DNA from: a virus
Lineage: Duplodnaviria > Caudoviricetes
IMG/VR virus record: IMGVR_UViG_3300025314_000006
Strand: one strand, 5' to 3'
DNA: 64,000 nucleotides
In this document: one piece after another, positions 1 through 64,000 of the stretch
Layout: the number at the start of each line of letters is the position of its first letter
Numbering within the stretch: position 1 is the first letter of the stretch
Made by a program: the position numbers and the translations under genes
The notes under the pieces: generated by a model
What the model saw: only the letters and a program-made list of their open reading frames with translations
Databases searched by the model: none
What the model was told of the DNA's origin: nothing

Positions 1-551
1 GCTATAGTTTGTGCAAAAACTTGCCTTATCATAGGAAATACTATTCCGTCAAAATTTGTTTCTTCCTTTTTTTTCTTGAATATTTTATTCCAGATAGAAA
101 CAAAAAATGATTTTATTTTTAAGAATATCTTTTTCCATTTAGAATCAAAACTTCTACTACTAACACCAATAATAGAAGATGAAAATTTACGTATTAAATC
201 ATTAGTTTCTTTTGTAGTTAATTTTCCAACCGGAACTGTATATGTTCTTTGTATCGGACTATTAACATCATTTATAAAACAAGATGCTTGATTTTCATAT
301 AATTGAACAATATTACTTTTTTGATAACCGTGTAAACCATCAAGGAATCCTGAGTTTTTCCAATTTTTATAAATAATCTTTCTTTGATTTTCTAAATCTA
401 TGGATTTGTTGTGTTTTTCAAAGAGAACTTCTCTGGTTTCAGAACTGCTTTCTTCTTCTACTTTTTTGGTTTCATTTACGAGATTTGTCCAATTACTAAT
501 AACATTGAACACAGAATTATCTCTTTCGGTTATTTTTATATCTAAAGGCAT
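1..551 (-). CDS. Hypothetical protein, runs off the window start; contains a T4 gp23 (major capsid) N-terminal-like motif
   Basis: Manual translation from ATG 551: MPLDIKITERDNSVF...WKNSGFLDGLHGYQKSNIVQLYENQASCFIN, open as far as translated toward position 1; W..SG.L.GL...NI.QL.ENQA recalls the gp23 N-terminus. Confidence 0.55.
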   Translation of the reverse strand, partial: MPLDIKITERDNSVFNVISNWTNLVNETKKVEEESSSETREVLFEKHNKSIDLENQRKIIYKNWKNSGFLDGLHGYQKSNIVQLYENQASCFINDVNSPIQRTYTVPVGKLTTKETNDLIRKFSSSIIGVSSRSFDSKWKKIFLKIKSFFVSIWNKIFKKKKEETNFDGIVFPMIRQVFAQTI

Positions 552-604
552 GTGCAATTTTAACTTATATTTTTGTTAAAATCAATTTTTTAGTTGCCTA
601 TTTT

Positions 605-1072
605 TTAGTCACCTTTTGTAGAAATGTTTTTTTCTTGGTTTCTGGTAAGTTCGTTTTCTACACCTATAGATATGCTTCTAAAAGATTCTGGCGATTTTTC
701 AATAATTTTTAAAATACTTTCAAAATCAAATCTTTGAGCCGAAAATTGTTTTGGCTTATTTAAACTTCCACCAACGTCAACTTTCCATACATACCATTTT
801 GTATCTGGCTCTGTGTATATTACTTTGGATTTTTCCCAATTCTGAATAGCTTCTTCTCCTGTGTTTGAAACTGAATTTGATGGCCAGGAACTTGGGATAT
901 TAATACTTTTTTTAATTTCGTAAACTTCTGGCTTATTGCTATAATGAACCAAATCAATTAATTTCAACAAAAAATAGTTCATTTCTTCAGTAGAATATTC
1001 TCCTGGTTTTGATGTGTTTTCAAAATATGATTCGAAAAGACACTTTCTTATTATTTTTCTAATTTGTTCCAT
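605..1072 (-). CDS. Hypothetical protein with N-terminal IRKIIRKxLxE motif
   Basis: 155-aa ORF; TATTTAT motif at 1078-1084 upstream. Confidence 0.7.
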   Translation of the reverse strand: MEQIRKIIRKCLFESYFENTSKPGEYSTEEMNYFLLKLIDLVHYSNKPEVYEIKKSINIPSSWPSNSVSNTGEEAIQNWEKSKVIYTEPDTKWYVWKVDVGGSLNKPKQFSAQRFDFESILKIIEKSPESFRSISIGVENELTRNQEKNISTKGD

Positions 1073-1109
1073 TGATGATAAATAGATTTAAAATTCTATT
1101 TATCTTTGT

Positions 1110-1565
1110 ATGAGAAACATCAGAAAAATGATAAGGAAAATCTTAATAGAGGAATCAAAACCCACGGTTGTTTATTCTGCTGTTGTTATTGAGAAACTTG
1201 AAGGTATTGGGAAGTTGGATTTGATTTTTAGTAAGTACATCGAAAACGGTTGGCAAAAACCGGTTCATTATCATATGACAATCGGACCGGGAAAATTTCC
1301 TGAGAGCTTGTATTTAAAAGGAGATTTAGATAAAGAAGTAACATTAGAAATAACGTCTGTAGGAATTTCAGAAAATGCTATAGCATTGGGAGTTTCAGGA
1401 TATTATTCAAGAAATGACAATCCACACATTACTATTGCTTTCAATAAAGAAAACGGAGGAAATCCGGAAGATAGCAAAGTGATTGAAAATTGGGGACATA
1501 TTGATAATTTTTATGTGACTGGAATAATAAGAGAAGTTGGCGAAAATAATTTAGTTATTAAATAA
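1110..1565 (+). CDS. 2H phosphoesterase (2',3'-cyclic phosphodiesterase, Trl1-CPD-like)
   Basis: Two HxT motifs (HYHMTI, NPHITIA) about 55 aa apart; N-terminal IRKMIRKILIEE leader. Confidence 0.75.
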   Translation: MRNIRKMIRKILIEESKPTVVYSAVVIEKLEGIGKLDLIFSKYIENGWQKPVHYHMTIGPGKFPESLYLKGDLDKEVTLEITSVGISENAIALGVSGYYSRNDNPHITIAFNKENGGNPEDSKVIENWGHIDNFYVTGIIREVGENNLVIK

Positions 1566-1569
1566 TTAG

Positions 1570-1648
1570 TACCTTCAATAGGATTCGAACCTACATTTTC
1601 AGCTCCGTTACACTTATTGAGTCCGTAGCTCAATGTGGCTATAAAGGC
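1570..1648 (-). tRNA. Atypical tRNA-like element, Arg(ACG) anticodon arm, no normal D-arm
   Basis: Acceptor GCCTTTA/TGAAGGT+A; canonical T-arm GTAGG-TTCGAAT-CCTAT; TTGAG-CTACGGA-CTCAA anticodon arm only 8 nt after the acceptor; 22-nt extra region. Confidence 0.55.
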
Positions 1649-1649
1649 A

Positions 1650-2336
1650 TTATATTAATTCATATCGTTTTGCCCACTTTCTCACCGCAACATCACTAAC
1701 TCCAAATTTTCTACCAAGTGCACAATATGAATTATTTTCTATCATTTCTTTTAATTCTTCTTTAGAGGGTCTGTTTTTTACTTTTCTAAAATTTAATCTA
1801 GGTACATATTTTCTCGTTGTTTTTTTATTTGTTTTATTTTTTTTTGCATTTTTTCTGTCTACGCCAATTTTACCACGGCAATGAGTTTCTAATGTGAAAT
1901 TGCAGTTTGGACATAAAAATCTTAAGTTTTCTAATCTATTATCATTATTTATTCCGTTTTCGTGGTCAATAATTAAACTAATTTTTTTACCTCTCCATAT
2001 TTCTCCTTGTCCACATTCTTTACATTCATATTCTATCATGTTATTATCTCGTATTCTTTTTTTTAAACAAGCCCTTGCAACAGAACTGTTTTCACAAAAA
2101 ATTTCTTCATCACTTTTCCTTAATAATCTGTCTTCATTAAACATTTTTTTAGCAAAATCACTACGGTTTAAAAAATGAGAAGTATCTATTGACCATTTAT
2201 TTAAATTTGTTTTAAGTATTTTATAAGATGAAGAAGAATCGCTTCTTCCAGATTTTACTATAACATCTCTAAATGTGATGCTTTCAGATACTAATTTTTG
2301 TAATTCTTCTTTTGTATATTCTTTATGTTCTTTCAT
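1650..2336 (-). CDS. HNH homing endonuclease
   Basis: CKECG...IDHENGINNDNRLENLRFLCPNC motif; C-terminal HTH; located inside the tRNA operon. Confidence 0.85.
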   Translation of the reverse strand: MKEHKEYTKEELQKLVSESITFRDVIVKSGRSDSSSSYKILKTNLNKWSIDTSHFLNRSDFAKKMFNEDRLLRKSDEEIFCENSSVARACLKKRIRDNNMIEYECKECGQGEIWRGKKISLIIDHENGINNDNRLENLRFLCPNCNFTLETHCRGKIGVDRKNAKKNKTNKKTTRKYVPRLNFRKVKNRPSKEELKEMIENNSYCALGRKFGVSDVAVRKWAKRYELI

Positions 2337-2393
2337 AATTCTAACTTATTTTAATGTAAATAGGTTAGAATTTTTTAATAAAGTAAATAGTTG

Positions 2394-2469
2394 AGGATAA
2401 GAAGAGAATTAAACTCCTGTTAAATATGTTTTGCAGACATATCCCGATTTCAACATTGGGTACTTATCC
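2394..2469 (-). tRNA. tRNA-Cys(GCA)
   Basis: GGATAAG/CTTATCC acceptor, U73; ATATGT-CT GCA AA-ACATAT anticodon arm. Confidence 0.85.
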
Positions 2470-2482
2470 TTGTAAAAATTAA

Positions 2483-2754
2483 AAAAGTAAAATCCTAAGT
2501 ATAGCCGCGATTTTGTTCTATCTCATCATTTATCTGAAGGTATTGCTACCAACTGGAGACTTTAAACGTCTACCACGCACCTACCCGACTATCAACAACG
2601 TAAAGGTTCCCCGTCTACAGTCTGTTTGGCTTGCATCCTATGTTGCGGAAGTACATACGCTATTTGTTATAGCTTCTTCCTCCTTTTAAAAGATGTCGCG
2701 AACTTCCTCTCGATTTTAAGAATCGAGCGATGAGTCCTTCAGGATTTTACTTTT
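2483..2754 (-). ncRNA. rnpB: RNase P RNA (catalytic subunit) with minimised specificity domain
   Basis: 14-bp P1 (AAAAGTAAAATCCT/AGGATTTTACTTTT); P2 CTCATC/GATGAG; P3 CTCGATT/AATCGAG; CR-I GAGGAAGTTCGCGAC pairing (P4) with CR-V ACAAAATCGCGGCTATA; CR-IV AGATAAATGAT; P18-like GGTA-GCAA-TACC. Confidence 0.85.
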
Positions 2755-2758
2755 CTTG

Positions 2759-2830
2759 AGGCTCCACTGACAATCGATGTCAGGACTCAAATTTACAAGA
2801 TTCGTGTTTTGCCACTTAAACTACGGAGCC
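2759..2830 (-). tRNA. tRNA-Thr(TGT)
   Basis: GGCTCCG/TGGAGCC acceptor; loop CT TGT AA; atypical T-loop ATCGATT. Confidence 0.85.
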
Positions 2831-2846
2831 ATTATTTGTTCTTATG

Positions 2847-2920
2847 TGGAATCTACCGGCATTGAACCGGTCTCTCAGGCGTGCAAGGCAAGTGTTCTAA
2901 GCCAAATGAACTAAGACCCC
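2847..2920 (-). tRNA. tRNA-Ala(TGC)
   Basis: GGGGTCT/AGATTCC acceptor with G3:U70; loop CT TGC AC; two mismatches in the anticodon stem. Confidence 0.8.
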
Positions 2921-2958
2921 AATTTAATTTGTTCAAAGTACAAATTATTAAAAACTTT

Positions 2959-3034
2959 TGGCGAGTATGACCGGTCCTGACCCGGCGACCTCCTCATAGA
3001 CAGTGAGGCATTCTTCCAACTGAACTACACACTC
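2959..3034 (-). tRNA. tRNA-Asp(GTC), CCA encoded
   Basis: CCTCA-CT GTC TA-TGAGG; G73; T-loop GTCAGGA. Confidence 0.85.
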
Positions 3035-3046
3035 ATTATTTTTTAA

Positions 3047-3355
3047 AAAAGTAAGACGCCATTTCGCTGATAGCGTTTTTTGTGTTCTGTTTAATGCGCC
3101 AAAGAACATCTGATTATGTTCAGCATTTAGCGTTCATGCTTGGTTATTATAACATACTAACATTCCTAATATTGTCTGATTACCTATTTTGAGTTTGCAT
3201 AGTAGGTTGATTTTTATTTCCAGGGTAAAAATCAACAAACAAACCTAACGTCTGATAAACTTTATTTTTCATCCGGTAAACGTTTTGTACATTGTTTAGT
3301 TCATTAGGCTAAAACAACACGTCTTTTTCACGGACAACATTAGTAACTTACTTTT
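3047..3355 (-). ncRNA. Unassigned structured RNA (~309 nt) between tRNA-Ile and tRNA-Asp
   Basis: 9-bp closing stem AAAAGTAAG/CTTACTTTT; 11-bp hairpin at 3206-3236; several smaller hairpins; four ATCAG motifs; no ORF in the track. Confidence 0.55.
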
Positions 3356-3359
3356 CTTG

Positions 3360-3433
3360 TAGTGCATCTGAGAATTGAACTCAGTACTTCCACGTTATCG
3401 GCGTGGCACTCTGGACCGATGAGTTAATGCACT
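3360..3433 (-). tRNA. tRNA-Ile(GAT)
   Basis: AGTGCAT/ATGCACT acceptor; CCACG-CC GAT AA-CGTGG (C33 instead of U33). Confidence 0.85.
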
Positions 3434-3447
3434 GTTTTTATTTAAAG

Positions 3448-3520
3448 TCTAGGTGGCCTGCTCCGACCAGGCGGTCTCCAGTTCCCAAAACTGGCGGATT
3501 TCCAACTTTCCCACACCTAG
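3448..3520 (-). tRNA. tRNA-Pro(TGG)
   Basis: CTAGGTG/CACCTAG acceptor; CCAGT-TT TGG GA-ACTGG; T-loop GTCGGAG. Confidence 0.85.
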
Positions 3521-3558
3521 AAATTTTGTTTATCTTTCCAAACTGTCTTTTAATAAGA

Positions 3559-3621
3559 GTTCAAGCTCGGTTATCCACCGATTCGAAGGACTGCATTAGC
3601 CTTCTCTGCAGACACTTGAAC
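3559..3621 (-). ncRNA. Compact structured RNA with an H-type pseudoknot
   Basis: GTTCAAG/CTTGAAC closing stem; interleaved CTGCA/TGCAG and GAAGG/CCTTC helices; TCGG-TGGATAA-CCGA hairpin. Confidence 0.5.
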
Positions 3622-3623
3622 AT

Positions 3624-3699
3624 TGGAGCGAAAAACCAGGTTCAAACTGGCGACCCCCAGAGTGGAAATCTGGCGCTCTATCAACTGAGCTATTTTCGC
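3624..3699 (-). tRNA. tRNA-Gly(TCC), CCA encoded
   Basis: GCGAAAA/TTTTCGC acceptor, U73; CCAGA-TT TCC AC-TCTGG. Confidence 0.9.
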
Positions 3700-3788
3700 T
3701 TATGTATATAATTCTCTCAGACCATATTACCAAGATTTACTTTGGACTCACCGTATTTTAAAAGTGAGCAGAATTGTATTTAATTAAA

Positions 3789-4736
3789 TTATTCTAATAA
3801 TAATTCATCAATTGTTAAAATTGAATTTAAATTATCTATTGTTTTTTTAAATATCATTTTAACATTAATGTTGTTTTGTTCTAATACTAAACTCATTTTT
3901 GTTTTATCTATTATTGAATAATATCCTTTAGTTTCTATGTATAAGTTAAAATTTGGCAAATAAAAATCTGGCACATACGTTTTTTCAACACCTTCTTTAA
4001 TATATTGAATATATATTTTTCTAATCCACAATATTTTATTGTCATTTAACCATTGCGACATTTTTAATTCATATTTTCCTCTTAAAGAATATTCTTCACC
4101 AATAATATTTTTTTGTTTATAAAATTTCACATGTTTAAAATTGTTACTTATTTCATTTTCTTCTAACATCTTGGAGTGAGATTTGCTAATTTTCGATTTT
4201 TGTTCAGAAGAAAGTGGCTTTCCTAATTGGTGATGTATTCTCTTACCAGTAGCATACATTTCTTTTTGTTGCTCAGATGCTTTATTTACCCTATTATCAG
4301 TTTCCTTTGTAAGTCCTCTTGACCATCCCATTTTTGATTTAGTCTCTGCATTACTGTATTTTTTATTTTTATATTCAACTCCATCCGGTGTATGCATTTG
4401 AAATATATGACCACATATACCAAGTTTGTGAAATATTAATTCGCAATGAGGACATTTATATTTATCTACATCAACTTTCCAAGATTCATCTACTGTTATT
4501 TGTTTTTTATTAACTGTATTACATTTATTATAATGCCTTTCAAAATTAGAAACAGAAATATTTTTATTACATTTATCACAACATTTTGTGTTTTTAGGTT
4601 TTCCAAGTAAAGAAATACTTAAATTTTTTAATCTTTCTTTTAACTTTGGATTAGATTCACAATTTACTATATGAGCACCAAATTGTTGTGGGATCTCAAA
4701 CTCAAAAGACTCTTTGCAATGCGGACAAGTTTTCAT
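3789..4736 (-). CDS. Putative homing endonuclease (Zn fingers, NUMOD-like region, PD-(D/E)xK C-terminal domain)
   Basis: CPHC zinc motifs; HHQLGKPLSSEQKSKIS NUMOD3-like stretch; YVPDFYLP...YIETKGY nuclease motif. Confidence 0.75.
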   Translation of the reverse strand: MKTCPHCKESFEFEIPQQFGAHIVNCESNPKLKERLKNLSISLLGKPKNTKCCDKCNKNISVSNFERHYNKCNTVNKKQITVDESWKVDVDKYKCPHCELIFHKLGICGHIFQMHTPDGVEYKNKKYSNAETKSKMGWSRGLTKETDNRVNKASEQQKEMYATGKRIHHQLGKPLSSEQKSKISKSHSKMLEENEISNNFKHVKFYKQKNIIGEEYSLRGKYELKMSQWLNDNKILWIRKIYIQYIKEGVEKTYVPDFYLPNFNLYIETKGYYSIIDKTKMSLVLEQNNINVKMIFKKTIDNLNSILTIDELLLE

Positions 4737-4805
4737 ACTTTTTTATTATAAATAGTATAAAAAATTGCAGGTTAGAAAATTGTTAGCACGTTATTGTTTT
4801 TTGAG

Positions 4806-4888
4806 TGGGAGTTGATGGAGACGAGCCACCCGAGTTTTAAAACAACCGATTTACAGTCGGTCCCGCTACCCCTACGGAATAAACTCCC
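4806..4888 (-). tRNA. tRNA-Tyr(GTA)
   Basis: GGGAGTT/AACTCCC acceptor; CCGA-CT GTA AA-TCGG; long variable arm; T-loop CTCGTCT. Confidence 0.85.
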
Positions 4889-4900
4889 ATTTTAATGTTG

Positions 4901-4972
4901 CACAGACGGTTATAATCGAAATAACTACGTGTAGTTTTTGGAGAACTCACCGACACCAAGCCTGTCGTCTGT
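4901..4972 (-). tRNA. tRNA-Trp(CCA)
   Basis: ACAGACG/CGTCTGT acceptor, G73; loop CT CCA AA. Confidence 0.8.
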
Positions 4973-5011
4973 ATTTTATCTATTTTTTAAGCTGTAAGAT
5001 AATTAGCTAAG

Positions 5012-5083
5012 TAGCGAAAACTGGAATCGAACCAATGTAGACACAGCTTATGAGACTGGTGGGAAACCAACATCCTTTTCGCA
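5012..5083 (-). tRNA. tRNA-Met(CAT), initiator-like
   Basis: Loop CT CAT AA; U1:U72 mismatch typical of initiators, but lacks the three G-C anticodon-stem pairs. Confidence 0.75.
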
Positions 5084-5096
5084 ATATATTTTTTTG

Positions 5097-5169
5097 TAGC
5101 CCCTGCCGGTCCTGACCCGACGACTTCATTCATGTAAAAAATGCACTCTACCAACTGAGTTAAGGGGCT
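5097..5169 (-). tRNA. tRNA-Val(TAC)
   Basis: AGCCCCT/AGGGGCT acceptor; CATTT-TT TAC AT-GAATG; T-loop GTCAGGA. Confidence 0.85.
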
Positions 5170-5174
5170 ATTAG

Positions 5175-5248
5175 TAGCATATATCAGAATCAAACTGATG
5201 ACCTTCCTCATATGAAAAGGACGCTCTAATCAACTGAGCTAATATGCT
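5175..5248 (-). tRNA. tRNA with CAT anticodon (elongator Met or lysidine Ile2)
   Basis: AGCATAT/ATATGCT acceptor; TCCTT-TT CAT AT-GAGGA. Confidence 0.8.
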
Positions 5249-5258
5249 ATTTAAAAAG

Positions 5259-5330
5259 AGCGGGTGATGAGGATTAAACTCACGGCCTCATCCTTGGCAA
5301 GGATGCGCTCTATCGCTGAGCTACACCCGC
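5259..5330 (-). tRNA. tRNA-Gly(GCC)
   Basis: GCGGGTG/CACCCGC acceptor, U73; CATCC-TT GCC AA-GGATG. Confidence 0.9.
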
Positions 5331-5403
5331 TTTTTTGATTATCAATATGTCAAATAACTCTGCAAACTTTTAAGTCATTGCTCGACTTGTAAACTTTTTA
5401 AGC

Positions 5404-5435
5404 AACAAAAAACCCGAACCTTTTTTAAGTCCGGG
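5404..5435 (-). terminator. Intrinsic terminator of attenuator 1, upstream of tRNA operon 1
   Basis: CCCGGACTT-AAAA-AAGGTTCGGG followed by TTTTTTGTT. Confidence 0.8.
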
Positions 5436-5475
5436 TGTGTTATGTTGTTTCCCTTTTAAGTTTTTATATCTTACT

Positions 5476-5604
5476 TCATGAAACAAAATGTTTTAACACA
5501 CCCATATTATCGCGGCTATAATCGCCAGGGGTAATACACGCATACCCGACTGTCGGCATGACTGCCCAAATCGTTGTAATTGTTGTATGTGTTAAATTTT
5601 TCAT
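5476..5604 (-). CDS. Attenuator leader peptide 1 (42 aa)
   Basis: MKNLTHTTITTIWAVMPTVGYACITPGDYSRDNMGVLKHFVS*; its GGGTGTGTTA (5494-5503) is complementary to TAACACACCC (5433-5442), which overlaps the terminator 5' arm. Confidence 0.75.
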   Translation of the reverse strand: MKNLTHTTITTIWAVMPTVGYACITPGDYSRDNMGVLKHFVS

Positions 5605-5684
5605 TGAAGATGTTTTCTTTTTAATTAAACTTAAATAGTATAAAAAATTATTTTCTCAAATATTTCTTTCGACCAATTATAACG

Positions 5685-5717
5685 CAAAGATATAATTAAA
5701 GTTTAATAAAAAGCAAA
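5685..5717 (-). promoter_or_regulatory. Bacteroidota primary-sigma promoter for leader 1 and tRNA operon 1
   Basis: TTTG (5714-5717), 21-nt spacer, TATCTTTG (5685-5692); a near-duplicate lies at 14052-14083. Confidence 0.75.
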
Positions 5718-5745
5718 TTTATTTTCATTTATTTTTTATTTAACT

Positions 5746-5810
5746 TGTAAAATCCTGATATTCAGCTAAATAATTTTTTGTAAAATCCTAAACATAATCG
5801 TAAAATCCTG
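5746..5810. repeat. Three direct repeats GTAAAATCCT just upstream of the operon-1 promoter
   Basis: Copies start at 5747, 5780 and 5800. Confidence 0.55.
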
Positions 5811-5916
5811 TCATTGATAATATTAAACAAAAAATCCACAATTTTTTTAAGCAAGGGAGCCAACGAATTTATTCGTTGGAGTATGTCAGTCAATAATATT
5901 TCCTTGCAATTTGTTT

Positions 5917-6120
5917 TTACCAACCTTCTTTAGCAACTCCGGATGCAACTGCAGCTTCTGCGTTAGCAGAGCTCATTATAGCACACATTTTATGTCCTTC
6001 TTTAGTTTCTCCTTTACATACGTATCCACCTTTTGCGTTTTTAGATATGATAGGATTAACGAAAGTTTGTTTGCTTTTTAATTTCATACAATATCCTTCT
6101 AATACGATTAATGTGCTCAT
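5917..6120 (-). CDS. Small DUF5679-like protein, paralog 1
   Basis: GYCMK...KGGYVCKGETKEGHKMCAI; similar to 7515-7715. Confidence 0.55.
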   Translation of the reverse strand: MSTLIVLEGYCMKLKSKQTFVNPIISKNAKGGYVCKGETKEGHKMCAIMSSANAEAAVASGVAKEGW

Positions 6121-6224
6121 GATTTTTAGTTTTAAGTTTTTTATAAATATGAAATATTTTATAAAACAAGTTTTAATATATGTTTATGTTCTAAATTAGC
6201 TTATATTTATATAAAAACAAGCTC

Positions 6225-6395
6225 ATGAAAAATTTAAAAAAAATAATAGAAGAAACAGTAAGTAAAGTTCTGGGTGAAGGCGATTTTTTAACACATCAAA
6301 TAAAAAATTCAATAAGCGTGTTAAATAATGTTTTCAAAGACAACTTAGTTGCAAAGATAAACGAAACAAATGATAAAGATAAACGAAACAAATGA
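6225..6395 (+). CDS. 56-aa N-terminal segment cut off from the downstream ORF by a 22-bp tandem duplication
   Basis: MKNLKKIIEETVSKVLGEGD...; AAAGATAAACGAAACAAATGAT occurs twice (6353-6374, 6375-6396). Confidence 0.6.
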   Translation: MKNLKKIIEETVSKVLGEGDFLTHQIKNSISVLNNVFKDNLVAKINETNDKDKRNK

Positions 6396-6978
6396 TAGTG
6401 TTATTGATGTTTATATTAAGAAATACAATATAAATGCATTAACAAAAATAGATAAAACGATAGAAAATTTAGGATATTTTATTTCTATTTTTAGTATAAA
6501 TGGATTTCAAAAGAAATTTAACAAAGATTCATTTTTTAAAAAAATAAAAGACTTAAAAGAATTAACTCCAATATACCTAAAGCTGGAGAAAAAAATGGAC
6601 TCAAATGAAGATATAGATACAATTATCCCATCTATGTTATATCACATTACACATGAAAGACATCTCGCAAAAATCAAGAAAATAGGTTTAGTTCCAAAAT
6701 CTAAATCTAAAAAATCAGCTCATCCTGAAAGAATATATTTAGCGTGGAATGAAGAATCTGCTATAAAATTAGTAAAAGAATTTTCAGATTTAGAATACGA
6801 ATTTGAACATAATTATGTTTTATTAAAAATTGACACAAGTAAAATTTCTGAGTTTAGACGTGATAAAAATTTCAAATTACATAATGACCCAAACTTTACA
6901 GATGGTTATTTTACATATGATAATATACCTCCTGCTGCAATAAATTTTGAAAATATGAAATTAATAAACCTTGAATAA
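6370..6978 (+). CDS. Tpt1/KptA-like RNA 2'-phosphotransferase or ADP-ribosyltransferase-fold protein
   Basis: LYHIT...IKKIGLVPK...HPERIYLA...VLLKID...DGYFTYDNIPP motifs. Confidence 0.6.
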   Translation: MIKINETNDSVIDVYIKKYNINALTKIDKTIENLGYFISIFSINGFQKKFNKDSFFKKIKDLKELTPIYLKLEKKMDSNEDIDTIIPSMLYHITHERHLAKIKKIGLVPKSKSKKSAHPERIYLAWNEESAIKLVKEFSDLEYEFEHNYVLLKIDTSKISEFRRDKNFKLHNDPNFTDGYFTYDNIPPAAINFENMKLINLE

Positions 6979-7510
6979 TATGAGTTTGTTAGAAAAAATT
7001 AAAATAGAAAGATTTATTTCGGAAGATATTGACGAAGTTAAACAGTTAATTAAAAACATACATTCAAAAATCTGTTTTAATGAAACAAATATTCACATTT
7101 ATAATAATTTAATGTATAAACTTTTTTTTAACGGTTATAGTTTTCTTTTGGATTTTTCATTAAAAGTAACATATAGAAAAAAAATAATAGGAGTTATGTT
7201 ATTATCTGACTTTTCGTTTTATTGGCTATTAGAAACATATAAAGAAGATGACAAAAACATAAGCAAAAAAATAAAAAAATATAAGAACAAAGAAGGTTTA
7301 AGGAGTGTTTTTTTTGGAATTGATAGGAAATATCAAAAAAAAGGATTAGGCTCTAAAATGATTGAATATATACAAAAAAACTATAAGCAGTTTGATTATT
7401 TGTGGGGAATTCAACATAAAGAGATTTCAAATATGGAATTTTTCTTAAAAAGAAGAAAAGTTGTTGCAGAAATAGGAAATTCCGTATATACTGTGCAGGA
7501 TTTGAAATAA
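6971..7510 (+). CDS. GNAT-family acetyltransferase
   Basis: FGIDRKYQKKGLGSKMI acetyl-CoA-binding motif A. Confidence 0.75.
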   Translation: MNNMSLLEKIKIERFISEDIDEVKQLIKNIHSKICFNETNIHIYNNLMYKLFFNGYSFLLDFSLKVTYRKKIIGVMLLSDFSFYWLLETYKEDDKNISKKIKKYKNKEGLRSVFFGIDRKYQKKGLGSKMIEYIQKNYKQFDYLWGIQHKEISNMEFFLKRRKVVAEIGNSVYTVQDLK

Positions 7511-7514
7511 AAGC

Positions 7515-7715
7515 TTAAAACCCTTCTTTAGTAACTCCAGATGCTACGGCAGCTTCTGCGTTGGCTTTACTCATTAATAGACTCATCTTATGTCCATCTT
7601 TACTTTCGCCCTTTGCAATGTACCCACCCTTTTTAGTTAAGCTAATAACAGCATTAACCATTACTCCCTTTGATTTTGTCTTAAGACAATAAGCCTCTAA
7701 TACTACTTTTTCCAT
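7515..7715 (-). CDS. Small DUF5679-like protein, paralog 2
   Basis: AYCLK...KGGYIAKGESKDGHKM...ANAEAAVASGV, shared with 5917-6120. Confidence 0.55.
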   Translation of the reverse strand: MEKVVLEAYCLKTKSKGVMVNAVISLTKKGGYIAKGESKDGHKMSLLMSKANAEAAVASGVTKEGF

Positions 7716-7753
7716 TTTTTTTGGTTTTATAGTAAATATTAAAAATTTTTATT

Positions 7754-8101
7754 TTAAGTCGGTGATGTTATTAATTGAAATTTAGTAGGATGCGACAATC
7801 TATAATCAACTTGTCTTTCATCAACATATTCTCGATAATTAACATAACCTTTAACATATGGAGTTACGCGAGCATCGAAAAAAATAACATCTCCGTTATT
7901 TAACGCTCCTAATTTCTCAAATCCTTTTGTTTTGTTAAACCACAAATGGTCAGTAACAATTTTATCAGACTTATCCTTAATATCTTTTAAGAGTATTGTT
8001 TCTACAGGATATCCATGATAATTCTTCTTTGTTCCAAATTTCTCAAATATTCCACTAAATCTGTCCCGTATATTTTCTATTTTTTCTAAATCTTTTCTCA
8101 T
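7754..8101 (-). CDS. Hypothetical protein
   Basis: 115-aa ORF whose start overlaps the nadD stop. Confidence 0.65.
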   Translation of the reverse strand: MRKDLEKIENIRDRFSGIFEKFGTKKNYHGYPVETILLKDIKDKSDKIVTDHLWFNKTKGFEKLGALNNGDVIFFDARVTPYVKGYVNYREYVDERQVDYRLSHPTKFQLITSPT

Positions 8102-8670
8102 TGATAAAACCCTTTTCTTTTTATATAATTAGCAACTTGCGGTGCTAAAAAATCTTTCACATCTCTATTTTCCTTTATCTCGTTTCGGATAAATGTGGAA
8201 GACATTTCAATTAAATTAACATCAAACATTTTTACTTTTGGATGTAAAATTAGATTACCGCCATCGCTGGAGCTACGTGAATATACATAAATTTGATATT
8301 CTTCAAGTATTTTTTGATAATCTTTCCACTTGTGTAAGTTTTCTAAATTATCAGTTCCCATTATTATAACAAATTCATTTTCTTTAAATGTTTCTTTTAA
8401 TAAATTGAGCGTATCTATAGTATACGAAGGTTTTGATAAATTAAATTCAATATCACTGGCTCTCATATGTTCATTATCAATTAATGCCATATTAACCATT
8501 TTTAACCTTTCTTTTTCTGATAGTAGAGAATTTTTATCCTTGAGAGGATTGTGAGGAGATATTATAAACCACACACATTCCAATTCGGTATGTTCAAGCA
8601 TGTAAGACGCCAATATTGTGTGACCGTTGTGGATTGGATTAAAACTACCGAAGAATAAACCTATTTTCAT
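8098..8670 (-). CDS. nadD: Nicotinate/nicotinamide mononucleotide adenylyltransferase
   Basis: KIGLFFGSFNPIHNGH (HxGH), SPHNPLK, PSYTIDTL, IMGTDN, MSSTFIR; likely start is ATG 8670. Confidence 0.92.
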   Translation of the reverse strand: MKIGLFFGSFNPIHNGHTILASYMLEHTELECVWFIISPHNPLKDKNSLLSEKERLKMVNMALIDNEHMRASDIEFNLSKPSYTIDTLNLLKETFKENEFVIIMGTDNLENLHKWKDYQKILEEYQIYVYSRSSSDGGNLILHPKVKMFDVNLIEMSSTFIRNEIKENRDVKDFLAPQVANYIKRKGFYQ

Positions 8671-8752
8671 ATGTGATATTATTAAACGAAGATAATCATT
8701 ATAATGTTGCAACTAACTTTTTTAAACTATTTATTGAAAAAAGAAATATAAA

Positions 8753-10126
8753 ATGAATAATAAAGAACTAAGAAAATCGATAAGAAGGATTTTAAAGGAA
8801 AATCTTGAAAATTCTGATTGGGTGAATGCCAGTGATGCTCAAAAAGCTGCAATGCAAGATATAGACTCAGAAGATGAATTTGAACACTTAGGAACTAATA
8901 GGTTTGAAAAAGATTTTGATGTTGAAGATTTTCTATATGATTTAGAAGCTCAAAAAAATATGTCTGAGCCATCTGTAAAAAGATTAGAAAAACAAATTGG
9001 GCAATTAAAAAGATTTGGAAAGGGTTCTTTGAATGAATTATCGCCAGAAATAAGACAATCCGCACTTAAAAAAGCTGTTGATTATATTGAACAACCTGGA
9101 GATACCTATCATAAAGACCCGCTCCAATATATTAAGAAAAAAAACCAAGCAAATTCATTTATTTCTCATGTTAATCCTGAGTTAAAAAAAGAAGCTATGG
9201 AAATAGCAAAAATGATAGATGTAAATTGTGAAAGTCGTATAGAAAAAGAAGCGGTAGGAAGTACACTTGAACCAAATGTTGTATTATATTTTGGTCAAAA
9301 CATTGCAGATTTAAGTAATCAAATACTTAAAATTGCCATTAAAAAAGATAATCATACATGGGAAACCAAAAAATTTATTCCTGAAAATATTCAAAGAAGA
9401 TTGGCTAATTTTATAAAAAAGATTCAAACAAAAGAAATATCTAGTCCAGTTAAACAATTGAATGAGAGATTTCTTGGTGGATGGCATTATTTCGCAACTC
9501 CAGAAGGTAAAGAAGAATATATTAAAGACCTCGAGTCTAAAAAGATTAATGCAAAAGGAGAAGAATTAGAGCAAATTGAAAAAGAACTTAAAAAGTTAAA
9601 ATCAATAAAACCAAAATCCTTAAAAGAAGAAACATCAAAACTTGACAAGCCAAAAGATTCTGCAGGAAATTCAATATCATCCGGAGTGAGAGTTGAAGAT
9701 TTAGAGTCGGGTAGTGCTGGACGAGTTGAGAGATTTGGTATTGACGACAAAGGACAATTAACAGTTCATGTTGCTTGGATAACAAAATATGGACAGATAG
9801 CTCCAAAGTCCATTGTTTATCCCAAAAATATAATTGTTAAAGATTCTGCAAAAAAGATAACAGACGAAGGAATTAAAGATACTTTAAAAAATATTTATAA
9901 AGAATTGAATCCTATTGAAAAATGGAAACAAATGAAAGAAAATCGTAAAAAGCTCGAAAAAGAAGTTAGTGATTTACGAAGAGAAGTTTCTGAAAAGGAA
10001 AAAGAATTAGAAAAAATAGTGAATAGTAATCATATTAAAGCTGATGTAAGTAATGATGTTGACGAAGGAATTGGAGCTGGATTATCACTTCCAATAAAAA
10101 AAGGAGCCGGAAGCAGATTTAAATAA
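8753..10126 (+). CDS. Hypothetical protein, putative protease-processed virion polyprotein
   Basis: N-terminal LRKSIRRILKE; internal SLNE, QLNE and SLKEE linkers; TATTTAT at 8728-8734. Confidence 0.6.
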   Translation: MNNKELRKSIRRILKENLENSDWVNASDAQKAAMQDIDSEDEFEHLGTNRFEKDFDVEDFLYDLEAQKNMSEPSVKRLEKQIGQLKRFGKGSLNELSPEIRQSALKKAVDYIEQPGDTYHKDPLQYIKKKNQANSFISHVNPELKKEAMEIAKMIDVNCESRIEKEAVGSTLEPNVVLYFGQNIADLSNQILKIAIKKDNHTWETKKFIPENIQRRLANFIKKIQTKEISSPVKQLNERFLGGWHYFATPEGKEEYIKDLESKKINAKGEELEQIEKELKKLKSIKPKSLKEETSKLDKPKDSAGNSISSGVRVEDLESGSAGRVERFGIDDKGQLTVHVAWITKYGQIAPKSIVYPKNIIVKDSAKKITDEGIKDTLKNIYKELNPIEKWKQMKENRKKLEKEVSDLRREVSEKEKELEKIVNSNHIKADVSNDVDEGIGAGLSLPIKKGAGSRFK

Positions 10127-10133
10127 AACTATT

Positions 10134-11147
10134 TTGGAAAATAAGTTAAGAAAATATATTCAAAAAATCCTTCAAGAATCTTTAAATACAGAAGACATTC
10201 CTGAAGACATCCCCATTAAAAAAGATTTAAAATTCACTGAGACCTCAAGAGGTTCGCATCATGGCCAGCAGGATTTAACAGCTTATGCCACAATAGAGGG
10301 AATAGTAGTTGGCTATGTTGAATATTCTATATTTCAGAACGAAATCCACATAGAAATGATTGAAGTTGTTGAAGAACAAAAAAGACAAGGAATAGCAACA
10401 AAATTATTTCATTTTATAAGACTTAAAAATTCTGGTATGAAAATTATTCCAGGATATTCAACCGAAGAAGGAAGTAAATTTTATAATGCTTATAAAAGCA
10501 AAAAACTAAAAGAAGATATAAATGTTCCTATAAATGTTGGAGATACCGTTCTTGGTGGCCGTTTTAAAAATAAAAAAATTATTATTAAAGATATAGGAAA
10601 GTCAGATAAGGGCGACATTACAATTAATGACAAGCCTCTTTTAAAAGTTAGGATTCCAAAGAAAATAAATGAAGAAAAATTGACATGTTTATATATTCAT
10701 GGTTTAGGAGCTGAAATATCTGATGATATTAAAAATTCTCTTTCCAAATACAATCTCATATATCCCAAAATAAACTACGACAAAACAACAAAACCATATT
10801 ATCAATGTTTAGAAATATTAAATAAAGATAAGGTGGATTTTATAATAGGTCATTCTATAGGTGGAGTTATGGGTTATTATTTAGCTAAAGAAACAAATAT
10901 TCCAGCTTTATTATTATGTCCGGCATTTGGAGATGAATATAAAGTTCTCACAAGTAAGTTAGTTAAAGATAATAACCCAAAAATAGTTGTTATCATAGGA
11001 AAAAAAGATGATGAAGTTGATAATAAAAAAGTTAAATCCACTTTAGAAAATCAACCCAATTGTGTTATTAAAGAATTAAATATCGGACATGATATTACAG
11101 AAAAAAATCTGATTTTATTTGCTGATGGTTTTGTTGAAAATTTATAA
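10134..11147 (+). CDS. Multidomain protein: GNAT, small module, alpha/beta-hydrolase (YqiA-like)
   Basis: KRQGIATKL GNAT motif; YIHGLG and GHSIGG nucleophile elbow; domains separated by KLKED and KINEE. Confidence 0.75.
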   Translation: MENKLRKYIQKILQESLNTEDIPEDIPIKKDLKFTETSRGSHHGQQDLTAYATIEGIVVGYVEYSIFQNEIHIEMIEVVEEQKRQGIATKLFHFIRLKNSGMKIIPGYSTEEGSKFYNAYKSKKLKEDINVPINVGDTVLGGRFKNKKIIIKDIGKSDKGDITINDKPLLKVRIPKKINEEKLTCLYIHGLGAEISDDIKNSLSKYNLIYPKINYDKTTKPYYQCLEILNKDKVDFIIGHSIGGVMGYYLAKETNIPALLLCPAFGDEYKVLTSKLVKDNNPKIVVIIGKKDDEVDNKKVKSTLENQPNCVIKELNIGHDITEKNLILFADGFVENL

Positions 11148-11174
11148 TTGAAATTATTATTTTTTAATATAAAG

Positions 11175-11247
11175 TGCTTCCAGTTGGACTTGAACCAACG
11201 ACCCGAAAATTAAGAATTTCCTACTCTACCATCTGAGCTATGAAAGC
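11175..11247 (-). tRNA. tRNA-Lys(CTT)
   Basis: GCTTTCA/TGGAAGC acceptor; loop TT CTT AA. Confidence 0.85.
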
Positions 11248-11335
11248 AATAATTTATAATGTATTATAGATATATGTTGAGTAAAATCCACAGAATGTTC
11301 TATTTTATGGATTGTGCTCAACAAATATGTAATTG

Positions 11336-11409
11336 TGTGTCCGACAAGATTTGAACTTGTGACCTCCGCATTAAAAGTGCGGTATTCTAACCAGCTGAAT
11401 TACGAACAC
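11336..11409 (-). tRNA. tRNA-Lys(TTT)
   Basis: GTGTTCG/CGGACAC acceptor; CCGCA-CT TTT AA-TGCGG. Confidence 0.9.
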
Positions 11410-11413
11410 ATAG

Positions 11414-11500
11414 TGTACCCAGAAAGATTCGAACTTTCAACGGCCTTTCGGCTCCCCACAGGGTAAAAACCTGTTGCTCTACCAATTGAGCCATGGGTAC
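11414..11500 (-). tRNA. tRNA-Lys(TTT) with a long variable arm
   Basis: GTACCCA/TGGGTAC acceptor; ACAGG-TT TTT AC-CCTGT; 19-nt variable region with a GCC-GAAA-GGC hairpin. Confidence 0.8.
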
Positions 11501-11504
11501 AAAT

Positions 11505-11536
11505 AAAAAAGCCTGAATCTACACAGAGACTCAGGC
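11505..11536 (-). terminator. Intrinsic terminator of attenuator 3, 4 nt before the first tRNA-Lys
   Basis: 10-bp stem GCCTGAGTCT/AGATTCAGGC followed by TTTTTT. Confidence 0.85.
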
Positions 11537-11556
11537 TTTTTGGACTTATAAAAAAG

Positions 11557-11622
11557 TCAATGAGCTATCGTCCCCGGAGACCAGGGTTTCTTAGATTTTT
11601 TTATTTTGATTATTGTTAACAT
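11557..11622 (-). CDS. Attenuator leader peptide 3 (21 aa, Lys-rich)
   Basis: MLTIIKIKKSKKPWSPGTIAH*; five Lys codons in seven (four AAA, one AAG). Confidence 0.75.
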   Translation of the reverse strand: MLTIIKIKKSKKPWSPGTIAH

Positions 11623-11733
11623 TTTGTTTATTTTTTTAAATTAAAAAGAGCCCACACTCAACTGGTGGCTAATTTTTATGAACGAGTATTACCCAAGTTC
11701 TGTCATCCACTATGACAAATTTCTATTGTTATT

Positions 11734-12086
11734 TTAACCTTGAATATCTTGACATTCCGTGATGTTATAGGTCTTTATAAAATCCTTACCATCAGTTATT
11801 ATTAAATCCAAGTTACTTGAATAGTACCCGTTATTAGAACCGTGTCCAGCTATTTTTACAGAATGTCCTTGTATTGGAATTAATTCAATTCCGTAATCAG
11901 GAATTCTTTTGAAGAAATCATCATTTGTTAAATCAAATTCTAATCCTTCAAATCAGCGATTGTTAAATCATCTAATGTTAATGAATGTGATTCACAACAA
12001 TCTGATTCATGATTTGAATATAACTTTACTTCATTTTCAAATTCAATTGCATCTGAGTCAACTTTTACTACTTTTAATTTGTTCAT
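11734..12086 (-). pseudogene. Conserved-looking phage hypothetical gene with a 1-nt frameshift near 11948
   Basis: First frame ends ...ADLKD* at 11940; the shifted frame continues EGLEFDLTNDDFFKRIPDYGIELIP...GHGSNNGYYSSNLDL...* to 11734. Confidence 0.6.
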
Positions 12087-12102
12087 TTTATTTATGTTTT
12101 TG

Positions 12103-12176
12103 GGTGCTATATCGGCTACGACCCGATTACCTTCTGTACCACAAACAGACACTCTACCAATTGAGCTAATAACACC
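12103..12176 (-). tRNA. tRNA-His(GTG)
   Basis: Encoded G-1:C73 pair; TCTGT-TT GTG GT-ACAGA; T-loop GTCGTAG. Confidence 0.85.
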
Positions 12177-12189
12177 ATATTAAATTTGT

Positions 12190-12960
12190 TTAAAATACAA
12201 ATTTTAAGACTTTAATATTATTTACTTTTTCACTATATCCAAAATTTCTAATTTCATCATGTATTTCTATGTGACAATTTGCACAAACCATAATACATTT
12301 ATCAACTTCTACTTTTAATCTTTCAAAACCATAAGATTTGCCACCAATAGTAAAATCTTTTTCACTTGGATTTGTATGATGAAATTGTAAAACTGATGTT
12401 GATTTATTATATCCACAACATTCACATTTCCATCCTTTATATTCAATTAATCTAATTTTACTTCTTTTTCTCCAATCTATAACAGCCTGACTTTTGGTTT
12501 TAGTTTTTTGTCTTTTTTTATTTGTTTTAATCAAATCATCAGAAATGTAATTTCTAATTGTTGTCCTATCTACCTTAAAATAAGCGGCTGTTTTTCTTAA
12601 AGACTTACTTTCTATATAAAAATTAACAACTTCTATTTCAATAAGTTCTTTTTTCTTAAATGTACCACTTGATTTATTTAATCCATACAAATTACATATT
12701 TTAATTAACTTATCTTCTCCAATGTCCAAAATTGACCTTATTTCGTCATAGCTTTTCAATTCTCTTCTGTAAGCAATTATTTTGTTTATAACTTCATCAG
12801 TTATTCCAATTAAAAAACTGTTTCTTACTCCGCCAAGTCCAACATTATTTATGTGATAAGACACAGTGCTTTTTGAACACTTTAATTGTTCAACTATTTC
12901 TTTTATAGTTGAGCCTTTTTCTCTTAAAGAGATAATTTTATTTTTCAAACCTTTATCCAT
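12190..12960 (-). CDS. HNH homing endonuclease with N-terminal HTH repeats
   Basis: KCECCGY...LQFHH...CIMVCANCHIEIH; likely start MDKGLK at 12960. Confidence 0.85.
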   Translation of the reverse strand: MDKGLKNKIISLREKGSTIKEIVEQLKCSKSTVSYHINNVGLGGVRNSFLIGITDEVINKIIAYRRELKSYDEIRSILDIGEDKLIKICNLYGLNKSSGTFKKKELIEIEVVNFYIESKSLRKTAAYFKVDRTTIRNYISDDLIKTNKKRQKTKTKSQAVIDWRKRSKIRLIEYKGWKCECCGYNKSTSVLQFHHTNPSEKDFTIGGKSYGFERLKVEVDKCIMVCANCHIEIHDEIRNFGYSEKVNNIKVLKFVF

Positions 12961-13031
12961 ATTATTAACTTTATTTGTTAATAAATATGGGATAAAATTC
13001 AAAAAAACAAAATTTATTTCAAAGAACGTTG

Positions 13032-13103
13032 CGGACCCGCCTGGACTTGAACCAGAAAACGCAGATTAACAATCTGAAGTGATACCAATTTCACCACAGG
13101 TCC
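13032..13103 (-). tRNA. tRNA-Asn(GTT)
   Basis: GGACCTG/CGGGTCC acceptor, G73; loop TT GTT AA. Confidence 0.85.
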
Positions 13104-13109
13104 CAATAT

Positions 13110-13430
13110 TTATTTTTTAATTTCTTCTTTAGTAATAGAATCACCAACCTCTATTACTTTGCCAAAAACTTTTTTTGTCCAACCATTTATTCCTCCTTTA
13201 TTATTTCCTATTAAACAACCTTTTTGTGCATTAATTGCTTTTACTAAATGTGTGTAGAAATTGCCGTGCACTTTCGCATAGACTATATCTCCTACTTTAA
13301 CTTCATCTATTGTAATTGGGGCAATTTTATGTTCTTGTCCCGACTTAATTAAAGGAACCATTGAGTTTCCTTTTTCACTGGTGACGAAAGTCTCACCGTT
13401 TTGTAATCTTTCTAATTTATAATTTCTCAT
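13110..13430 (-). CDS. S24/S26 peptidase-like protein
   Basis: KGNSMVPLI...VGDIVY motif. Confidence 0.6.
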   Translation of the reverse strand: MRNYKLERLQNGETFVTSEKGNSMVPLIKSGQEHKIAPITIDEVKVGDIVYAKVHGNFYTHLVKAINAQKGCLIGNNKGGINGWTKKVFGKVIEVGDSITKEEIKK

Positions 13431-13446
13431 TTTTTATTATTTGTTT

Positions 13447-13535
13447 TGGCGGAAAACGGGCAAATCGAATACCATTCAAATTAACGAACCTCTCGCTTAG
13501 CAGGCGGAGACAACTCCCTGGTTGTTTCGTTTTCC
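13447..13535 (-). tRNA. tRNA-Ser(GCT), CCA encoded
   Basis: Loop CT GCT AA; long variable arm; G73. Confidence 0.85.
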
Positions 13536-13562
13536 ATTTATTATTTCAAAGAACATTTTTTG

Positions 13563-13648
13563 CAGAGGCTAAGAGAGTTCAACTCTTACAACCTTTTCAA
13601 GTCCTAGCTATTTTCAAGATAGTGTACCTCCGTCAACTGGGAGCCTCT
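13563..13648 (-). tRNA. tRNA-Ser(TGA)
   Basis: AGAGGCT/AGCCTCT acceptor, G73; CTAT-CT TGA AA-ATAG; long variable arm. Confidence 0.85.
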
Positions 13649-13727
13649 ATGTTTGCCTATTAACTCTATCACTCACCTAAACGGTGGATTACAGAACTTC
13701 GGCAGGATTTTATTCCTGTTCAGTTAG

Positions 13728-13804
13728 TGGAGATTGCCAGAATTGAACTGGCGTTAATTTCACGGTTCTTCAAACCGCAGCTAGACCGTCTCAGCTAAAT
13801 CTCC
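13728..13804 (-). tRNA. tRNA-Phe(GAA)
   Basis: GGAGATT/AATCTCC acceptor; GCGGT-TT GAA GA-ACCGT. Confidence 0.85.
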
Positions 13805-13825
13805 ATTATTTTCAAAAAACGTTAT

Positions 13826-13860
13826 AAAACAAAAAACCCGAACTCTTTTGTAAGTCCGGG
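13826..13860 (-). terminator. Intrinsic terminator of attenuator 2
   Basis: CCCGGACT-TACAAAAG-AGTTCGGG followed by TTTTTTGTTTT; near-identical to 5404-5435. Confidence 0.8.
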
Positions 13861-13889
13861 TGTGTTTATGTTGTTTTAATTTTAATCTT

Positions 13890-13979
13890 TTACGATTCAA
13901 AAGGACAATACACACCCGCTCGGCTTTTATTACTAAAACTCGATTTGTTAAAATGCTTATGTGTATTATTTGTTGTCAT
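13890..13979 (-). CDS. Attenuator leader peptide 2 (29 aa)
   Basis: MTTNNTHKHFNKSSFSNKSRAGVYCPFES*; CGGGTGTGT (13910-13918) is complementary to ACACACCCG (13857-13865). Confidence 0.75.
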   Translation of the reverse strand: MTTNNTHKHFNKSSFSNKSRAGVYCPFES

Positions 13980-14051
13980 TTTGTATTCTTAATATTCTTT
14001 AAATAGTATAAAAAATTATTTTTCTAAAAATTCTTATTATCAATTATAACG

Positions 14052-14083
14052 CAAAGATATAATTAAAGTTTCAAAAAAGCAAA
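14052..14083 (-). promoter_or_regulatory. Bacteroidota primary-sigma promoter for leader 2 and tRNA operon 2
   Basis: TTTG, 20-nt spacer, TATCTTTG. Confidence 0.75.
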
Positions 14084-14121
14084 TTTATTTTGATTTATTT
14101 TTTATTTCATTAAAAAAGGTA

Positions 14122-14401
14122 TCTCGGGTTTTCTGATAATTTGCCGTTGTCATACTGATTAGAGTCGAACTAATCGTGTTGCGTTTCTACATTTCTACAA
14201 TTTACATTTTTACAAAGTCGGCCTTTTTGATTCTATTGCCTTTTCCATAAGGATGTCTTGTGAGACTTGTTTTTTGTATTTATCTCCTTTCGAAGTTAAT
14301 TACTATGAACGTTTTTTAGAAACTTTCTTGAAACTATCTGGTGTATCGTCACCTGAACCTATCCGGTAAATGTTGCCGGAACCATCCATACTGGCCCGAG
14401 A
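14122..14401 (-). ncRNA. Candidate ~280-nt structured RNA directly downstream of the coiled-coil gene
   Basis: 7-bp closing stem TCTCGGG/CCCGAGA; CCGG/CCGG and GGTG/CACC hairpins; T-arm-like GATTAG-TTCGACT-CTAATC (14157-14175); four TGTARA repeats. Confidence 0.5.
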
Positions 14402-14407
14402 ATGTTT

Positions 14408-14944
14408 TTATTCAGAACTCATAAGAGATTCTAAATCTACATGAGAAAAAGAAAGCTCTATTGTTTTTTGATTTAATATTTCAATTTCATTTTGAGTGGT
14501 TCTGTACTTTGTTTTGAAGTGTGAAATTTTACTTTTCACTTCCGTAGAAGTAACAGCCGGAATATATTCAACTTTTATTGATTTTCTTGTTCCGTTTCCA
14601 AGGTTCTCAAATTTTGTTGTTTTTGTTGGTTTAGTGCGAGCTAATGCATTTTCATAAATTGATAATAGCAATTTGTTATTATGCATAGAGCGAACTTTAT
14701 TGTCTACTTGATTTTCTTTGTTAAAAGAAGAAATCTTTGAATTTATTTCTTCAGAAAATCCAAGGGCTTTTTCCAAACGAGAAACAGCTTCTCCAAATTT
14801 TTTAATATCTGCCTCATCAGTAATGACCTGGTCATCTTCTTTAGTTGAACCAAGTGGAGCTCTAAAAGTTTCACTTTGAATAGATTGAACTGATTTAGAA
14901 ATTTCATTTTTAAGTCTTAGTGCTTCTGATACAGTAATGTTCAT
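14408..14944 (-). CDS. Coiled-coil protein (DIP1984/DUF6847-like)
   Basis: N-terminal SEALRLKNEI and C-terminal QNEIEILNQKT pattern; own promoter TTTG-19-TACATTTG at 14979-15009. Confidence 0.5.
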   Translation of the reverse strand: MNITVSEALRLKNEISKSVQSIQSETFRAPLGSTKEDDQVITDEADIKKFGEAVSRLEKALGFSEEINSKISSFNKENQVDNKVRSMHNNKLLLSIYENALARTKPTKTTKFENLGNGTRKSIKVEYIPAVTSTEVKSKISHFKTKYRTTQNEIEILNQKTIELSFSHVDLESLMSSE

Positions 14945-15010
14945 GATGATATATTTTAATTATTTATTGTTTGGGATACAAATGTAATAATAAATTTAAT
15001 ACAAACAAAT

Positions 15011-15160
15011 TTATTTACATTTTTCTTCTTTAGATAACTCTTCTATAATAACAGAAAGTTGTCCACATGCGGCACCGTTGTTAATTTCTGATTGAGTTGC
15101 CACTGCTACGGCATATTCAAAACCGCTTTCTTCTAATTGTTTTTTTATTTCTTCGTTCAT
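15011..15160 (-). CDS. 49-aa protein matching the C-terminal fragment of an RlmN-like enzyme
   Basis: MNEEIKKQLEESGFEYAVAVATQSEINNGAACGQLSVIIEELSKEEKCK*; contains the RlmN/Cfr AACGQL motif; absent from the ORF track. Confidence 0.7.
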   Translation of the reverse strand: MNEEIKKQLEESGFEYAVAVATQSEINNGAACGQLSVIIEELSKEEKCK

Positions 15161-15172
15161 TTTTTTGTTTTT

Positions 15173-16060
15173 TTAAATTAAAGTTAAACCGTTAAATCCA
15201 AATTTTAAATTCTTACCATTAAATACAACTAAATTAGAAGGATGTTCTGGCTTTAAAACGCATCTTGAGTATGCTTTTACAACCTCTATATCTAATTTTT
15301 CTGGTATATATAAATAGTTATTACATTTACAACTATCAAAATAATTCCATTGTTTTGATAATAACATTCTTTTCGTTTTAAAATCAAAACTCGAAAAGTC
15401 TATAAAATTTTCTTTACAAAAGTCATTAATTTTCATCAAAGAAACAAATCCAACATCATATATTTTTAAAAAATTTGCAAATTCTAAAAATTCGTATATT
15501 TCTTTCTCAGAATCAATATTGTTTTTAATTAGATTACAACTTAAATGTAGTAAGTTTTTGTTAATTAATTTTTCTTGAGCTCTTTTTAACTCTACGGTAG
15601 ATAATGCCTTAAAACCTAAAATTTCATTATTCTTAACATCTTCATAGTGATGTCTACTAATAGAAATGCTATCAAAATTATTTATTTCGCCATTCTCGAA
15701 TAAATTTAATAATTGAAATCCATTTGTGTTCATTACAAGAAATGTTTCCGGAAAGTAAAATCGAATTAAATCAATTATTTTATAAAGTTTTTTTAGTTCT
15801 AAAGTTGGTTCACCTCCAGTGATTGATATTTTTTTAACTTCAATTTCTTCTTTTAATGAAATTAAAGTTTGTTCAAATTTTTCAAAATCAAAAGCGTTTG
15901 CTACATTTTTAAACTCACAAAAAGAACAATTTGCGTTACATCCATTTAATTGAACATATAAATTAATATACGGTTCCGTTATTGGAACCATTTCACAGCC
16001 ATTTAATGAACAGTTATGAGATTTTAAATCTATAGTTTTCCCAAAAATAGTTGTTTGCAT
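15173..16060 (-). CDS. Radical SAM protein
   Basis: CNANCSFC (CxxxCxxC), ITGGEPT, NTNG. Confidence 0.9.
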   Translation of the reverse strand: MQTTIFGKTIDLKSHNCSLNGCEMVPITEPYINLYVQLNGCNANCSFCEFKNVANAFDFEKFEQTLISLKEEIEVKKISITGGEPTLELKKLYKIIDLIRFYFPETFLVMNTNGFQLLNLFENGEINNFDSISISRHHYEDVKNNEILGFKALSTVELKRAQEKLINKNLLHLSCNLIKNNIDSEKEIYEFLEFANFLKIYDVGFVSLMKINDFCKENFIDFSSFDFKTKRMLLSKQWNYFDSCKCNNYLYIPEKLDIEVVKAYSRCVLKPEHPSNLVVFNGKNLKFGFNGLTLI

Positions 16061-16062
16061 TT

Positions 16063-16374
16063 TTAACAGTGGCTAAAATTACTTGTTTTACCTCCTCTAC
16101 CACACGGATCTACATCAGAAGAATTAGAAGAAGATTTTCTCTTTAAGTCTTCAATTTCTTTTTTTAATTTTTCCAACTCTAAACATTTTTTATCTAATTC
16201 AATTTGTGTTTTACACTTTAATTTGAATTCTTTCAAAACTGCTTCTGAAATTTGCCCAGTATCAACAAGTGTTTTTTCTGCTGCTTCAACAAAAGTTTCC
16301 ATATCGTTTGGGTGAGTTTTAGAAAAAAATTTATAATATTCTTCCAAAAATGCTATTTCGTCTTTTTTTGCCAT
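16063..16374 (-). CDS. Hypothetical protein with a low-complexity Cys-containing tail
   Basis: Ends SSSNSSDVDPCGRGGKTSNFSHC. Confidence 0.65.
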   Translation of the reverse strand: MAKKDEIAFLEEYYKFFSKTHPNDMETFVEAAEKTLVDTGQISEAVLKEFKLKCKTQIELDKKCLELEKLKKEIEDLKRKSSSNSSDVDPCGRGGKTSNFSHC

Positions 16375-16381
16375 GTTGTTT

Positions 16382-17167
16382 TTATTTTAAATTTACACCT
16401 TCAATAACTCCTTCTCCAAGATGGTTATTATTAGAAACTTCATTTGGATTTATAGGACTTAATTTAATGAAAAAATTGTCCTTATCAAAATTTTCTTTTA
16501 ATTTATCAATATTAAAATCACTTTCATCAACTAAAGTCATGTTTAAAGTAGTTTTTAAGTTGCTGAAAGTTTTTATTTTTCCAAGTTCTGAAATTGTCAT
16601 TTTCTTTTTGTATGGAATTAGCCAATTTCTTTTTTCATCTTCCAGTGAATGCAAAGATACTTGAAGAGTGATATTATCTTTTATCCAACTAAAATCAGCA
16701 TCTTTAATTCCAATTGTAGAAACATAATGATGGGTATTTGAATACAAACTTGTAATTCTACGAATTGCTTCTTTAACATTTTCAACATTAAGTCCGAAAT
16801 CACCCATTCTGGTATAATTAATTTTAAACTCCTGGCTTTTAGATGGATCAATATCTTTATTTTTTTCAATGACAAACATTACTTGTTCAACTATTTCCTG
16901 AGCTGTTAAATTTCTCCATTTTTTCATTTGTCCAGTTGCACAAAATTTACAACGAATAGGACATCCTGACATTACGCTTACACCAATCATATAGCGCTCT
17001 TTTCGACTTCCTAAATTTTCATCTTTTAAAAAATTTTGGTGTTTACCTATTGCGTTTTTTGTGTAAAATGGAAGAAATGTATCAGTGGTTTCTATCAACA
17101 TTCCATCTTTTAACTTTAAACAATACACGGCTCCATTTGAGAATTCTTTTTTACCGGCGATTTCCAT
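16382..17167 (-). CDS. RlmN/Cfr-like radical SAM protein lacking its C-terminal catalytic-Cys segment
   Basis: VSVMSGCPIRCKFCATG, NLTAQEIVEQV, RMGD, VSTIG, LQVSLHS; no ACGQL in this ORF. Confidence 0.8.
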   Translation of the reverse strand: MEIAGKKEFSNGAVYCLKLKDGMLIETTDTFLPFYTKNAIGKHQNFLKDENLGSRKERYMIGVSVMSGCPIRCKFCATGQMKKWRNLTAQEIVEQVMFVIEKNKDIDPSKSQEFKINYTRMGDFGLNVENVKEAIRRITSLYSNTHHYVSTIGIKDADFSWIKDNITLQVSLHSLEDEKRNWLIPYKKKMTISELGKIKTFSNLKTTLNMTLVDESDFNIDKLKENFDKDNFFIKLSPINPNEVSNNNHLGEGVIEGVNLK

Positions 17168-17168
17168 A

Positions 17169-17417
17169 TTATTCTAATTCTTTCTTAATTTTTAATTTAG
17201 CTTGTTGCCTGGTTCTGTGTTTTTCAACCTTTTTTTCAGTTTTAATATCTGCTCTTTCTCTTTTAGCATCTCCTATATTATCATAATTTTCATAAGAAGT
17301 ATTATGGTCTATAAAAGCCGGAGTATTACGTTTATCTCCGGTTAAACAATAAGGTTTCATTTTCCTTTGTTTTATCCAGTTTTTTATTTTTTTGTTTATT
17401 TTTTTAGTTCTGCTCAT
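17169..17417 (-). CDS. Hypothetical basic protein
   Basis: 82-aa ORF in operon. Confidence 0.55.
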   Translation of the reverse strand: MSRTKKINKKIKNWIKQRKMKPYCLTGDKRNTPAFIDHNTSYENYDNIGDAKRERADIKTEKKVEKHRTRQQAKLKIKKELE

Positions 17418-17441
17418 ATTTAAAAAGTTGCAAATTATTCT

Positions 17442-18347
17442 TTAATGTCTTTGTGGGTCTATTTTTTTATGACAATTAACACAACAAGTTATTCCATCAA
17501 TATTTTCATGTTCTTTTATTACTAATATAATTAAATTTTCAAATTCCTCATTATTTAATTCTGCTATTTTCCTTCCACTTAATATACCTAAAACTATATC
17601 ATTAAATGATTTACTTTTATGATGCACTTCCAATTCTCTATTTTTAACAAAACAAAATTGACATGTAAAATCATCTCTTATCAATATTGGTTTTACCCAT
17701 ACTGGATATAATCTTGTTCGTATAACTTGATTTCTTTCTCTATTTCCTTTCCAAAACCAATGTTTTTCTCCGGTTACTTTCTTTATTCTTCCAGACGTAT
17801 AGCCTTCAATTAGTGATTTTGAAACTTTTTCTTTTGTTTCTTCATTTTTCATTGGATTTTTATTACCCTTCATTCTGTCTGAATTTAATTTTGATACTTG
17901 TTTTTTAGTTAATCTTTTCTTTTTAACAGTTCTTCCATATTTTTTTATAGATGGATTATTGTCAGATTTCATTAAATCCACTATTTTCTTTTTATTTTTT
18001 TTCTTACATTTTTCACATTTTTTTCCTAATATTATTCTGGATTTTGTTTTTGTTGCATTTCTTTTTACAGTAGCATAAATTTTGTTACACTGTGGACATT
18101 TTATTTTTTTTTCTACAGTTTTATAATTGTTATGTTTGGTACCTTTACATTTCTCACACAAAACTTGATGTTTTGTTCCTGTAAATTTGTTTAAACAATA
18201 CTTACACTCTTTATCTTCATGTCTTTGCTTGTAGTTTTCTGATGCTATCTTATTAGAAAGTATTCTTCTACATTCCTTAGAACAAATTTGCTGAACTTTT
18301 GTTCCTACAAATTTAGCATTACATATTACACAATTTTTATCTTCCAT
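17442..18347 (-). CDS. HNH homing endonuclease
   Basis: Multiple CxxC; RMKGNKNPMK NUMOD-like; RDDFTCQFC...LEVHH...CCVNCH. Confidence 0.8.
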   Translation of the reverse strand: MEDKNCVICNAKFVGTKVQQICSKECRRILSNKIASENYKQRHEDKECKYCLNKFTGTKHQVLCEKCKGTKHNNYKTVEKKIKCPQCNKIYATVKRNATKTKSRIILGKKCEKCKKKNKKKIVDLMKSDNNPSIKKYGRTVKKKRLTKKQVSKLNSDRMKGNKNPMKNEETKEKVSKSLIEGYTSGRIKKVTGEKHWFWKGNRERNQVIRTRLYPVWVKPILIRDDFTCQFCFVKNRELEVHHKSKSFNDIVLGILSGRKIAELNNEEFENLIILVIKEHENIDGITCCVNCHKKIDPQRH

Positions 18348-18436
18348 ATTATTTACACCAACTTAACATACGTGTCAATTGTAAATATATGTGAATTTTA
18401 TTTCAAAACAAATTATTAATAAAATGTTGTGAATTT

Positions 18437-19171
18437 TTACTGAAAAGCTGGCAATAAATCAGAAACTTCTGATTCGTGAAGTATTATTCCATTTTGGGCA
18501 CAGAATTTTATAATTGACAAACAACTGTCTTTTTGGGCAGGATGGTTTCCATATGCCTTTAATTGATTGAAATATAACTGATGTTTCTCAGACTCTTGTC
18601 TTCTAACACATCCCAATGTAAGTCTTTCATTTGTTTTGTCATTAAAAACACGAAAACCTATATAATGTTTTTCAATTACATAATTATAATATGAAGCAAT
18701 GCAATGATTCATTGTTGAGCCTTCATGATTTAATTCGTCAATAGTTGCAATCAACTCTATTCTAATATCTCCATATGCACCTGATAATTTAACGAATGGA
18801 GCTACTGCTTTTTTAAACTCTTCAGCGAGTTTTTTATCTAAACTTCCATCGGTTTTAAACTCGGATACAAGTTTATTATGAAGAATTTCAACAGAATATT
18901 TATTGAGATTTAAAATTTCATTTTCGTCTCTACCATAAATCTTTAACATGCGAACTGTGTCTACATATATCGTCAAATAATCTTTACCAGACACAGAAGG
19001 TTCATTCATACCTTGAGTGAAAAATGATTGTATTTGTTCAAAAGATAAAATTTCACCATCACCAAAATTACAATTTAATCTCAGGAAGAATTTTTCAATA
19101 TCTTCTTCAGTGGAAAATTGTTTTAATATTTCTATTTGGTCCGGTGTTATTTTTTTGAGAGTTTCGGTCAT
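18437..19171 (-). CDS. PcfJ-like domain protein
   Basis: ELNHEGSTMNHCIASY...RLTL...QLKAYGN motif. Confidence 0.7.
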   Translation of the reverse strand: MTETLKKITPDQIEILKQFSTEEDIEKFFLRLNCNFGDGEILSFEQIQSFFTQGMNEPSVSGKDYLTIYVDTVRMLKIYGRDENEILNLNKYSVEILHNKLVSEFKTDGSLDKKLAEEFKKAVAPFVKLSGAYGDIRIELIATIDELNHEGSTMNHCIASYYNYVIEKHYIGFRVFNDKTNERLTLGCVRRQESEKHQLYFNQLKAYGNHPAQKDSCLSIIKFCAQNGIILHESEVSDLLPAFQ

Positions 19172-19219
19172 GAATATTTTTTACTTAATTAAACGATAAA
19201 GTTAATAAAATGTTTCCAA

Positions 19220-21121
19220 TTAACTTTTTTTATTTAAAAATATCTTTATCAAATCTTTAAATACGGTACTTTCTACTTTATTTGATTGCGTAAACGTTTC
19301 TTCACCATCTAAAACTTTGGAAATAACTTTTTCTTTTTCTTTCAATAAATTCATTATATCTTCATCAATAGTTTCGCAGCAGTATAGTGTGATAATTTGT
19401 ACATTGCCAATTGTTGTTGCTCTATGAATTCTGTCATGAGCTTGCGTATTAATGCTTGGACTGAATGACTGAGAAATCACAATAGCAGTATTTGCTATAG
19501 TGAGTGTTATCCCAACCGAGGCGGCGCCTAAACTTCCAAGAAACACCATAACTTCACTATCTTTATCCATGAATTTTTGAACTGCTTCATTCTTTTCATC
19601 CATTGATTTCTTACCGGTAAAAACCACCGATTTATTACCAAAGTATTGATGTAATTCGTCAATGTTTTTTAAAAATTCTGCAAATACAACAATTTTTTCA
19701 CCATTTTCAATATAATTTTCAATTATCTCAATGGCTTGTTTTGTCTTTATGGAGCAAGTTATTTGTTTTAGTTTTTGGGCTTTAGCTAAGTATCCCAATT
19801 CGGTTTCTACTTCTGTAATTTCATCAACAACACCTTTTTCAGCTTTTTTATATTCTCGCCACTGTTCCAAAGAAAGTTCAATAGGAATGTCGGTAAAAGT
19901 TTTTGGAGGTAAATGCTTAAGGATGTCTTCTTTTTTTCTTCTTATAAAATATGGAGATATTCTTTCGCTTAATTCTTCTAAATTAGAATTTCCACTAAAA
20001 TCCCAATATCCATATTCATTTTCGTGACCATTACAATATCTAACACCAAAATGATGCTGATTTTTAAATTCATCTGGAGCTATCATATTTAATAGAGGAA
20101 ATAGTTCGTAGCTCCTATTTAAAATAGCGGTTCCCGACATGAGAATCTTCCTTTTAATGCTTTTAAAAGCCTTTCTTGAAATTTTGGAACGAGCACTATC
20201 CATGTTTTTTAAATAATGTGCTTCATCAAATATTATTAAATCATAATCCTCTACCCTTAGTTCAACGTCGTCTTTTTTAATAAATTCCAAAGCATCAGCC
20301 TTAGTTTTTATCGATTTTTGTCTTTTACAGTTTGGACATTCTTTGTATTTTTTCCTATCATTAATTTCAATAAATCCACATTTTGGCGTTGTGCATTTGT
20401 GAGAAAAATTATATCTTATAAAACTCTCAAGACTTTCATAATTAATAATATGAAATAAACTTTCTTCTTTTGTATATACTACTTCATTTGATTTTCTTCT
20501 TGGTTTCCATTTATACACAAAGGCTTTTTCATTAGAAAACTTTAAAACTTCATTTCTAAAATTTAATTTAAGACTGGCCGGCATAATTGCTAAAATTTTT
20601 TTGTCTTTTTTTGTCATTATACCATACAAAATACTCTCTAAACTTTTACCGGTTCCTGGTTCATCACCGATTATGGCCAATCCTCTACTTTTATCACAGA
20701 AAATAGCTGCTTGTTTTTGATATTCATACGGTTCTATTTTCATAAAGCCCCAATCAATAACAGAAGTGTCTATTGTTTCGTATTTGGCCTGAAGTGCTTC
20801 TTTTTTTGTTTTTAGTCTCAATTCAAATTCCTTCTTCAACTTTTCAACATCTTCCGGCTCCATATTCGTAAACTTGAACTTCAAATTATTAGACTTAATA
20901 AAATCAATAATTTTAGCCAAAGCAGCTTCATTAACTACGCGATACCAATCATTGAATATTGTTCCGTCTTCTTTCCTAACAGAATCCATTTTGGTTTGTT
21001 GTTGGTCTTTAGGCAAGGACTTAATAAACTCAGACAACGATTTATTAAAATGAAAATAAGGCTTAATAAAATTAAACCTTACTTCAAAATTTGTTCTTAA
21101 TTTTTTTATTTCTATTGACAT
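19220..21121 (-). CDS. SNF2/HARP-like superfamily 2 helicase
   Basis: GDEPGTGKS, DEAH, MSGT, QAHDRIHR helicase motifs. Confidence 0.9.
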   Translation of the reverse strand: MSIEIKKLRTNFEVRFNFIKPYFHFNKSLSEFIKSLPKDQQQTKMDSVRKEDGTIFNDWYRVVNEAALAKIIDFIKSNNLKFKFTNMEPEDVEKLKKEFELRLKTKKEALQAKYETIDTSVIDWGFMKIEPYEYQKQAAIFCDKSRGLAIIGDEPGTGKSLESILYGIMTKKDKKILAIMPASLKLNFRNEVLKFSNEKAFVYKWKPRRKSNEVVYTKEESLFHIINYESLESFIRYNFSHKCTTPKCGFIEINDRKKYKECPNCKRQKSIKTKADALEFIKKDDVELRVEDYDLIIFDEAHYLKNMDSARSKISRKAFKSIKRKILMSGTAILNRSYELFPLLNMIAPDEFKNQHHFGVRYCNGHENEYGYWDFSGNSNLEELSERISPYFIRRKKEDILKHLPPKTFTDIPIELSLEQWREYKKAEKGVVDEITEVETELGYLAKAQKLKQITCSIKTKQAIEIIENYIENGEKIVVFAEFLKNIDELHQYFGNKSVVFTGKKSMDEKNEAVQKFMDKDSEVMVFLGSLGAASVGITLTIANTAIVISQSFSPSINTQAHDRIHRATTIGNVQIITLYCCETIDEDIMNLLKEKEKVISKVLDGEETFTQSNKVESTVFKDLIKIFLNKKS

Positions 21122-21128
21122 ATACTTT

Positions 21129-21719
21129 TTAATCCCACCAATGATTTATTCTTTCGTTCAATACTTTAAACAACAATTCTTGACATCTTTTTTGATTAAA
21201 ATCAGCTAACATCATTGCTAACTTTTTTTTGCTTGATGTTAAATTTCTATCTTGTTTAAGAACTTTTTTTACACTTGCTTTGTGTTTTCCAAAATAATCA
21301 TCAAATTTTTCCCATACAGGGATAATATCCAACTCATGACAATCTGCATGTTCCTCAGATTGAATCCAATTAAAATCATCTTTACAATAATCCATATATT
21401 CCATACTATAATATTCTTCTTGAACTTTTTCTATCAAATTAAGGCATAATGTAATGTCTTTATTAAGAGCTTCTACTCCTGTATGTCTATTTGCCTCAAC
21501 AAGATATTTGCGTTGCTGTAATAGCTTAAATTTGATTATTTCAAAAATATAGTGGTCATCCCAATTTTTATCTTTATAAATAATCGGAATCCAAGTAATA
21601 ATAGATTTAATTCCTTCAATAAATTGATTTAACCAAATAGGTAAATATCTTTTTATTGACTTTCTATTCCAAGCAGAATCTGCTGGAACCTGTAATTGTT
21701 TATGTTGTTTTGTTTCCAT
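21129..21719 (-). CDS. Hypothetical phage protein
   Basis: 196-aa ORF ending ERINHWWD. Confidence 0.7.
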   Translation of the reverse strand: METKQHKQLQVPADSAWNRKSIKRYLPIWLNQFIEGIKSIITWIPIIYKDKNWDDHYIFEIIKFKLLQQRKYLVEANRHTGVEALNKDITLCLNLIEKVQEEYYSMEYMDYCKDDFNWIQSEEHADCHELDIIPVWEKFDDYFGKHKASVKKVLKQDRNLTSSKKKLAMMLADFNQKRCQELLFKVLNERINHWWD

Positions 21720-21825
21720 TTTATATTATAAATAACCGTAAATGCAAATAAAACTGTTTTTAATGTAAAATGCAATGTTCGTTTAATAAATTATTAGATA
21801 TTTATAAGAATAAAACCATATTAAC

Positions 21826-22329
21826 ATGTCATTAGAAATAAAAAGAAGTGAACTCGATTCCTTAATTCAGGAAGAGGTTTTAAAACAAAATAAGAAACTT
21901 GCTTTAGAAAGCAAAAAAAATAAGATATTAAAAAGCTTAAATGAGCTTGATGGTTCCGGCCAAAACACAGCAGGCGAACTTAATGCTGCTGTATCCACTC
22001 CAACACCAAGCACTCCACCTCCAAGCACTCCAGCACCGAGTGAAGCTGGAAAAAAAGAAGAAAAACAAGAAAGCATTTTTGATGCTAAGCCCGGAGAAAC
22101 AGTTATTTTCAACTTTCAGGATGTAACAATCAAAGTACAAAGGCAATTGGACGATTTATTTCGTGTGGTTGATGCTTCTGAGAGTAAAAAACTTAAAGAT
22201 GGGGATTATGTAAAAATTCAAGGAAATGATACTCTTGCTAATGGTAAAAAGTTTAAATTTATAATCTTAAGACAAGCATTAAATTATGAATCAAATCCGC
22301 TACAATCTTGGAAAGTAATTAAAAATTAA
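21826..22329 (+). CDS. Hypothetical protein, putative virion protein
   Basis: LDSLIQEEV and KSLNEL motifs; TATTTAT at 21799-21805. Confidence 0.65.
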   Translation: MSLEIKRSELDSLIQEEVLKQNKKLALESKKNKILKSLNELDGSGQNTAGELNAAVSTPTPSTPPPSTPAPSEAGKKEEKQESIFDAKPGETVIFNFQDVTIKVQRQLDDLFRVVDASESKKLKDGDYVKIQGNDTLANGKKFKFIILRQALNYESNPLQSWKVIKN

Positions 22330-22349
22330 CTAACCACAGTTAAAGAATT

Positions 22350-22384
22350 AAAAACCCTCTCAATTTATCGTTGAGAGGGTTTTT
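22350..22384. terminator. Bidirectional intrinsic terminator
   Basis: AAAAACCCTCTCAA/TTGAGAGGGTTTTT between convergent genes. Confidence 0.85.
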
Positions 22385-22403
22385 GTTGTTAAAAGCTTTA
22401 TTT

Positions 22404-22988
22404 TTACAATCCGGCCAATCTTCTCATTCTTTCTCCGCTATTCATTATGGTATCTTTTCTACTTGTATTAATTCTTGAAGCTTTGTTTTTGCTATTATTA
22501 CTATTTCCGACAAGAAGTCCTTCTGACATAGGTGGCGGACCTTGAACTGGAGCTTCTGGTGTATTGTTAGATTCTGGTCCGGCTAAATCAGGTGTTTGCT
22601 CTGGTTGAGAAAGCGTATCTCCACCTTCTTTTGGTTCAGTTATTGATTTAGCAACTTCTCCCTGCCATGATTTGAAAAAGTCATATAGATTAGCTGGAAT
22701 TTTATAATTATTTTCATCAAGACTCATTTTAGACTCAACGAAAACTCCATTCGTCACAGAGAAACTCCATTTAAGATAATTGTCAGATTTTAAAATAATT
22801 GTTCCTGACCACAAGGAATCAACTCCGCTTTCTCCATTGTAAAATTTCATAGAATATCCATTATCCTGTTTGTCAAATTTAACAAGAGGACTAACTTTTT
22901 CTCTAAAATCATTTTCCCATTTTATAACTTCTGCCTTTGTTATCTTTGGTGCTTGCGTTTCTTTTGGTATTGTGTTTTCTGGTTCCAT
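22404..22988 (-). CDS. Hypothetical protein
   Basis: 194 aa, ends ERMRRLAGL. Confidence 0.65.
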   Translation of the reverse strand: MEPENTIPKETQAPKITKAEVIKWENDFREKVSPLVKFDKQDNGYSMKFYNGESGVDSLWSGTIILKSDNYLKWSFSVTNGVFVESKMSLDENNYKIPANLYDFFKSWQGEVAKSITEPKEGGDTLSQPEQTPDLAGPESNNTPEAPVQGPPPMSEGLLVGNSNNSKNKASRINTSRKDTIMNSGERMRRLAGL

Positions 22989-23002
22989 TTTAATTTTTTT
23001 TG

Positions 23003-23197
23003 TTAAGCTTTCATGCCGGCTCTAAATAAATATTCATCTATCTCGCCCTCATCTTTAAGTGCTGGATTAAATACTTGTTTAAGCGGATTCATTGGAAGTT
23101 GTTTTTCAGGCTCTCGAATAGTCTCGTTAGCTACTTTTGTAACTTCTGCTTCAATTAACTTTAATAATTCTTTCTTTGTCATTTTATAATTCTTCAA
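23003..23197 (-). CDS. Small hypothetical protein
   Basis: MTKKELLKLIEAEV motif. Confidence 0.55.
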   Translation of the reverse strand: MKNYKMTKKELLKLIEAEVTKVANETIREPEKQLPMNPLKQVFNPALKDEGEIDEYLFRAGMKA

Positions 23198-23399
23198 TAA
23201 AATAATTAGCCTTTAACCAAAGGGTTTTATAATGTTTTTTTAATAAATCTTTTATAATGGTTTTGACTTTTTCTTCATCAGTGATTTTTCCATCTTTTAT
23301 TCTACTTTTTAATTCTGTATCTAAAACGTCTTTAATCAAGTCTTTTATTTCAGTCTTGGTCATTTCTGTTTCTAATATTATTTGTGTTTTTGTATTCAT
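23184..23399 (-). CDS. Small hypothetical protein
   Basis: 71-aa ORF in operon. Confidence 0.55.
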   Translation of the reverse strand: MNTKTQIILETEMTKTEIKDLIKDVLDTELKSRIKDGKITDEEKVKTIIKDLLKKHYKTLWLKANYFIEEL

Positions 23400-23405
23400 T
23401 ATATA

Positions 23406-24269
23406 TTATAATTTAGAATATTCCCATTTAAATCCACCAGCAGTATATTTATTATTTTTTAAACATTTTGATATTTGTTTTCTTGAAACATTTAATGTTT
23501 CAAAAGCGTTTTTTATACTTCTAAAACAATTTATAAAAACACCATTTTTATCCAATTGATTTATTTTCTTGGTATTTTTTGGAATATTTCCAATTCTTTT
23601 ATATGGCTCAAAAATAAAATTTTTAATTTCACATTCATAACACCAATAAAAACCTCCGGCACTTTTTCCATTTTTTTTACAACACCTACTTAATGATGAG
23701 TTATTTATTCCTGTTATATATTCAGCCTCTGTTAGTGATTTGAATTTTTGTATTATTTCTCCAGTTTTTATATTAATCTGTATTATCCCTTTAAAAAAAT
23801 TTTCATTTTTCTGACCAAGATGAGATTCTCTTAAATTTTCAATATGAGAATCTGAAAAAATAATTCCTTTTTTATTATCTGACATTAATTTTTTTGTTTC
23901 CTCAGAATGTTTCCTGTTTGTACTTGAAATTGATATTCTCTTTTTTGTTTCTTCGGAGTGTTTAAAATTTATAGCCCCTGTTCCTTTCGCATTTGCATTA
24001 ACAAGTTTAAAACCCCATACTTTAAATTGGCAAATCCAATATTGCTCCCAAAATTCCCAATCATTATTATCTACAATATCTAATATTTCGAAAATTGGAA
24101 ATAATTTCTGTTTCCGCAATGATTTAATCCAATTAACTCTATAACTTCTTCCTTTTTTGTCTTTTTTGTGAGAGCGAAACCTAACCTTTGGATTAATTGT
24201 TTTTCCAACATATCTCACTTGTTGAGTATTGGGGTCAGTCAAAGTGTATATATAACAAAGATTATCCAT
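23406..24269 (-). CDS. GIY-YIG homing endonuclease with NUMOD3/NUMOD1 motifs
   Basis: YIYTL...RYVGKT; KHSEETKK repeats; KSAGGFYW and TAGGFKW. Confidence 0.85.
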   Translation of the reverse strand: MDNLCYIYTLTDPNTQQVRYVGKTINPKVRFRSHKKDKKGRSYRVNWIKSLRKQKLFPIFEILDIVDNNDWEFWEQYWICQFKVWGFKLVNANAKGTGAINFKHSEETKKRISISSTNRKHSEETKKLMSDNKKGIIFSDSHIENLRESHLGQKNENFFKGIIQINIKTGEIIQKFKSLTEAEYITGINNSSLSRCCKKNGKSAGGFYWCYECEIKNFIFEPYKRIGNIPKNTKKINQLDKNGVFINCFRSIKNAFETLNVSRKQISKCLKNNKYTAGGFKWEYSKL

Positions 24270-25176
24270 TAAATTCTTTTGAAAGCTTATTAAGTATGTT
24301 TATAATATTTTTATTAGGAAAAATATCAGATTTATCAAGTCTCACATTACAATGAGTAAAAATTCCAGGCAATGTATTATCAATTACTGCTTGATTATAT
24401 TCAAACCAATTATAATCAAAAGAAGTTTGAACCTTTATTTTATAAGTTTTTATTAAAACTCTTAATAATTTTTCAACATTAGATATCTGAGTATCTGTGA
24501 AGTTTTCAAAAAAACTATAACCCCTAAATGGTTTATCTAATTTTAGAACATTCGCTTCTGGGACTTCTTTATTTACATAATTATAGTATTTTCCGTCTTT
24601 AAAAGTTAATGGACCCCAAGAACAGATTTCTATTCCTATAGAAGTTCTATCTAATCTTCCGTTGGTACCTTTAAGACCTAAGTGATAACTATAATATTTG
24701 GGGTCAAAACATTCATAAACTTCACCTGTATTTCTATCTATAACAAATGCTGTTGATACAGTTGTTTCATCAGCATTCCATCCTCCAATTACATTTTTCG
24801 CAATTGGACCACCAGCTGTAAAATGCAGAAATATTTGCGTTTTAGAAGTTTCTTTTTTAATGTATTGAGCATCAGGTTGTCTTATGCTTTTATTTACTAC
24901 TAAATCGCCATAATTAACAGGTGGTTGAACTTTTAATGGAGAAAGTGATGGATTGCCAGTGAGTTCTGATTTAGACTTTAAAAAAATTATAAGTAATTGT
25001 CCAACTATTCCATCGGCTTTAAGATTATTGTGAGATTGAAAATCAATAACACCCAATTCGGTTCTTGAGCCAAAATCTCCATCTATTATTAAGTCATAAC
25101 CATTTAATGAAAGTAGTTTTTGTACTTCAGATACAGTTTCGTTTCTATCTCCTTTTTTTACTGGTAAATTAGCCAT
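24262..25176 (-). CDS. Endolysin: peptidoglycan-binding domain plus N-acetylmuramoyl-L-alanine amidase
   Basis: VSEVQKLL...DGDFGSRT...ADGIVG PG-binding domain; FLHFTAG, SIGIEI, FTH...KSD Amidase_2 motifs. Confidence 0.88.
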   Translation of the reverse strand: MANLPVKKGDRNETVSEVQKLLSLNGYDLIIDGDFGSRTELGVIDFQSHNNLKADGIVGQLLIIFLKSKSELTGNPSLSPLKVQPPVNYGDLVVNKSIRQPDAQYIKKETSKTQIFLHFTAGGPIAKNVIGGWNADETTVSTAFVIDRNTGEVYECFDPKYYSYHLGLKGTNGRLDRTSIGIEICSWGPLTFKDGKYYNYVNKEVPEANVLKLDKPFRGYSFFENFTDTQISNVEKLLRVLIKTYKIKVQTSFDYNWFEYNQAVIDNTLPGIFTHCNVRLDKSDIFPNKNIINILNKLSKEFNG

Positions 25177-25235
25177 ATGCTTATTTTGTAATAAATAGGC
25201 TAAAATTCTTTGATTCTTATTTAATTCTTAATATA

Positions 25236-25676
25236 TTATAATTCCAAATACATATAAATTTCCCCTTTTCTTTTATGATATTCTTTAAAACCAAATTTTT
25301 CATAAATTCTTATTGCTACTGAATTTCCTTCATAAACTCCTAAAATAGCAATATCTATATTTTTCTTTTTCATTTGTTTAATCGCTTCTTTTAAAAGTAA
25401 TTTACTATAACCTTTTCCTCTAAATTCTTTACCAACACTAACATCAGATACTATACATAATTTTTTATTTTTAAAGTAAGAAATTGCCAATCGGTCAAAA
25501 TGAAATTCTTTATAAATTTTATAAAACAACATTATTTGTCCAATTATATCCATTTTTGATGATAAAGAAACCCTATCATATCCTTGGTCTTCATGACTAT
25601 AAAATTTAAGAGTAGGAGAGTCTAAAGTTTTTTTAACTTCTTCTTTTATAATGATTTTTAGTTTCGATAGGTTCAT
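25236..25676 (-). CDS. GNAT-family acetyltransferase
   Basis: VGKEFRGKGYSKLL; NSVAIRIYEKFGF. Confidence 0.85.
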   Translation of the reverse strand: MNLSKLKIIIKEEVKKTLDSPTLKFYSHEDQGYDRVSLSSKMDIIGQIMLFYKIYKEFHFDRLAISYFKNKKLCIVSDVSVGKEFRGKGYSKLLLKEAIKQMKKKNIDIAILGVYEGNSVAIRIYEKFGFKEYHKRKGEIYMYLEL

Positions 25677-25696
25677 CAGAAATAAATAGCGATAAA

Positions 25697-26110
25697 TTAT
25701 TCTTTTAAAATCCCTGACAGTTTTCTCATTCTTAAGCGCTCCCCTTCAAGAGTTAATCCACGTAGTATTATAGAGTCATCAAAAAACTCAAAAAAATCCT
25801 TAATTTCTTTTGTGGATTGTTCGTATATTTTAGACTTAAATTCAGAATTAAAATCGGCGTCTTTAGTAGTATTTAAAAATTCATTCAGGAAAGTTTCAAC
25901 ATTTCTTTCTTTCATTTCCAGAGAGGGAAACTCTTTTCCGTTTTTTGATATATTAAAATTAATTGATTTAGAACCTTTATCGCTAAGTCCGGAACCCTTC
26001 AAAATATAATGGTCATTAGTAAAATCGTCTTGATATATTACTTCTAAAATTATCTCAGGAGCTTCGGACTTTATTTGCGCCTGAACTTTATGTTCTATGG
26101 CTTTTTTCAT
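25697..26110 (-). CDS. Hypothetical protein
   Basis: 137 aa, ends RMRKLSGILKE. Confidence 0.6.
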   Translation of the reverse strand: MKKAIEHKVQAQIKSEAPEIILEVIYQDDFTNDHYILKGSGLSDKGSKSINFNISKNGKEFPSLEMKERNVETFLNEFLNTTKDADFNSEFKSKIYEQSTKEIKDFFEFFDDSIILRGLTLEGERLRMRKLSGILKE

Positions 26111-26859
26111 TTTTTCTTCATTGTTACCGGCGTTAATTTAAAAAATTTGCCATCAATTTTAGCAATGTCTTCTCTTACCATTTCTGCTTTTTTTACTTTT
26201 TCATTTTCCTTTATAAGACTTGGAACGGAAACTAATAATTCACTCATAAATTTTTTCATAAGATTAGAAGAAATTTCAGTTATTGTTCTTTTTAATTCAA
26301 CTTCATTTATAAGCTTATATCCTTCTGGAACATTTTGAGTCCTATTAGTTTGATTTTCATTTAAAAGAACTTGTCCATTTCCTTGTTTAGCTTTATTTTG
26401 CTTTTCTGCAAGTCTATTTTTGATGTCCGTGAAAAAATCTGTACCATTATTTTCTGATTCCACATCAGATGAATAACTTCTTGTAGGAGAAGAAGCTCTT
26501 TCAAATGTATCGCTTGATGGGGTGTTATCTCCATATAATGCTTTTTCATAAGCATCAAAACTTGGACCTGAAACTGATGGTTTTGCTATACTTTCTGCTA
26601 TTTGTTTTTGTTGAGGTTGGCCTGGAATATTTTTCTTAACAGGAAGTTCAAGTGGAATAAATCCATTTTGAGCTTTTTCTTTTTCGATAAAAGTATTTAT
26701 TTCTTCTTTCTTTTTACCATTTTTTATTTCCATAAGCTTTCTTGCAAATTCAGTATTTCTAACCGGAAGTTGAACTGTAGCTGGGTCAACAGGAGACATT
26801 GGAAGTGGAATTCCCATATCTTTAAATTTTTTTAATCTATCTTCGTTAATATTAGCCAT
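26107..26859 (-). CDS. Hypothetical protein
   Basis: 250-aa ORF. Confidence 0.65.
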   Translation of the reverse strand: MANINEDRLKKFKDMGIPLPMSPVDPATVQLPVRNTEFARKLMEIKNGKKKEEINTFIEKEKAQNGFIPLELPVKKNIPGQPQQKQIAESIAKPSVSGPSFDAYEKALYGDNTPSSDTFERASSPTRSYSSDVESENNGTDFFTDIKNRLAEKQNKAKQGNGQVLLNENQTNRTQNVPEGYKLINEVELKRTITEISSNLMKKFMSELLVSVPSLIKENEKVKKAEMVREDIAKIDGKFFKLTPVTMKKK

Positions 26860-26884
26860 TTTGTTTTATTTACTATTAAATATA

Positions 26885-27274
26885 TTAAAAATCATCAAAA
26901 TCTTCCTCTTCTCCTTCTTCTTCTGAAATATTACCTTCACCTGATAACTTATCAGTCAATATAGTCACATTAGAAACAACCCACTCATGAATTAATTTAA
27001 TTTGATTTTTTTCTAATATATTTTTAAATTTTTCAATTTCATAACTTAACATATCGGCTTTTAATGTTAATATATTTCCTATTCTTCCATATTTTCTAAA
27101 TTTTATACCTCTACCTATTTTTTCAAACATTAATTCTTTAAATTCTATATAACTGCTTTGTTCTAATTCTTGATAAGATACATTATCTCCATAACATTCT
27201 TCAAATGCATTCATAGAAGAAAAATATTGTAAATCAATAAGGACGCACGTAGTACTAAGTCTTTCTGGTTTCAT
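26885..27274 (-). CDS. Hypothetical protein with acidic tail
   Basis: 129-aa ORF. Confidence 0.6.
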   Translation of the reverse strand: MKPERLSTTCVLIDLQYFSSMNAFEECYGDNVSYQELEQSSYIEFKELMFEKIGRGIKFRKYGRIGNILTLKADMLSYEIEKFKNILEKNQIKLIHEWVVSNVTILTDKLSGEGNISEEEGEEEDFDDF

Positions 27275-27603
27275 TATTTGTATTTTAGTTTAATTACTTG
27301 AATATTTTCTTCATCCCACCAAGCATAATAATTAGGATAAATATTTTTTTCAGTTATAAAAAGCTTTTCTATTTGTTCGGATATTTTTATTTTATTGAAC
27401 TTATTGGTAAGTTTCTCCTTCTCCAAGTTAACAACCTTGTCTTTAGTTTCTATTTTAGCAAGCTCTCTTTTGGCTTGCTTAAACTCAACTTTTAAAGAAT
27501 CTACAATTTCTTTCTTAAATTTTTTTTGATTTTCTAATATTTGCTTCCTGCTGTGCATAGATAAGTTCAAATATAAGCTGTCATTATTTAATGTAAAGGG
27601 CAA
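27274..27603 (-). CDS. Hypothetical protein
   Basis: 109-aa ORF. Confidence 0.55.
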   Translation of the reverse strand: MPFTLNNDSLYLNLSMHSRKQILENQKKFKKEIVDSLKVEFKQAKRELAKIETKDKVVNLEKEKLTNKFNKIKISEQIEKLFITEKNIYPNYYAWWDEENIQVIKLKYK

Positions 27604-27634
27604 ACAATTTTGTTATAATTCCGTTTAAACAACT

Positions 27635-28237
27635 ATGAGTCAGCCGGCAATTAAAGAAAAACAAGAAAAAGTTAAGAATACGCCATGGACAAACATTGGT
27701 ATAAAGGTGGATTTGTGTTCATTTTTGACGAGGAAAGTATTAACTGAAAAGTTTTCTCCTCAAAAAGCTAAAAAAATAGAAATGCGTAATTTCTTTATTT
27801 CGAAGATTGATGGGTGTGAATTATACGTGAATGATATCTATCCTGATTACATATTTTACATTAAAAATATCAATGGAAATAATGAGATTTTAATGGAAAA
27901 AAGTGAAAAAAACAAGACGTTTTATATAAAATATACCGGTATTTGGTCAGTTTTCGAGAGCCTGTACCTACTTGAATACTCTGATATTCAATCATTTACA
28001 CAGATTGCCCTTGAAGAGCTCCTAAAATTACAAGGGTATAAAACTCTCCGCGGGATTCAATGCGTACATTACGGCCTTGAAGAGCTCCTAAAATTACAAG
28101 GGTATAAAACACGGCATCGGGGACAGGCTATTTTGCAAGTCCTTGAAGAGCTCCTAAAATTACAAGGGTATAAAACTGATTGCCCTACAACAATACTTTT
28201 TCCTTCCCTTGAAGATGGTCTAAAATCTAACGATTAA
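27635..28237 (+). CDS. Array-associated protein, paralog 1; reads in frame through the whole mini-array
   Basis: Repeat translates as LEELLKLQGYK three times; high identity to 46803-47249. Confidence 0.7.
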   Translation: MSQPAIKEKQEKVKNTPWTNIGIKVDLCSFLTRKVLTEKFSPQKAKKIEMRNFFISKIDGCELYVNDIYPDYIFYIKNINGNNEILMEKSEKNKTFYIKYTGIWSVFESLYLLEYSDIQSFTQIALEELLKLQGYKTLRGIQCVHYGLEELLKLQGYKTRHRGQAILQVLEELLKLQGYKTDCPTTILFPSLEDGLKSND

Positions 28238-28242
28238 AAAAC
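28009..28242 (+). CRISPR. CRISPR-like mini-array 1: three identical 36-nt repeats, one degenerate terminal repeat, three 30-nt spacers; no cas genes adjacent
   Basis: CCTTGAAGAGCTCCTAAAATTACAAGGGTATAAAAC at 28009, 28075 and 28141; degenerate copy at 28207-28242. Confidence 0.75.
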
Positions 28243-29085
28243 TTCGCAACTTTCTGAACACCCATTGCTTATATCTAAGTCATTGCCATTAATATCGAAT
28301 TGTTCATATTTTGTAGCGTCGTCCATGGCTTTTTCAAATGGTTCCTTGCTTAAATCTATTATTTCCTGAGCCATCATATTTTTTCTGAAAAATCTTAATT
28401 TTTTTTCTGTATTTCCATATTTTTCTTCCATTCTTTTAGGAAAATCAAAATATTCCGGATTTTCAACAGCTATAGTAAGATGTTTTCTTAAACTTTTTTT
28501 CCAACACCACTTACAGTTTCCTTGATAACCTTTAAGTTCTAATCTGAATGGCATTTGATTCCAAAAGAAATTTATTTTTTGTTTTGTCATCGGCATAATT
28601 GAAACCAATGGATAAAAAAGTTTTTCTTCTGCAAATTTTTCATTTACCCGGTCTATCTCATCTACTCTGATTCCGATTGCTGTTTCATAGTCTCTTTTTT
28701 TCCAACCAATAGACCTGGCATAATGTTTTATTGGAACCTGTTTTAACTCCCTTGTGCAGTGTGGAAATTTTATACTTGGTATTGTGTATTTTTTTATTAC
28801 TTCTTCAAATGGTTCGCCTTTGCGACTAGCAGTTTCGAATGTTACGATTTTACTTTTTGTTCCTTTTCCTTTTTCAGAAACAACATCTGCCTCAATCCAA
28901 ACTACTGGAAAACCAAAATGGTCAGAACATTTTTGAACGAAGTCTAAAGTTTGTTCATTCTCTTCTCCAGTGTTGGCAAATACAAAAATCATATCATATT
29001 CATCTTGCTTATTCTTCCAAAGCCACTGAGCCATAAAACCAGATGTTTCACCTCCACTAAAACTTACTAATAATTTTTTTTTCAT
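28234..29085 (-). CDS. PAPS-reductase-family (PP-loop) protein
   Basis: LVSFSGGETSG, FANTGEE, CTRELK, GNCKWCWKK, CSESC. Confidence 0.8.
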   Translation of the reverse strand: MKKKLLVSFSGGETSGFMAQWLWKNKQDEYDMIFVFANTGEENEQTLDFVQKCSDHFGFPVVWIEADVVSEKGKGTKSKIVTFETASRKGEPFEEVIKKYTIPSIKFPHCTRELKQVPIKHYARSIGWKKRDYETAIGIRVDEIDRVNEKFAEEKLFYPLVSIMPMTKQKINFFWNQMPFRLELKGYQGNCKWCWKKSLRKHLTIAVENPEYFDFPKRMEEKYGNTEKKLRFFRKNMMAQEIIDLSKEPFEKAMDDATKYEQFDINGNDLDISNGCSESCEVF

Positions 29086-29259
29086 TTATTTAAAATCACA
29101 ATTTTCCTTGATCCAATTAATCCAATTTTCAGACACCCTATTAACTGATTCATATTCTTCTTCGGTCATCACAGGTTTTATTATTGTATTTTTCGCAATG
29201 ACTAATGGTGTTATTTTTCCAAAAATATATTCTGAATTTATTGATTCTTCTTTTTTCAT
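29086..29259 (-). CDS. Small hypothetical protein (57 aa)
   Basis: Manually translated; fills the gap between two operon genes. Confidence 0.5.
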   Translation of the reverse strand: MKKEESINSEYIFGKITPLVIAKNTIIKPVMTEEEYESVNRVSENWINWIKENCDFK

Positions 29260-29265
29260 TATAAT

Positions 29266-30210
29266 TTAATTATATAAAACTTTTACATCTTCTCCTTTTT
29301 CTATTGAAATTCTTCTTTCTCTATGTTCATCAAGCATGTATTTGTATTGATTTTCATTGTTATTACATAATGTAGGATTTGATTTATATTGACAAAAGAA
29401 ACAGTCTTTTTTTCTGTCAACACATTTAGCTTTTTGAAAGTCTTTATTAATGTGTATATCTCGTAATGTGTTAGCCACAAGAGTTACTGCTTCATTAATG
29501 TCATCATTCGTTGAGAAGATTTCTACCGGCTGTATAGCTCCAAATCCTAATTCTGGACATTTTTTGCTTTTTAATCGATTTAGAACAATGTATTTACAAT
29601 CAATTTCATCCATAGGTACATTGAATTTTCTTGAATAAAAATATTTATATAATCTCATTTGAGCCACAAATATTTTATCTTTCTTTTTCTTTTGTACATC
29701 CCACTGTTCGGAACTGGACTTCCAATCAATAATTAATATTCTTCCAGTTTTTTTATCTTTTAAAATCAAATCTATAAATCCTTTAAAATGAAAATTATTA
29801 AATAAATTTTCATAAAGAAGCATTTCTACGCCTATCAAATCGTATTTTTCAAGTATTTTTTCAGTGGATAAGAGTCGTAGTATATGTTCACCTTGTTCAG
29901 TGAATGATTCTACGTTTTCATAATCTTTTGTATTCATCATTTTATCCATCATTTCTTTTGTGAAATATTCTTTAAAATGAGCTATTCTTCCTTCTAAATT
30001 TATTTTATCTCTAACTCCAATTTCTAAAGCCGAATGTATTGCACTTCCAAATATCAAGTGAATAGACGTAGGAGAAACTGCTAATTTTAAATATTTCTCA
30101 AGTAAATGTTTATGACCACATCCTCTGAATTGTGTTAATTCGCTAAAACTTATGTGTATAAGATTAGGATTTTTACTTTTAATCTCTTCGTATTCTGTGT
30201 TTTTGTCCAT
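29266..30210 (-). CDS. PD-(D/E)XK nuclease (RecB/AddB/Cas4-like with Fe-S cysteines)
   Basis: ISFSEL...C; FKGFIDLI...IIDWKS; C-terminal CFFC...C. Confidence 0.8.
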   Translation of the reverse strand: MDKNTEYEEIKSKNPNLIHISFSELTQFRGCGHKHLLEKYLKLAVSPTSIHLIFGSAIHSALEIGVRDKINLEGRIAHFKEYFTKEMMDKMMNTKDYENVESFTEQGEHILRLLSTEKILEKYDLIGVEMLLYENLFNNFHFKGFIDLILKDKKTGRILIIDWKSSSEQWDVQKKKKDKIFVAQMRLYKYFYSRKFNVPMDEIDCKYIVLNRLKSKKCPELGFGAIQPVEIFSTNDDINEAVTLVANTLRDIHINKDFQKAKCVDRKKDCFFCQYKSNPTLCNNNENQYKYMLDEHRERRISIEKGEDVKVLYN

Positions 30211-30280
30211 AAATTCAAAAATAACTGGTTTTTATGTTAAAAACAACTATTTATATTATATAAACTAAAAATAATTTACA

Positions 30281-30625
30281 ATGAAACTAAATTTAAAAAT
30301 GTGGAAAGATATTCTTACCGAAAAAGTTGGTACTGAAAAATTGTATTCTCAAGGAAGAGTGTATTTGTTATTTTCCGTAATAGCTTATTATATAACTTTG
30401 GGTTTTGTTACTTGGAAGGCTTTAAAGCCAACAATTGACATAGCCGAGCCAACACTAAATACAATAATAGATGCGTTACAATGGGCAATTTTACTTTTCG
30501 CTTCGTATTCTATGGGAACTAAAGTGATTGGCGGAGTTAAAACCGTATTAGGAAAAACACCACAATTACCGCAAGAACCAGTTGTTGTTCCTAAAGATGA
30601 AAACGTTGATAACGCCGGAGCATAA
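30281..30625 (+). CDS. Putative holin or membrane protein
   Basis: Two hydrophobic segments; SQGRVYLLFS motif. Confidence 0.55.
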   Translation: MKLNLKMWKDILTEKVGTEKLYSQGRVYLLFSVIAYYITLGFVTWKALKPTIDIAEPTLNTIIDALQWAILLFASYSMGTKVIGGVKTVLGKTPQLPQEPVVVPKDENVDNAGA

Positions 30626-30629
30626 TTAA

Positions 30630-31382
30630 ATGTTGATTAGCGAATCATATAAAAACAGATTAAGAGAACTTGCTGGAATAAAAATAATTTCAGAAGCAAA
30701 TGGAGACGATGAAAGAACGGCAGCTTTTGCTATGAGCAATCAAAGAGTTCCTTATAATAAAGATTTAATGATTCAAGCAATTGAAGAAGGTAGAGAAGTT
30801 GGTATTTTATTTCAAAGTAATAATGAGAAATATAAAATGCCAGTAGCTAAGTACAGAACAATCTTTCCGGTTTGTTTAGGCACGTCTAAAGCTGGTAAAC
30901 AGGTAATTAGAGCTGTACATAAAATAGGTCAGTCAGAGTCAGCCGCTTTAAAAACTGGAAAAAGAAGCCAAGAAGTAAAAGACGAGTGGAGAATGTTTAA
31001 AGTGTCTAATATTAAATCGATGTGGATGACTGGAAAATTTTTCAGTATTCCGCCAAAAAATTACAATGCAGCAGATAAAGGGATGGTGAACATAGAAGTG
31101 GCGGCAGATTTCGATAAAATACAGAAATTTCAATCTGAACTTATTAAAAACATGGGAATTGAGGGTAGACCAAAACCAAATATTATTCCCTTATTTAAAG
31201 AACCAGAACAAGTCATAAATCCTGAACAACAAACAGATGCCATAAAAGAACCTAAACCTAAAAAGGCAAAAGGTACAATAACGCCGATAAAGACAATACC
31301 AACTCCATCATCAAGAGTTAAAAAAACAATTCCACCACCTCCTACAATAGCAAGAAAACAAAAAAAGAAAGACAACATTTAA
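30630..31382 (+). CDS. WYL-like domain protein
   Basis: QAIEEGREVGILF...RTIFPVCLG...EWRMFKVSNI pattern. Confidence 0.5.
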   Translation: MLISESYKNRLRELAGIKIISEANGDDERTAAFAMSNQRVPYNKDLMIQAIEEGREVGILFQSNNEKYKMPVAKYRTIFPVCLGTSKAGKQVIRAVHKIGQSESAALKTGKRSQEVKDEWRMFKVSNIKSMWMTGKFFSIPPKNYNAADKGMVNIEVAADFDKIQKFQSELIKNMGIEGRPKPNIIPLFKEPEQVINPEQQTDAIKEPKPKKAKGTITPIKTIPTPSSRVKKTIPPPPTIARKQKKKDNI

Positions 31383-31393
31383 GTTTCCTTTTC

Positions 31394-32032
31394 TTATTTA
31401 CAGAAGTGGTCGGCTGCATAGCTTGCTGCCCACGAACATGGTTTAACCTCTAAATTAAATCCCAAATATTTCATGTAGTTTTTTGCTTCCTGAATCACGC
31501 CTGATGATTTATATTGAATACTTAAGTTATAATCAGAGTGCACCTCAAAATTAATTTTATTTTTCTTTAAAAAAGGTTTAAGATTTCTCACAACTTCGCC
31601 GGTTATATCAGTTTCCCTTAATAATCTATATCTGTAATCATACATTTTAGGAAGGTCAAACCTTGATACGACAACGTGTGCACCGTTACCATCTACGTAT
31701 AATACAATCACAGACACAAACCTTGTGTAAGAAAGATAGCTTTGAGAATCTGTTCCAAAAAAAATGGAAATTTCTTTTTCTATTTTAGAAATCTTTTGTT
31801 TTTCCTTTTCTACTGTTATGAAATTTAAAATGTAATCCTTTATATCACAATCAATTTTTGTAAGGTGTTTTTCTTCTCCTTGTTCGGTTTTCCAAACGAA
31901 GTTATATCTATCACTTATAACATACTTATTATTAATTGTTTCACCCCAATTCAATGGAGGTGTGGAATTATATAGTAAATCACTCTTTTCTTTTAATTCT
32001 TTAAAAAAATCCTTATTATATCTTTTTGCCAT
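31394..32032 (-). CDS. Ribonuclease H-like YkuK (DUF458) family protein
   Basis: IFFGTDSQ, GNGAH, RLLRET, EVHSD; likely start MAKRYN at 32032. Confidence 0.75.
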   Translation of the reverse strand: MAKRYNKDFFKELKEKSDLLYNSTPPLNWGETINNKYVISDRYNFVWKTEQGEEKHLTKIDCDIKDYILNFITVEKEKQKISKIEKEISIFFGTDSQSYLSYTRFVSVIVLYVDGNGAHVVVSRFDLPKMYDYRYRLLRETDITGEVVRNLKPFLKKNKINFEVHSDYNLSIQYKSSGVIQEAKNYMKYLGFNLEVKPCSWAASYAADHFCK

Positions 32033-32112
32033 TTTATTTCCATTCTTTATAATTATTAAAAAAGGCAGAGAAAACTCCCTGCCTTTGAACAACGCATTGT
32101 GGTTAATTGTTC

Positions 32113-32412
32113 CTATTGCTGTGCATTAAAATGTTCAGCAAGAGCAGTTGTTGATACAACAAATTCTTCTTCTTTTTTTGATTCTTTTTCAGCAGAAGTC
32201 ATTCCACTTGGATTTTCAACAATTGTCAATCCTTGCTTCCAGTTAGATAATCTTTTTCGGAAACCCATCATTACACTTTCTTGAATTTCGTTACTTTGTG
32301 ATTGTAATTTTTTAGAAAGTTTTGGTATAATGTTTTTATACCCGGCATGTCTCGCTCTTGATTTAAGCTCAAGAAGCTCTAATTCAATTTCTGCTATTTT
32401 TTCTTGTTTCAT
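32113..32412 (-). CDS. Hypothetical protein
   Basis: 99-aa ORF. Confidence 0.55.
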   Translation of the reverse strand: MKQEKIAEIELELLELKSRARHAGYKNIIPKLSKKLQSQSNEIQESVMMGFRKRLSNWKQGLTIVENPSGMTSAEKESKKEEEFVVSTTALAEHFNAQQ

Positions 32413-32423
32413 AATATATTTTT

Positions 32424-32696
32424 TTATTTCATTTTTCTACAATCAGTTGGAAAAACCTTTATGGAGTTAGCATAGATGTCATAAGTTGCATGAACTATGT
32501 CCAATACATACTTTTGGCCATCCGCATCTGATGTTATACATTTTCCTTCTCCATCCGGATGTCTAAATGCTTTCAACACCTTGGATGTTGCATCGTTAAA
32601 ACTTTCCTGTTCTTCATACACCAATTCTACTGGATTCCATTTTCCAGTTGATTTATTAAATTCTGGCGTTTCAAAAGTATACCCTAAATATTCCAT
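32424..32696 (-). CDS. Hypothetical protein
   Basis: 90-aa ORF with TATCTTTG promoter element upstream. Confidence 0.55.
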   Translation of the reverse strand: MEYLGYTFETPEFNKSTGKWNPVELVYEEQESFNDATSKVLKAFRHPDGEGKCITSDADGQKYVLDIVHATYDIYANSIKVFPTDCRKMK

Positions 32697-32768
32697 ATAT
32701 TAAAATTATTTGTTTGTTTGCTTCAACAAAGATATAGAGTAGTATTTAAAAAACCAAGAAATTTTAAA

Positions 32769-33212
32769 TTATTCTATAATATTAAAAAAGAAATACGGAA
32801 TTATTGGGGAATCTTCTCTATAATCACAATCGAAAGTATAACCTTTATAGATAACATCTAAATCAAATTGTCTATGTTCATTTCCTAAACCATCTAAAAG
32901 ATATATTTTTATTATATTAACTCTCTCAAAATCATGAATCCATTCTTTAATATGAATAGCAGTACTTATTTTTATTGTTTTTTCATTGTTGAAATTTGAG
33001 ATGAAAAATCCTTGTATATTATCATTATTAATTATTTCATCGTCGATTTGCATTTCTACTATAAATCTATTTTTTCTTAAAAAGTCCATAGTAAAAAACA
33101 ACGGTAATCCATAACGTTTCAACATGCCATCTTTAGAAATGTTGTGACCACAAGAAACCTTTTCTATAAATACTGATCTTTTTCTACCTATATAAGTTTC
33201 ATTGCTGTCCAT
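32769..33212 (-). CDS. Hypothetical protein
   Basis: 147-aa ORF. Confidence 0.6.
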   Translation of the reverse strand: MDSNETYIGRKRSVFIEKVSCGHNISKDGMLKRYGLPLFFTMDFLRKNRFIVEMQIDDEIINNDNIQGFFISNFNNEKTIKISTAIHIKEWIHDFERVNIIKIYLLDGLGNEHRQFDLDVIYKGYTFDCDYREDSPIIPYFFFNIIE

Positions 33213-33933
33213 TAAACCACTTATCTTTATACTTTAGTATTTTTTGCATCTTTATAGCATCTAATATTAAGCCTTTTCCATTATTCAATGTTATGGTGTA
33301 GTTTTTTGATAAAGCGTTCTCTAAAGCCTCAAAACTAAGTCTTGTTCCCTCTATGGAAAAGCCTCTTTCTGTGAATTTCACATCAAATGGTCTTTGTGAA
33401 GTTTTATCAAATTTAACCAAATAAGCTTTGTTTGAAGGTAATGATTCAGTGGGGGTTTGAACTGGTGCCTGAACTGGCGAACTTTGTTCTGCAAACGTTC
33501 TTTTTATTATTGGTGCTGACATTTTTTTTATTACTTTCTTTATATGTTCTGTTATGGCAGAAGTTTGTGTTGTTGTCTGTGAACTTACATCCGGTTGATT
33601 TGAAATATTTTGTTGCATTTTTGAAAGTTTTATTTTATCTTCCGCTTTTTTCTTTTGGTCTTCGACACTTTTTTTCATTGTATCAAGTTTTTTCATTTTT
33701 TCTTTCTGAGCTTTCATATTTAGACCTTCTGCATTTCTTTTGTTTGGTTCCTTTAATGCACTCATCATTTTCACAGAACCTTGAATAGATAAATTGGATT
33801 GTGTTTTTTCATCATCAATGAAAGAATCCATTTTGTCAAAAGTACTTAATGTTTCTTCATCACTTTTTTCATCATCTTCCTGCTCTTGTTCTTTGATTAT
33901 TTTATTAATTTCAAAAAGAACAGCTTTATCCAT
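33199..33933 (-). CDS. Hypothetical protein
   Basis: Likely start MDKAVLFEINKIIKE at 33933. Confidence 0.6.
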   Translation of the reverse strand: MDKAVLFEINKIIKEQEQEDDEKSDEETLSTFDKMDSFIDDEKTQSNLSIQGSVKMMSALKEPNKRNAEGLNMKAQKEKMKKLDTMKKSVEDQKKKAEDKIKLSKMQQNISNQPDVSSQTTTQTSAITEHIKKVIKKMSAPIIKRTFAEQSSPVQAPVQTPTESLPSNKAYLVKFDKTSQRPFDVKFTERGFSIEGTRLSFEALENALSKNYTITLNNGKGLILDAIKMQKILKYKDKWFNGQQ

Positions 33934-34031
33934 ATATCTTAAACCAGATTTCATAATAATAAATAGCATTAAAAAAGGAAAGGCCACCATAAACCGGCAA
34001 CCTTTCAATTCTACTTGTTTTAAGATTAAAA

Positions 34032-34208
34032 CTACTTTTGACCAAATAGGTCTTTCATATGTTTCTCAAATTTCTTTTCAGCAATTTTCCTGGCATCTAC
34101 CAATTCTTTTTTTCTTACATGCTTAACTTTTTGCGTAGCTTTGAGTCTTTTATTTCTTTTAAGTCCTCTTTTTTGAGTGGCTTTTTTCTTATTAGCTGGT
34201 TTTTTCAT
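34032..34208 (-). CDS. Small basic protein (58 aa)
   Basis: MKKPANKKKATQKRGLKRNKRLK..., manually translated. Confidence 0.5.
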   Translation of the reverse strand: MKKPANKKKATQKRGLKRNKRLKATQKVKHVRKKELVDARKIAEKKFEKHMKDLFGQK

Positions 34209-34259
34209 AATTCTTTTTTTGATAAAAATAAAGCCAAAACAAACTAAAGTAAAGAACTA

Positions 34260-35900
34260 TTATCTACGATTTATTTCATCTCTAACTTGTGCCGCTTTTC
34301 TATAGTCTTCATATTCTAAAGCTTTCTCAAGTTCGATGTTTAATTCATCTATATTCATATCAGTTACATTTTTTGTCGGAGCCGGTCCTTTTTCTTCTTC
34401 TGGAGTTCTCGTTAATAAATCTTCTTGATTTCTACCTAACAAAGCTGCTATTTCATCTTCATGTTCTGGAGGAAACATATCTTCTGGTTCAGGAATTTCC
34501 TCTCCTTGATTCTCATATGCTTCAATTTCACCACTTACAAGTCTTACTATTTGTTTTATTTTTTCTATAGCTCTTGGTCCGTCATGAATTGTGTCATCCA
34601 TTAATGTCATAAATTCGTCAGGTTCCATTGAGGCCATTTTATTAAGAACATAAGCTATTATGGTATAATCTTCACCTTCTTCGACAACAACAAACGATAA
34701 TGCATCATGAAGATATTTCCAAAATTGAGGTCCAATTAATTTTAACCAATGCTCATCATAATAAGAATCAGCCTGTTTAACAACTTCTTTAGCCAAAGGT
34801 TCTCCATGTTTTTCTTGAATGTCTGACAAATGTTGTAAAAACAAGATTTCAACTGCAGCTTTTGCTACTTCATGTAAAAGAACTGGAAATATAATAGCCG
34901 TTGCTTCTGCTTTCACTTCATCTCCTTGAGTATCTAACTTAGAACTTCCCCACATCTGTCTTGCTCCAAATGATTGTTCTACTGGCATTTTCCACATAAA
35001 TATTTCAACATTTGGCATCATTTTATTATATAAAGGATAAAGTCTTGGGTCAATTCCATCTAATGCATTTTTTATTTCATCAAAAACTTTATGTGCTCTA
35101 TATCCGGCACCCATCATAAGAGTATTGCTTACAATTCTCTTATTTACATGTTTTTTTATAATTTCTAATTCTTCTGGAGTAAACTGTTGTGCAACTTCTT
35201 CTTCTGGATCATCGTTATCTTCAGGTGGTTCGATTTCACCTGGGTTTTTTAATTTAGCATCAATCATTTGCATCACTTCATCAGAAAGACCAAATTTTCT
35301 TTTCACAATTTCTTTAGCTAAATTTTCTAATGCCCCTCTATTTCTTCTTTCATAAGTAAGAATCATATTAAGAGCATTTTGAATTTCCATCATGCTCATT
35401 GAACCGACGTCACCTAAAGTTCTTACAATTGATTTAAATTCTTCACTTCCTATTTTTTCAATAGTACTTTGGTCAAGTCTTTGTTTTGAAAATAATTCAA
35501 CATTACCAAAAGGCGTTTCTGATTGTCCTTGAATTCCACTTCTGATTGATGGATGTGGCTCGTGTTCTCCTGGGTCAATATCCATTGGAGCCTCTTTTAT
35601 AAGGCGCTTCATTCTGGATTTTTCTTTTTCTAACTTAGCCATTTTAACCCACTCATTAAGAAATTCTTCTGTTTTTATAGAATTTTGAATTTCTTTCTTT
35701 TTAGCTTTAGGATTTGGCTTTGGAAAAGTTCCGGGCTTAGGTATCTTAATAGGATTTGGACGTCTTTCTCTTTGTGGAGTTATTACCGGAGCTGGCTTAG
35801 TTGTTGGAGCAGGCTGTGCACCATTTTCTTTTAAAAATTTTTTGACTCCCTCTGAAATAAACTTTTGAAGTTGTTTTTTGGTAAGTTTTATGTTTTTCAT
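34260..35900 (-). CDS. Hypothetical protein with C-terminal UVR (UvrB/C) motif
   Basis: LEKALEYEDYRKAAQVRDEI C-terminus; N-terminal LTKKQLQKFISE...FLKE. Confidence 0.65.
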   Translation of the reverse strand: MKNIKLTKKQLQKFISEGVKKFLKENGAQPAPTTKPAPVITPQRERRPNPIKIPKPGTFPKPNPKAKKKEIQNSIKTEEFLNEWVKMAKLEKEKSRMKRLIKEAPMDIDPGEHEPHPSIRSGIQGQSETPFGNVELFSKQRLDQSTIEKIGSEEFKSIVRTLGDVGSMSMMEIQNALNMILTYERRNRGALENLAKEIVKRKFGLSDEVMQMIDAKLKNPGEIEPPEDNDDPEEEVAQQFTPEELEIIKKHVNKRIVSNTLMMGAGYRAHKVFDEIKNALDGIDPRLYPLYNKMMPNVEIFMWKMPVEQSFGARQMWGSSKLDTQGDEVKAEATAIIFPVLLHEVAKAAVEILFLQHLSDIQEKHGEPLAKEVVKQADSYYDEHWLKLIGPQFWKYLHDALSFVVVEEGEDYTIIAYVLNKMASMEPDEFMTLMDDTIHDGPRAIEKIKQIVRLVSGEIEAYENQGEEIPEPEDMFPPEHEDEIAALLGRNQEDLLTRTPEEEKGPAPTKNVTDMNIDELNIELEKALEYEDYRKAAQVRDEINRR

Positions 35901-36129
35901 GGTCTCAGTATTATGATTTACATTAAATAGGTCAAATTAATGTGTTTTCATAATCATTAAAACAATTCTATTTCTCCAAAAGATATTGCTTTTAACAAAT
36001 CATCAATAGTTTGAAGTTGCTCTTTGGTAAAATCCTTTTTTGCCACTATAAATTGTTTTTATTAAATAGTTTTAAATTAAGAAACCATCTTTTTTAGAGA
36101 TGGCTTCTTTGGTTAACGATAGGTTAAAA

Positions 36130-38700
36130 TTATGAACATTTGCTTGAGGAACAATTTATGCAAACAACGCACCCTTCTTGATAAACAAGTGTATTTTTAG
36201 CATTGCAATTAGAACAGGTTTCTGTACTTTTTTCACCATCTAATATGTATTTTTTTAAAGTTCTACCAATTGCTCTTGCAAAAGATGTTATATTTCCCTC
36301 TGATTTATTTAGTTGTTCAACAATGAATTTTATATCAGAACCATGTCTCAATGAAAGCGAAATCATACGAGTTAAAGCCTCTTGTTCATCAGTTTCAAAG
36401 TGCTCTACAATATTTTCAATTATCATTCCATCTGCATCAAGGTCATATCTTCCTCTTTTCACTTTTGTAAGAGTGCCATTTTTTAATTTTACCGGTAAGT
36501 GGATGGATTTTTCTTTAAAAGTAAAAACCTCATAAGGTTCTTCTGAAAGAAGCCCAACAAGAACAATCCATTTTTTACCATCGGTTGTTACGTGATATAT
36601 ATCACATGGTAGTGTTTTTGGTCTATGTGGAGCTGTTGTTTTATTAATTTTATTTGATTTTTCTTCTTCTTTTTTTTCTGCTGAACCAAGAACTTCTGTC
36701 ATTGTTCCTGCTCTATATGTAGTTCCTCCTTTTACGGTTTTAGTGTTAAATAAATCCATATATAGTTTTTTGAAATTTTCAAATGGGTAATCACTTGGTA
36801 TATTTACCGTTTTACTCATTGCTGAATCAATATATTTAGACATAACCTCCATTGTTTTTGAGTGTTCGTCAATTCCTAACTGAACAGTTGTTGCCGCCCA
36901 TTCAGCAGTATTTTCCCATTTGTTTTTTAATTCAAGGAAACGAACAGCATAATCTTTAACAACAGTTTCTCTTAATAGCCCTCTTGATTTATCAATCTTC
37001 CAAGAATATCCATCAAAATCTGTTTTTAATAAATTTTCATCCCCTTCCTTAATCCATTTCCACGACTGTAAGTTATCTGAATTAAGAGAAGATGGTTGTG
37101 TATTAAAGGCTTTATTCTCCCAATCAATATTGGAAGGCACAACAAGACCTTCTGGTGGATAAGGCATCATTGTCGTTCTTGTATACGTAGGCATAAATAC
37201 TGGTTCTAAACCACCACTTACAACATTTGCAAAAATAGAAGAGTTTCCTGTCGGTTGAATAGAAAGTAAGTGGGAATTTCTGATTCCATATCTTTCAATC
37301 ATAGATTGAGTTTCAGTGGAAAGATTTGAAATAAATTTACTTGCAAGATATTTTTCTTTATCAAATAATGGAAATGCTCCTTTTTCTTTTGCAATTAAAG
37401 AAGACGCCTGATAAGATTCATTTGCTATAAATTTCATTAGATTTTCTGTTATTTCTAAAGCGTAATCAGAACCATATCTTATATTTAACATCATTAAAGC
37501 TGAACCATATCCCATAATTCCAAGTCCAATTCTTCTTTTGCTTTTTAGATTTTCTTTTTGAGAGTCAAGAGGTACACTAGTTATATCATTAACATTATCC
37601 ATGAAACGTATTGCTATTGGTATTATTTCTTTAATTTTTTTATAATCCCAATCTTTTTTTTCAAAATCAATAAATTGCGTTAAATTTATTGAGCCAAGTA
37701 AACAGACACCGCCAGTTGGAAGTAATTGTTCACCACAAGGATTACTTGCTGATATATATTCATTATAATATAAATTATTTAATCTATTAATTGTATCAAC
37801 GAAAAGAACTCCTGGTTCATTTCTGTTATATGTGGATTTCATTATTAAATCCCATAATTCATTTGCATTTTTATAAGTTTTATAAATAATTACTGGATAA
37901 CCTTTTTCTTTCCATTTTTTCAGGTTTCCATCCCACTCTTTATTATATATATCTTTATTAAAATCAAAATCAGGAAATTCCAAATTCCAAGGAAGATTAT
38001 TTTGTACAGATTTCATAAATTCATCCGTTATTAAAAGTGACATATTAAATTTTGTCAACCTTCCAGGTGTTTGTTTTGCTGTTATAAACTCCTCAATATC
38101 AGGATGATAACACGACATTGTTACCATCTGGGCACCTTTTCTTATTTTTCCTTTTGCTTTTTCGTTTTTTGACTTTTTACCACTTCCTTCTGTTATCACA
38201 GCAGATTGTGTATCCCACATATCAAGCATTCTAACAGAACCAGGACTTTCATTCCCAATCCCTTCAATAAATCCACCTCTTGGCCTCATTGTATCAGCAC
38301 AAAATCCATAACCACCTTCAGACTTTAAAATAAGAGCTTGTCTTCTTAAAGCCGACAAGATTCCTTCCATAGAATCTCTGTCTTCTCCAACGAATCCATC
38401 TACAAAACAATTAATATAAGTGGTGCCCTTTATTCCGGTTCCAGCATTTGATGTAATTCTTCCTCCTGGAACGAATTTAAAATCTTCAAGCGCCCACATA
38501 AACTGATTTGTCCAATATTCTTGATTTAATTCTACTTTTGCTAAATCTTTAGCAACCCTCAATTGAGTTTCATCAATTGTTTCATTTAAATATTTATATG
38601 TTTGTTCATAAATTTCTTTACTAAATTCATCTACAAATTTCGTCCCTTTTATTTCTTTTAATTTTCCTTTTGTTTGATTTTCCATTGTTTCTATTGCCAT
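36130..38700 (-). CDS. nrdJ: Class II (adenosylcobalamin-dependent) ribonucleotide reductase
   Basis: PGGRI...NCFV, GGYG, KFNMS, SNPCGEQ, RRIGLG, QPTGN, SAMSKTVN, C-terminal EGCxxC zinc ribbon. Confidence 0.9.
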   Translation of the reverse strand: MAIETMENQTKGKLKEIKGTKFVDEFSKEIYEQTYKYLNETIDETQLRVAKDLAKVELNQEYWTNQFMWALEDFKFVPGGRITSNAGTGIKGTTYINCFVDGFVGEDRDSMEGILSALRRQALILKSEGGYGFCADTMRPRGGFIEGIGNESPGSVRMLDMWDTQSAVITEGSGKKSKNEKAKGKIRKGAQMVTMSCYHPDIEEFITAKQTPGRLTKFNMSLLITDEFMKSVQNNLPWNLEFPDFDFNKDIYNKEWDGNLKKWKEKGYPVIIYKTYKNANELWDLIMKSTYNRNEPGVLFVDTINRLNNLYYNEYISASNPCGEQLLPTGGVCLLGSINLTQFIDFEKKDWDYKKIKEIIPIAIRFMDNVNDITSVPLDSQKENLKSKRRIGLGIMGYGSALMMLNIRYGSDYALEITENLMKFIANESYQASSLIAKEKGAFPLFDKEKYLASKFISNLSTETQSMIERYGIRNSHLLSIQPTGNSSIFANVVSGGLEPVFMPTYTRTTMMPYPPEGLVVPSNIDWENKAFNTQPSSLNSDNLQSWKWIKEGDENLLKTDFDGYSWKIDKSRGLLRETVVKDYAVRFLELKNKWENTAEWAATTVQLGIDEHSKTMEVMSKYIDSAMSKTVNIPSDYPFENFKKLYMDLFNTKTVKGGTTYRAGTMTEVLGSAEKKEEEKSNKINKTTAPHRPKTLPCDIYHVTTDGKKWIVLVGLLSEEPYEVFTFKEKSIHLPVKLKNGTLTKVKRGRYDLDADGMIIENIVEHFETDEQEALTRMISLSLRHGSDIKFIVEQLNKSEGNITSFARAIGRTLKKYILDGEKSTETCSNCNAKNTLVYQEGCVVCINCSSSKCS

Positions 38701-38803
38701 TTGTTTTAATTTATTTTTTGTTGAATTAAATAATAAGTATTTTTCTTAATGTTCAGAGAAAAGAGGATAGTCCTAAAAAGAAATGCTAAAATAATAGAAT
38801 ATT

Positions 38804-39241
38804 TTAATTACGATTTCTAATTTGAGCTTCCATAGTTAACGCCTTAATGCCGGATTTTATATTTGCGTTATTTTCATCTTCTATTTGTATATCTATTTTT
38901 GAAGTGTCAAAGATCATTCTTAACGAATATCCATCTTCTCCATTTCTGTTTTTTAAAACCATCATTGTGGCTTTCTTAATAACTTTATCCTCATCTGGTC
39001 TCGCAATTCCTAAAATAATATCAGCTGTTTGTGCTTTACCAAGGCTTTCAGAGATTGTATCGAGACCGAACTTGTCTTTATTCATTGAACTATTATGAGT
39101 GTAAATGTCATTTGCAAAAAACATATGTGCATCCTCCACTGTTATATCAACAGTTTCTTCTTCTCCAATTAATTCTATGGACATTATTTCATCTTCTAAA
39201 ATGTCTATTATTGACTCACTTACTATATTCTGTTTTTTCAT
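38804..39241 (-). CDS. dnaB: Split DnaB helicase, C part: IntC (50 aa) plus C-extein
   Basis: ...DITVEDAHMFFANDIYTHN|S splice junction at 39092/39091, followed by ISESLGKAQTAD...KNRNG. Confidence 0.88.
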   Translation of the reverse strand: MKKQNIVSESIIDILEDEIMSIELIGEEETVDITVEDAHMFFANDIYTHNSSMNKDKFGLDTISESLGKAQTADIILGIARPDEDKVIKKATMMVLKNRNGEDGYSLRMIFDTSKIDIQIEDENNANIKSGIKALTMEAQIRNRN

Positions 39242-40472
39242 TTTTTATAAAATTTATACATTTTTCTATTATTTGTTTTTTGTCGTTTTTATAATCTAAC
39301 TCTGGTATTCTTAACACTTCATATCCTTTACTAATTAAAAAACAATCTCTCAAAATATCTCTTTCTTTTTGTTTCGTGGATGAATGCCAAAAATCACCAT
39401 CAAATTCTATTATTTTATTTTCAAATTTAAAATCCACACTTATAACATATATATCATTTTGATATGTATAAAAAACATGTTCCTCATTAAGTTCTGCAAA
39501 ATAACATTTACTTTTTTCGAATTCATCAATTTGTTCATATATGCTCCAAAACAATTCTTGTGATATTTTACTATAATTTTTTAAAAATCTTCCATTAATA
39601 ATAAGCTGTGTAAATCGTTCTTGTCTTTTTATGGGACCAACAATTGGACCATACCTTTCTATATAACCCTCAACAGAATTTGAATAAGAAACTTTTTTAC
39701 AATATTCTTCGTATCTTTTTTTGCCATCAACCTCACCGTATCTTTTTTTAAATGCTTTTAAACTTGTTTTATCCATTGATTTGCAATATTTTTCATATTC
39801 ATCTTTACCTTTTTCTTCGCCATGCTTTTCAATATACGTTTCAAGAGAATTCCTTTTTGACATTCTAATTGAATTTTCATTCCAAATTCTTGTACCTTCT
39901 TCTTCTCCATATATCTCAATGCGCCTTTCTAATGTGGACCCATTTTTCCAATCTCCTTTTTCTTTTTTCTTTTGAATTCCGACTCTCCATTTCTCTAAAT
40001 AAGAATTCCATCTTTTTAAACCCTCTTCTTCTCCATATCTTTCGGTCATTATTTCTAATGATACACTTCTTTTACTTTTTCTAATTTCATCCCAAATTTT
40101 ATTACCCTCATCTTCTCCTAATTTAACAATAAGTTTTTCAAGAGTGACAACACATTTTTCATTTTTTTCATCAAATTGCTTTTGACCCTCAACCTCTCCA
40201 TATCTTAATATGAAAGATTCTAATGATGATGAATTTCTATTAAATTTTTCTTTTATTAATTTTATTCTCGTTATCCAATCACATTCTATATTATTTATTA
40301 TAAAGTCTACTATTAATTTAAAATTGTTATGTATAAAAATTTTATTAAATTCTTCTATAATATTTGTTAATTGTTCTTTTTGAAACTCATTAATTTTATT
40401 AACATCTAAACATTTTAAAGATTTAATATTTAATAATTCTTCTATTGTTTTAAACTTTTTTATTTTTTCCAT
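39216..40472 (-). CDS. Free-standing endonuclease between the split intein halves
   Basis: Repeated (R/K)YGEEEG motifs; C-terminal IIEFDGDFWH...RD Vsr/DUF559-like domain. Confidence 0.8.
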   Translation of the reverse strand: MEKIKKFKTIEELLNIKSLKCLDVNKINEFQKEQLTNIIEEFNKIFIHNNFKLIVDFIINNIECDWITRIKLIKEKFNRNSSSLESFILRYGEVEGQKQFDEKNEKCVVTLEKLIVKLGEDEGNKIWDEIRKSKRSVSLEIMTERYGEEEGLKRWNSYLEKWRVGIQKKKEKGDWKNGSTLERRIEIYGEEEGTRIWNENSIRMSKRNSLETYIEKHGEEKGKDEYEKYCKSMDKTSLKAFKKRYGEVDGKKRYEEYCKKVSYSNSVEGYIERYGPIVGPIKRQERFTQLIINGRFLKNYSKISQELFWSIYEQIDEFEKSKCYFAELNEEHVFYTYQNDIYVISVDFKFENKIIEFDGDFWHSSTKQKERDILRDCFLISKGYEVLRIPELDYKNDKKQIIEKCINFIKNEKTEYSK

Positions 40473-40515
40473 ACATATAAATAGTATGAAAATAAAATTT
40501 TGAGAGCGACACAAA

Positions 40516-41865
40516 CTACTTTTTAGAAAATAAAAAATCTCCTTTTGATAATCCGCTTTCTATAGATTTATATTCATTATTTTTTATTGGAAAAAAATGT
40601 TTTGAAGAACATAATATTTCCTTTCCGCTTTTTAGTTTAATTTTATACACACTTTGTTTTTCAATTGGGAAAATATTAATTACTTTTTTAAAACCAAGAT
40701 GTGTCAAAATTAAATCATTAACTTTTAAGTATTGTATTTCTTTTTTACCATCTGGAGTATCAATTAGAGAATTTAACCCTAAACATCTTCCACTCTGAGA
40801 AGCTGTCCAGATTGGAATATTCATTTCCATTGCCATTCCTCTCAGACCTTCATAAATTGAAGTCAGTGCAAATCTTTTTTCTGAAAAACTTGATGTAGCC
40901 TTCATTATGTCAGCATAATCAATAATAATTACATCTGGCACAATACCTTCTCTTTCTAAAACTTTAAGATGCGATTTAATAGTATTTAAAGACGCTGAAC
41001 CAGTTGGAAATTCCTTAATTATAAGATTTCCACCTTGTTTTGAAATTTCTAAAAGAGTTTCTCTTATTACATCAGGATATTCAATAACATCTTTTAAAGG
41101 TAAACCGGTTAAACACGAATCTATTCTATTGCCAATAGCACTTTCCTGTAACTCGAGTGTATAATATATTACTTGTTTTCCTGCCTTTAATGCAGTACAC
41201 GCAAATTTTACTAACATCATGGATTTTCCTCCACCAGTTGGAGAAAGTATAATTCCAAGCTCTCCACCAGCAAGACCTCCACCTATTTTTGAATCAAGAC
41301 CACTCATTGCCGGAATTGGAGTTCTATATTTTTTTATTAATCTCTTTTCCATATCCTTAAGATAATTGTGACCACTACTTTTTGGCTCACCAACCTTAAG
41401 CGCTTCGGAAATTATTTGAGCTATATTTTCATAATCTCCCTTTTCCCAATTATCAACAGCATCAATAAGTCCCTTTTTTAACGATTGTTTACGACAAAAA
41501 TTTAAAGCAATATCTTTTACATTAAGCTTATCAGTAATTCTCTGTTCTTCAATAAGCCGGATTAATTCAATGAGATTGTCTTTTAATTGTCCTTCGAGTT
41601 CTTTTTCGTTTACTATATCTCTAAGAGTTTGATATTCTGGTATAATATTGTATTTTGTAACAAAATCAAGAATATGCCTAATTAATGTTTTGATATATAT
41701 ACCATCAAAATATTCCGGCTTTAAAATATCTATAATTTGTGTTGAGAATTCGCCTTGTTTATCTTCTATTATAACTTTGATTAACTTTTTTTGAAAATTT
41801 AAATCCAGTAAGGTAAGGGGCTGATTAACATTTTTTATTGCACTATTAATTTCAGTATTTTCCAT
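40516..41865 (-). CDS. dnaB: Split DnaB/gp41-like helicase, N part: N-extein plus IntN (89 aa)
   Basis: SPTGGGKS Walker A, IIIDYAD, IWTASQSGR|CLGLNS...TPDG...CSSKH; intein starts at Cys codon 40785. Confidence 0.9.
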   Translation of the reverse strand: MENTEINSAIKNVNQPLTLLDLNFQKKLIKVIIEDKQGEFSTQIIDILKPEYFDGIYIKTLIRHILDFVTKYNIIPEYQTLRDIVNEKELEGQLKDNLIELIRLIEEQRITDKLNVKDIALNFCRKQSLKKGLIDAVDNWEKGDYENIAQIISEALKVGEPKSSGHNYLKDMEKRLIKKYRTPIPAMSGLDSKIGGGLAGGELGIILSPTGGGKSMMLVKFACTALKAGKQVIYYTLELQESAIGNRIDSCLTGLPLKDVIEYPDVIRETLLEISKQGGNLIIKEFPTGSASLNTIKSHLKVLEREGIVPDVIIIDYADIMKATSSFSEKRFALTSIYEGLRGMAMEMNIPIWTASQSGRCLGLNSLIDTPDGKKEIQYLKVNDLILTHLGFKKVINIFPIEKQSVYKIKLKSGKEILCSSKHFFPIKNNEYKSIESGLSKGDFLFSKK

Positions 41866-42124
41866 GTCACGTATTTTTATAATACCAATATGATATTATT
41901 CCTGCTTTAACACAAACCTGTGCGTTTGCTCCAACAAACACAGATTCGATTCTTTTATTATGTTGCAAATGTATTTAACTTTTTTCCATTCCAGAGCTTA
42001 ATAAATAAAAACTATTAACAAAATAAAAGATTATTATTAACCAGCTTACTTTATTAAATAGGCTATTATTTAAAGAACAATTTTAAATTCGTTTAGTTGA
42101 TTTTAGACGTTTTTGTGGTGGATA

Positions 42125-42421
42125 TCAACTTTTTTCTATGTCATGATTTTCTGACCACAACTTATCCATTTGTTCTTTTTTAATTTTCTCAAGAATTTCC
42201 TGCTCACTCTTTCTGAGTTCTTCTTGGATTTTTCTAACAAAATCTACCATCAGAAAATGTAAACTACTTTTTTCAATTGATTCCGGCGAGTATTTATCTG
42301 CTGGAAAATCTCTTTTAACAACAATAACTTTTCCATTATATTCAAGTTTTAAAGAGAAAAAGTTAGCTGTTTTCCCAGCCTCGTTTAATTTTTTAATAAG
42401 TTCTTTATCTTTTTTTTCCAT
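42125..42421 (-). CDS. Hypothetical protein
   Basis: 98-aa ORF. Confidence 0.6.
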   Translation of the reverse strand: MEKKDKELIKKLNEAGKTANFFSLKLEYNGKVIVVKRDFPADKYSPESIEKSSLHFLMVDFVRKIQEELRKSEQEILEKIKKEQMDKLWSENHDIEKS

Positions 42422-42422
42422 T

Positions 42423-43451
42423 TTAATTTCCTAAAATTTTCCGTGAATACTCAGTTTCTTTGGCAACCAACCTAAAAAATGGCCGGAAGAAAAAATCCAT
42501 ATTTTCTTGCCATACTAATTTATTATAACCATCTTTTATCATCATTTTCATCGCATTTGATATGCTTCTTTGTGTAAAACTGTTGTCTTCTACAATTACA
42601 CATTCTCGTATGGTTTCAATTTCTTCAATAGCTTCTTCTGTTAAAAACGGATTATGTAAATCCATAAGCTTTTTATTACGCTCTATAGTTCTTCTGCATC
42701 CAATTATTTTTTCAAATAATTTTATTTTTTTATTTTGATATAATTCTACCGCTTCTTTAATAAATCGTTCGATGTCGTACACTTCATCAGCAAACCTTGG
42801 AAAGTATTTTAAAATGGATTTTTCAGCCACTCCGTCTACTCCTGGAATGCAATCTGATGTGTCTCCTTCAAAACATTTCATTATCAAAGAATTTTCCGGA
42901 ATATAACCAAACGTTTCTTTGAAGTTATTATATGTAATCAAGAAATTATCTGATGGTCTAAGAACCGAAACTCCTTCTGAAATTAACTGATAATAATCTT
43001 TATCAGAACTGAATATTACAATATTTTCTTCCGGCTCTTTTAAAAGAACATATTTTGCTATTAAATCATCCGCCTCAATCAAATTTACTTCTACTTGCCT
43101 AATATATAATTCTTCTAAATAATTTTTAACTTTTATTTTTTGAGTTAACTGGCTGTATTTTTTTGCAGCCTCATGACCGGTTTCTTCCTCTGTAAGAAGA
43201 TATGATTCTTCGTCCCAGCTTTTATCCCTATTTTCCTTGTAGTGAGGGTAGATATCGTGTCGGAATTTTCCGCCTGCGATTCCGTCCCACATCGCAACTA
43301 CGCGGTCCGGTGACTCTTTGTTTATCACAGCTCGTAGACTTTCTAAAAAACCAAAAGAACCTCCACAGTGTTCGCCTTTAGCAAACATGTTTTCTCTTTT
43401 TTTAAAATTTCTTTTAAGATTCCAATCCGAGTCCAAAATCAACACACGCAT
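42423..43451 (-). CDS. 5'-3' exonuclease/flap endonuclease (Pol I N-terminal or T4 RNase H-like)
   Basis: YKENR, EADDLIA, SSDKDYYQL, GDTSDCIPGVDGVAEK. Confidence 0.9.
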   Translation of the reverse strand: MRVLILDSDWNLKRNFKKRENMFAKGEHCGGSFGFLESLRAVINKESPDRVVAMWDGIAGGKFRHDIYPHYKENRDKSWDEESYLLTEEETGHEAAKKYSQLTQKIKVKNYLEELYIRQVEVNLIEADDLIAKYVLLKEPEENIVIFSSDKDYYQLISEGVSVLRPSDNFLITYNNFKETFGYIPENSLIMKCFEGDTSDCIPGVDGVAEKSILKYFPRFADEVYDIERFIKEAVELYQNKKIKLFEKIIGCRRTIERNKKLMDLHNPFLTEEAIEEIETIRECVIVEDNSFTQRSISNAMKMMIKDGYNKLVWQENMDFFFRPFFRLVAKETEYSRKILGN

Positions 43452-43466
43452 AATTTTATTTTTTAT

Positions 43467-44624
43467 TTAACTTCTTTTGATATTAGATTCTTTGAAAGTA
43501 TAATTTTGAAACTTTTCTTCATATTTTTCAGTGAAAGTGATGATTTTCTCATCATGTAATTTTTGTAATTCTTCAAAAGAAATTTTATCTATATCTATCA
43601 GTTCGTATGTAAAATTATTAAGTTCACAAAATTTTTCAGCAGCCAATTTTTTAGCAAGAACAGCTGGAGAATTATGTAATTTTTGTGGTTTACATTCAAT
43701 TATTCGTTTACCTTCAATTACAAAATCAGGAAAATAATTTCTTGTTTCACCAGTATAATCAATGTATTCGATTTTATATTTTTGAGATTCTCCTGTTTCC
43801 CATTTTAATTCTTCTTTTTCTATAACATTAATCATATAAGACAATTCTCTTAAACTTCTGAAAAACCAATTTTTATACCAACCAGACCAACCGTTACCGG
43901 AGCCATTTGGAGATGGTTTTCCAAACATTGGATTATTTTCTCCAGACGAATTTTTGCTTTGCAATTTTAACCACTCGTCATTTCTTTTATTTCCTTCTTC
44001 TTCTCCTAATTTTTTTATCCAAATATCTTTCAGAGTCCCTCTACCAAATGCTGGATTGTTTTCACCAGAAAGTTTTTCACTTATTTTTTTTCTAAACTCG
44101 TCTGTTTGTTGTCGCTCTTGAAAATTTGCCCAAGATTCTGATGTTTGATGTGAATTTTGTATTTTATTTATAGTTTCTTGTGAATGTGTTTTTCCATAAA
44201 ATGAATTTTTATCTCCTTTACTACCACAAGATTTACATAATCTTTTTTCTTTTTCAGCCTCATCTCTATCAAATTTTGCGACATATGATATTTCTTCTAC
44301 ACACTCTGGACAGTTTCTGTAATATTTTTGTTCTTTTTTATTTTTATAAAATTCTTTAATTAAAGGCTGTATGGATTTTACGAACTTTTCCCAACGCGCT
44401 CCATTTTTTTGAAATAAAATTATTATTTTATCATTTGTATCTGCGTCAAATTTGTGAAGATAAACTTCTTTCATCTTAATTTCATTTTCTTCAAAAAACC
44501 TATTATTAACACATTTTCTACAGAGTTTTTTCTTTCTTTCAGAATTGTTTCTGTTTTTTTTATTTGTGTAATAAATATTTTCATTACATTGAGGACAATT
44601 TCTTTCAAATTTTTCTTTTTCCAT
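43467..44624 (-). CDS. Putative homing endonuclease (NUMOD3 plus TnsA-like PD-(D/E)xK)
   Basis: FYGKTHSQET, GENNPMFGK, YFPDFVI...IIECKP. Confidence 0.8.
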   Translation of the reverse strand: MEKEKFERNCPQCNENIYYTNKKNRNNSERKKKLCRKCVNNRFFEENEIKMKEVYLHKFDADTNDKIIILFQKNGARWEKFVKSIQPLIKEFYKNKKEQKYYRNCPECVEEISYVAKFDRDEAEKEKRLCKSCGSKGDKNSFYGKTHSQETINKIQNSHQTSESWANFQERQQTDEFRKKISEKLSGENNPAFGRGTLKDIWIKKLGEEEGNKRNDEWLKLQSKNSSGENNPMFGKPSPNGSGNGWSGWYKNWFFRSLRELSYMINVIEKEELKWETGESQKYKIEYIDYTGETRNYFPDFVIEGKRIIECKPQKLHNSPAVLAKKLAAEKFCELNNFTYELIDIDKISFEELQKLHDEKIITFTEKYEEKFQNYTFKESNIKRS

Positions 44625-44694
44625 GATTTATTTTTATTATAAATAGAATAATTATTCCAGAATCACTTCAACCTAAAAACATTTTTAACACCGG

Positions 44695-45741
44695 CTAATC
44701 ATTTCCATATTTATCCCAGTCTTTTGCAAATTTTAATTCCCAACTATCCTTGTGTTGCTTTTTATATTCATCAATTGCTTCTTTGCTATCCATAATAAAT
44801 CCGTGTGCTGTACAAATTATTTTTGCCTTAACAGAAACATTGGTAATGTGATTTTTTTCCACAACAATTGATGTTTTAATAGCATAAGCCATTTCTACGC
44901 CATCTTTTACCGCATAACACTTTGTTGAATTTGATAAAATTCCACCCATTCTTATTGATAAAGTGGCTGCTTTTAAAACGCCACGACCTCCGTATGGAGT
45001 CAATGTATTAGCCATTGTACCTTGATAAGCATGATTAACAACAAATAAAGTGGCATTATAAGGATATTCTTCTTTTCTTGTATCAGAAATTCTTTTTTCA
45101 ATTATTCGGTGAATTTGTTGTGTTAATAATTTTGCAGTTGCCATAATTGCACTAGTATCACCTTTTTCGTCCGCCCTTAGTTCTGCCCCCGAAATAACGT
45201 TTCCGATAGAATCCCAAACAAACACAATGTCAGTAGGAAGTCTTCCTTCTTTTTGATCTCTTAACCTTTCTTTAATAAACTCACAACAATCTTCTACTGT
45301 CTCTAATGAATCAACATATATCATATTATCTTTATCTACTCCCATAGTTTCAGCATGCTCCCAATTGAACTTTTTTTCAGTGTTGATTAATATTGGAAGT
45401 ATGCCTTTTTTTTGAGCATTTGCCATCAATTCTAATGCTACGCTCGATTTTCCAGAATCTTCGAAACCCCAGCAGGCTATTACCCTCCCTTCTGGGATCC
45501 CCGGTAATTGGGTGGTTTCCATAAATGCTTTACTCATAGGAATCCATGAATCTGGTTTGTAATTTACAATAGGAATTTTAATTTCTTTTTGATAATCCGC
45601 CAAAGAAAAATTACTTTTTGATTTTATTTTAATTTTCTTTGCTTCCTTCTCAGCCGGTTCATTCTCTCCAGAAAACTTTGCTTCCATTTCTGCCTGAGAT
45701 AATCCATCAACTACCTCATTGTCTTTTTTTGTTTTTGCCAT
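44695..45741 (-). CDS. recA: RecA/UvsX-like recombinase
   Basis: GFEDSGKS Walker A, INTE, VWDSIG, VVNH, PYGG. Confidence 0.85.
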   Translation of the reverse strand: MAKTKKDNEVVDGLSQAEMEAKFSGENEPAEKEAKKIKIKSKSNFSLADYQKEIKIPIVNYKPDSWIPMSKAFMETTQLPGIPEGRVIACWGFEDSGKSSVALELMANAQKKGILPILINTEKKFNWEHAETMGVDKDNMIYVDSLETVEDCCEFIKERLRDQKEGRLPTDIVFVWDSIGNVISGAELRADEKGDTSAIMATAKLLTQQIHRIIEKRISDTRKEEYPYNATLFVVNHAYQGTMANTLTPYGGRGVLKAATLSIRMGGILSNSTKCYAVKDGVEMAYAIKTSIVVEKNHITNVSVKAKIICTAHGFIMDSKEAIDEYKKQHKDSWELKFAKDWDKYGND

Positions 45742-45768
45742 TTTTTTGCTCCTTATTTTAGTTAATTA

Positions 45769-46104
45769 TTATTCATTAATCTTTGGTTCGAATTTTACCC
45801 AGTCAAGACTTTTGTCATCTTTTGTTGTTAAGTACACCACGCTGGTATCTTTCTTTTGCTTTCCGAAATTCAAAGTTGACTTACATTTTTTACATCTCAC
45901 ATAAGCATATTCAAAATTATCTTCTTTCGTTACATGACCATGCAAGAACAAGTCATCATTTCCACATATTCCACATGTGTCAACGTCTCCAAATGATAAT
46001 TTTGAAGACTCTATTACCACCTCATGAAAAGAAGGTGCGGACAACATAAAAGTATAGACATTCTTGCCTATCTTTTTTTTAACAACCATTTCAATTTTTG
46101 CCAT
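45769..46104 (-). CDS. Zinc-finger hypothetical protein
   Basis: CGIC...CKKC. Confidence 0.6.
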   Translation of the reverse strand: MAKIEMVVKKKIGKNVYTFMLSAPSFHEVVIESSKLSFGDVDTCGICGNDDLFLHGHVTKEDNFEYAYVRCKKCKSTLNFGKQKKDTSVVYLTTKDDKSLDWVKFEPKINE

Positions 46105-46250
46105 TTTATTATTTTAACCGGATAAGACCAGATTTTACATATGCAAATAAAACGAGTAGAAACATAAAAAGCAAGTTACATCACATTATTATTAAATTTA
46201 TTTTAAATGCGTTGTGTTTACTTTTTAAAAATAAAGTTTTTTATTACATA

Positions 46251-46766
46251 ATGGCAATACCAAAAATTAACAGATTTAATTCCAAGCCATTATATTATCT
46301 TCAAATGCTACATGAAGGAAATATTTTCACTTGGAAGATTGAGAACTTTACAATAACATCAACTCCTCGTTTTAATTTTATTTCAACAAATTTTGCCGAA
46401 GTTTCACATAAGGATGAAAATATTATAGAATTGGAATTAAATGCAGAATCATACTTAAATGATACACTTTTAACCAGAATTGTACTTGTAGAAAAAATTG
46501 GTAATAAAAAAGTAGAAATAGGAGACCCTTTGATAAGATGGGCACTTCATGATTTACAAAAAATTCCTTTTATAAATACAAGAGATTTTTTAATTAAAAC
46601 ATTAATAGAATCACCAGTGGAAAGAAAAATATTTTTAGAACAATGTGTATTGTTAAAATACCAGACATCAGATTTATGTGATTACAACCTTGAAGAACAG
46701 TTTGAACAAGTTCCAACCATTATAAAACTTAAATTAAAACCAAAAATCATAATGCAATATCCATAA
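46251..46766 (+). CDS. Hypothetical protein
   Basis: Likely start MAIPK at 46251. Confidence 0.55.
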   Translation: MAIPKINRFNSKPLYYLQMLHEGNIFTWKIENFTITSTPRFNFISTNFAEVSHKDENIIELELNAESYLNDTLLTRIVLVEKIGNKKVEIGDPLIRWALHDLQKIPFINTRDFLIKTLIESPVERKIFLEQCVLLKYQTSDLCDYNLEEQFEQVPTIIKLKLKPKIIMQYP

Positions 46767-46802
46767 CTACAACAAATGATAGGATTTTTCGTTTAAACAG
46801 TT

Positions 46803-47249
46803 ATGAAACAATCAACAATCAAAGAAAACCAAGAAAAAATAAAGGATACACCATGGACAAAACTTGGGATAAAGGTAGATTTATGTTCGTTTTTGACGAG
46901 GAAAGTGTTGGTTGAAAAGTTTTCTCCTCAAAAAGCTAAAAAAATAGAAATGCGTAATTTCTTTATTTCGAAGATTGATGGGTGTGAATTATACGTGAAT
47001 GATATCTATCCTTATTACATATTTTACATTAAAAATATCAATGGAAATAATGAGATTTTAATGGAAAAACATGAAAAAAGCAAGACGTTTTGCATAAAAT
47101 ATGATGGCATATGGTCAGTTTTTGAGAGCTTGTACATGCTCCAATATGATGAGATTCAGTCATTTACACAGATTACCTTTGATGAGCTCCTAAAATTACA
47201 AGGGTATAAAACCTGTCTTTTGATTTTCCCTGTTAATTGTTTTCTTTGA
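46803..47249 (+). CDS. Array-associated protein, paralog 2; ends just inside repeat 2 after a 31-nt spacer shifts the frame
   Basis: ...SFTQITFDELLKLQGYKTCLLIFPVNCFL*. Confidence 0.7.
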   Translation: MKQSTIKENQEKIKDTPWTKLGIKVDLCSFLTRKVLVEKFSPQKAKKIEMRNFFISKIDGCELYVNDIYPYYIFYIKNINGNNEILMEKHEKSKTFCIKYDGIWSVFESLYMLQYDEIQSFTQITFDELLKLQGYKTCLLIFPVNCFL

Positions 47250-47414
47250 TGAGCTCCTAAAATTACAAGGGTATAAAACAAAGGTGTTGCAAGATCAAAT
47301 CGTAAAATACTTTGATGAGCTCCTAAAATTACAAGGGTATAAAACGAGACCAGTTATCCGGGCAGGAAGCATAAATGACTTTGATGAGCTCCTAAAATTA
47401 CAAGGGTATAAAAC
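47177..47414 (+). CRISPR. CRISPR-like mini-array 2: four identical 36-nt repeats, spacers of 31, 30 and 33 nt; no cas genes adjacent
   Basis: CTTTGATGAGCTCCTAAAATTACAAGGGTATAAAAC at 47177, 47244, 47310 and 47379. Confidence 0.8.
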
Positions 47415-47420
47415 TTAATT

Positions 47421-49097
47421 TCAAAAATTTGTAAAATCAACCTCTCCTTCTGCTATTCCGCATTCATATAAATTACTACCTTCTGAGGAACCTACTTGGA
47501 GGGAAATATTTGTAAAATCCGACAGAACACTCTTAATTTCTTCAATTATACTAAATTCTTCTGGATGAACATCAATTATGAAAGAGTCGTGTACCTGAAA
47601 TATAAATTTTGATTTTTTGTCTGCAAAAAACTTTCTTATAAGATAAAGTTTTTCTACCAAAATATCAGCAGCCATGGCTGATATAAAATTACTAAATGTA
47701 GCCCATGTTTTTTGTGGCTTAACAATGGTACTAAAACTATTTACTATATATCCTAATTCGTCATAAGAACATTGTATTTGTTTTGAAAATTCTATAATTG
47801 GGTTTAAAAATTCTCTCACTCTTAAAATTGCATCATTAACATCCGGAACTTCTTTTAATATTTTTTTTAACACTTCTTCTCCTCCACCATAAATTAATGT
47901 ATGATTAATAGATTTGCCAATAGAGCGTTCTTTTGCATTCACTTTTTTATTCTTAAAAATAACTTTTGCAGTTTCTTCATGCAAATCTTTATCTTTAAAT
48001 TTTTTTATAAAATCCTTATCCTGAGAAAAGAATAAAGCTAATTTTGTTTCAAAAGAAACATAATCCAATACAACTATTTTTCCGCCCTTAAATCTTGAAA
48101 CAATCATTTTTCTATCATTACTATCCTTTGCTAACATTTGAGGGTTAAACCTTCTATCAACACAGTTTATACGTCCAGTTATTGTTCTTTTATTGGAATA
48201 CAGCAATCTTACATATTGCATTCCATCAGAAGTCTTTTTAAAGTCTATTTTTTCATTTTCATATTTTTTATCGAAAAACAACTCTCTTTTAGAGAGCCAG
48301 TCAGTTATGATGTCTTTTTTATTTAATCTAATGATGTATGATTTTTCATGGTCAGTTATTTCCTGTCTTTTATATAATTCATGCATAACAAATGGAATAA
48401 ACCGGTCAGATTCAGTATCCATAATAAAATCATAGAAGTATTTCTCGGATATTTCTTCAAAATATCTTGACCAAAAAAGATTTTCTATAGTTTCAAAAAA
48501 CGGTTCATGCTTTTCTGTTAGATATGGGCTTACATTAGAATAACTTAAACAAATTGGAGAGTATTTTTCAATAATAGAAGTAACTGATTTTCTTATATCC
48601 ATTCCAAAATATCTCATGCTTTCAAGATTTATTCCTATTATTTTTTTGCAATCTTCTGAATTATACAAGTACATGGCCTTACCAGAAAAATATGCATAAA
48701 ATTTATATGGTTTAATAAAGTTTTTTTCCAAAAACTTGGATAATTTTCCATCCAAAATACAGTCATATGTAATGTATGTATCTGGCAACCAGTTTGATAT
48801 TATGTTCTTTATAAAGGTTTTTGTGTTTAATATAGTGTTCGACTTTTCTTCGGAAGTGCTGTAAGCCCAAGAAATGTTATTTGAAATTTTGTGCTGAGAA
48901 ACTCTCTGAGCCGGAAATAACTTTTTTACATATTCCCATCCAACTATTATAGTTGGTACATTTTCTTCTTCAATTTTTTTTTCAATGTCACAAAGAATAA
49001 TATCGACTCCAGAAGTAGAAAACTCCAAGCTAAATGCCAATAAATCCTCTTCTAAAAAAGTAAGTATTTTGCATATTTTTATTTCTTTGTTTAACAT
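47421..49097 (-). CDS. polA: Family A DNA polymerase (polymerase domain)
   Basis: TITGRI, motif A LDYVSFE, motif B GKSINHTLIYGG, motif C QVHDS. Confidence 0.8.
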   Translation of the reverse strand: MLNKEIKICKILTFLEEDLLAFSLEFSTSGVDIILCDIEKKIEEENVPTIIVGWEYVKKLFPAQRVSQHKISNNISWAYSTSEEKSNTILNTKTFIKNIISNWLPDTYITYDCILDGKLSKFLEKNFIKPYKFYAYFSGKAMYLYNSEDCKKIIGINLESMRYFGMDIRKSVTSIIEKYSPICLSYSNVSPYLTEKHEPFFETIENLFWSRYFEEISEKYFYDFIMDTESDRFIPFVMHELYKRQEITDHEKSYIIRLNKKDIITDWLSKRELFFDKKYENEKIDFKKTSDGMQYVRLLYSNKRTITGRINCVDRRFNPQMLAKDSNDRKMIVSRFKGGKIVVLDYVSFETKLALFFSQDKDFIKKFKDKDLHEETAKVIFKNKKVNAKERSIGKSINHTLIYGGGEEVLKKILKEVPDVNDAILRVREFLNPIIEFSKQIQCSYDELGYIVNSFSTIVKPQKTWATFSNFISAMAADILVEKLYLIRKFFADKKSKFIFQVHDSFIIDVHPEEFSIIEEIKSVLSDFTNISLQVGSSEGSNLYECGIAEGEVDFTNF

Positions 49098-49128
49098 AAA
49101 AACAAAGATAAGAAAATATTATGATTTT

Positions 49129-52100
49129 CTAAGTTGATGGTGTAATTAAATTACTTAAACCTAAATCTGTGTAAAATAATGATGAATTACGCGATTGTAT
49201 TGAGCCTGGAAATGTAGCTGGATTAGACATGTCAGCAAATCCTCCATATGGACCTAATTTTGCTAAATCTGGCCTATAATCGAAATGCCATTCTTCTCCT
49301 TTTACAGTACGAACGAATCCAAATTTCCAACTATTTTGAATTAACCATATATAAGTAGCGTCTTTTAGTGGAGAAGTGTGATTTTTATCAATATTTCTTG
49401 TCCCTGTATTTAAATCTAACGCAATACCATTTCCATGGTTAGACTGACCTGGCGCAGCGACATTAGCAAGGAAATATCCTTGAGTTTTATTTGGTGAAAT
49501 TTGAATGAATTTTTGAGGTTTTAATGTATCACTATCTACATTTACATTAATTCCTTGTGGATTTGTTATATTGTTTTGGTCTGGATAATTAGGTGTTTTT
49601 AAATTTGAAACTCTAAGAGTATGTTGACTTTCAGCTTTTACTAACACGCCTTTAGAAGACACAACGTTAAGATTTCCTCCAAATTGAGGTCTGAAACCGC
49701 TAATAATCCTAAAACTAATACCTTCTTTACTGGCAGCACTTTGCATTGTTAAATATGCTTTAGCTGTGACCATTTCAACGGGTCGACCATCAACTTGAAT
49801 TAATGTTATTGGTTTTTTATTGTTATTCAAGTAAGTTCCAGGTATTAAATCTAAATCTGAATTGTTTGGCACATCCTGAAATGGATTAAGTAATCCTTGT
49901 AAAACAGCTCCTTCAAATGATGTTGGAGAGGTTGTTCCAACATTTGGTTGAATAATTGAACTTTCCTCAGAACAAAGAGCTTTTAATGACTCAAGAGTAA
50001 TTGGTCCAATTCCTTTCATTGAAGTACCGTCAAATCTCATTTTTATTCCCTCAAATGTTGTAGACATATCATTCGGTTTTATAGAATGTGTCACATTCAT
50101 AATTTGATATAATCCAGAAAATATAGGGTGCTTTGCAACATGAAAATATTGCATAGGAGATATTTGTGCATTACCAATTACATCCACTTTCATTTTATAA
50201 CTCCTTCCTTCCATTACAGATAAAATACTACAATCAGTTGTAACCACCTTATTTGAATTGTCTTTATCAACTAATCTTTGTAAATTTAAAATACTTTCAG
50301 CAGTAGGTCTTGATTCATCTGTAGAAACATCTATGTTTTTGACCACTGGATTATCTGGTGAACCAAAATTAATTTCAAAAGCATCCATTTTTGAATTTTG
50401 TGCAACAGAAGTTAAACTTAATGATGTTCCATCATTTTCTTTTGTTCTATTTTCTGGAGTTGGAGTAAAGAGAACATGAAAAACATTGCCAATTTTTGGT
50501 TCTACATTATTTGATGGTTTAAAAATTTCAGATATGTTAGAATAATCAATATTTCCAGGAATTGGAATAAACATAAAATTGTTTTTTGTACATAATTGTT
50601 GAATTATGTTCAATAAAGTTGTGTTTGCATTTGGTTTATAAAGCGAGTCAATATTTATTATTGAATGGGCGACATTTGTTAATATAGCCGGTGGATTTAT
50701 TTTCTCCATCGGAAAATCATACTTAAATCCAGTTGATGAAGTTAATGTACCTAATGATGATTTTTCTCCAGGTAAATCTTCAACACTTCTCGATTTGGTT
50801 ATTTTTCCACCTTCAATTTCTTCGATTATTGTACCATATTCTTTTTCTAAAGTATCAGCTATTGTTTTAGGTTCTATTGGTTGATTTTTAGGTTTATTAG
50901 AGCCATCAGAAGACTTATTTGTATTAATACTTACGTTATCCATGCTATACCCCAAAACACCCCATTGGTGGAATATGTGATGCATCTGAATGTATAAAGA
51001 GTTTTCATTAGATTGAGCCCTACCAAGTACTTGACTTAAAATATTGTTTTTCTCATCTTCAAGCTTGCTCATTCTATTTTCAATATCAACACATATTTTT
51101 CTTAAAAATATTCTTTGGTTTTTGCCTCTAACATCAGTTGCGTTTTGTTTTGGTAAAAATAATCCCCACGTTAATCTCGGACTATTATCATCTGTAATTT
51201 GAGAATAAGCAAGATATGTTACTCCATTTCCAATATTATCTTGATCTATAATTTTATAATAATAAACTCCTTTACCATCATTTAACATAGAAACATCCGG
51301 ATAGCCATCTAATAAAGGAATTGATTTTAAGTTTTGCAATTTTGAATAATCAAATACGGTACAAAATGGTATATGCGAATTTATTGTTTTTACTCTTTGA
51401 AATTCGTCTTTATTTTGTTCTTCATCAGAATTTCCATTAGATATTTTTACTACTCCTAACGGCTCTTCTGTTTCTTTGTGCTTTTTATCACTAAACTCTG
51501 AATCAGTATCACTATTTTGTACACCATCTATTGCTCCTTGATCAGATGATTTATCAAAAATAACAAAACTATATTTTATTTTGTTTAAAGGAGTGTCTGA
51601 TAATGGATTTAAAAACGAATCTATTGACGTCAATGTTTTGTATGCGTCAATATCTGGAATCATCCATAATGTATTGTTGTTATATAAATATTTAGCGGTG
51701 AAATCATCATAATTTATACTGTCAGAAATTTCTCTTGTATATGTTGCATCACTTCCTGGATAAAAAATTGATTTTGTATTTCCTGTTCCTAAAAAATTTT
51801 TAAACATAGAATCTACAGTTCCTAAAAATTCTTTTGACTCTCCAGTTCCTTTTGCAATAACTGCGTGTGTCTTTATTGTTTGTATTGGAGTTTTTGATAC
51901 TTTAACTATTTCGGTTTCTGTATTAGAATTTATTCCATACATATAAAGTCCTTCCCCATCTGAAGTAAGTAAATTATTTATAAATCTACAAAACTTTTTA
52001 ACATAACCATAATCTTCTGTTGTTAGGGATGAAAGAATCACATCTGTTATGTTTTTTAATTCTTTATCCGCAAGTTTTTCTATTTGATCTGGACTATCAT

Positions 52101-53739
52101 CATCTAATCCTGATGTATTATAATCCCCAGGTTGATTAGAATCAAATGAGCGAGTTATAAAAGCTGCTATTCCAGAACGCACTAAAAGAGTTTCTAAAAA
52201 TTGTTGTCCACTAGCATCTTTATATGGATTTGGACTTATAATTTCAAGATTATTAATTCTTGATATTATTTTATTTTCACTATTATTTAATGCATCTTGA
52301 TTTTGGCTTGATTGATTTTCTGCAATACCTTCACTAATTGCCGTTAAAAACCTTCTCACAAAACTCATTTCACATCCTTCTGTTTCTATTCCAGCTTCAG
52401 TGGCTGGAACTTGCTCTCCTTTACTATCAATAGTTAATGGAAAAAACTTACCAATCAACTTATCGCCATTAGGTAATTTATTTAAAATTCTTACTTTTTC
52501 ATTTAGATTATAGCCATTATATCCAGCATCAAGTATTGAACCTAAAATGTACCCTCCGTCAGCAGCTAATCTTGAAAATACTTCTGAAATAGTGACTGCC
52601 CCCAATTGAGTTTCTGACGTTTGAAATAATCTCCTTTTTTTCTCAACTTCAATAAGATTAAGATTATCATCTATTTTTTTTAAACCAGCTTTTACATCAT
52701 TTTGAAAAGAAGTTGCAGAAGCATCAGCAAATTTTCCAGTTAAAGTTCCATTAGAATCGCTTCCTAAAATAGTCATATTTTTGGCAACACTATCCGGATT
52801 TCCTATTAATGCTATAATTTTTCTATGTTCAATATTTGATTGAGTAGGATTTCCCTTTAAAGATTTAAGAACCTCTTGAAATTTTGAACTGTTACCGGAG
52901 TCTTTTTCAAGACTTGGTGGAAGTTTAATTGTTATTATGGAAAATGCTGGCAAATCATTTTGTCCAGATACATTTTTTACTCTCGCTATTGTTGGTCTTC
53001 CTGCTACTTTTCCATTAATAACATCTCTTGGTTCAAAATCTTTATTAATTAAACCATCTATAGAGTTTATTTTTAATATAGAAAGTTGTTTTTGTAATTT
53101 ATCATATTCTTTTGTTACTTGTTTTGTTTTTGTTTCTATAGTTTTACCTATTTTAATTATATCAAATATAGATTCAATTTTATTTTGTTTAGGAAGAATA
53201 TTAGTGTTAGAATTAGCTTCGCCATTAACATCTCTTTTTAATCTTTTTTTTGCAAGAAGATATAAAAATGGAATATCCGCTAGGAATCCAAATTGGTTAG
53301 GCACAAACGACGCCTTTATTTCATAACTTCCATCAGAAGAATTATATCTTGTATGAGTTTTTTTTAGATTCATTATCCAAACAACCGGCTTACCAAGATA
53401 ACCTTTAAATGTGAACCTAAATTTTGGTGGTGGCCAATCAAATAAAAGAGAATAGTCTAATTCACTTCCATTTCCATCAACATTATCTAATTTTTCAAAA
53501 ACAGTATTTCCATATAAATCCTTAAAGGTGATATCAATTATTGGTTGTAGAGACGTTTTTGTTTCTACTTGAATATCTATTATCCCAAAACCTTTATTTT
53601 CTCTCATCATTCCAACAGAAAAAGTTTTACTTCCCATTAAATCAACCACGCTATTTTTTAACAAAGGAATTGCCTCAAGCCTTATATCTAAATAAAGTTT
53701 GTCCATTTCTAAAAAAGTTGGAAGAGGTTGAAAGCTCAT
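49129..53739 (-). CDS. Large baseplate hub/tail protein with C-terminal M15 (VanY-like) peptidase
   Basis: N-terminal GFGIIDIQV...IDITFKD hub pattern; VIGNAQISPMQYF; C-terminal ISGFR, SNHGNGIALD, EEWHFDY. Confidence 0.7.
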   Translation of the reverse strand: MSFQPLPTFLEMDKLYLDIRLEAIPLLKNSVVDLMGSKTFSVGMMRENKGFGIIDIQVETKTSLQPIIDITFKDLYGNTVFEKLDNVDGNGSELDYSLLFDWPPPKFRFTFKGYLGKPVVWIMNLKKTHTRYNSSDGSYEIKASFVPNQFGFLADIPFLYLLAKKRLKRDVNGEANSNTNILPKQNKIESIFDIIKIGKTIETKTKQVTKEYDKLQKQLSILKINSIDGLINKDFEPRDVINGKVAGRPTIARVKNVSGQNDLPAFSIITIKLPPSLEKDSGNSSKFQEVLKSLKGNPTQSNIEHRKIIALIGNPDSVAKNMTILGSDSNGTLTGKFADASATSFQNDVKAGLKKIDDNLNLIEVEKKRRLFQTSETQLGAVTISEVFSRLAADGGYILGSILDAGYNGYNLNEKVRILNKLPNGDKLIGKFFPLTIDSKGEQVPATEAGIETEGCEMSFVRRFLTAISEGIAENQSSQNQDALNNSENKIISRINNLEIISPNPYKDASGQQFLETLLVRSGIAAFITRSFDSNQPGDYNTSGLDDDSPDQIEKLADKELKNITDVILSSLTTEDYGYVKKFCRFINNLLTSDGEGLYMYGINSNTETEIVKVSKTPIQTIKTHAVIAKGTGESKEFLGTVDSMFKNFLGTGNTKSIFYPGSDATYTREISDSINYDDFTAKYLYNNNTLWMIPDIDAYKTLTSIDSFLNPLSDTPLNKIKYSFVIFDKSSDQGAIDGVQNSDTDSEFSDKKHKETEEPLGVVKISNGNSDEEQNKDEFQRVKTINSHIPFCTVFDYSKLQNLKSIPLLDGYPDVSMLNDGKGVYYYKIIDQDNIGNGVTYLAYSQITDDNSPRLTWGLFLPKQNATDVRGKNQRIFLRKICVDIENRMSKLEDEKNNILSQVLGRAQSNENSLYIQMHHIFHQWGVLGYSMDNVSINTNKSSDGSNKPKNQPIEPKTIADTLEKEYGTIIEEIEGGKITKSRSVEDLPGEKSSLGTLTSSTGFKYDFPMEKINPPAILTNVAHSIINIDSLYKPNANTTLLNIIQQLCTKNNFMFIPIPGNIDYSNISEIFKPSNNVEPKIGNVFHVLFTPTPENRTKENDGTSLSLTSVAQNSKMDAFEINFGSPDNPVVKNIDVSTDESRPTAESILNLQRLVDKDNSNKVVTTDCSILSVMEGRSYKMKVDVIGNAQISPMQYFHVAKHPIFSGLYQIMNVTHSIKPNDMSTTFEGIKMRFDGTSMKGIGPITLESLKALCSEESSIIQPNVGTTSPTSFEGAVLQGLLNPFQDVPNNSDLDLIPGTYLNNNKKPITLIQVDGRPVEMVTAKAYLTMQSAASKEGISFRIISGFRPQFGGNLNVVSSKGVLVKAESQHTLRVSNLKTPNYPDQNNITNPQGINVNVDSDTLKPQKFIQISPNKTQGYFLANVAAPGQSNHGNGIALDLNTGTRNIDKNHTSPLKDATYIWLIQNSWKFGFVRTVKGEEWHFDYRPDLAKLGPYGGFADMSNPATFPGSIQSRNSSLFYTDLGLSNLITPST

Positions 53740-53740
53740 G

Positions 53741-54046
53741 TTATTTATTTTTTAGAATTACTACTTTTTGTTCATATTCTGTTTCTGCATCCCTAAGCGG
53801 AAATGCAACTCTAATTACTGTATTGTTGGGAATGTCAAATTCTAATGCATATTCCGGATTAGCTAATGAAATAAGCCAAGAGTATGTGTCGTCATTGTAT
53901 ATATCAGCAGCAATGGTATCAAATCTCATCTTATCTGAATTATATATAACAAACTTATCAGTATCTCTTTTAGATATGGTAATTGCTGGTACGGTCATCA
54001 TTTCTCTGTTGACAGTGATTAAATGTTTATATCTGCTGGTTGCCAT
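53741..54046 (-). CDS. Baseplate wedge (gp53/tail X-like) protein
   Basis: RFDTIAADIYND...WLISLANP...IP...IRV. Confidence 0.65.
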   Translation of the reverse strand: MATSRYKHLITVNREMMTVPAITISKRDTDKFVIYNSDKMRFDTIAADIYNDDTYSWLISLANPEYALEFDIPNNTVIRVAFPLRDAETEYEQKVVILKNK

Positions 54047-54096
54047 TGTTTTAAAATTAACTTATTATTAATTAAAATAAATAATAGAAAACTATT

Positions 54097-57000
54097 TTAT
54101 TTTATTCTTGCTTGATAGAATCCTCCAATATCGTCAGCGAGAGGAGCATTACTTCCACTTGTAGACTCACCCCAATTTCCGACTATGTTGAAACTCAGGG
54201 TCGCAACACACCACATAGGCTGAACTCGGCCACCAGAGCCATCTATAGACCAAGGTGAGTCATCATATGAAAACGAAATATTATTTATAATAACATCATA
54301 GTTGAACCAATCACCTAATTTTAAATGACTTACAGGTGGATATGTAAAAGAAAATCCTTTGCCAGAAGTATTTCTTGATGGTCTAGTAAGTTTGGATAAA
54401 AATTCCATTCTTGTTAAGAAATCTACTTTATCACCGGAAAAGAAAGCTGGCTGAAACATAAGATCTTTTTTCATTTCTTTTAATCTTTCTTTGGTTTCCT
54501 TAGTTTTTAAAGAAATGTCCCCAGAAGAATTAGTTTCTTCTCCACCTTTAATTAATTCTCTATAAATTTTTCCACCTTCATCTCCATATTTACGATTTCC
54601 CACATTTGAAGAATTATCTTTTTGTTTAGCTTCTAAATTTGAAATTTCGGAATTCAATTCACTTATTTGAGATTTTAAAGTAGAAGTGTTTCCAACATCA
54701 TCAGATGCTATAGCTAATAATTGAGCGTTATATTCAGATATTTGTTTCTTCTTATTTTTTATTTCTACTTCAATATTATCATTTGCTGTATTTATTCCAT
54801 TTTCCGATTCAAAATGTTTACTAAAAGTTTCTGAATATGTTGTTGAATCTTCCCAATTAACACCAACATCAACAGTTTGAGAATAATCAGTTAAAACAAA
54901 AAAGGATATGGAGCCTTCTCTATTTGAATTAGAATAAGTATAAATTGGCTCCGGTCTTCCAAGAAAATCTACCTTATTCCAATTTGCACTATCGCTATTT
55001 GAAAAAGACTTAACATATGGAGGAAAACTCATTGTATGATTAAGAGTAGAATCCCCATTTTGAATAGCGTAATTTTTTATTCTCAATTCAAGGGTCCCAG
55101 CATCTTTACTTGGTTTATAGGGATTGGCTATTGTATATCTGGCATAAGCTTTTTTAGCATTTGGGTCAGCACTAATTAAAAATTTTTTAGTTCTTTGATT
55201 ATAATTTTTAGATAAATCTATTCCTTCTGTTCCGGGAGCATTCTTTATTGTATTTATAATATGAGTAACGCCTCTTTCATGTTTATTAAAATCAACAGCA
55301 ATTGCATCTCCTGGAACTGTGTTTGACATCATAGAAATAGCCGTTCCTATTTCTCCATTTGTTGGTTTTAACAATTGTGTAACAGGAGATATTCCATCAG
55401 AATATTCCCCCGGAGATTGTAATCCTACATATGTTCCACCCTTAGCGCTAACTACTCCTGCTGGAGTTGAATTAGTAGATAATACTTTTTCGTTTTTAAG
55501 CGTACTGTTAGATAATGATAACAGCTCTTTAAACCCTCCAGCGTTATGTCCATTTAATATACTGTATCCATCTAATAAATCATCATATCTATTCCTGAAA
55601 ACATTTTTCTGTAAATTATAAAGTTGAGCAGCATTGGTTATTTTCGCTAAAGGAATTCCAGAATCTGGTTTTGTTTCAAGCCCATAAATTGGTTTTAAAT
55701 TTTTGGTTGCGTCAAGTATTGTTCCTTTAAATTTCATAAGCTCTCTTATTGGAGCGCTCATAATTTCTAAATTAGATACACCTACAAATGTGCTTGTTCC
55801 TCCCATCATTAAAGAAGTACCAAGACCATTAGAATTTCCATTTTTTGTTAATAAATTATGTCTAGTAGCATTTGCAATAGTTATTATAGTATTTGGTCTA
55901 TCAACATTTTTAGATAATAGAGAATTTCTTGTACCTACAGAATCAGATTCTAAGCTTAAATATTGAGGAACATTTGCTGATAATAAATCATTTCTTATAC
56001 TTAATGAATTCTGATCTAAATCAATATTATTTACGACATTACTCGCCAATAATGCATTTCTTGAAATTAGTGCATCTCCATCTAAATCAATAACTACAGG
56101 AACGTTTGCAGCAAGAAGAGCTCCTCTCGGAACCGCAGATAAAACATCTAAATCTGTATTTGACGGAACATTACTAGATAATAATGTGTCTCTTAGAATT
56201 ATTGAATTAGCGTCCAAATCAATATTGTTTGGTACATTGCTTGCCAATAATGAATCTCTTGGAATTACTGAATTTGCGTCTAAGTCAATATTATTTGGAA
56301 CATTACTTGCTAATAGCGTGTTTCTTGGAGCAGTTGAGTTCGCATCTAAATCGATATTCACTGGAACGTTGTTTGCCAATAATGTATTTCTCGGAACAGT
56401 TGAGTTTGCATCTAAATCTATATTCGCTGGAACGTTACTTGATAACAAATTTTCTCTTGCAGTTGTTGAGTTAGAATCTAAGTTAGTATTCGCTGGCACA
56501 TTACTTGCTAATAATGAATCTCTTGGAACAGTTGAGCTTGCATCTAAATCTATATTCGCTGGAACGTTACTTGATAACAAATTTTCTCTCGTAGTCGTTG
56601 AGTTCGAATCTAAATTAACATTCGCTGTCACATTTGCTGAAAGTAATCCATCTCTTGTAATTGTTGAGTTCGCGTCTAAATTAACTTTTGACGGCACATT
56701 TGATGATAGTAAACTTTCTCTTGTTACTGTCGACTTTGAATCTAAATTAATATTCGGTGCCACATTTGATGACAATAAACTATCTCTTGTAGCTGTTGAA
56801 TTTGCGTCTAAATTAGCACTTATAGGAACATTTGACGACAACAAACTATCCCTTGAGATTGTTGAGTTTGCGTCTAAATCAATTTTTGATTGTACATTTG
56901 ATAACAACAAGCTATCCCTTATGGCGGTTGAATTTGCATCTAAGTCAATTTTTTTAGATACATTACTCGATAATAAATTATCTCTTGTAGAAACTGCAGA

Positions 57001-57747
57001 TAAATCAAGATTTATGTTTTTCTCTATATTTTTAAATTCCTGAGCTTCTCTGAACTGGGATGAATCTTTGTCGATATCAATTTTACCTTCAATATTTTTA
57101 GATAAGGAAGCATTTCTTAATTTTAAAGACTCATTATCAATATTGATGTTGGACTTAATATTTGAGCCCAACATTTCTTCTCTTGTTGATATTGCTTTTG
57201 ATTCTAAGTCTAAATTAGCCGGCACATTGCTCGATAATAAATTCTCTCTTACGCTAACAGATTTATCATCAAGATTTATCTTTTTCTCTACGTTATGAGA
57301 AATATTTGAATTTCTTGCATCTTTTGATTGAATATCTAAATTTGTTTCATGAGGAATGTTTTTTGATAATAGATTTTCTCTCACTGAGTCAGATAACTCT
57401 TCTAATCCAACAGAAGATTTAAGTAAACTATTTTTTGAAATTTGTGATTGTCTATAATTTTCTCCAGATATGTCTAAATCGATTTGTTTTTCTACATGTT
57501 TAGAAATCATTGTATTTCTGATGTTTGTAGAATTTTCATCAAGATTCGCTGTAAAAGTTGACTCGTTTTTTGCGAGCATTGTTTTTCTCGTTTCTGTATA
57601 CAAAACATCATAAAGATTCTCCGGCCTCTTTACGTTTTTTGACAAAAGGGTTTTTCTAACTTCAGCAGAATATTGTCCAAAGAAGTGTTCTAACTTCTCA
57701 CGAGCTTGTTGTTCTTCAAATGTTTCGTCATAATATTCTGTTGACAT
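54097..57747 (-). CDS. Baseplate/tail-tube-initiator-like protein with ~27 tandem 22-aa repeats
   Basis: C-terminal SFPPYVKSFSNSDSANWNKVDFLGRPEPIYTY motif; N-terminal LLSSNVPANIDLDANSTxxR repeats. Confidence 0.65.
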   Translation of the reverse strand: MSTEYYDETFEEQQAREKLEHFFGQYSAEVRKTLLSKNVKRPENLYDVLYTETRKTMLAKNESTFTANLDENSTNIRNTMISKHVEKQIDLDISGENYRQSQISKNSLLKSSVGLEELSDSVRENLLSKNIPHETNLDIQSKDARNSNISHNVEKKINLDDKSVSVRENLLSSNVPANLDLESKAISTREEMLGSNIKSNINIDNESLKLRNASLSKNIEGKIDIDKDSSQFREAQEFKNIEKNINLDLSAVSTRDNLLSSNVSKKIDLDANSTAIRDSLLLSNVQSKIDLDANSTISRDSLLSSNVPISANLDANSTATRDSLLSSNVAPNINLDSKSTVTRESLLSSNVPSKVNLDANSTITRDGLLSANVTANVNLDSNSTTTRENLLSSNVPANIDLDASSTVPRDSLLASNVPANTNLDSNSTTARENLLSSNVPANIDLDANSTVPRNTLLANNVPVNIDLDANSTAPRNTLLASNVPNNIDLDANSVIPRDSLLASNVPNNIDLDANSIILRDTLLSSNVPSNTDLDVLSAVPRGALLAANVPVVIDLDGDALISRNALLASNVVNNIDLDQNSLSIRNDLLSANVPQYLSLESDSVGTRNSLLSKNVDRPNTIITIANATRHNLLTKNGNSNGLGTSLMMGGTSTFVGVSNLEIMSAPIRELMKFKGTILDATKNLKPIYGLETKPDSGIPLAKITNAAQLYNLQKNVFRNRYDDLLDGYSILNGHNAGGFKELLSLSNSTLKNEKVLSTNSTPAGVVSAKGGTYVGLQSPGEYSDGISPVTQLLKPTNGEIGTAISMMSNTVPGDAIAVDFNKHERGVTHIINTIKNAPGTEGIDLSKNYNQRTKKFLISADPNAKKAYARYTIANPYKPSKDAGTLELRIKNYAIQNGDSTLNHTMSFPPYVKSFSNSDSANWNKVDFLGRPEPIYTYSNSNREGSISFFVLTDYSQTVDVGVNWEDSTTYSETFSKHFESENGINTANDNIEVEIKNKKKQISEYNAQLLAIASDDVGNTSTLKSQISELNSEISNLEAKQKDNSSNVGNRKYGDEGGKIYRELIKGGEETNSSGDISLKTKETKERLKEMKKDLMFQPAFFSGDKVDFLTRMEFLSKLTRPSRNTSGKGFSFTYPPVSHLKLGDWFNYDVIINNISFSYDDSPWSIDGSGGRVQPMWCVATLSFNIVGNWGESTSGSNAPLADDIGGFYQARIK
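55838..57650 (-). repeat. Coding tandem repeat, 66-nt unit, about 27 copies
   Basis: Units counted in the translation; also produces the antisense shadow ORF 56186-57043. Confidence 0.85.
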
Positions 57748-57968
57748 AATAAAAATCTTTTATTTAAATTAAATAGGAATGGATAATTTTTTGAGATTGA
57801 GATTGTTTTAGGAAATTATGAATTGGGAATTTGATTTTTTGATGGTGATAAACAGTTTTTTGGGGATTTTACGGCTCGGTAATGGGTGGATTTTACATTT
57901 TTATTTTGCTGAGCTTGACATGTTAGGATTTTTCTTATATATTTACATGAAACATAAATGATTTATAA

Positions 57969-58172
57969 ATGGAAACTATAAAAAAACAAAAAAGAGTTTT
58001 TAACTTTAATTTACCAGATGATCTAAGAGAGTATCTTAAATATAAAGCTAGTTTAAAAAGAACAACAATATCACAACACATTATTGATTTAATTGTTTCT
58101 GATATGGAAATTGAGAAACAAAAAATAACTAAAAATATTAATTGGGGAATAAACAATGAAAGTAAAAACTAA
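57969..58172 (+). CDS. Ribbon-helix-helix DNA-binding protein
   Basis: RVFNFNLPDDLREYLKYKA...TISQHIIDLI pattern. Confidence 0.65.
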   Translation: METIKKQKRVFNFNLPDDLREYLKYKASLKRTTISQHIIDLIVSDMEIEKQKITKNINWGINNESKN

Positions 58173-59457
58173 ATTCACACTAAATGAAGTATTAGACACT
58201 TTAAAAGAAAAGAAACTCAATAGAGACGAGTATTCGTTATTGTATAGTAGCTATGAAACACAGATTGGCAAAGATGGTTATCTGCAATTCAAATTAACAG
58301 AAAAAGATAATTGGAAAAATGTTCATACGCTCGTTAATCAATATTTTAATTCGGAAGAGCACGATAAAAAACATATAGAGCTAATAGAAACTAAAATCGA
58401 AAAATGTTTAGTGACTCATCATGTTAATTTTTTTGAGAAAGAAAACAAGATAAATAATCATCCGGATAACTTATTGTGGTTAGGACTGGATGAACATAGG
58501 ATTTTACATGAGAAAATAATGTGTGAGGTAGTTGACAAAATGTGGAATCCCGAAAATACTGAATACTGTAATTTTGAAGTGCAGAGAGAAAAAATAAAAT
58601 TAGCAGCATCTGAAAATGGTAGAAAGCATTTTGAAATATTGTGGCACGGAGAAAATAATGAAGAGTTTAGAGCAAAAATATTACCTATTCTAATCGAAAA
58701 TGGTAAAAAAATAATGAATGAAAATTGGCATGGAGAAAATAGTGAAGTGTTTAGAGAAAAAATGAAATTAATCAAGAGTGAAAACAATTATGAATTATGG
58801 CACGGAGAAAATAGTGAAGTGTTTAGAACTAAAATATTACCTACTCAAATTGAGAATGGGAAAAAAATAATGAATGAAAGATGGCATGGAGAAAATAATG
58901 AAGAGTACAGAAAAAAAATGAAATTAATCCGTAGTGAAAATAATTATGAATTATGGCACGGAGAAAATAATAAAGAGTTTAGAACAAAAATGAAACCATT
59001 TCAAATCGAATCTGGCAAAAAAGTAATGAAGGAATTATGGCATGGAGAAAACAACGAAGAATTCAGAGAAAAAATGTTAACTGTTGCTATAAATAATATT
59101 TCTGAACATAATGATACTTTTTGGAATGGTGAAGATAATAAATTAAGAAGAAAAGAGCAGAGCGAAAGAATAAAGGGAATATCAGAAAATTTTTGGTACG
59201 GAGAAAATAATGAAGAAAATCGTAAAAATCATGCAGAGAGATTGTCGAAAAGAAATGCTGACCCAGAACATAAACGAAAAGTAATAGAAGGTAAGATATT
59301 TAAAATTTTCAAAAAAATATTAGAAGCAGGAGAAGAAATCTCAAATGAAACTTTCATTAAATACAAATTTAATGGAGCTCCATACCCAATAACTGTTTTT
59401 GGTTCTATAGAAATTGCTATAGAAAAACTAAAAGATTATCATGAAAAGGTTAAATAA
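58156..59457 (+). CDS. HNH-type endonuclease with tandem WHGEN repeats
   Basis: VTHHVNFFEKENKINNHPDNLLWL...EHRILH; 6 near-perfect and 3 degenerate WHGENxExFR repeats. Confidence 0.7.
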   Translation: MKVKTKFTLNEVLDTLKEKKLNRDEYSLLYSSYETQIGKDGYLQFKLTEKDNWKNVHTLVNQYFNSEEHDKKHIELIETKIEKCLVTHHVNFFEKENKINNHPDNLLWLGLDEHRILHEKIMCEVVDKMWNPENTEYCNFEVQREKIKLAASENGRKHFEILWHGENNEEFRAKILPILIENGKKIMNENWHGENSEVFREKMKLIKSENNYELWHGENSEVFRTKILPTQIENGKKIMNERWHGENNEEYRKKMKLIRSENNYELWHGENNKEFRTKMKPFQIESGKKVMKELWHGENNEEFREKMLTVAINNISEHNDTFWNGEDNKLRRKEQSERIKGISENFWYGENNEENRKNHAERLSKRNADPEHKRKVIEGKIFKIFKKILEAGEEISNETFIKYKFNGAPYPITVFGSIEIAIEKLKDYHEKVK

Positions 59458-59459
59458 CA

Positions 59460-62400
59460 CTAACTCACAAGCTTAGTATCTTCAATCACGAGATTTTGAA
59501 TTTCGCGCCCGTTGAGGCGTAAGTTTATTGTTATTGGTGCAATTTTTACAGTTTGTTCTGTTTGTCCTTTTTCAGAACTTCCACCAAAAACTGCATTTGC
59601 TAAACCAGAAATAGCTGAAGCGGTTGAAAGACGTTCAGCAGCTGAGGCCATATTATTTAATTTTTCAACATCAAGTCCCTTAACTGCTTCTTTTAATTTT
59701 CCAATTCCTTCTGCCATAGAATTTGTTGCAATAGCTGATATTTGCATTGCTGGAGCTAAAATAACCATAACAGCAGCAAGACTTCCAAGCGCAAATGACA
59801 TCATCAATAATCCAGGAATAGCAAATAAACCAATTCCAGCAAGACCTAATAATCCAGGAAGAATAGAAACCAATGCGCTTCCCATTCCTGAAAATCCATT
59901 CCAATCTACAGTTGACATAGCGTTAAATCCAGATGCAGCAACTAATAAAGAAGCCCCAAATAACATTAATGATAAACCGGCAATTGCAAGAGCTCCTGCT
60001 CCAAAAAGAAAAGCAAGACCAGCAGGAGTCATCATAATTGCACCAATTCCAGCAAGAGCTAACACTGCAAGTGCTGCCATTCCAATAGAAATAAGCATTT
60101 GCGACCAAGGTATTCCTGCCATCATTTGCATTGCAAATGCGAATGGTATTAAAGCAACGGACATAACAAGCATAGCAAAACTTCCTTTTAGAATATCTCC
60201 GGAACTTATTTTCCCCATTATTTTACTCATAATCCACATAGCCCCAGCTAATTCAACTAAAGAGAATCCAAATGCCACTAATAATACTGGATTTATAGAA
60301 GAAAACACAGCAGCTAAAATACCAAGTGAACCACCAATTAACAAAACTGATATTGCTAATGTACCAGCACCTTGTATTATTTTTTTAGAATTAGCTCCAC
60401 CAAATGCTTTTAATCCTGATGCTATACTCTCTAAAAAACCTCCAGGTTTTTTACCTTCCGGAACTTCTCCAGCACCTTTAACTTTTGGCATGCCGTAACT
60501 TCTTGGTTTAAATACTTTTTCAGCACCACCTCCAAATAATTTTCCTGTAATACCTTTAATGCTACCTAATAATTTTGTAAAAGCACTACCTCCAAACGCC
60601 AAATATAAAGCAGCGGTTAGAGCGATTATTGCACCTACAATTTGTCCTCCACCACCAAATATTTCATCCCATCCTTTTTGAAGTAAGGAAAATCCAGAAG
60701 TTATTACGTTTAAAACCCAACCTATACCTTTTAAAACTGGCTCAAACACAGTCATTGTTGCTAAAAGAGAAGTCACAAAACTATCAAAACTTTGTTTCAT
60801 AGATTGATTTGCAATATTTCTCGCTTCTAAATCAGTAGCATCATTTACTGCTTTTTCTCTAGCTATTTTAATCATTTCTGGAGTTAATTTTGATAAATCT
60901 GTAACTCCACCAACATCTAATTTTATTTCACCTTTATCTCCTATACTTGATAAGTTCGTTATAAACTCTTGGTCTTCAGGAGATAACCCCTGAAGTGTTG
61001 AACCTAATAAATCTATTTTTTTATTTTTTAAAGCAGCTTGTGATATATAATTATACATTTCATCAGTTGATAAATGTAATGCTTCTGCAGCCATTGCTAA
61101 TCTTTTTTTATCTACTGGGTTGATTTGAAATTTTCCATCTTTATTAATTTCTCCAATATCTGCCCCTAATTTACTAATCATATCTATCATAGCATCGCCG
61201 CCCTCTTGGGAGGCGCTCATGAGTGAAAAAGGATCAACGTTTGCAAACGATCCTCCCACGAGCTGAAGTTGTGCGGCTGAATCGATCGAATTTTCTAAAT
61301 TCATCTGGAAAGCCTCTGTTACCTTTAGAATAGAGTCCATTGATACTCCCATTTTTTCTGCTTTTACAGCCATTTTAGCTAATGATGCCTCTCCTTCTTT
61401 AAATCCCATTTTTTGCCATCTTGGTAATTCTTTTGCAATTTCAGAAGTCACCTTCGATACGTTTACTCCATAAATTTTAGAAGTTTTTGCTATGTTAGTA
61501 AACATATTTTTAATATCTTCTGTGGAAGAACCCAAAAACTTCATTTGTCCAACTATTCCATTAACTTCTTCTCCTGTAGCTCCAAGAGCTCCTGGAATTG
61601 CTTGAAATTGTTTTGCGAGTTCAGCTACTGCTGGAATATTATTTGTTTTAAGAGTATTAGCTAATTGTTCAACGTTTTTAAAAGATTCTTCAGTACTAAC
61701 TCCAAATTGTGCACCATTAGATACTAAGGATGACATAGACTCAGAAGTCGCTCTAATTTGGTCACCGGTTACACTAAATTTTCTTTGAATGTCTGATAAT
61801 TTATCATCAAACATCATTAAAGTATCAACTATTTTTTGTGGACTTATATTTTGTGCGAAATTTTTTCCAATTTTTGTTAAAGCATTTGATAAAGAGAAAA
61901 CTTTTTTATTGGCTTCTTCTAATTCTGCTGTTGCTTTTTTTAAATCTTTATTAATTTCTATAAGTCCTTCTGGTCCATTTTTTTTAAAAAAATCAGAAAG
62001 ACCGTCTTTATCTTTTAATTTATTCGTTATTTTTTTAAAAGCACTTAACCCATCTTCTCCCCACTTATCTATAAAAGCACTAAAATCTTTTGTTTTTAAA
62101 GCCTCCGCTAAGGCTTTTCCCATGTCTGGCGTTTTTTTTGAAAAATCTTTTACTAATTTTTCTAAGTTCCCAGTATTTCCGTAAATTGCTTTTTTAAAGT
62201 CTTTATTTAAAACTTCTGCAGATTCATTAAAAGCTTCCTTTAATATATCAACCTCTTTTGTCATCTTTGAAATATCTTCAGCAGAAGAATTCATTTTAAC
62301 AAAAAAATCACTTTTATTTATTCCTATTATAGCATTAGATATTGAATTAAAATTTTCGTCTGATTTTTCAATGTCAGCAGAAAAGTCATAACCTGATTTT

Positions 62401-62489
62401 TGCATATCGGACATCAATTTTGCTATCTTAGATGCTCTTTTTTCATCTGATGCACTAAATTTTCCGCTATCGTTATTTTGCTTTGCCAT
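59460..62489 (-). CDS. Tail tape measure protein
   Basis: 1009 aa, Ala/Gly-rich helical, long hydrophobic C-terminal half; adjacent to baseplate genes. Confidence 0.8.
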   Translation of the reverse strand: MAKQNNDSGKFSASDEKRASKIAKLMSDMQKSGYDFSADIEKSDENFNSISNAIIGINKSDFFVKMNSSAEDISKMTKEVDILKEAFNESAEVLNKDFKKAIYGNTGNLEKLVKDFSKKTPDMGKALAEALKTKDFSAFIDKWGEDGLSAFKKITNKLKDKDGLSDFFKKNGPEGLIEINKDLKKATAELEEANKKVFSLSNALTKIGKNFAQNISPQKIVDTLMMFDDKLSDIQRKFSVTGDQIRATSESMSSLVSNGAQFGVSTEESFKNVEQLANTLKTNNIPAVAELAKQFQAIPGALGATGEEVNGIVGQMKFLGSSTEDIKNMFTNIAKTSKIYGVNVSKVTSEIAKELPRWQKMGFKEGEASLAKMAVKAEKMGVSMDSILKVTEAFQMNLENSIDSAAQLQLVGGSFANVDPFSLMSASQEGGDAMIDMISKLGADIGEINKDGKFQINPVDKKRLAMAAEALHLSTDEMYNYISQAALKNKKIDLLGSTLQGLSPEDQEFITNLSSIGDKGEIKLDVGGVTDLSKLTPEMIKIAREKAVNDATDLEARNIANQSMKQSFDSFVTSLLATMTVFEPVLKGIGWVLNVITSGFSLLQKGWDEIFGGGGQIVGAIIALTAALYLAFGGSAFTKLLGSIKGITGKLFGGGAEKVFKPRSYGMPKVKGAGEVPEGKKPGGFLESIASGLKAFGGANSKKIIQGAGTLAISVLLIGGSLGILAAVFSSINPVLLVAFGFSLVELAGAMWIMSKIMGKISSGDILKGSFAMLVMSVALIPFAFAMQMMAGIPWSQMLISIGMAALAVLALAGIGAIMMTPAGLAFLFGAGALAIAGLSLMLFGASLLVAASGFNAMSTVDWNGFSGMGSALVSILPGLLGLAGIGLFAIPGLLMMSFALGSLAAVMVILAPAMQISAIATNSMAEGIGKLKEAVKGLDVEKLNNMASAAERLSTASAISGLANAVFGGSSEKGQTEQTVKIAPITINLRLNGREIQNLVIEDTKLVS

Positions 62490-62514
62490 ATCTATAAAAT
62501 AAATAACTAAAAAT

Positions 62515-62543
62515 AAAAAACCAAGCCTTATGAGCTTGGTTTT
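62515..62543. terminator. Intrinsic terminator hairpin
   Basis: AAAAAACCAAGC-CTTATGA-GCTTGGTTTT. Confidence 0.7.
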
Positions 62544-62565
62544 AATTTAAATATATTGCAATATC

Positions 62566-63414
62566 TTATTTTTTCCCATACAACTCTTTTAGCTTGTCGT
62601 ATTTTCCAGATGTAGAGCACATCGAGAGTTGCCCATCCAAATACTCAAAAGCTTCTCTTTCATTGTTTGACATTGGTTTTTGAAAGTTTGAATATGTAGC
62701 AAACCCAGTTTTGCCCATCTCTTCCATTTTATTAGTAGTTGATTTCTGACAAAGGACTCCATCTCTAAATTCAAAAGCTTCTTTTATGTTATTGTAGTTT
62801 CCGTTTTCGAAATTAGAATAATTTTTCATATTAGAATGAGCTCCGGTCAAAACTAATAAAGAAGAGAAAAATCCAATAACTATTGTTATTAATACAATTA
62901 AACTCAATACAATTGAAAGGAATTTATTTAAATATAAATAATTACTAGTAAATTCCAAATATTCTCTTTGGTTATAAAAAACTGTTTGTCCATAATATAT
63001 TATTGCAAAAAACGATACAAATCTAAAAACTCCCAACCAAGGAGAATAAGAATTTGGAAAAGCGAATAATGATTTATAAATGAAAACAAATGGAAAAACA
63101 GGAATAGATTTTATTATTTCTATTATTCTGTCTCTTCTAAGTTCTTTAAGTAATTCTTCTCCTGCTTTTTTTATTTCTTCAGGACTCATTTTTGATGATT
63201 TGCTTGTTTTTTTATTTTCATCTTGAGTATTTTCTGACTTTGTAAATATTCCGGAAAGCAACACATAGATAACATAAAGAGGATAAGTAATAAGCCTGAA
63301 TGTAAACATTAAGGCATACACAAAAGAAAATGGTTCCTTTACAACTTTTTCTTGTGTTTTAGAACGAGGCTTTTTAACTTTTGTTTTTTTAGATATTTTT
63401 GTTGTTGTTTTCAT
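62566..63414 (-). CDS. Membrane protein
   Basis: Several hydrophobic segments. Confidence 0.6.
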   Translation of the reverse strand: MKTTTKISKKTKVKKPRSKTQEKVVKEPFSFVYALMFTFRLITYPLYVIYVLLSGIFTKSENTQDENKKTSKSSKMSPEEIKKAGEELLKELRRDRIIEIIKSIPVFPFVFIYKSLFAFPNSYSPWLGVFRFVSFFAIIYYGQTVFYNQREYLEFTSNYLYLNKFLSIVLSLIVLITIVIGFFSSLLVLTGAHSNMKNYSNFENGNYNNIKEAFEFRDGVLCQKSTTNKMEEMGKTGFATYSNFQKPMSNNEREAFEYLDGQLSMCSTSGKYDKLKELYGKK

Positions 63415-63564
63415 AATTGTTGTTCTTTTTATGATTAAACGTAAAAATAGAACAAATGTTGCAAGATTAATAAATATAAAAAATATAATTAGCCAGCTCT
63501 TTTTTATTTAGTGCTTTTATAGAAAACAATGTTTTTCTGAAGAAATTAAAAGTTAATCTTATAA

Positions 63565-63981
63565 TTAATTTGGAAGTCTATACATTAACATACCCATTCG
63601 GTTAACGTCATTTGTTTCTTCAAAATTAAATTTTTTATAAAATTTTATAAGTCGATTTGTATCAGAACCATAAAAATCAGATGCTCTTAGTTTAATTTCT
63701 AAATTATTTTTATCAGCAAATTTTGTTATTTTTTCAAATAACACCGTTCCACTCCCTCTTTCTAAATCAGTTTTTATGACAAAATCGTCTATCCATAAAA
63801 CATATTGATTATTTTCTTTTTTAATTTTATATTCTATCTTACTTTCAGCTTGTTTATTGATAAAATTATTAAAAAACTCACCACTTATCTCATAAGTGTG
63901 TTCATCATAATTTTCAGTGTCTATTTGTTTATAACCACAATTACTACACCTTTCAGAACCTGTTGGAAAAGAATTTTTCAT
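63565..63981 (-). CDS. GNAT-family acetyltransferase
   Basis: ERGSGTVLF...LIKFYKKFNF. Confidence 0.7.
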   Translation of the reverse strand: MKNSFPTGSERCSNCGYKQIDTENYDEHTYEISGEFFNNFINKQAESKIEYKIKKENNQYVLWIDDFVIKTDLERGSGTVLFEKITKFADKNNLEIKLRASDFYGSDTNRLIKFYKKFNFEETNDVNRMGMLMYRLPN

Positions 63982-64000
63982 TCCACAGGTTTGACAAAAA

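Follow-up and report, generated by a model that had tools for sequence, protein, structure and literature searches.

The window, by which we mean the whole 64 kb stretch of DNA that was analysed, comes from a huge uncultured phage and contains three tRNA-Lys genes that lie behind a short ORF and an intrinsic terminator (Table 1). A Lys-rich leader with a hairpin and a terminator in front of these genes had been proposed in a preliminary description made from the sequence alone, and all of the features were recovered on the minus strand at the positions given there. The ORF includes four AAA and one AAG codons for Lys. The predicted hairpin 1:2, which had been correctly placed right after the Lys run, begins on the base that follows the last Lys codon, and the ORF reads through it. 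The terminator had been described as 10 bp long and 4 nt from the first tRNA. The 10 bp core was found, but the stem ends 10 nt from the tRNA and only the end of the T6 run is 4 nt away, the whole of the gap between stem and tRNA being the U-tract.

Table 1. Features of the putative lysine attenuator and the tRNA genes behind it, in the order of the minus strand (numbered by position in the 64 kb window; energies are for predicted folds)
Feature	Position	Strand	Remarks
Weak hairpin and T5 behind the upstream DUF7448 gene	11645..11672	minus	−4.6 kcal/mol; not called by the terminator scan
A-rich 5′ leader, no Shine-Dalgarno, 3′ end ACAAAATG	11623..11644	minus	from context comparison
Leader ORF MLTIIKIKKSKKPWSPGTIAH	11622-11557	minus	ATG to TGA, 21 codons plus TGA
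Lys codons	AAA 11607-11605, AAA 11601-11599, AAA 11598-11596, AAG 11592-11590, AAA 11589-11587	minus	
Putative regulatory Lys run KIKKSKK (AAA, AAA, AAA, AAG, AAA)	11587..11607	minus	
Hairpin 1:2 (CCCTGG, loop TCT, CCGGGG)	11572..11586	minus	−8.0 kcal/mol
Segment 2 CCGGGGAC	11570..11577	minus	common to hairpin 1:2 and antiterminator
Small hairpin B (GACTT/AAGTC)	11543..11558	minus	−3.1 kcal/mol; overlaps the stop codon
Intrinsic terminator	11506..11541	minus	10 bp core plus A5/U5 extension, 15 bp in all; −19.6 kcal/mol
Terminator core GCCTGAGTCT/AGATTCAGGC	11536-11511	minus	10 bp; −14.4 kcal/mol
Segment 3 GTCTCTG	11524..11530	minus	upper terminator 5′ arm and loop; pairs with segment 2
U-tract TTTTTTATTT (T6-A-T3)	11501..11510	minus	final base adjoins the tRNA
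tRNA-Lys(UUU), 88 nt, long variable arm	11413..11500	minus	first gene under the putative control
tRNA-Lys(UUU), ordinary size	11335..11409	minus	
tRNA-Lys(CUU)	11174..11247	minus	behind a structured 87 nt spacer

Lys runs of this kind are rare in the window. Among its 465 short ORFs that begin with ATG and are 12–45 codons long, the KIKKSKK leader is the only one with at least five Lys in seven residues, and just one to three such runs occur in the approximately 9 kb of non-coding sequence. The run stands before the only tRNA-Lys genes in the window. When 13 leaders were compared, Lys was the top amino acid for the KIKKSKK leader, which showed the highest Lys enrichment of the set (z = 3.1 against the pooled leader composition). 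Lys is also the most frequent amino acid of this phage (11.1 %), with AAA as the dominant codon and a phage-wide AAA:AAG count of 1505:243. The use of both codons in the leader had been read as a match to the UUU and CUU anticodons of the genes behind it; both are indeed used, but their 4:1 ratio is that of the genome and the match was dropped as evidence.

The A-rich start context lacking a Shine-Dalgarno sequence is common to this leader, the other leaders of the phage and those of a related phage (GenBank accession number LR756502.1), and ACAAAATG is also present at attenuator 2 (leader 2) of the window. The N-terminus of the leader (MLTIIK, of the form M-x-T-I-I-K) is similar to the MRTINK and MKTTIK of validated leaders. 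Beyond the N-terminus and ACAAAATG the sequence could not be aligned to attenuators 1 and 2, and the terminator has a GCC...GGC stem, compared with the CCC...GGG stem of the other leaders.

The pairings 1:2, 2:3 and 3:4 of a classical attenuator are all predicted, with segment 2 shared. The best alternative pairing joins CGGGGAC (11576–11570) to GUCUCUG (11530–11524), together with GCU:AGC, and is close to, though not identical with, the pairing of GGGGAC...GCTCA with TGAGTCTC that had been suggested earlier. The minimum-energy fold obtained when the terminator 3′ arm is left out (−16.9 kcal/mol) contains this duplex, which by itself contributes −8.1, with hairpin B as an inner stem. In dinucleotide shuffles, however, the terminator arm paired upstream equally extensively in 74 % and equally stably in 18.5 % of cases, and the antiterminator pairing, which is present but statistically not distinctive, was dropped as evidence after this control. 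The last Lys codons (11592–11587) abut segment 1 (11586–11581) and the stop codon (11559–11557) is 10 nt after segment 2. Given the known footprint of a ribosome, one stalled in the Lys run would mask segment 1 and one at the stop codon would mask segment 2. Strong terminators are scarce on the minus strand, with just four in 64 kb, the terminator of the Lys element among them. Three of the four follow a short ORF and stand 11–83 nt from the tRNA block that comes next. A search of the leader with Rfam covariance models yielded no leader family, T-box or lysine (L-box) riboswitch; its sole match, L10_leader (27.7 bits, where the gathering score is 44; E=0.55), was at chance level and was rejected.

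No Bacteroidetes-type promoter (TTTG..TAnnTTTG) was found ahead of the leader; sites of this type are present at attenuators 1 and 2 as well as at 14979–15009. This agrees with the earlier suggestion that the element has no promoter of its own and is nested within the operon-2 transcript, and the absence of a promoter fits nesting; the analogous Gln and Ile/Gly/Ala leaders of LR756502.1 described below are also nested, directly behind upstream tRNAs. The weak hairpin behind the DUF7448 gene probably acts as a leaky stop through which operon-2 transcription reaches the leader. There is no space for a promoter between the terminator and the first tRNA-Lys gene, so that tRNA-Lys would be made only by read-through. 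The region between the tRNA-His gene and the leader holds mobile-looking inserts, and the terminator could have arrived with them. It is symmetric, with A5 before the stem and the T-run after it (T5 on the plus strand), and could also stop a convergent plus-strand transcript.

The same design, in which a short ORF encodes the amino acids of the tRNAs that follow and a terminator comes next, exists and is conserved in related phages. It is shared by four related huge phages (LR756502.1, LR756501.1 and two IMG/VR contigs) and several metagenome contigs. Five primary units, each consisting of a promoter, a leader and a terminator, precede tRNA blocks in LR756502.1, and their leaders spell the amino acids of the block, for example SSRSRSS before Arg/Ser/Arg and IGYTGYEGAYSE before Glu/Tyr/Ile/Gly/Ala. 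Three more units are found in LR756501.1, including an L-rich leader before five tRNA-Leu genes, and a 476 kb IMG/VR contig repeats the LR756502.1 set with the leaders conserved. When the assignments of the 13 leaders to tRNA sets were shuffled, the observed match was reached in none of 200 000 trials, and again in none of 200 000 with the Lys element of the window left out. The window element, a Lys leader before three tRNA-Lys genes, fits this class match.

The nested leaders of LR756502.1 include exact analogues of the nested, single-amino-acid type seen in the window. A Gln leader (MTTSFQQQQQQQINRTD) and a terminator 8 nt before four tRNA-Gln genes lie inside a Pro/Asp/Gln operon, and a nested Ile/Gly/Ala leader is found 12 nt before its tRNAs. 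The Gln leader is conserved in two further phages, both from IMG/VR, as MTTTSQYQQQQQINRTD and MRTTTQYQQQQQINPTD; the three genomes have different terminator stems but share the hairpin, the tail TTTTTTATTG and the spacing. In the nested attenuators, as in the window, the hairpin begins immediately behind the regulatory run and the ORF continues through it. The Gln and Ile/Gly attenuators have the tail TTTTTTATT(T/G) 8–12 nt from the tRNA, compared with TTTTTTATTT and 10 nt in the window. The likeness to the Gln attenuator is the most detailed, as both lie behind upstream tRNAs, have a run of one amino acid that uses both synonymous codons with a hairpin directly after it, and carry the TTTTTTATT tail, with the end of the stem 8–10 nt before the first tRNA. 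They differ in that the Gln attenuator has seven consecutive Gln codons, compared with five Lys in seven, has its stop codon inside segment 2 and is present in three genomes, the Lys element being known from a single one. The nested Gln attenuator was first found in the present analysis and is unpublished as far as the literature shows.

The primary leaders also hold the codons of the nested sets, namely Lys in leader 2, Gln in leader E and Ile/Gly/Ala in leader C. Leader 2, the multiplex leader above the Lys element, contains three Lys codons. The control logic of the leaders is hierarchical, with a primary multiplex tier and a nested tier.

We consider it likely that the element is a ribosome-mediated leader-peptide transcription attenuator that is nested in tRNA operon 2 and gates the three tRNA-Lys genes. 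The core of this reading, namely a Lys leader, a decision at the terminator and a position within the operon-2 transcript, is well supported by the statistics of the window and by the close analogues; from it we infer translation of the ORF, the direction of the regulation and the structure that wins under each condition. Transcription would start at the operon-2 promoter near 14080 and cross the Phe, Ser, Ser, Asn and His tRNAs and two inserted protein genes before reaching the leader, where a ribosome would initiate at the AUG at 11622. If AAA and AAG were decoded slowly, the ribosome would stall in the Lys run (11607–11587) and cover segment 1 (CCCUGG), leaving segment 2 (CGGGGAC) free to pair with the terminator 5′ arm (GUCUCUG), so that no terminator would form and transcription would read through into the tRNA-Lys genes. 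If Lys were decoded rapidly, the ribosome would reach the UGA (11559–11557) and cover segment 2, and the terminator would form; if there were no translation, hairpin 1:2 would form and the terminator would again be free. In both of these cases transcripts would stop within the U-tract, immediately ahead of the tRNA. The net effect would be negative feedback of the tRNA-Lys supply on its own synthesis, at a level below the multiplex leader 2.

It is unlikely that the ORF arose by chance and that the terminator is an ordinary one, ending either the upstream cassette (HNH, tRNA-His, DUF7448) or a convergent plus-strand operon, with the Lys run a by-product of an A-rich spacer and tRNA-Lys made by constitutive leak-through. 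Such an origin would be consistent with an antiterminator no better than those of shuffled sequences, with the symmetry of the terminator and its T5 on the plus strand, with upstream genes that look like mobile inserts, one of them frameshifted, and with the lack of an orthologue. Phage records, IMG/VR, metagenome contigs and sequencing runs were searched and no orthologue of the Lys element was found. Near and distant blastn searches of 50 697 phage records returned tRNA-level matches only, and in IMG/VR neither the long-arm tRNA nor the terminator was matched by its exact pattern, and a search guided by the protein of the downstream GNAT fusion gene was also negative. When LR756502.1 and LR756501.1 were searched at the DNA level with the region, only AT-rich noise was returned. 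Homologues of the GNAT fusion gene and of the upstream DUF7448 gene are found in other contexts that do not include a tRNA-Lys block, and the neighbouring genes of the element are not syntenic elsewhere. The leader was 100 % identical, with no microdiversity, in all sequencing runs and JGI contigs holding the locus, and no RNA sequencing runs holding it were found. The phage is present in groundwater and sediment samples, and a closer relative of it occurs at low depth in run X18. Conservation with changes between genomes is seen for the analogous elements only.

Against a chance origin, strong terminators almost never end genes in this phage (four on this strand in 64 kb, three of them before tRNA blocks) and the Lys run is unique among the 465 short ORFs. 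A strong constitutive stop 10 nt before the tRNAs, with no room for a promoter, would also leave the three genes nearly silent, and three phages have kept the same geometry for Gln.

A more elaborate version, in which the leaders make up a two-tier network giving feedback on tRNA supply for each amino acid and the Lys tier doubles as an anticodon-nuclease alarm that induces a cleavage-escaping long-arm tRNA-Lys, appears rather improbable. Here the multiplex leaders at the starts of operons would measure all the codons served, while the nested leaders would tune distal sub-blocks.

There is a small chance that the ORF is translated and senses Lys decoding and that its effect is exerted by, or also by, a route other than intrinsic termination. 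A hairpin at the 5′ end of the tRNA could, for example, affect precursor processing by RNase P, RNA stability or factor-dependent termination. This possibility is raised by three other phages (LR756502.1, the 476 kb IMG/VR contig and L247) in which a Lys-rich mini-ORF and a hairpin stand just before a tRNA-Lys block. The presence of such a mini-ORF at the same position also speaks for the main reading, a Lys leader in front of the tRNA-Lys genes. The peptides (MKTKRKYKR, MKTKLKYKR and MKSKLKYKR, or MK(T/S)K(R/L)KYKR) are encoded with synonymous changes at Lys and Arg codons, and the hairpin, 12–15 nt before the tRNA-Lys, shows a compensatory change. None of the three hairpins has a U-tract and, because this is missing, these elements cannot work in the same way as intrinsic terminators and would have to act by some other route such as those above. 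Hairpin 1:2 of the window is in the same place, right after the Lys run. However, the window has a full canonical terminator with a T6 run, and its tail and spacing match those of the nested Gln and Ile/Gly terminators, which argues against this alternative. In LR756501.1 and several metagenome contigs the tRNA-Lys genes have no dedicated leader, a point against the main reading.

tRNA-Lys is a target of PrrC and of AriB, and the preliminary description had suggested that the element may be an antidote switch triggered by defence systems such as PrrC or PARIS. It seems quite improbable that this is a dedicated counter-defence device, which would detect cleavage of host tRNA-Lys by PrrC or the PARIS effector AriB and answer with phage tRNA-Lys that includes a nuclease-resistant long-arm variant: the first gene behind the leader is an unusual long-arm tRNA-Lys(UUU) and any sensor of Lys decoding would respond to an attack on tRNA-Lys, but in these phages the same control is found on tRNAs for the majority of amino acids and defence is not singled out, and Lys is simply the commonest residue with AAA as its dominant codon. 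Defence is not needed as an explanation because the control covers the tRNAs of nearly all amino acids, and a general feedback between supply and demand suffices; the earlier suggestion has no support here.

Attenuation by a leader peptide is textbook knowledge for the genes of amino-acid synthesis and for a small number of synthetase genes. No description of its use on tRNA genes was found in the literature, which is not proof of absence. Here the mechanism appears to be applied to the tRNA genes themselves, with the ribosome gauging the speed of decoding and the phage correcting the supply of tRNA. If so, this would account for the way in which phages carrying dozens of tRNA genes dose their tRNAs, and the leaders would be a direct statement, readable from sequence, of which codons the phage treats as limiting in its host. 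The Lys element would be an attenuator inside an already attenuated operon, with control resolvable to a single amino acid. The units are short (approximately 120 nt) and modular and may be reusable as sensors of tRNA availability.

Like the trpL, hisL, pheL, leuL and thrL attenuators of Escherichia coli and Salmonella, the element combines a short ORF, a run of regulatory codons, 1:2, 2:3 and 3:4 pairings and an intrinsic terminator, and the signal would be the position of the ribosome. The predicted energies are of the same order as those of the classical attenuators (−14 to −20 kcal/mol for the terminator, −8 for hairpin 1:2 and −17 for the antiterminator fold). In contrast to the trpL type, the window element would control tRNAs rather than enzymes, so that the product would feed back on the decoding step that is sensed, and it is found in a phage, nested in a tRNA operon, with neither its own promoter nor a Shine-Dalgarno sequence. 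In E. coli, pheM-pheST is a leader-peptide attenuator of an aminoacyl-tRNA synthetase gene that is chromosomal and has its own promoter. It resembles the window element in regulating a component of translation for the amino acid that is sensed, but its target is a synthetase gene and not tRNA genes.

T-box riboswitches likewise respond to the state of a particular tRNA by choosing terminator or antiterminator; unlike the window element they bind the uncharged tRNA directly and need no translation, and no T-box or specifier structure was detected in the leader in the Rfam search. Like the ilvGMEDA and thr leaders, those of the primary tier in this phage group sense several amino acids at once, and the Lys element is a single-amino-acid tier below such a primary leader. 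Unlike ilvGMEDA and thr, the primary leaders of the phages sense up to approximately ten amino acids each, matched to the tRNA set, and the combination of a primary and a nested leader in one operon is a feature of the phages and not of ilv or thr.

The preliminary description of a Lys-rich leader, a hairpin, a terminator and tRNA-Lys genes (the Lys element) was borne out at the coordinates tabulated here, while minor details of distance and pairing did not hold. Five of seven leader codons, at 11607–11587 (−), specify Lys (4 AAA and 1 AAG). Hairpin 1:2 begins on the base next to them, and the leader ORF continues through this hairpin to its stop. An A5/U5 extension lengthens the terminator to 15 bp (−19.6 kcal/mol). 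No promoter proper to the Lys element was found upstream of the leader.

Coordinates and properties of the Lys element and of leaders in related phages
Sequence	Feature	Position	Strand	Details
Window	Weak hairpin upstream of leader	11672–11645	−	−4.6 kcal/mol
Window	Leader ORF MLTIIKIKKSKKPWSPGTIAH	ATG 11622 to stop 11559–11557	−	ORF reading
Window	Hairpin 1:2, CCCTGG/CCGGGG	11586–11572	−	6 bp, −8.0 kcal/mol; fold
Window	Small hairpin	11558–11543	−	−3.1 kcal/mol; fold
Window	Terminator core	11536–11511	−	10 bp, −14.4 kcal/mol; fold
Window	Terminator tail TTTTTTATTT	11510–11501	−	last base adjoins tRNA-Lys(UUU)
Window	First tRNA-Lys(UUU)	11500–11413	−	
Window	Second tRNA-Lys(UUU)	11409–11335	−	
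Window	tRNA-Lys(CUU)	11247–11174	−	
LR756502.1	Leader MKTTIKNTSSRSRSSKSGEVRLYS			tRNAs Arg, Ser, Arg
LR756502.1	Leader MNRFTNIETIGYTGYEGAYSELL...			tRNAs Glu, Tyr, Ile, Gly, Ala
LR756502.1	Leader MKTMNLNMNLNTLTVVNNTLCIR...			tRNAs Asn, Leu, Val, Ile, Thr, Arg
LR756502.1	Leader MKNLILNIAIQVQRQVVVDQDQPD...			tRNAs Pro, Asp, Gln
LR756502.1	Leader MRTINKHKHFSKLNKWFSNH...			tRNAs Phe, His, Trp, Lys
LR756501.1	L-rich leader			matching block of five tRNA-Leu
LR756501.1	Met/Gln/Ile/Glu leader			matching tRNA block
LR756501.1	Ser/Lys/His/Phe/Trp leader			matching tRNA block
LR756502.1	Mini-ORF MK(T/S)K(R/L)KYKR plus hairpin	373590–373660		
476-kb IMG/VR contig (G001)	Mini-ORF MK(T/S)K(R/L)KYKR plus hairpin	219723–219791		
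Metagenome contig L247	Mini-ORF MK(T/S)K(R/L)KYKR			~90 nt before first tRNA-Lys

The 87-nt spacer at 11248–11334 (−), between tRNA-Lys(UUU) and tRNA-Lys(CUU), forms a long hairpin (−18.1 kcal/mol) followed by ATATATCTATAATAC, which resembles a portion of the promoter shared by the other leader-terminator units of the window, attenuators 1 and 2. This spacer may signal processing or act as an internal promoter of tRNA-Lys(CUU). The Lys terminator is symmetric, and its plus-strand reading (11501–11541) is a hairpin then T5. It could serve as a stop for the convergent plus-strand genes at 8753–11147, the transcripts of which could first cross the tRNA-Lys genes in antisense.

Among the 465 ATG ORFs of 12–45 codons in the window, the Lys leader alone has five Lys in seven codons. 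Lys runs of such density occur one to three times in the approximately 9 kb of non-coding sequence, so the chance of one lying within 100 nt before the sole tRNA-Lys block is about 1%. Only four strong terminators (defined by T6 and a hairpin at least as stable as −10 kcal/mol) were found on the minus strand of the 64-kb window. Three of these precede tRNA blocks, at distances of 11, 33 and 83 nt, and each of the three follows a short ORF. A strong stop before three tRNA genes, with no space for a promoter, is sensible only as a conditional stop. In the best fold lacking the terminator 3′ arm (−16.9 kcal/mol), CGGGGAC (segment 2) pairs with GUCUCUG of the terminator arm, and this is incompatible with both hairpin 1:2 and the terminator. 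Shuffled upstream sequences produced the same alternative pairing in 74% of trials (equally stable in 18.5%), and for this reason the pairing, though compatible with the model, was not counted as evidence. No diverged copy of the Lys element was found in phage records, IMG/VR, metagenome contigs, protein neighbours or sequencing runs; matches to its DNA, where any, were 100% identical.

The window has a G+C content of 28–31% along its full length, and its encoded proteins are of phage type (homing endonucleases, a ribonucleotide reductase and a SNF2 helicase). The ribonucleotide reductase shares 70% identity with its counterpart in LR756502.1, a 642-kb uncultured phage, and 59% with the one in LR756501.1 (735 kb). 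A 503-kb contig encodes one protein of the window. Window DNA is present in many runs from groundwater, sediment and soil. The minus strand carries at least 16 tRNA genes in its 1.5–14 kb part.

The entire sequences of LR756502.1 and LR756501.1 were examined and their tRNAs located. In LR756502.1, each of five tRNA blocks is headed by a promoter-like site (TTTG followed by TAnnTTTG), after which come a short ATG leader ORF, encoding the amino acids of its downstream tRNAs, and a strong terminator. The 476-kb IMG/VR contig has the same set with conserved leaders. The Phe/His/Trp/Lys leader family (MRTNNTHKHFSKS...) was found again in seven additional IMG/VR and metagenome contigs and is clearly orthologous to window attenuator 2 (MTTNNTHKHFNKSS...); orthologues of leader 2 are present in nine or more other phage contigs, which come from a range of habitats. 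When tRNA sets were permuted among 13 leaders, the observed match was attained in none of 200,000 permutations, with the Lys element either included or excluded. This comparison at system level is the decisive evidence. The promoter regions of attenuators 1, at 5404–5717 (−), and 2, at 13826–14083 (−), are almost identical and include a Bacteroidetes-type TTTG..TATCTTTG site. Both attenuators also have the GGGTGTGT/ACACACCC pairing and CCCGGACTT terminator; their leader codons differ.

Nested leaders were also found. Within the Pro/Asp/Gln operon of LR756502.1, directly 3′ of the upstream tRNAs, MTTSFQQQQQQQINRTD uses both CAA and CAG, with a hairpin beginning immediately after the Gln run and a terminator (tail TTTTTTATTG) whose stem ends 8 nt from four tRNA-Gln genes. 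This unit is kept in two more phages, as MTTTSQYQQQQQINRTD and MRTTTQYQQQQQINPTD, and in all three the hairpin, tail and distance are alike but the terminator stem sequence is not. A second nested unit in LR756502.1, MKNLHNISVGVIAIGAGSV..., is 12 nt before tRNAs Ile, Gly and Gly. The Lys element has all the hallmarks of this subtype, namely the lack of a separate promoter, a one-amino-acid codon run, a hairpin straight after it, tail TTTTTTATTT and a stem end 10 nt from the tRNA. The codons of nested sets are also found in primary leaders (Lys in leader 2, and Gln and Ile/Gly/Ala in leaders E and C of LR756502.1), and the arrangement is therefore hierarchical.

A Lys-codon ORF before the tRNA-Lys block is conserved in LR756502.1, the 476-kb contig and L247, and this unit looks like a Lys sensor. 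The peptides are MKTKRKYKR, MKTKLKYKR and MKSKLKYKR; their codon exchanges include one AAA/AAG and one AGA/CGC (Arg), and the stop codon position is unchanged. Directly 3′ lies a stable hairpin, ending 12–15 nt before the tRNA-Lys block, in which a T-A pair changes to C-G (compensatory) among the three phages. No U-tract follows the hairpin in any of the three, and these are therefore not canonical intrinsic terminators. LR756501.1 and several other contigs contained no dedicated Lys element.

The first tRNA-Lys(UUU) of the window is 88 nt, with a long variable arm as in class II tRNAs. Long-arm tRNA-Lys were also seen in LR756502.1 (373661–373930; 87, 89 and 82 nt), the 476-kb contig (L145/L147; G001 219792–220138) and JGI contig L017 (3306–3399 and 4625–4712), where one is directly 3′ of a class II aminoacyl-tRNA synthetase gene (PF00152). 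This trait is conserved.

We consider it probable that the Lys element is a ribosome-mediated attenuator, a reading well supported by analogy and statistics but not proven for an element known in a single copy. On the basis of its coordinates and the classical model, we infer that transcription would start at the operon-2 promoter near 14080, cross the Phe, Ser, Ser, Asn and His tRNAs, an HNH gene, the frameshifted DUF7448 gene and the weak hairpin, and reach the Lys leader, which would be translated. A ribosome stalled on the last Lys codons would mask segment 1 (CCCUGG), leaving segment 2 to pair with the terminator arm and allowing polymerase to read through to the tRNA-Lys genes. A ribosome at the stop codon would mask segment 2, and the terminator would form; without translation, hairpin 1:2 would form and termination would again follow. 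The tRNA-Lys products would speed leader decoding, closing a negative feedback loop. Ribosome-mediated attenuation is a known mechanism; the Lys element differs in its target, its phage location and its nested single-amino-acid form. tRNA genes are a new class of target, and a full-text literature search found no published description of their attenuation by leader peptides.

The proposed triggering of the switch by PrrC or PARIS found no support; the same control spans most amino acids, and a link to defence is speculation. High Lys demand suffices for a dedicated Lys tier, because Lys is the commonest residue of the phage (11.1%; 1505 AAA versus 243 AAG codons). A Lys sensor would react to tRNA-Lys loss whatever its cause.

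The tRNAs of the window phage deviate from standard models. Two tRNA-Ser (about 13648–13563 and about 13535–13450 (−); UGA and GCU anticodons, read by eye) were missed by both ARAGORN and Rfam, and a CAU-anticodon tRNA (5012–5083 (−), 25 bits) and a tRNA-like gene (1570–1648 (−), 35 bits) were detected by Rfam only. No CUA-anticodon tRNA was seen in the window; LR756501.1 has two adjoining ones (690585–690738 (+); amber suppressors labelled Pyl by ARAGORN), a pair consistent with recoding of stop codons there. Upstream of the leader, the DUF7448 gene at 11734–12090 (−) is split by a 1-nt frameshift near 11950, with a TAG at 11942–11940. Intact homologues are 117 aa, and run X18 contains a related phage whose frame is restored by one additional G following 11949. 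Between tRNA-Thr and tRNA-Cys, the 262 nt at 2486–2747 (−) match the whole model of bacterial RNase P RNA class A, at only 39 bits against a gathering score of 100 (E = 3e-9), and could represent a reduced RNase P RNA that the phage encodes within tRNA operon 1.

Follow-up and report, generated by a model that had tools for sequence, protein, structure and literature searches.

Attenuation by a translated leader peptide is the textbook mode of control of amino acid biosynthesis, and some enterobacterial leaders are multivalent: next to the trp, his, pheA and leu attenuators there are those of ilvGMEDA, which responds to Ile, Leu and Val, and of thr, which responds to Thr and Ile. The E. coli pheST attenuator (with its pheM leader) and the T-boxes of Firmicutes respond to the charging or decoding status of a specific tRNA and thereby control components of the translation apparatus. 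An attenuator-like leader may also be present in front of the E. coli pheU and pheV tRNA-Phe genes. The attenuators of enterobacterial amino acid operons are treated in PMC1183508 and PMC3082878. Full-text literature searches returned no description of leader-peptide attenuation of tRNA genes; for the locus analyzed here, a known mechanism would act on a new target class, tRNA genes.

The locus lies in a 64,000-nt stretch of viral DNA (hereafter, the window) that encodes phage proteins (ribonucleotide reductase, a helicase, DNA polymerase, tape-measure-like proteins and an HNH endonuclease) and contains two tRNA arrays, both on the minus strand. DNA of the window is present in metagenomes from soil, sediment and groundwater. 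The phages most closely related to it are very large ones, namely a 518,809-bp contig (L182/L204), LR745206.1 (634,780 bp), LR756502.1 (642,428 bp) and LR756500.1 (462,018 bp); LR745206 and LR756502 have been called megaphages (PMC9723777). When positions 11000-16000 of the window were compared with GenBank phages by megablast, a single match of 75 nt, in the HNH gene, was obtained.

The analysis confirmed that one of the two arrays is preceded by a real feature with attenuator elements, hereafter attenuator 2. It occupies the minus strand from 14083 to 13826 and consists, in this order, of a promoter-like block, a 29-codon ORF and three hairpins, followed by tRNA-Phe. The elements are as follows.

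14052-14083, minus strand: promoter-like site of the Bacteroidota type, TTTG (14083-14080)-N20-TATCTTTG (14059-14052), a pattern match (repeat families D3 and D5)
14000-14014, minus strand: 15-nt motif TTTTTATACTATTTA, 20 nt 5' of the leader ATG
13890-13979, minus strand: leader ORF of 29 codons plus TAA, encoding MTTNNTHKHFNKSSFSNKSRAGVYCPFES
13923-13970, minus strand: sensor run, codons 4-19, 15 of the 16 being Asn, His, Lys, Phe or Ser codons
13959-13967, minus strand: region 1, AAUACACAU, codons 5-7, which pairs with region 2 as an anti-antiterminator in the minimum-energy fold
13910-13918, minus strand: region 2, CGGGUGUGU (CGGGTGTGT), codons 21-23, inside the ORF
13857-13865, minus strand: region 3, ACACACCCG, overlapping the first 4-5 nt of the terminator 5' arm
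13826-13861, minus strand: intrinsic terminator with a 10-bp stem (13861-13836, ACCCGGACTT..AGTTCGGGT) and the tail TTTTTGTTTT (13835-13826)

As listed, the promoter-like site is followed by a short ORF that has a start codon, and an intrinsic terminator separates this leader from the tRNA genes that it would regulate. The T-run ends 21 nt before tRNA-Phe, a gap with no room for a promoter of its own, and tRNA-Phe should therefore be made only by readthrough. The promoter-like site falls inside a block (14103-13980) common to attenuator 2 and attenuator 1, the element that fronts the other tRNA array (5740-5400, minus strand). This similarity and the consensus motif suggest that 14083-14052 works as a promoter; the motif is not enriched in the window (eight sites found versus six expected). 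The 15-nt motif TTTTTATACTATTTA has three exact copies in the window (4749-4763, 5632-5646 and 14000-14014), which are all on the minus strand and followed by an ATG at a distance of 13-28 nt, two of them preceding leader ORFs and one preceding a 315-aa ORF at 4736-3789; a copy with one mismatch is found 19 nt before an ORF at 8753 on the plus strand. The motif may be a phage-specific (or second) promoter or an initiation element.

The genes downstream of the terminator are listed below, together with a secondary attenuator located among them.

13727-13804, minus strand: tRNA-Phe(GAA), the first regulated gene, 78 nt (53 bits)
13562-13648, minus strand: tRNA-Ser(UGA)-like gene, 87 nt, with the loop CUUGAAA, a homologue of Ser(tga) at 2522-2608 of L094
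13447-13535, minus strand: tRNA-Ser(GCU), found by ARAGORN at the relaxed threshold only
13031-13103, minus strand: tRNA-Asn(GUU), found by default ARAGORN and Rfam
12102-12175, minus strand: tRNA-His(GUG), found by default ARAGORN and Rfam
11506-11622, minus strand: attenuator 3 (secondary), with leader MLTIIKIKKSKKPWSPGTIAH (11622-11557) and terminator (11541-11506), gating the Lys genes
11174-11500, minus strand: three tRNA-Lys genes (UUU, UUU and CUU), found by default ARAGORN and Rfam

The identity of the Ser(UGA)-like gene was established by reading the anticodon loop by eye and by homology to L094, the loop being set in the wrong register by ARAGORN. In leader 3, five codons in a row of seven are Lys codons, and 5 nt separate the end of its terminator from the first Lys gene; the Lys tRNAs are served by Lys codons of two leaders, three in leader 2 and five in leader 3.

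Several other properties of the two arrays were recorded. Several tRNAs are atypical: Trp, Tyr and a third Met (4805-5083), Ser(GCU) and the Ser(UGA)-like one were detected by relaxed ARAGORN only, one tRNA-Lys(UUU) (11413-11500, minus strand) has 88 nt and an extended variable arm, and tRNA-Phe has 78 nt. Protein ORFs lie between the gated tRNA genes (12190-13002 and 13110-13430, minus strand); the operon contains an HNH endonuclease of 270 aa (PHROG 2255, E = 2e-28) and a 106-aa ORF without a family match. Between tRNA-Phe and the Ser(UGA)-like gene lies a spacer of about 80 nt (13650-13726, minus strand) that is strongly conserved relative to L094:2441-2521, the conserved stretches including ACTGAACA..TAAAATC.TGCCGAAGTTCTGT and GAGTTAATAGGCAAA. 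Operon 1 contains, between tRNA-Thr and tRNA-Cys, a 262-nt match to class A RNase P RNA (2486-2747, minus strand; 39 bits, E = 2e-9, far under the gathering score of 100) that may be a reduced phage-encoded RNase P RNA. A weak tRNA-like match with an uncertain anticodon (34.6 bits; His by relaxed ARAGORN) is found at the end of this operon (1570-1648, minus strand). A possible fourth terminator before tRNA-Asp (about 3080-3053) was without a convincing leader ORF.

Comparison of the two large attenuators showed that the promoter and 5'UTR are identical at 110 of 131 positions (84%), and region 3 with the terminator at 40 of 42 (95%), versus 41 of 77 (53%) for the leader ORF. A sequence-only reading of this DNA had described the promoter region, the antiterminator pair and the terminator as near-copies of attenuator 1, with conserved RNA mechanics and a swapped sensor peptide. 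Both statements hold: the elements are found on the minus strand at the positions given above, and since the flanks are 84-95% identical and the ORF only 53%, the RNA mechanics has been kept and the sensor exchanged. The same reading had the sensing codons match a Phe/Ser/Asn/His/Lys operon and include three AGY Ser codons as well as TCG, and this is borne out at the level of individual codons, the Ser codons of the leader being TCG, AGT, AGT, AGC and TCG. When matches were counted with strict wobble rules, 17 of the 28 codons of the whole ORF were read by downstream anticodons, compared with a background of 0.29 in the long ORFs of the window (binomial p = 5e-4), and the two shifted frames gave 5/28 and 7/28. 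Phe, His, Asn, Ser and Lys account for 17/28 residues of leader 2 versus 9/41 of leader 1 (Fisher p = 0.002), and the amino acid set of operon 1 shows the converse enrichment, of leader 1 over leader 2. Over 16 leaders, the match was 45% in frame versus 20% out of frame (p = 5e-21); this contrast places the signal in the codons and not in base composition. Leader 2 is therefore enriched in codons cognate to the tRNAs behind it, as cross-pairing permutations also support. The 11 codons for which the operon has no tRNA (three Thr, and one each of Arg, Ala, Gly, Val, Tyr, Cys, Pro and Glu) fall mostly in structural parts.

Hairpins 1:2, 2:3 and 3:4 (the terminator) of attenuator 2 are mutually exclusive, with energies of -16.4, -20.1 and -14.2 kcal/mol, respectively. 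Shuffled versions of the region as a whole fold far less well (z = -5.2 for the actual sequence; 0/200 shuffles as good). Hairpin 1:2 is formed by AAUACACAU and GUGUGUAUU around region 2. In the antiterminator, the strand GGGUGUGU faces its partner ACACACCC; the complementary 8-mers GGGTGTGT (13917-13910) and ACACACCC (13865-13858) occur as a pair once in 64 kb and in 0/100 shuffles. Since 2:3 takes CCCG from the terminator, antiterminator and terminator exclude each other. The ranking of energies is the classical one: 1:2 together with 3:4 is more stable than 2:3, and 2:3 is more stable than 3:4 alone.

The effect of ribosome position was modelled with a stalled-ribosome footprint around the A site, under our own steric assumption that only RNA 3' of the ribosome folds. 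With the A site at codons 2-17, the modelled probability of the terminator was about 0-0.2; from codon 18 onward it rose to about 1, so that the predicted switch falls where the sensor run ends. The same behaviour was obtained for attenuator 1 and for L094, and less cleanly for L182. With no ribosome present, the terminator probability was 0.98 in the window, 0.95 in L182 and 0.05 in L094; hairpin 1:2 is not uniformly conserved, and the equilibrium model gives readthrough for L094 without a ribosome. The antiterminators of LR745206.1 do not reach the stability of the terminators at equilibrium, and a kinetic co-transcriptional mechanism must be assumed there, as for the trp attenuator. An earlier equilibrium model, in which regions 1 and 2 could pair across a stalled ribosome, gave termination at codons 13-17; it was replaced by the steric model.

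Orthologues of attenuator 2 were found at L094:2113-2267, L182:3593-3745 and LR745206.1 342380-342540 (cluster A). An 18-mer of the leader matched only L094 and the 518,809-bp contig, and the exact 14-mer ACACACCCGGACTT hit 102 loci in viral contigs, of which only L047 and L094 were genuine. About 11 genuine loci were present among 92 matches of a metagenome pattern scan that demanded ACACACCCGG, and the scan is uninformative on covariation in helix 2:3 because this sequence was required.

The leaders of L094 (2113-2202) and L182 (3593-3682) are exactly 29 codons long, like that of the window, with the ATG and the ORF length conserved, and precede Phe, Phe, Ser, Ser, Asn, Asn and His genes. 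Both keep the core HxHFNxSxFSNKSRxGV; six variable sensor positions swap only N, K, S and T, and the residues after region 2 vary freely (A/L/M, Y/N/L, F/C/L, S/I/R) around an invariant GGGTGTG. Judged from the sequences, this pattern is what would be expected of a codon sensor under RNA constraint and not of a folded peptide. The L182 terminator has another stem, CCCTGGC with GTCAGGG, which still folds (-9.5 kcal/mol), and the terminator 3' arms of the three close orthologues are out of register in the alignment. In cluster A of LR745206.1, the first seven codons are shared except for one Asn-to-Ser change, the leader has a Trp codon, and the operon has two Trp tRNA genes in addition to His, Phe and Lys; Asn codons are present and an Asn tRNA is absent from the cluster. 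The antiterminator also differs there, GUUCGG pairing with CCGAAC of its own terminator. Leader 2 orthologues of unrelated composition would have spoken against a codon sensor; instead, L094, L182 and LR745206.1 keep Phe, Ser, Asn, His and Lys, and their composition tracks the tRNA genes. Just 5' of the attenuator 2 promoter, L094 (1962-2048) and L182 (3410-3527) contain a tRNA-like gene that has an insertion and to which no anticodon could be assigned; it was returned as "???" by ARAGORN in L094 and was read by eye in L182.

The arrangement recurs in other megaphages. LR745206.1 has seven terminators directly in front of tRNA groups, each with a leader. For six of them, the dominant residues of the leader and the tRNAs behind it are as follows.

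Leader with S and R: Arg and three Ser tRNAs
Leader with Y and E: four Glu and two Tyr tRNAs
Leader with I (ATA codons), G and A: Ile(UAU), Gly, Met, Gly and Ala tRNAs
Leader with N, L, T, M, V, I and R: an array of 21 genes for exactly those amino acids
Leader with P, Q and D: Pro and Asp tRNAs
Leader with seven Q: three Gln tRNAs

Each of the seven leaders fits its own tRNA set better than those of the others, and among the 5040 possible pairings the actual one alone ranks first. Complementarity of a leader to the 5' arm of its own terminator exceeds that of non-cognate pairings (5 of 200,000 permutations as good). In L147 and L167, the leader holds all nine amino acids of an Ala, Tyr, Gly, Trp, Pro, Ile, Arg, Thr and Cys array; in LR756500.1 (L206), the leader in front of His, Glu, Val, Trp and Leu genes abounds in H, E, V, W and L, and LR756502.1 (L205) carries an orthologue of the N/L/T/M/V/I/R leader. 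The terminators end 9-25 nt before the first tRNA, and at such distances these tRNAs, too, should be made only by readthrough. Primary leaders carry codons for tRNAs located behind secondary attenuators, Lys in the window and Ser and Gln in LR745206.1; polling of secondary-gated tRNAs in this way fits one promoter per cluster with nested gates. At two LR745206.1 loci, L105:780-871 and L108:740-837, tRNA genes directly follow the same promoter without a leader ORF or terminator. The L105 gene, which also shares the 5'UTR block, is tRNA-Met(CAU), and that of L108 is a tRNA without an assignment, with a tRNA-Met located beyond it; should these be initiator tRNAs, their supply could not be sensed through stalling in elongation.

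With the anatomy, the alternative pairings, the frame-specific codon match, and the conservation and co-variation with tRNA content in relatives all observed, we consider it likely that attenuator 2 gates the phage tRNA operon behind it by ribosome-mediated (leader-peptide) transcription attenuation. From the sequence, we infer that the promoter is used, that the leader is translated, that transcription and translation are coupled, and that the switch responds to tRNA supply. RNA polymerase of the host type would start near 14083-14052 and transcribe the 29-codon leader, whose codons 4-19 would gauge how fast Asn, His, Lys, Phe and Ser codons are decoded, i.e., those of the downstream tRNAs. 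A ribosome stalled in the sensor run would leave region 2 (CGGGUGUGU) free to pair with region 3 (ACACACCCG), removing CCCG of the terminator 5' arm, and polymerase would continue through the tRNA-Phe, both Ser, the Asn and the His genes as far as the Lys attenuator. A ribosome moving fast through region 2 to the stop codon would allow the terminator to form, with the transcript ending near 13830, and if no ribosome were present, pairing of region 1 with region 2 would likewise lead to termination. The net logic would be negative feedback on tRNA supply, with slow codon reading causing tRNAs to be made; the phage probably makes the gated tRNAs only when ribosomes slow on their codons. The natural trigger could be a mismatch of codon usage with the host or loss of host tRNAs during infection.

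The same anatomy might answer to another signal, amino acid starvation or general translation capacity (ribosome speed or coupling) instead of the supply of specific tRNAs. Any slow-down within codons 2-17 gives the antiterminator in our model, and the leaders do contain some non-cognate codons; yet such a signal would need no operon-specific codon sets, and each leader matches its own tRNAs best, down to the codon, as with the ATA codons in front of tRNA-Ile(UAU) at B2 of LR745206.1. We regard this explanation as unlikely. Still less likely, in our estimate, is a function of the ORF product as a micro-protein, or of the terminated transcript (about 200 nt) as a small RNA, the tRNAs being supplied by constitutive leak through the terminator. 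In Sinorhizobium, activity in trans is reported both for terminated attenuator RNAs and for leader peptides (PMC7298713, PMC7968998), which provides a precedent, and the leader peptide is partly conserved. However, its substitutions preserve the set of sensed residues (K/N/S/T swaps) and are not chemically conservative, the C-terminal residues vary around an invariant RNA motif, paralogous leaders share the RNA switch without peptide similarity, and composition follows tRNA content over the 16 leaders.

An ordinary terminator of an upstream unit next to an accidental ORF would also have to be considered in AT-rich DNA, where Asn, Lys, Phe and Ser codons are common and the background for the set is 0.29-0.32. 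The frame specificity of the enrichment, a leader-operon pairing that is the best of 5040, an antiterminator pair absent from all shuffles, and the conservation of the element in several distant megaphages argue otherwise, and this explanation is strongly disfavoured and very improbable. We give an equally small chance to a translation-independent switch, in which a protein or an uncharged tRNA binds the leader RNA, as in TRAP or T-box regulation: what speaks for it is the general precedent of tRNA-sensing leaders, nothing direct, while the dependence on reading frame indicates decoding, relatives retain the ATG and the length of the ORF, and a cmscan search of positions 1-15000 with Rfam leader (His, Leu, Thr, Trp, etc.), T-box and riboswitch families returned none at 13826-14083, either at gathering thresholds or at E values up to 5.

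If attenuator 2 is a leader-peptide attenuator as proposed, phage tRNA genes would be regulated by demand and not be constitutive, which bears on why large phages carry tRNA arrays (compensation for codon usage versus replacement of lost host tRNAs). The leaders would then provide a sequence-readable prediction of the codons that limit phage translation, and the element would be a compact, reprogrammable sensor of codon speed that accommodates 5 to 11 amino acids in about 150 nt. For megaphages in general, we lean, by a modest degree, towards a modular hierarchical codon-demand network that covers nearly all tRNA genes, in which the leader of each tRNA sub-operon would poll precisely those codons that its own tRNAs read and be rewritten with its tRNA content, and only those tRNAs that are short in the host pool would be topped up. 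The shortfall in the host would arise through codon usage mismatch or through tRNA depletion in infection, including that caused by tRNA-cleaving defence systems.

Attenuator 2 shares with the enterobacterial attenuators a short, presumably translated leader that is rich in regulatory codons and can serve several amino acids, as well as the alternative pairings 1:2, 2:3 and 3:4 with an intrinsic terminator, the position of the ribosome being predicted to pick the hairpin. In contrast to them, it would regulate tRNA genes and not biosynthetic enzymes, and the number of amino acids polled is five for leader 2 and 11 for the leader of attenuator 1. The ORF extends across region 2, its stop lying eight codons past that region, and the system is phage-borne, modular and nested, with the secondary Lys attenuator inside the operon. 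pheST and the T-boxes differ from it in regulating aminoacyl-tRNA synthetase or amino acid genes, and T-boxes, in addition, bind tRNA directly and need no translation. With attenuator 1 and with its orthologues, attenuator 2 has in common the promoter/5'UTR block, the logic of region 2, region 3 and terminator, and the place directly before a tRNA array, whereas the sensor codons are rewritten to match the tRNAs of each operon.

What the first reader, a model, noticed from the sequence alone, without database searches (positions are those of the whole stretch)
14122..15009. Promoter, coiled-coil gene and ~280-nt structured RNA: a candidate protein-ncRNA pair
A dedicated sigma promoter (14979-15009) drives a DIP1984-like gene, followed 6 nt after its stop by a closed RNA domain with several hairpins, a T-arm mimic (GATTAG-TTCGACT-CTAATC) and four TGTARA repeats. 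Inference: a ribonucleoprotein such as a type III toxin-antitoxin-like or Y-RNA-like pair.
Basis: partly seen in the sequence, partly recalled or inferred. Interest (0 to 1): 0.6.

Follow-up and report, generated by a model that had tools for sequence, protein, structure and literature searches.

The report
Unnamed RNA paired with DIP1984-like gene
Right behind a small gene of unknown function, this huge bacteriophage encodes a real, conserved, folded 280-base RNA that is in no RNA catalogue and follows the same protein family in phages and bacteria, so the two probably form an undescribed protein-RNA particle.

Summary
Confirmed. In a 503-kb phage contig, a host-type (Bacteroidota) promoter precedes a 178-aa gene. 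The gene is a distant DIP1984/DUF6847 relative (best PDB match 3KDQ), and the model predicts a homodimer. Six bases after the stop, a 280-nt closed RNA begins. All 26 loci examined for this subfamily (down to about 30% protein identity) carry the RNA. Covariation supports a closing stem, an AGUA/GAA bulged-G motif, a short pseudoknot, further hairpins and an optional T-arm (31 of 37 pairs show compensatory changes). A row of UGUAAA-like units repeats every 7-8 nt. In two complete phage genomes the RNA occurs once, beside the single gene copy. More distant phage and bacterial DIP1984-like genes also carry closed RNAs with a period of 7, sometimes inside RtcAB/RtcB or tRNA-array loci. Rfam has no match and no paper was found. 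It fails the defining tests for type III toxin-antitoxin and Ro60/Y RNA. Best reading: protein dimers bind along the periodic row to form a ribonucleoprotein, perhaps acting under translation stress or RNA damage. Binding, expression and function are inferred, not shown. This scan noted the same module earlier in other genomes.

The parts
14979..15009 (-). Bacteroidota housekeeping-sigma-type promoter (-33 TTTG, 19-nt spacer, -7 TAnnTTTG)
   Evidence: -7 element upstream of 18/24 homologs, full pattern 11/24; consensus from own knowledge
14408..14944 (-). 178-aa gene, distant DIP1984/DUF6847 relative; long helical hairpin with a beta-hairpin; predicted homodimer; conserved basic residues outside the predicted dimer interface
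14122..14401 (-). 280-nt structured non-coding RNA (whole element)
   Evidence: present in 26/26 subfamily loci; covariation
14395..14401 (-). P1 5' strand (pairs with 14128-14122)
   Evidence: 7/7 pairs with compensatory change, 94.6% paired
14122..14128 (-). P1 3' strand, followed by a short U-run (14117-14112)
14386..14392 (-). AGUA strand of a bulged-G (sarcin-ricin/loop E type) motif plus P2 5' strand
   Evidence: AGUA/GAA flanked by helices in 24/26 loci; P2 covaries; motif sequence as in PMC1865062
14131..14136 (-). P2 3' strand and GAA strand of the bulged-G motif
14363..14385 (-). pseudoknot module: hairpin P3 (14379-14376 with 14366-14363) whose loop (14372-14370) pairs with 14385-14383
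   Evidence: P3 97.5% paired; pseudoknot 91% paired with 5 pair types at one position; absent in distant loci L034-L036
14337..14356 (-). hairpin P4 with conserved loop (G-N-C-G-A-W)
   Evidence: 6-7 of 7 pairs compensatory
14311..14334 (-). probable hairpin P5 (weak support)
   Evidence: 83% paired, only 1 compensatory pair
14220..14240 (-). short stem P7 with conserved A-rich loop
   Evidence: 92% paired in 12 aligned rows
14176..14214 (-). periodic row of five UGUAAA-like units, 7-8 nt apart; proposed protein-binding track
14157..14175 (-). tRNA-type T-arm (optional)
   Evidence: 20/26 subfamily loci (19 by pattern, L022 by reading); 7/18 canonical DIP1984 loci

Best explanation
A two-part cassette: host RNA polymerase transcribes the gene and RNA together from the promoter, and the 280-nt RNA folds into a closed domain (inferred to be released as a stable species). 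The protein forms homodimers (predicted). Several dimers bind along the row of 7-8-nt UGUAAA units through a conserved basic face (N-terminal EALRxKN helix plus K137/K141/K144/R148), giving a ribonucleoprotein. The folded parts (bulged-G motif, pseudoknot, optional T-arm) are displayed for other partners. Most likely job (about 0.3 on its own): acting under translation stress or RNA damage, as a scaffold or decoy that mimics rRNA/tRNA features, which for a phage would serve as counter-defence. Shown: linkage, RNA structure by covariation, periodicity, fold family. Predicted: dimer. Inferred: expression, processing, binding, role.
For: The RNA follows the gene in 26/26 subfamily loci with variable neighbours. 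An RNA-first pattern scan of IMG/VR found only the 3 contigs that carry the gene. One gene copy and one RNA copy, adjacent, in two complete phage genomes. Covariation: 31/37 pairs, 0/500 shuffles, slid controls far lower. A period of 7-8 nt persists across three divergent groups while the unit sequence changes (lag-7/8 z 10, 17 and 6). Homodimer score 0.69 vs best control 0.00; this mark was reached by 20/30 solved dimers and 1/23 monomers; runs agree in at least 95% of contacts; pLDDT at least 88. Conserved basic residues lie outside that interface. Context: rtcR-gene-RNA-rtcA-rtcB in L073, gene-RNA-rtcB in L077 and relatives, an RNA ligase after the RNA in L034, tRNA arrays next to several loci.
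Against: No expression, processing or binding data. The dimer pass may reflect likeness to solved 3KDQ. Most subfamily loci have no RNA-repair gene or tRNA nearby, and RtcB occurs in only 2/5 carrier phages, far from the gene. tRNA-adjacent phage loci are mostly one clade. The protein family is not strongly basic overall (median pI 6.4). The thermodynamic model does not leave the row more unpaired than average (0.48 vs 0.47). The periodicity z-scores use mononucleotide shuffles of related sequences.
Confidence: 0.55

Rival explanations
1. A toxin-antitoxin or sequestration pair of a new type: the RNA row titrates a toxic or membrane-active helical protein, which is released when the RNA decays.
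For: Strict one-to-one linkage and co-transcription; repeated units suit titration of several protein copies; the cassette sits among varied neighbours.
Against: No RNase, HEPN or PADLOC match. The RNA is downstream, so it cannot be made in excess by an internal terminator as in type III systems. Bacterial copies sit inside RNA-repair operons. The 'septicolysin' label on DIP1984 proteins is an annotation, and no paper testing it was found.
Confidence: 0.2
2. A cis-acting 3' element of the gene's own mRNA: the protein binds the row for feedback control or mRNA stabilisation, with no free RNA.
For: Always directly after the stop codon and on the same strand; periodic units resemble TRAP/HutP-type sites.
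Against: An elaborate, covarying 200-280-nt structure with closed ends, a bulged-G motif, a pseudoknot and a T-arm is far more than a binding site needs. An earlier unchecked scan note reports head-to-tail joined transcripts for a relative (not tested here).
Confidence: 0.15
3. A cis-regulatory leader or riboswitch for the downstream gene or tRNA cluster.
For: In this phage and close relatives tRNA genes follow.
Against: Downstream genes differ from locus to locus. Intrinsic-terminator-like hairpins follow the RNA in L002, L010, L023, L024, L027, L035, L138 and L140 (sequence). A second promoter (14083-14052) lies between the RNA and tRNA-Phe.
Confidence: 0.05
4. The RNA is a ribozyme or tRNA/rRNA-like decoy acting alone, and the protein is a passenger or unrelated structural protein.
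For: The bulged-G motif, pseudoknot and T-arm are compact tertiary modules.
Against: The RNA was not found without the gene, and RNA type changes in step with protein clade.
Confidence: 0.05

Closest known systems
Ro60 (Rsr) with bacterial Y RNAs YrlA/Yrn1 (PMC4201824)
   Same: Cognate ncRNA next to its protein gene, 5'/3' ends paired, T-arm, found in phages and in rtcBA operons. The P4 loop reads GNCGAW, resembling YrlA's GNCGAA Rsr motif.
   Different: Partner is a 178-aa helical hairpin, not a TROVE ring; no TROVE gene in 5 carrier phage records; no D-arm; the GNCGA-like motif sits about 50 nt in, in a hairpin loop, without the final G; Y RNAs have no periodic row.
Type III toxin-antitoxin systems (ToxIN, CptIN, TenpIN)
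   Same: Protein gene plus co-transcribed, pseudoknot-containing RNA with repeats.
   Different: No endoribonuclease fold; RNA downstream rather than upstream; a single folded domain with 7-8-nt units instead of 34-57-nt tandem repeats.
DIP1984 / DUF6847 family (NF038048, PF20935, PDB 3KDQ)
   Same: Same fold and a weak profile match; canonical members also carry a closed downstream RNA with a period of 7, often GGUA/GAG at its base and a T-arm.
   Different: This protein is below the family cut-offs; its RNA is a distinct sequence family (model R1 does not hit canonical loci). No RNA partner was found described for the family in the literature searched.
TRAP and HutP periodic RNA sites (Bacillus)
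   Same: Short units at fixed spacing, suited to binding by an oligomer.
   Different: Those are leader sites for attenuation; here the row is embedded in a large closed RNA after the gene, with 7-8-nt spacing and an unrelated protein fold.
OLE, GOLLD and ROOL large ncRNAs
   Same: Ornate ncRNAs of unknown role, some phage- or tRNA-array-associated; OLE has a cognate adjacent protein gene.
   Different: No Rfam match; smaller; partner is a soluble helical dimer.

Membership tests
Type III toxin-antitoxin | Toxin is a ToxN/CptN/TenpN endoribonuclease | tested here: not met
   Confident model (pLDDT 95.9) is a helical hairpin whose best match is 3KDQ; no such Pfam or PADLOC hit among 117 homologs
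Type III toxin-antitoxin | Antitoxin is an upstream tandem array of 34-57-nt repeats followed by a terminator | tested here: not met
   RNA is downstream; only an 8-nt-period array of 4 copies is found
Type III toxin-antitoxin | Protein toxic, RNA neutralises it | not testable with these tools
   needs an expression assay
Ro60-Y RNA | Ro60/TROVE partner protein | tested here: not met
   The adjacent gene is DIP1984-like; PF05731 not found in 5 carrier phage records, 4 of them at least 90% complete. This window's own whole genome could not be searched.
Ro60-Y RNA | GNCGAAN(0-1)G motif near the 5' end | tested here: not met
   Only a partial GNCGAW in the P4 loop about 50 nt from the 5' end, no final G
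Ro60-Y RNA | tRNA-like domain with D and T arms (YrlA) | tested here: not met
   T-arm in 20/26 loci, no D-arm; no Rfam or ARAGORN hit
DIP1984/DUF6847 protein family | Profile score above curated cut-off | tested here: not met
   No NF038048 or PF20935 hit for the protein itself; 10/117 homologs hit PF20935, best E 1.9e-6
DIP1984/DUF6847 protein family | 3KDQ-type fold and remote homology | tested here: met
   3KDQ is the top hit by profile (E 9.4e-5), Foldseek (E 3.6e-3) and VIA-align (Z 10.7, rmsd 6.5, 144 aligned)
Catalogued Rfam families | Covariance-model score at gathering threshold | tested here: not met
   No hit on the element in the window (E up to 5) or behind the gene in 40 related loci
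Bulged-G (sarcin-ricin/loop E) motif | AGUA opposite GAA between two helices | tested here: met
   24/26 loci, inner helix covaries; 3D geometry not testable; no GNRA cap, so not a full sarcin-ricin loop

The most novel reading that the evidence does not exclude
DIP1984/DUF6847 proteins and their downstream RNAs form a widespread, undescribed class of ribonucleoprotein in which protein dimers polymerise on a 7-8-nt periodic RNA track. The RNA displays rRNA- and tRNA-like modules (bulged-G motif, T-arm) to decoy or redirect ribotoxins or RNA-repair enzymes; bacteria use it in Rtc operons and huge phages use it as counter-defence.
Probability: 0.3. Interest if true: 0.9.

Novelty: categorically new. 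Interest (0 to 1): 0.7.

Why it matters
It would give a structurally solved but functionally blank protein family (DIP1984, often annotated 'septicolysin') an RNA partner. It would also add a new class of prokaryotic ribonucleoprotein shared by several bacterial phyla and huge phages. The parts are small and soluble, and a cultured phage (Vibrio phage Vp_R1, VPR_086) carries a relative, so the hypothesis is directly testable. The bulged-G motif and the links to Rtc operons point to RNA-damage biology in phage-host conflict.

Tried and rejected
Rfam and ARAGORN: no match. Literature: 'DIP1984' gave 1 unrelated genomic-surveillance paper, 'DUF6847' none, and '3KDQ' nothing relevant. Combined-term searches found no paper on the pair. 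The supplement of the viral structured-RNA catalogue (PMC10690425) is not held, so inclusion there is unchecked. My first pairing guess (14395-14388 with 14155-14143) was dropped: no covariation, whereas P2 with 14136-14134 covaries. A PspA/ESCRT-III likeness (VIA Z 8.8, rmsd 10) is within the noise for helical bundles and was not used. tblastn against cultured phages and plasmids found nothing close. The 5'-half model found nothing in 141 genomes of the phylum of G005, which is uninformative. A second RNA pattern scan was too strict and uninformative. CcrColossus homolog not located by profile. Left out of the periodicity set: near-duplicates, L045 (false hit), L050, L069 (weak 21% hit with no gap), L079 (RNA interrupted) and L097. 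The window's whole genome is not held.

Full report
Setting. The window belongs to a 503,412-bp contig (CACVIJ010000001), 27-30% G+C around the finding, with 16 tRNA genes. Homologs lie on 173-519-kb viral contigs, so this is a huge phage. The promoter consensus points to a Bacteroidota host (own knowledge).

Observation. The promoter (15009-14979), ORF (14944-14408), 6-nt gap, closing stem (14401-14122), T-arm (14175-14157) and four TGTARA units (14214-14184) are all present. The repeat array is unique in the window and never arose in shuffles. The promoter pattern is not enriched in the window. However, its -7 element lies upstream of 18/24 homologs against a 10% background, and the full pattern upstream of 11/24. 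It is a host housekeeping-type promoter rather than one for a dedicated sigma.

Protein. It has 26 close and 121 remote representative homologs. It hits no family above cut-off. The 117-sequence profile finds PDB 3KDQ (C. diphtheriae DIP1984) as top hit (E 9.4e-5), and ten members hit DUF6847. The AlphaFold model (pLDDT 95.9) is a long helical hairpin with a beta-hairpin. Its best structural match is again 3KDQ, and it matches uncharacterised phage proteins, including one of Vibrio phage Vp_R1. A homodimer is supported: score 0.69 vs best control 0.00, a mark reached by 20/30 solved dimers and 1/23 monomers, with at least 95% contact agreement and pLDDT at least 88. The pass may reflect likeness to 3KDQ. 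Conserved R10, K12, N13, K137, K141, K144, R148, Q151 and N158 lie outside the predicted interface and form a candidate RNA-binding face (inference).

RNA. All 26 subfamily loci examined carry a 200-285-nt closed RNA starting within about 15 nt of the stop codon, whatever the flanking genes. On 24 aligned sequences, 87.7% of cells pair and 31/37 pairs show compensatory change; 0/500 shuffles reach this and slid controls give at most 52% (relatedness inflates shuffle tests). The architecture is as follows. P1 is followed by an AGUA/GAA internal loop, then a 2-3-bp P2. This loop is flanked by helices in 24/26 loci and matches the sarcin-ricin/loop E motif sequence (PMC1865062), but it lacks the GNRA cap. 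Next comes a pseudoknot in which 14385-14383 pairs with the loop of P3 (91% paired, five pair types at one position); it is absent in the most distant loci. Then follow P4 with a conserved loop, a variable region and P7. After these lies a row of 5-7 UGUAAA-like units spaced 7 or 8 nt (55 of 95 intervals, most others near multiples), and a T-arm present in 20/26 loci. Rfam has no match. An RNA-only pattern scan of IMG/VR returned just the three contigs that carry the gene. Two complete phage genomes hold one gene and one RNA, adjacent.

Wider family. More distant DUF6847-like genes in phages and in Verrucomicrobia, Lentisphaerae, Armatimonadota and others are also followed by closed RNAs with A-rich units of period 7 (z 17 at lag 7). 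Canonical NF038048 genes carry another RNA type with period 7. That type has a GGUA/GAG junction with an inner stem in 11/18 loci and a T-arm in 7/18; GGUA/GAG is only an inferred analogue of the bulged-G motif. Vp_R1 gene VPR_086 (173 aa, weak profile hit, E 2.8e-4) is followed by a 215-nt gap that folds with z -3.6. Some bacterial copies lie in RNA-repair contexts: rtcR-gene-RNA-rtcA-rtcB (L073) and tRNAs-HNH-sigma-gene-RNA-rtcB (L077). tRNA arrays flank several loci. Most phage loci lack such neighbours, and RtcB was found in 2/5 carrier phages, far from the gene.

Mechanism. Most likely the pair forms a ribonucleoprotein (about 0.75): dimers bind along the periodic row, and the folded modules are presented to other partners. 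The role I favour, a scaffold or decoy under translation stress or RNA damage, rests on the rRNA/tRNA-like modules and the Rtc/tRNA contexts and is weak (about 0.3). Rivals are a new sequestration-type toxin-antitoxin pair (0.2), 3' autoregulation (0.15), a leader for downstream genes (0.05) and an RNA acting alone (0.05).

Comparison. It works somewhat like Ro60-Y RNA (cognate RNA, closed ends, T-arm, Rtc context) but fails membership: no TROVE partner, no D-arm, and only a partial Rsr motif. It fails type III toxin-antitoxin membership on fold and layout. No paper on the pair was found. Earlier AI notes of this scan describe the same module in at least ten other genomes. I had reached the pairing before reading them, took the periodicity and pseudoknot leads from them and tested both here. 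Their report of a circular transcript was not testable here. What this locus adds is the covariation-supported bulged-G junction and pseudoknot in the huge-phage subfamily, the dimer model with a free basic face, and a cultured phage for testing.

Verdict. A real, conserved, uncatalogued RNA tightly paired with a DIP1984-like gene; probably a new kind of ribonucleoprotein, function unproven. Interest 0.7.

Noticed in passing
window 14083-13836 (-): A second Bacteroidota-type promoter (14083-14052) precedes a 29-codon ORF (13979-13890) and a terminator hairpin (13861-13836). The hairpin's 5' arm overlaps a stretch (13865-13857) complementary to 13918-13910, an attenuator-like leader in front of tRNA-Phe and the tRNA cluster.
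   Followed up: no
   Followed up: no
window 12190-13002 (-): HTH/HNH-type probable homing endonuclease gene between tRNA-His and tRNA-Asn.
   Followed up: no
L073:653-5444: Verrucomicrobia MAG with rtcR divergent from a DUF6847-like gene, its RNA, rtcA and rtcB.
   Followed up: partly
L077:73-4525 (also L065, L068, L070): Opitutaceae cassette: tRNA genes, HNH, sigma-70-type factor, DUF6847-like gene, RNA, RtcB; two copies in the Nibricoccus MAG (L070, L071).
   Followed up: partly
L150:1256-1992 (Vibrio phage Vp_R1, MG603697 42455-43191): A cultured phage carries a distant homolog (VPR_086) followed by a 215-nt strongly folding gap with short repeated units.
   Followed up: partly
BFVD hits: Structural relatives in Caulobacter phage CcrColossus, Erwinia phage pEa_SNUABM_47, Catovirus and Yasminevirus; downstream RNAs not examined.
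   Followed up: no
L034:4811-5482: An RNA ligase (PF09414) gene directly follows the RNA in one phage.
   Followed up: partly

Follow-up and report, generated by a model that had tools for sequence, protein, structure and literature searches.

A putative two-chain RlmN/Cfr-like radical SAM enzyme conserved among phages

A radical SAM protein of the RlmN/Cfr type (hereafter the core) and a separately encoded 49-residue peptide probably together form a heterodimeric enzyme of class A type, a conserved invention of phages rather than the remnant of a damaged gene. There are strong indications that the core is an RlmN barrel with a SAM-cleaving cluster site, and we infer that the function of its Cys loop is exercised in trans, from the separate chain. 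The two genes are described here in a 64,000-nucleotide stretch of viral DNA, the whole of which is referred to as the window, and were compared with those at related loci.

A four-gene block in the window

Four ORFs lie on the minus strand, encoding in order the core, a 103-residue protein (protein X), a 295-residue second radical SAM protein (rSAM2) and the peptide; their coordinates and those of their motifs are listed in Table 1. The genes are tightly packed, with spacers of 7, 2 and 12 nt. A promoter and terminator scan placed no terminator inside the block, and its counts of promoters and terminators showed no excess over shuffled sequence. No intron or ribozyme was found between the core and peptide genes, the only Rfam match being one tRNA. 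The source virus is a huge phage.

Table 1. Positions of the genes and motifs of the four-gene block in the window.
Feature	Position	Strand	Basis
RlmN/Cfr-like radical SAM core, 261 aa	17167..16382	-	Profile, phmmer and structural match
Gly62 codon, position of RlmN resolving Cys118	16982..16984	-	phmmer alignment to RlmN chains
CPIRCKFC, CxxxCxxC [4Fe-4S] cluster motif, Cys69/73/76	16940..16963	-	Sequence; C69, C73 and C76 invariant
Protein X, 103 aa, putative partner of rSAM2	16374..16063	-	Tail motif comparison
rSAM2, 295 aa, MoaA-like fold	16060..15173	-	Profile, invariant Cys, fold match
49-aa peptide, equivalent of RlmN last helix, last barrel strand and Cys355 loop	15160..15011	-	Linkage, conservation, co-fold
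AACGQL motif of the peptide	15056..15073	-	Sequence; invariant in 26 peptides
Peptide Cys32 codon, counterpart of RlmN methyl-carrying Cys355	15065-15067	-	Sequence comparison

The core resembles RlmN without its two ends

The NCBIfam RlmN model TIGR00048 matches the core over profile positions 101–253 of 355 (E 2e-20), with a score of 72.8 bits that does not reach the curated cutoff of 290; the Cfr models of NCBIfam score about 50–55 bits, likewise short of their cutoffs of 468–550. The best structural match of the AlphaFold model of the core (pLDDT 88) is E. coli RlmN (3rf9_A; Z 22.3, rmsd 2.7 Å, 230 residues), followed by Cfr (Z 15.6) and by unrelated radical SAM folds (Z about 12). Residues 1–261 of the model align on residues 80–333 of 3rf9_A only, and the core is therefore without both the N-terminal accessory domain of RlmN (residues 1–79, RNA recognition) and the stretch carrying Cys355. 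This agrees with the preliminary description of the region, which had the RlmN-like ORF ending before the AACGQL motif.

The cluster motif CPIRCKFC (residues 69–76) lies inside the RlmN-type barrel, and the position of the resolving cysteine, also described earlier as a glycine, is indeed Gly62, within the string MIGVSVMSGC in a phmmer alignment to solved RlmN chains. It stands seven residues ahead of the first cluster cysteine, Cys69, where RlmN has C118 and Cfr has C105. The SAM-binding motif reads GDF in the core of the window as against GEP in its relatives and in RlmN, and this particular copy could for that reason be less active.

The missing loop is encoded by a separate small gene

The methyl-carrier Cys loop is found not on the core chain but on the 49-residue gene product. 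There are several lines of evidence that it belongs to the core. First, AACGQL occurs just once in a six-frame translation of the window, on the small ORF to which it had been assigned, whereas composition alone predicts about 1.6e-4 occurrences in the window, and about 3e-6 in 2.2 kb of same-strand downstream sequence. Second, 13 positions are invariant among 26 peptides compared, and the AACGQL motif is invariant in all of them. Third, the two chains co-fold with a score of 0.83, the best of three controls reaching 0.02; contact agreement among the runs is 83% or more, and the pLDDT of the partner is at least 76. In calibration, done in a setup from which our use of our own alignments and of riding ligands deviates, 58 of 80 solved complexes and 2 of 110 mismatched pairs attained the mark for this score.

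In the predicted complex, peptide strand 14–18 packs on core strand 232–236, and residues 12–42, nearly the whole peptide, are buried against the core in the manner of a subunit. The models thus strongly indicate that the peptide supplies the missing last β-strand of the core and puts the AACGQL loop at the mouth of the active site, although the docking score may stem from the model's memory of solved intact RlmN. No match to the peptide was found among PDB sequences, even at E 10, and neither the peptide nor protein X matched a family in Pfam or PHROGs.

The two-piece design is widespread and belongs to a clade without Cys118

In a first set of 27 loci, every one has a small ORF with AACGQ[LV] downstream of the core on the same strand, and a small peptide gene is similarly placed at 118 of 123 further loci from IMG/VR and genomes. 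This near-universal linkage, together with the invariant peptide residues and the co-fold as the missing strand and loop, bears out the two-chain enzyme proposed in the preliminary description, which had named linkage in relatives and two-chain structure prediction as the checks to make. Loci of the first set with core and peptide include those of Kehishuvirus, a Moorella phage and Pectobacterium phage Arno18.

Thousands of phages carry the two-piece design (the core family counts 2136 protein clusters and the peptide family 96), and intact copies of the core end at the same point. The core and peptide ORFs of most relatives are adjacent yet separate, each with its own stop and start and in varying frames: in Kehishuvirus 2 nt separate the ORFs and the frame changes, in the Moorella phage 15 nt separate them and the frame is kept, and elsewhere they overlap. 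Recoding or read-through joining the two ORFs was considered and is ruled out by these differences in frame and spacing.

Of 26 family members, at least 90% have glycine at the Cys118 position. In a midpoint-rooted tree from a quick search, there is a clade of 50 rows none of which has a cysteine there, separated with an SH-aLRT of 99 from a clade of 39 rows of which 37 have Cys118. The Cys118-less clade holds split forms, forms in which the order is swapped, and fusions of the Cys segment to the core, either at its C-terminus (P0282, P0294 and P0364) or at its N-terminus (P0222 and P0249). Its members come from phages of Bacteroidota, Firmicutes and Proteobacteria. Charge and pI do not differ between the Cys118-less and the canonical clade (medians +2 and +3).

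Protein X and rSAM2 form a recurrent accessory module

The preliminary description had noted two genes between the pieces of the enzyme; they are there, although they are not mere spacers but a recurrent accessory module, found beside the core in several arrangements. Protein X and rSAM2 lie between core and peptide in the window and at L004, L006, L015, L122 and L160, and upstream of the core at L011 and L161; at L158 they lie 3 kb downstream of it and are followed by the peptide gene. The pair also occurs with no core within 4 kb (L029, L030, L159, L162 and L163). Another pair, of a radical SAM enzyme and a methyltransferase, occupies the same spot at 21 loci, and a second radical SAM enzyme is absent from about four-fifths of core loci. 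Since the pair exists without a core and most core loci are without the pair, its coupling to the core may be facultative, or the site may simply be a favored spot for insertion. One 695-residue ORF, P0249, joins peptide, core and a MoaA-like radical SAM domain in a single chain, and its last domain matches the rSAM2 profile with 96% probability (E 4e-9). A check of 120 rSAM2 homologues turned up no rSAM2-peptide fusion.

Protein X has a helical N-terminal part and a tail rich in Cys, Gly and Ser (DPCGRGGKTSNFSHC) with cysteine as its last residue. The conserved C-terminal two-Cys motif of this tail is kept at 12 of 13 loci compared, L158 being without a clear X; a look-up in the Protein Atlas gave no usable feature match for X, only weak helical look-alikes. 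rSAM2 has the cluster motif CNANCSFC and four more invariant cysteines (17, 175, 244 and 246). Its nearest solved fold, over its full length, is the GTP 3′,8-cyclase MoaA (2fb2; TM 0.64; see also PDB 1TV7), with which it shares the fold, the cluster and additional conserved cysteines, possible ligands of a second cluster. However, it is only 16% identical to MoaA, scores 51.8 bits against the MoaA family profile (cutoff 325), ends in LTLI rather than the Gly-Gly of MoaA, and is paired with the Cys-tailed protein X, a partner that MoaA does not have. Also among its structural neighbors are three peptide maturases (SuiB, SkfB and CteB) and an epimerase (EpeE), and no SPASM domain was found in it with Pfam or NCBIfam. 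Protein X and rSAM2 would probably extend or complete the modification made by the core-peptide enzyme.

Comparison with characterised enzymes

RlmN is a dual-specificity C2-methyltransferase acting on 23S rRNA A2503 and tRNA A37 (PDB 3RF9/3RFA, 4PL1, 5HR7, 6FZ6; TIGR00048). The phage family shares its barrel fold, the cluster motif GCxxxCxFC, the SLH and SPxNP motifs and the AACGQL loop with the methyl-carrier cysteine. It differs in having the Cys loop on a separate gene product of 40–50 residues, in the glycine in place of Cys118, in the absence of the residue 1–79 domain, in a score far under the family cutoff, and in that the two-piece family is encoded by phages. Cfr is the C8-methyltransferase of 23S rRNA A2503 (PDB 9P0P; TIGR04432) and resembles the phage system in its class A radical SAM methylase architecture and two-SAM ping-pong logic, but the core matches it more weakly than RlmN (E 2e-13, with the lower Z given above), and both of its cysteines (C105 and C338) are on one chain.

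To our knowledge, RlmN and Cfr are the sole characterised class A radical SAM methylases, and their mechanism as reviewed needs the resolving cysteine and has both cysteines on a single chain (PMC9692996). The phage clade breaks both rules and is thus a direct test case for the resolution of an adduct without a second cysteine, or for the use of the adduct itself. The RlmN C118A variant trapped on tRNA (PDB 5HR6/5HR7) lacks by design what the phage family lacks by nature, and it shows the outcome of the chemistry when this cysteine is gone; however, the mutant is a dead-end, single-chain artefact, whereas the loss in the phages is ancient, clade-wide and conserved, so that the phage system must have a productive outcome. 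Our literature search found no description of a split or phage-encoded RlmN-like enzyme.

Proposed chemistry and alternative readings

If the chemistry of RlmN and Cfr carries over, one SAM would methylate Cys32 of the peptide, and a second would be cleaved to give a 5′-deoxyadenosyl radical that takes a hydrogen from the S-methyl group. The resulting thiomethylene radical would attack a purine at an sp2 carbon, with C2 or C8 of adenine as the likeliest sites. The adduct would then be resolved by some other base or partner, or the reaction would end differently from simple methylation; one or the other is called for because the whole clade is without Cys118 and includes fused forms.

A first alternative, which we regard as unlikely, is that the Cys-S-CH2-adenine adduct is itself the end product, the peptide being consumed and tagged onto RNA or a nucleotide and a fresh one used for each turnover. 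The absence of Cys118 from the entire clade is consistent with this, as is the trapping of a covalent enzyme-RNA adduct by Cys118-type mutations in RlmN and Cfr (PMC9692996), and a detachable peptide would render adduct chemistry catalytic for the core. Against it, the five fused proteins in the Cys118-less clade would be suicide enzymes, and the co-fold buries the peptide as a subunit. With split, order-swapped and fused forms in a single Cys118-less clade, a resolution step that does without Cys118 is likelier than a permanent peptide adduct. The altered chemistry foreseen in the preliminary description is supported in general terms, given the clade-wide loss of Cys118, while its specific suggestion of a stable covalent peptide-RNA adduct is not supported and is somewhat weakened by the fused forms.

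We give a similarly low probability to a peptide-tagging or methylene-bridging system in which the Cys peptide becomes CH2-linked to the adenine of an NAD-pathway nucleotide or of RNA and the accessory radical SAM modules process the adduct. If true, this would be a new nucleotide or RNA modification for phage takeover or counter-defence.

It is more doubtful still that the 49-residue peptide, protein X or both are RiPP-like precursors whose cysteines are modified by the two radical SAM enzymes. The recurrence of a second radical SAM gene beside the peptide gene, the maturases and the epimerase among the fold neighbors of rSAM2, and the resemblance of the two-Cys tail of X to a core peptide all favor such a product. 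However, the peptide corresponds by homology to the C-terminal segment of RlmN, and its predicted role is to complete the enzyme barrel; about four-fifths of the loci lack a second radical SAM enzyme; and rSAM2 has a nucleotide enzyme, MoaA, as its best fold match and lacks a recognizable SPASM domain.

Finally, an ordinary rlmN split by insertion of a two-gene cassette and now decaying is extremely improbable: two genes do separate the pieces in the window and other inserts are present at this junction in relatives, but most relatives have adjacent, separate ORFs, thousands of intact copies share an identical end point, conservation of the peptide is strong, the whole family lacks the N-terminal domain and Cys118, no intron or ribozyme was found between the pieces, and the 30–75% divergence of relatives excludes recent copies of one degraded gene.

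Putative substrates and significance

For the two-chain enzyme that we favor, the likelihood of a substrate divides roughly into thirds, between tRNA or another RNA, an adenine nucleotide of the NAD pathway, and other targets. RNA is just a putative substrate because the core is without the N-terminal RNA-recognition domain of RlmN. Gene context gives weak hints on methylation of adenine C2 or C8 at 23S rRNA A2503 or tRNA A37. Large tRNA arrays lie within 6 kb at only four of 23 loci (the window, L019, L022 and L023), which is not clearly above chance. E. coli tRNA-Asp and tRNA-His carry m2A37; the tRNA-Asp and tRNA-His of the window have U37 and G37, respectively. The only recurrent theme in the neighborhood is NAD salvage, genes for which are near the locus in 16 of 40 lineages. 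The recurrent link to these genes and to second radical SAM enzymes points to an uncharacterised phage modification pathway, which might play into the struggle over NAD between phages and bacterial immunity.

Cultured carriers of the system exist, and experimental testing is thus possible; they are Kehishuvirus tikkala, Pectobacterium phages Arno18 and Wc4, Yersinia phage P778 and Moorella phage MTATph1.

Organization of the locus

Four closely packed genes on the minus strand of the window code for a 261-aa RlmN/Cfr-like radical SAM protein (the core), a 103-aa Cys-tailed protein (X), a second radical SAM enzyme (rSAM2) and a 49-aa peptide. The intervening spacers are 7, 2 and 12 nt in that order, and a terminator scan of the window found no terminator-like site inside the block. 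Two genes thus separate the core from the peptide, as the preliminary description had it. The phage DNA is low in GC (~29%). The peptide ORF is followed by a separate promoter-like element and then by the next gene. The element, at which the radical SAM block ends, consists of TTTG, 19 nt and then TACATTTG; in this it resembles the -33/-7 promoter consensus of Bacteroidota, a hint of a Bacteroidota-like host.

Features of the window
Feature	Position	Strand	Basis
Core, radical SAM protein, 261 aa	17167..16382	-	ORF reading
SAM-binding motif (core residues 123-127)	16787-16801	-	
Protein X, 103 aa	16374..16063	-	ORF reading
rSAM2, second radical SAM protein, 295 aa	16060..15173	-	ORF reading
Small peptide ORF, 49 aa	15160..15011	-	ORF reading
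Promoter-like element, right behind the peptide gene	14960-15010	-	
Next gene	14944..14408		
NadD-like nucleotide adenylyltransferase	8098-8712	-	Pfam CTP_transf_like, E 4.5e-21

An RlmN-like enzyme in two pieces

The NCBIfam RlmN model TIGR00048 matches the core over profile positions 101-253 of 355 only (E 2e-20; 72.8 bits, cutoff 290), the NCBIfam Cfr models score lower, and phmmer against solved structures returns RlmN chains and Cfr and nothing else. An AlphaFold model (alignment of 26 relatives as input; pLDDT 88) has its best structural match in E. coli RlmN (3rf9_A; Z 22.3, rmsd 2.7 Å, 230 residues), with residues 1-261 spanning residues 80-333 of that chain; Z is 15.6 for Cfr and about 12 for unrelated radical SAM folds. 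On these matches the core is the barrel part of RlmN, missing the N-terminal domain as well as the C-terminal segment with the methyl-carrier Cys355. Its SAM-binding motif reads MGDFGLN in the window and in its two closest relatives (P0003 and P0004), as against MGEPxLN in the rest of the family and in RlmN, a point of caution for this copy.

The peptide, to judge by its sequence, corresponds to the final helix, the final strand and the loop of RlmN, a stretch that closes with GAACGQL. The AACGQL motif is indeed absent from the core ORF and present in the small one; a six-frame reading of the window shows it a single time, where composition predicts about 1.6e-4 occurrences. The peptide family comprises 96 clusters, and 13 positions are invariant in an alignment of 26 peptides.

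Co-folding of the two chains (alignments of both, with the 4Fe-4S cluster and SAM) gave a score of 0.83 against 0.02 for the best control. Of 80 solved complexes 58 reach the same mark, as do 2 of 110 mismatched pairs; these counts are a rough guide here since our own alignments and ligands were used. Contact agreement between runs was at least 83% and partner pLDDT at least 76. In the model, core strand 232-236 is paired with residues 14-18 of the peptide, whose loop region touches core residues 75-78 beside the cluster motif; a family-specific insert of the core (residues 39-47 and 52) also contacts the peptide. The docking is in keeping with the two-chain enzyme proposed earlier, but what it demonstrates is a likeness to RlmN rather than binding, and the pass may stem from the model's memory of intact RlmN.

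Conservation of the two-gene design

Core relatives occur in phages whose hosts are unrelated: Kehishuvirus (Bacteroides), Moorella phage MTATph1, Pectobacterium phages Arno18 and Wc4, a Yersinia phage and a Vibrio phage. In Kehishuvirus, the Moorella phage and Arno18 the core is followed by a 40-63-aa ORF with the same AACGQL-type motif. The linkage in relatives, which the preliminary description had put forward as a check, holds: a same-strand downstream peptide ORF is present in all 27 loci of a first set and in 118 of the 123 of a second (80 IMG/VR loci and 43 genome contigs, mostly binned phage contigs), where it is adjacent in 95, about 1.2 kb downstream in 23 and absent in 5, several of which are cut contigs. 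The core family (2136 protein clusters at E <= 1e-5) consists almost entirely of ~260-aa proteins with the same end point, the longer entries having an extended N-terminus or an HNH fusion and, in one case, an intein. Core and peptide are therefore a conserved two-gene design and not a broken gene. Joining by read-through or frameshifting is rejected because the frame and spacing between the two ORFs differ among relatives, and an Rfam search found no intron between the pieces.

The intein, of LAGLIDADG endonuclease type, lies immediately after the CxxxCxxC motif of P0221, a 601-aa core homologue, and GIY-YIG and HNH endonuclease genes are frequent neighbors of the core locus. One phage contig, L007, has a split, Cys118-less core and, 3 kb from it, a gene (9943-10791) for a compact one-chain RlmN/Cfr-like protein of 282 aa that keeps the two cysteines (ILCVPTQTNC, and SSCGQF in a fused tail). 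Since both types share the contig, they are probably not redundant.

Loss of the resolving cysteine

In the phmmer alignment to RlmN chains, Gly62 of the core (MIGVSVMSGC) occupies the resolving-Cys column (Cys118 of E. coli RlmN), which agrees with the earlier reading. A quick maximum-likelihood tree of 89 representative relatives, rooted at the midpoint and with SH-aLRT support values, divides them into two groups at support 99. In the first (39 rows) the cysteine is present in 37 and most members have a fused C-terminal CGQL motif. In the second (50 rows) it is present in none, the position being mostly Gly, otherwise N, H, D, T, I, M, V, L or Y. Loss of the resolving cysteine is thus a trait of the entire clade. 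The majority of this clade is split, and it includes C-terminally fused forms (P0282, P0294 and P0364), one with the peptide fused ahead of the core (P0222), and a single 695-aa ORF on a 25-kb contig (P0249) that comprises peptide, core and a second radical SAM domain.

The resolving cysteine of RlmN and Cfr is reported to be indispensable, its mutation trapping a covalent enzyme-RNA adduct (PMC9692996); by analogy, the Cys118-less clade must presumably end its reaction by another route. The altered chemistry suggested in the preliminary description is in keeping with the clade-wide absence of Cys118, but the example given there, a covalent peptide-RNA adduct, fares less well: because fused members exist, Cys118-independent resolution seems more likely than an adduct that stays for good.

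The two-piece system shares its fold, its cluster site and the carrier-Cys loop with RlmN and Cfr, and departs from them in having no single chain, resolving cysteine or N-terminal domain and in scoring below the curated cutoff. Literature searches, including a term search within papers, found no prior description of it.

Genes in the core-peptide gap

The rSAM2 model (pLDDT 93) is closest in fold to MoaA (TM 0.64, 16% identity), then to GDGT-MAS, BlsE, SuiB and viperins, and the protein has four invariant cysteines and an SRHH motif beyond the cluster motif. Its family (365 clusters) is smaller than that of the core. For X, a Pfam search and a Protein Atlas look-up found no known family; its tail is typically Asp/Asn-Pro-Cys, a Gly/Ser-rich stretch and Cys as the very last residue, and of 13 loci compared 12 keep it, while the other, L158, has no clear X. 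X and rSAM2 lie between core and peptide in the window and five related loci (L004, L006, L015, L122 and L160), upstream of the core in two (L011 and L161), and with no core within 4 kb in five (L029, L030, L159, L162 and L163); in L158 the position of the pair is 3 kb downstream of the core with the peptide gene behind. At 21 other loci (e.g. L118:8765-9953; also L124, L127, L133, L137 and 16 more) the gap holds instead a 255-268-aa MoaA/viperin-like radical SAM enzyme, a distant relative of rSAM2 with an unusually spaced cluster motif (Cx5-12CxxC), and a class I methyltransferase-like protein of ~150 aa. In P0249, the additional domain hits the rSAM2 profile with 96% probability. We take the two-piece enzyme to have a second MoaA-like radical SAM enzyme as a recurrent but facultative partner, although the junction could instead be no more than a site that tolerates insertions.

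Neighboring genes and possible substrate

When all neighboring ORFs were clustered and independent core lineages grouped at 75% identity, NAD metabolism was the only recurring functional theme, found in 16 of 40 lineages, an enrichment that, read from plain counts, is only suggestive. The genes, mostly on the same strand as the core and 0-3 kb away, encode NadM/Nudix (9 lineages), NAMPT and NAPRTase (6 each), ADP-ribosylglycohydrolase (5), NAD synthase (4) and NadD-like proteins (3). In two huge phages (L030:2158-4882 and L163:2079-4867) coreless X and rSAM2 genes lie directly behind PnuC-like NMN transporter and NadR-like genes. The NadD-like gene of the window (motif GSFNPIHNGH) is located among tRNA operons, 7.7 kb downstream of the core.

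Lack of the N-terminal domain speaks against recognition of rRNA or tRNA in the RlmN manner, though not against RNA as such. tRNA arrays adjoin the core locus in the window and three other loci and are not general. E. coli tRNA-Asp and tRNA-His carry m2A37, made by RlmN. The phage tRNA-Asp and tRNA-His of the window (2959-3034 and 12102-12175 (-)) have U37 and G37, respectively, and 12 of its 16 phage tRNAs have A37.
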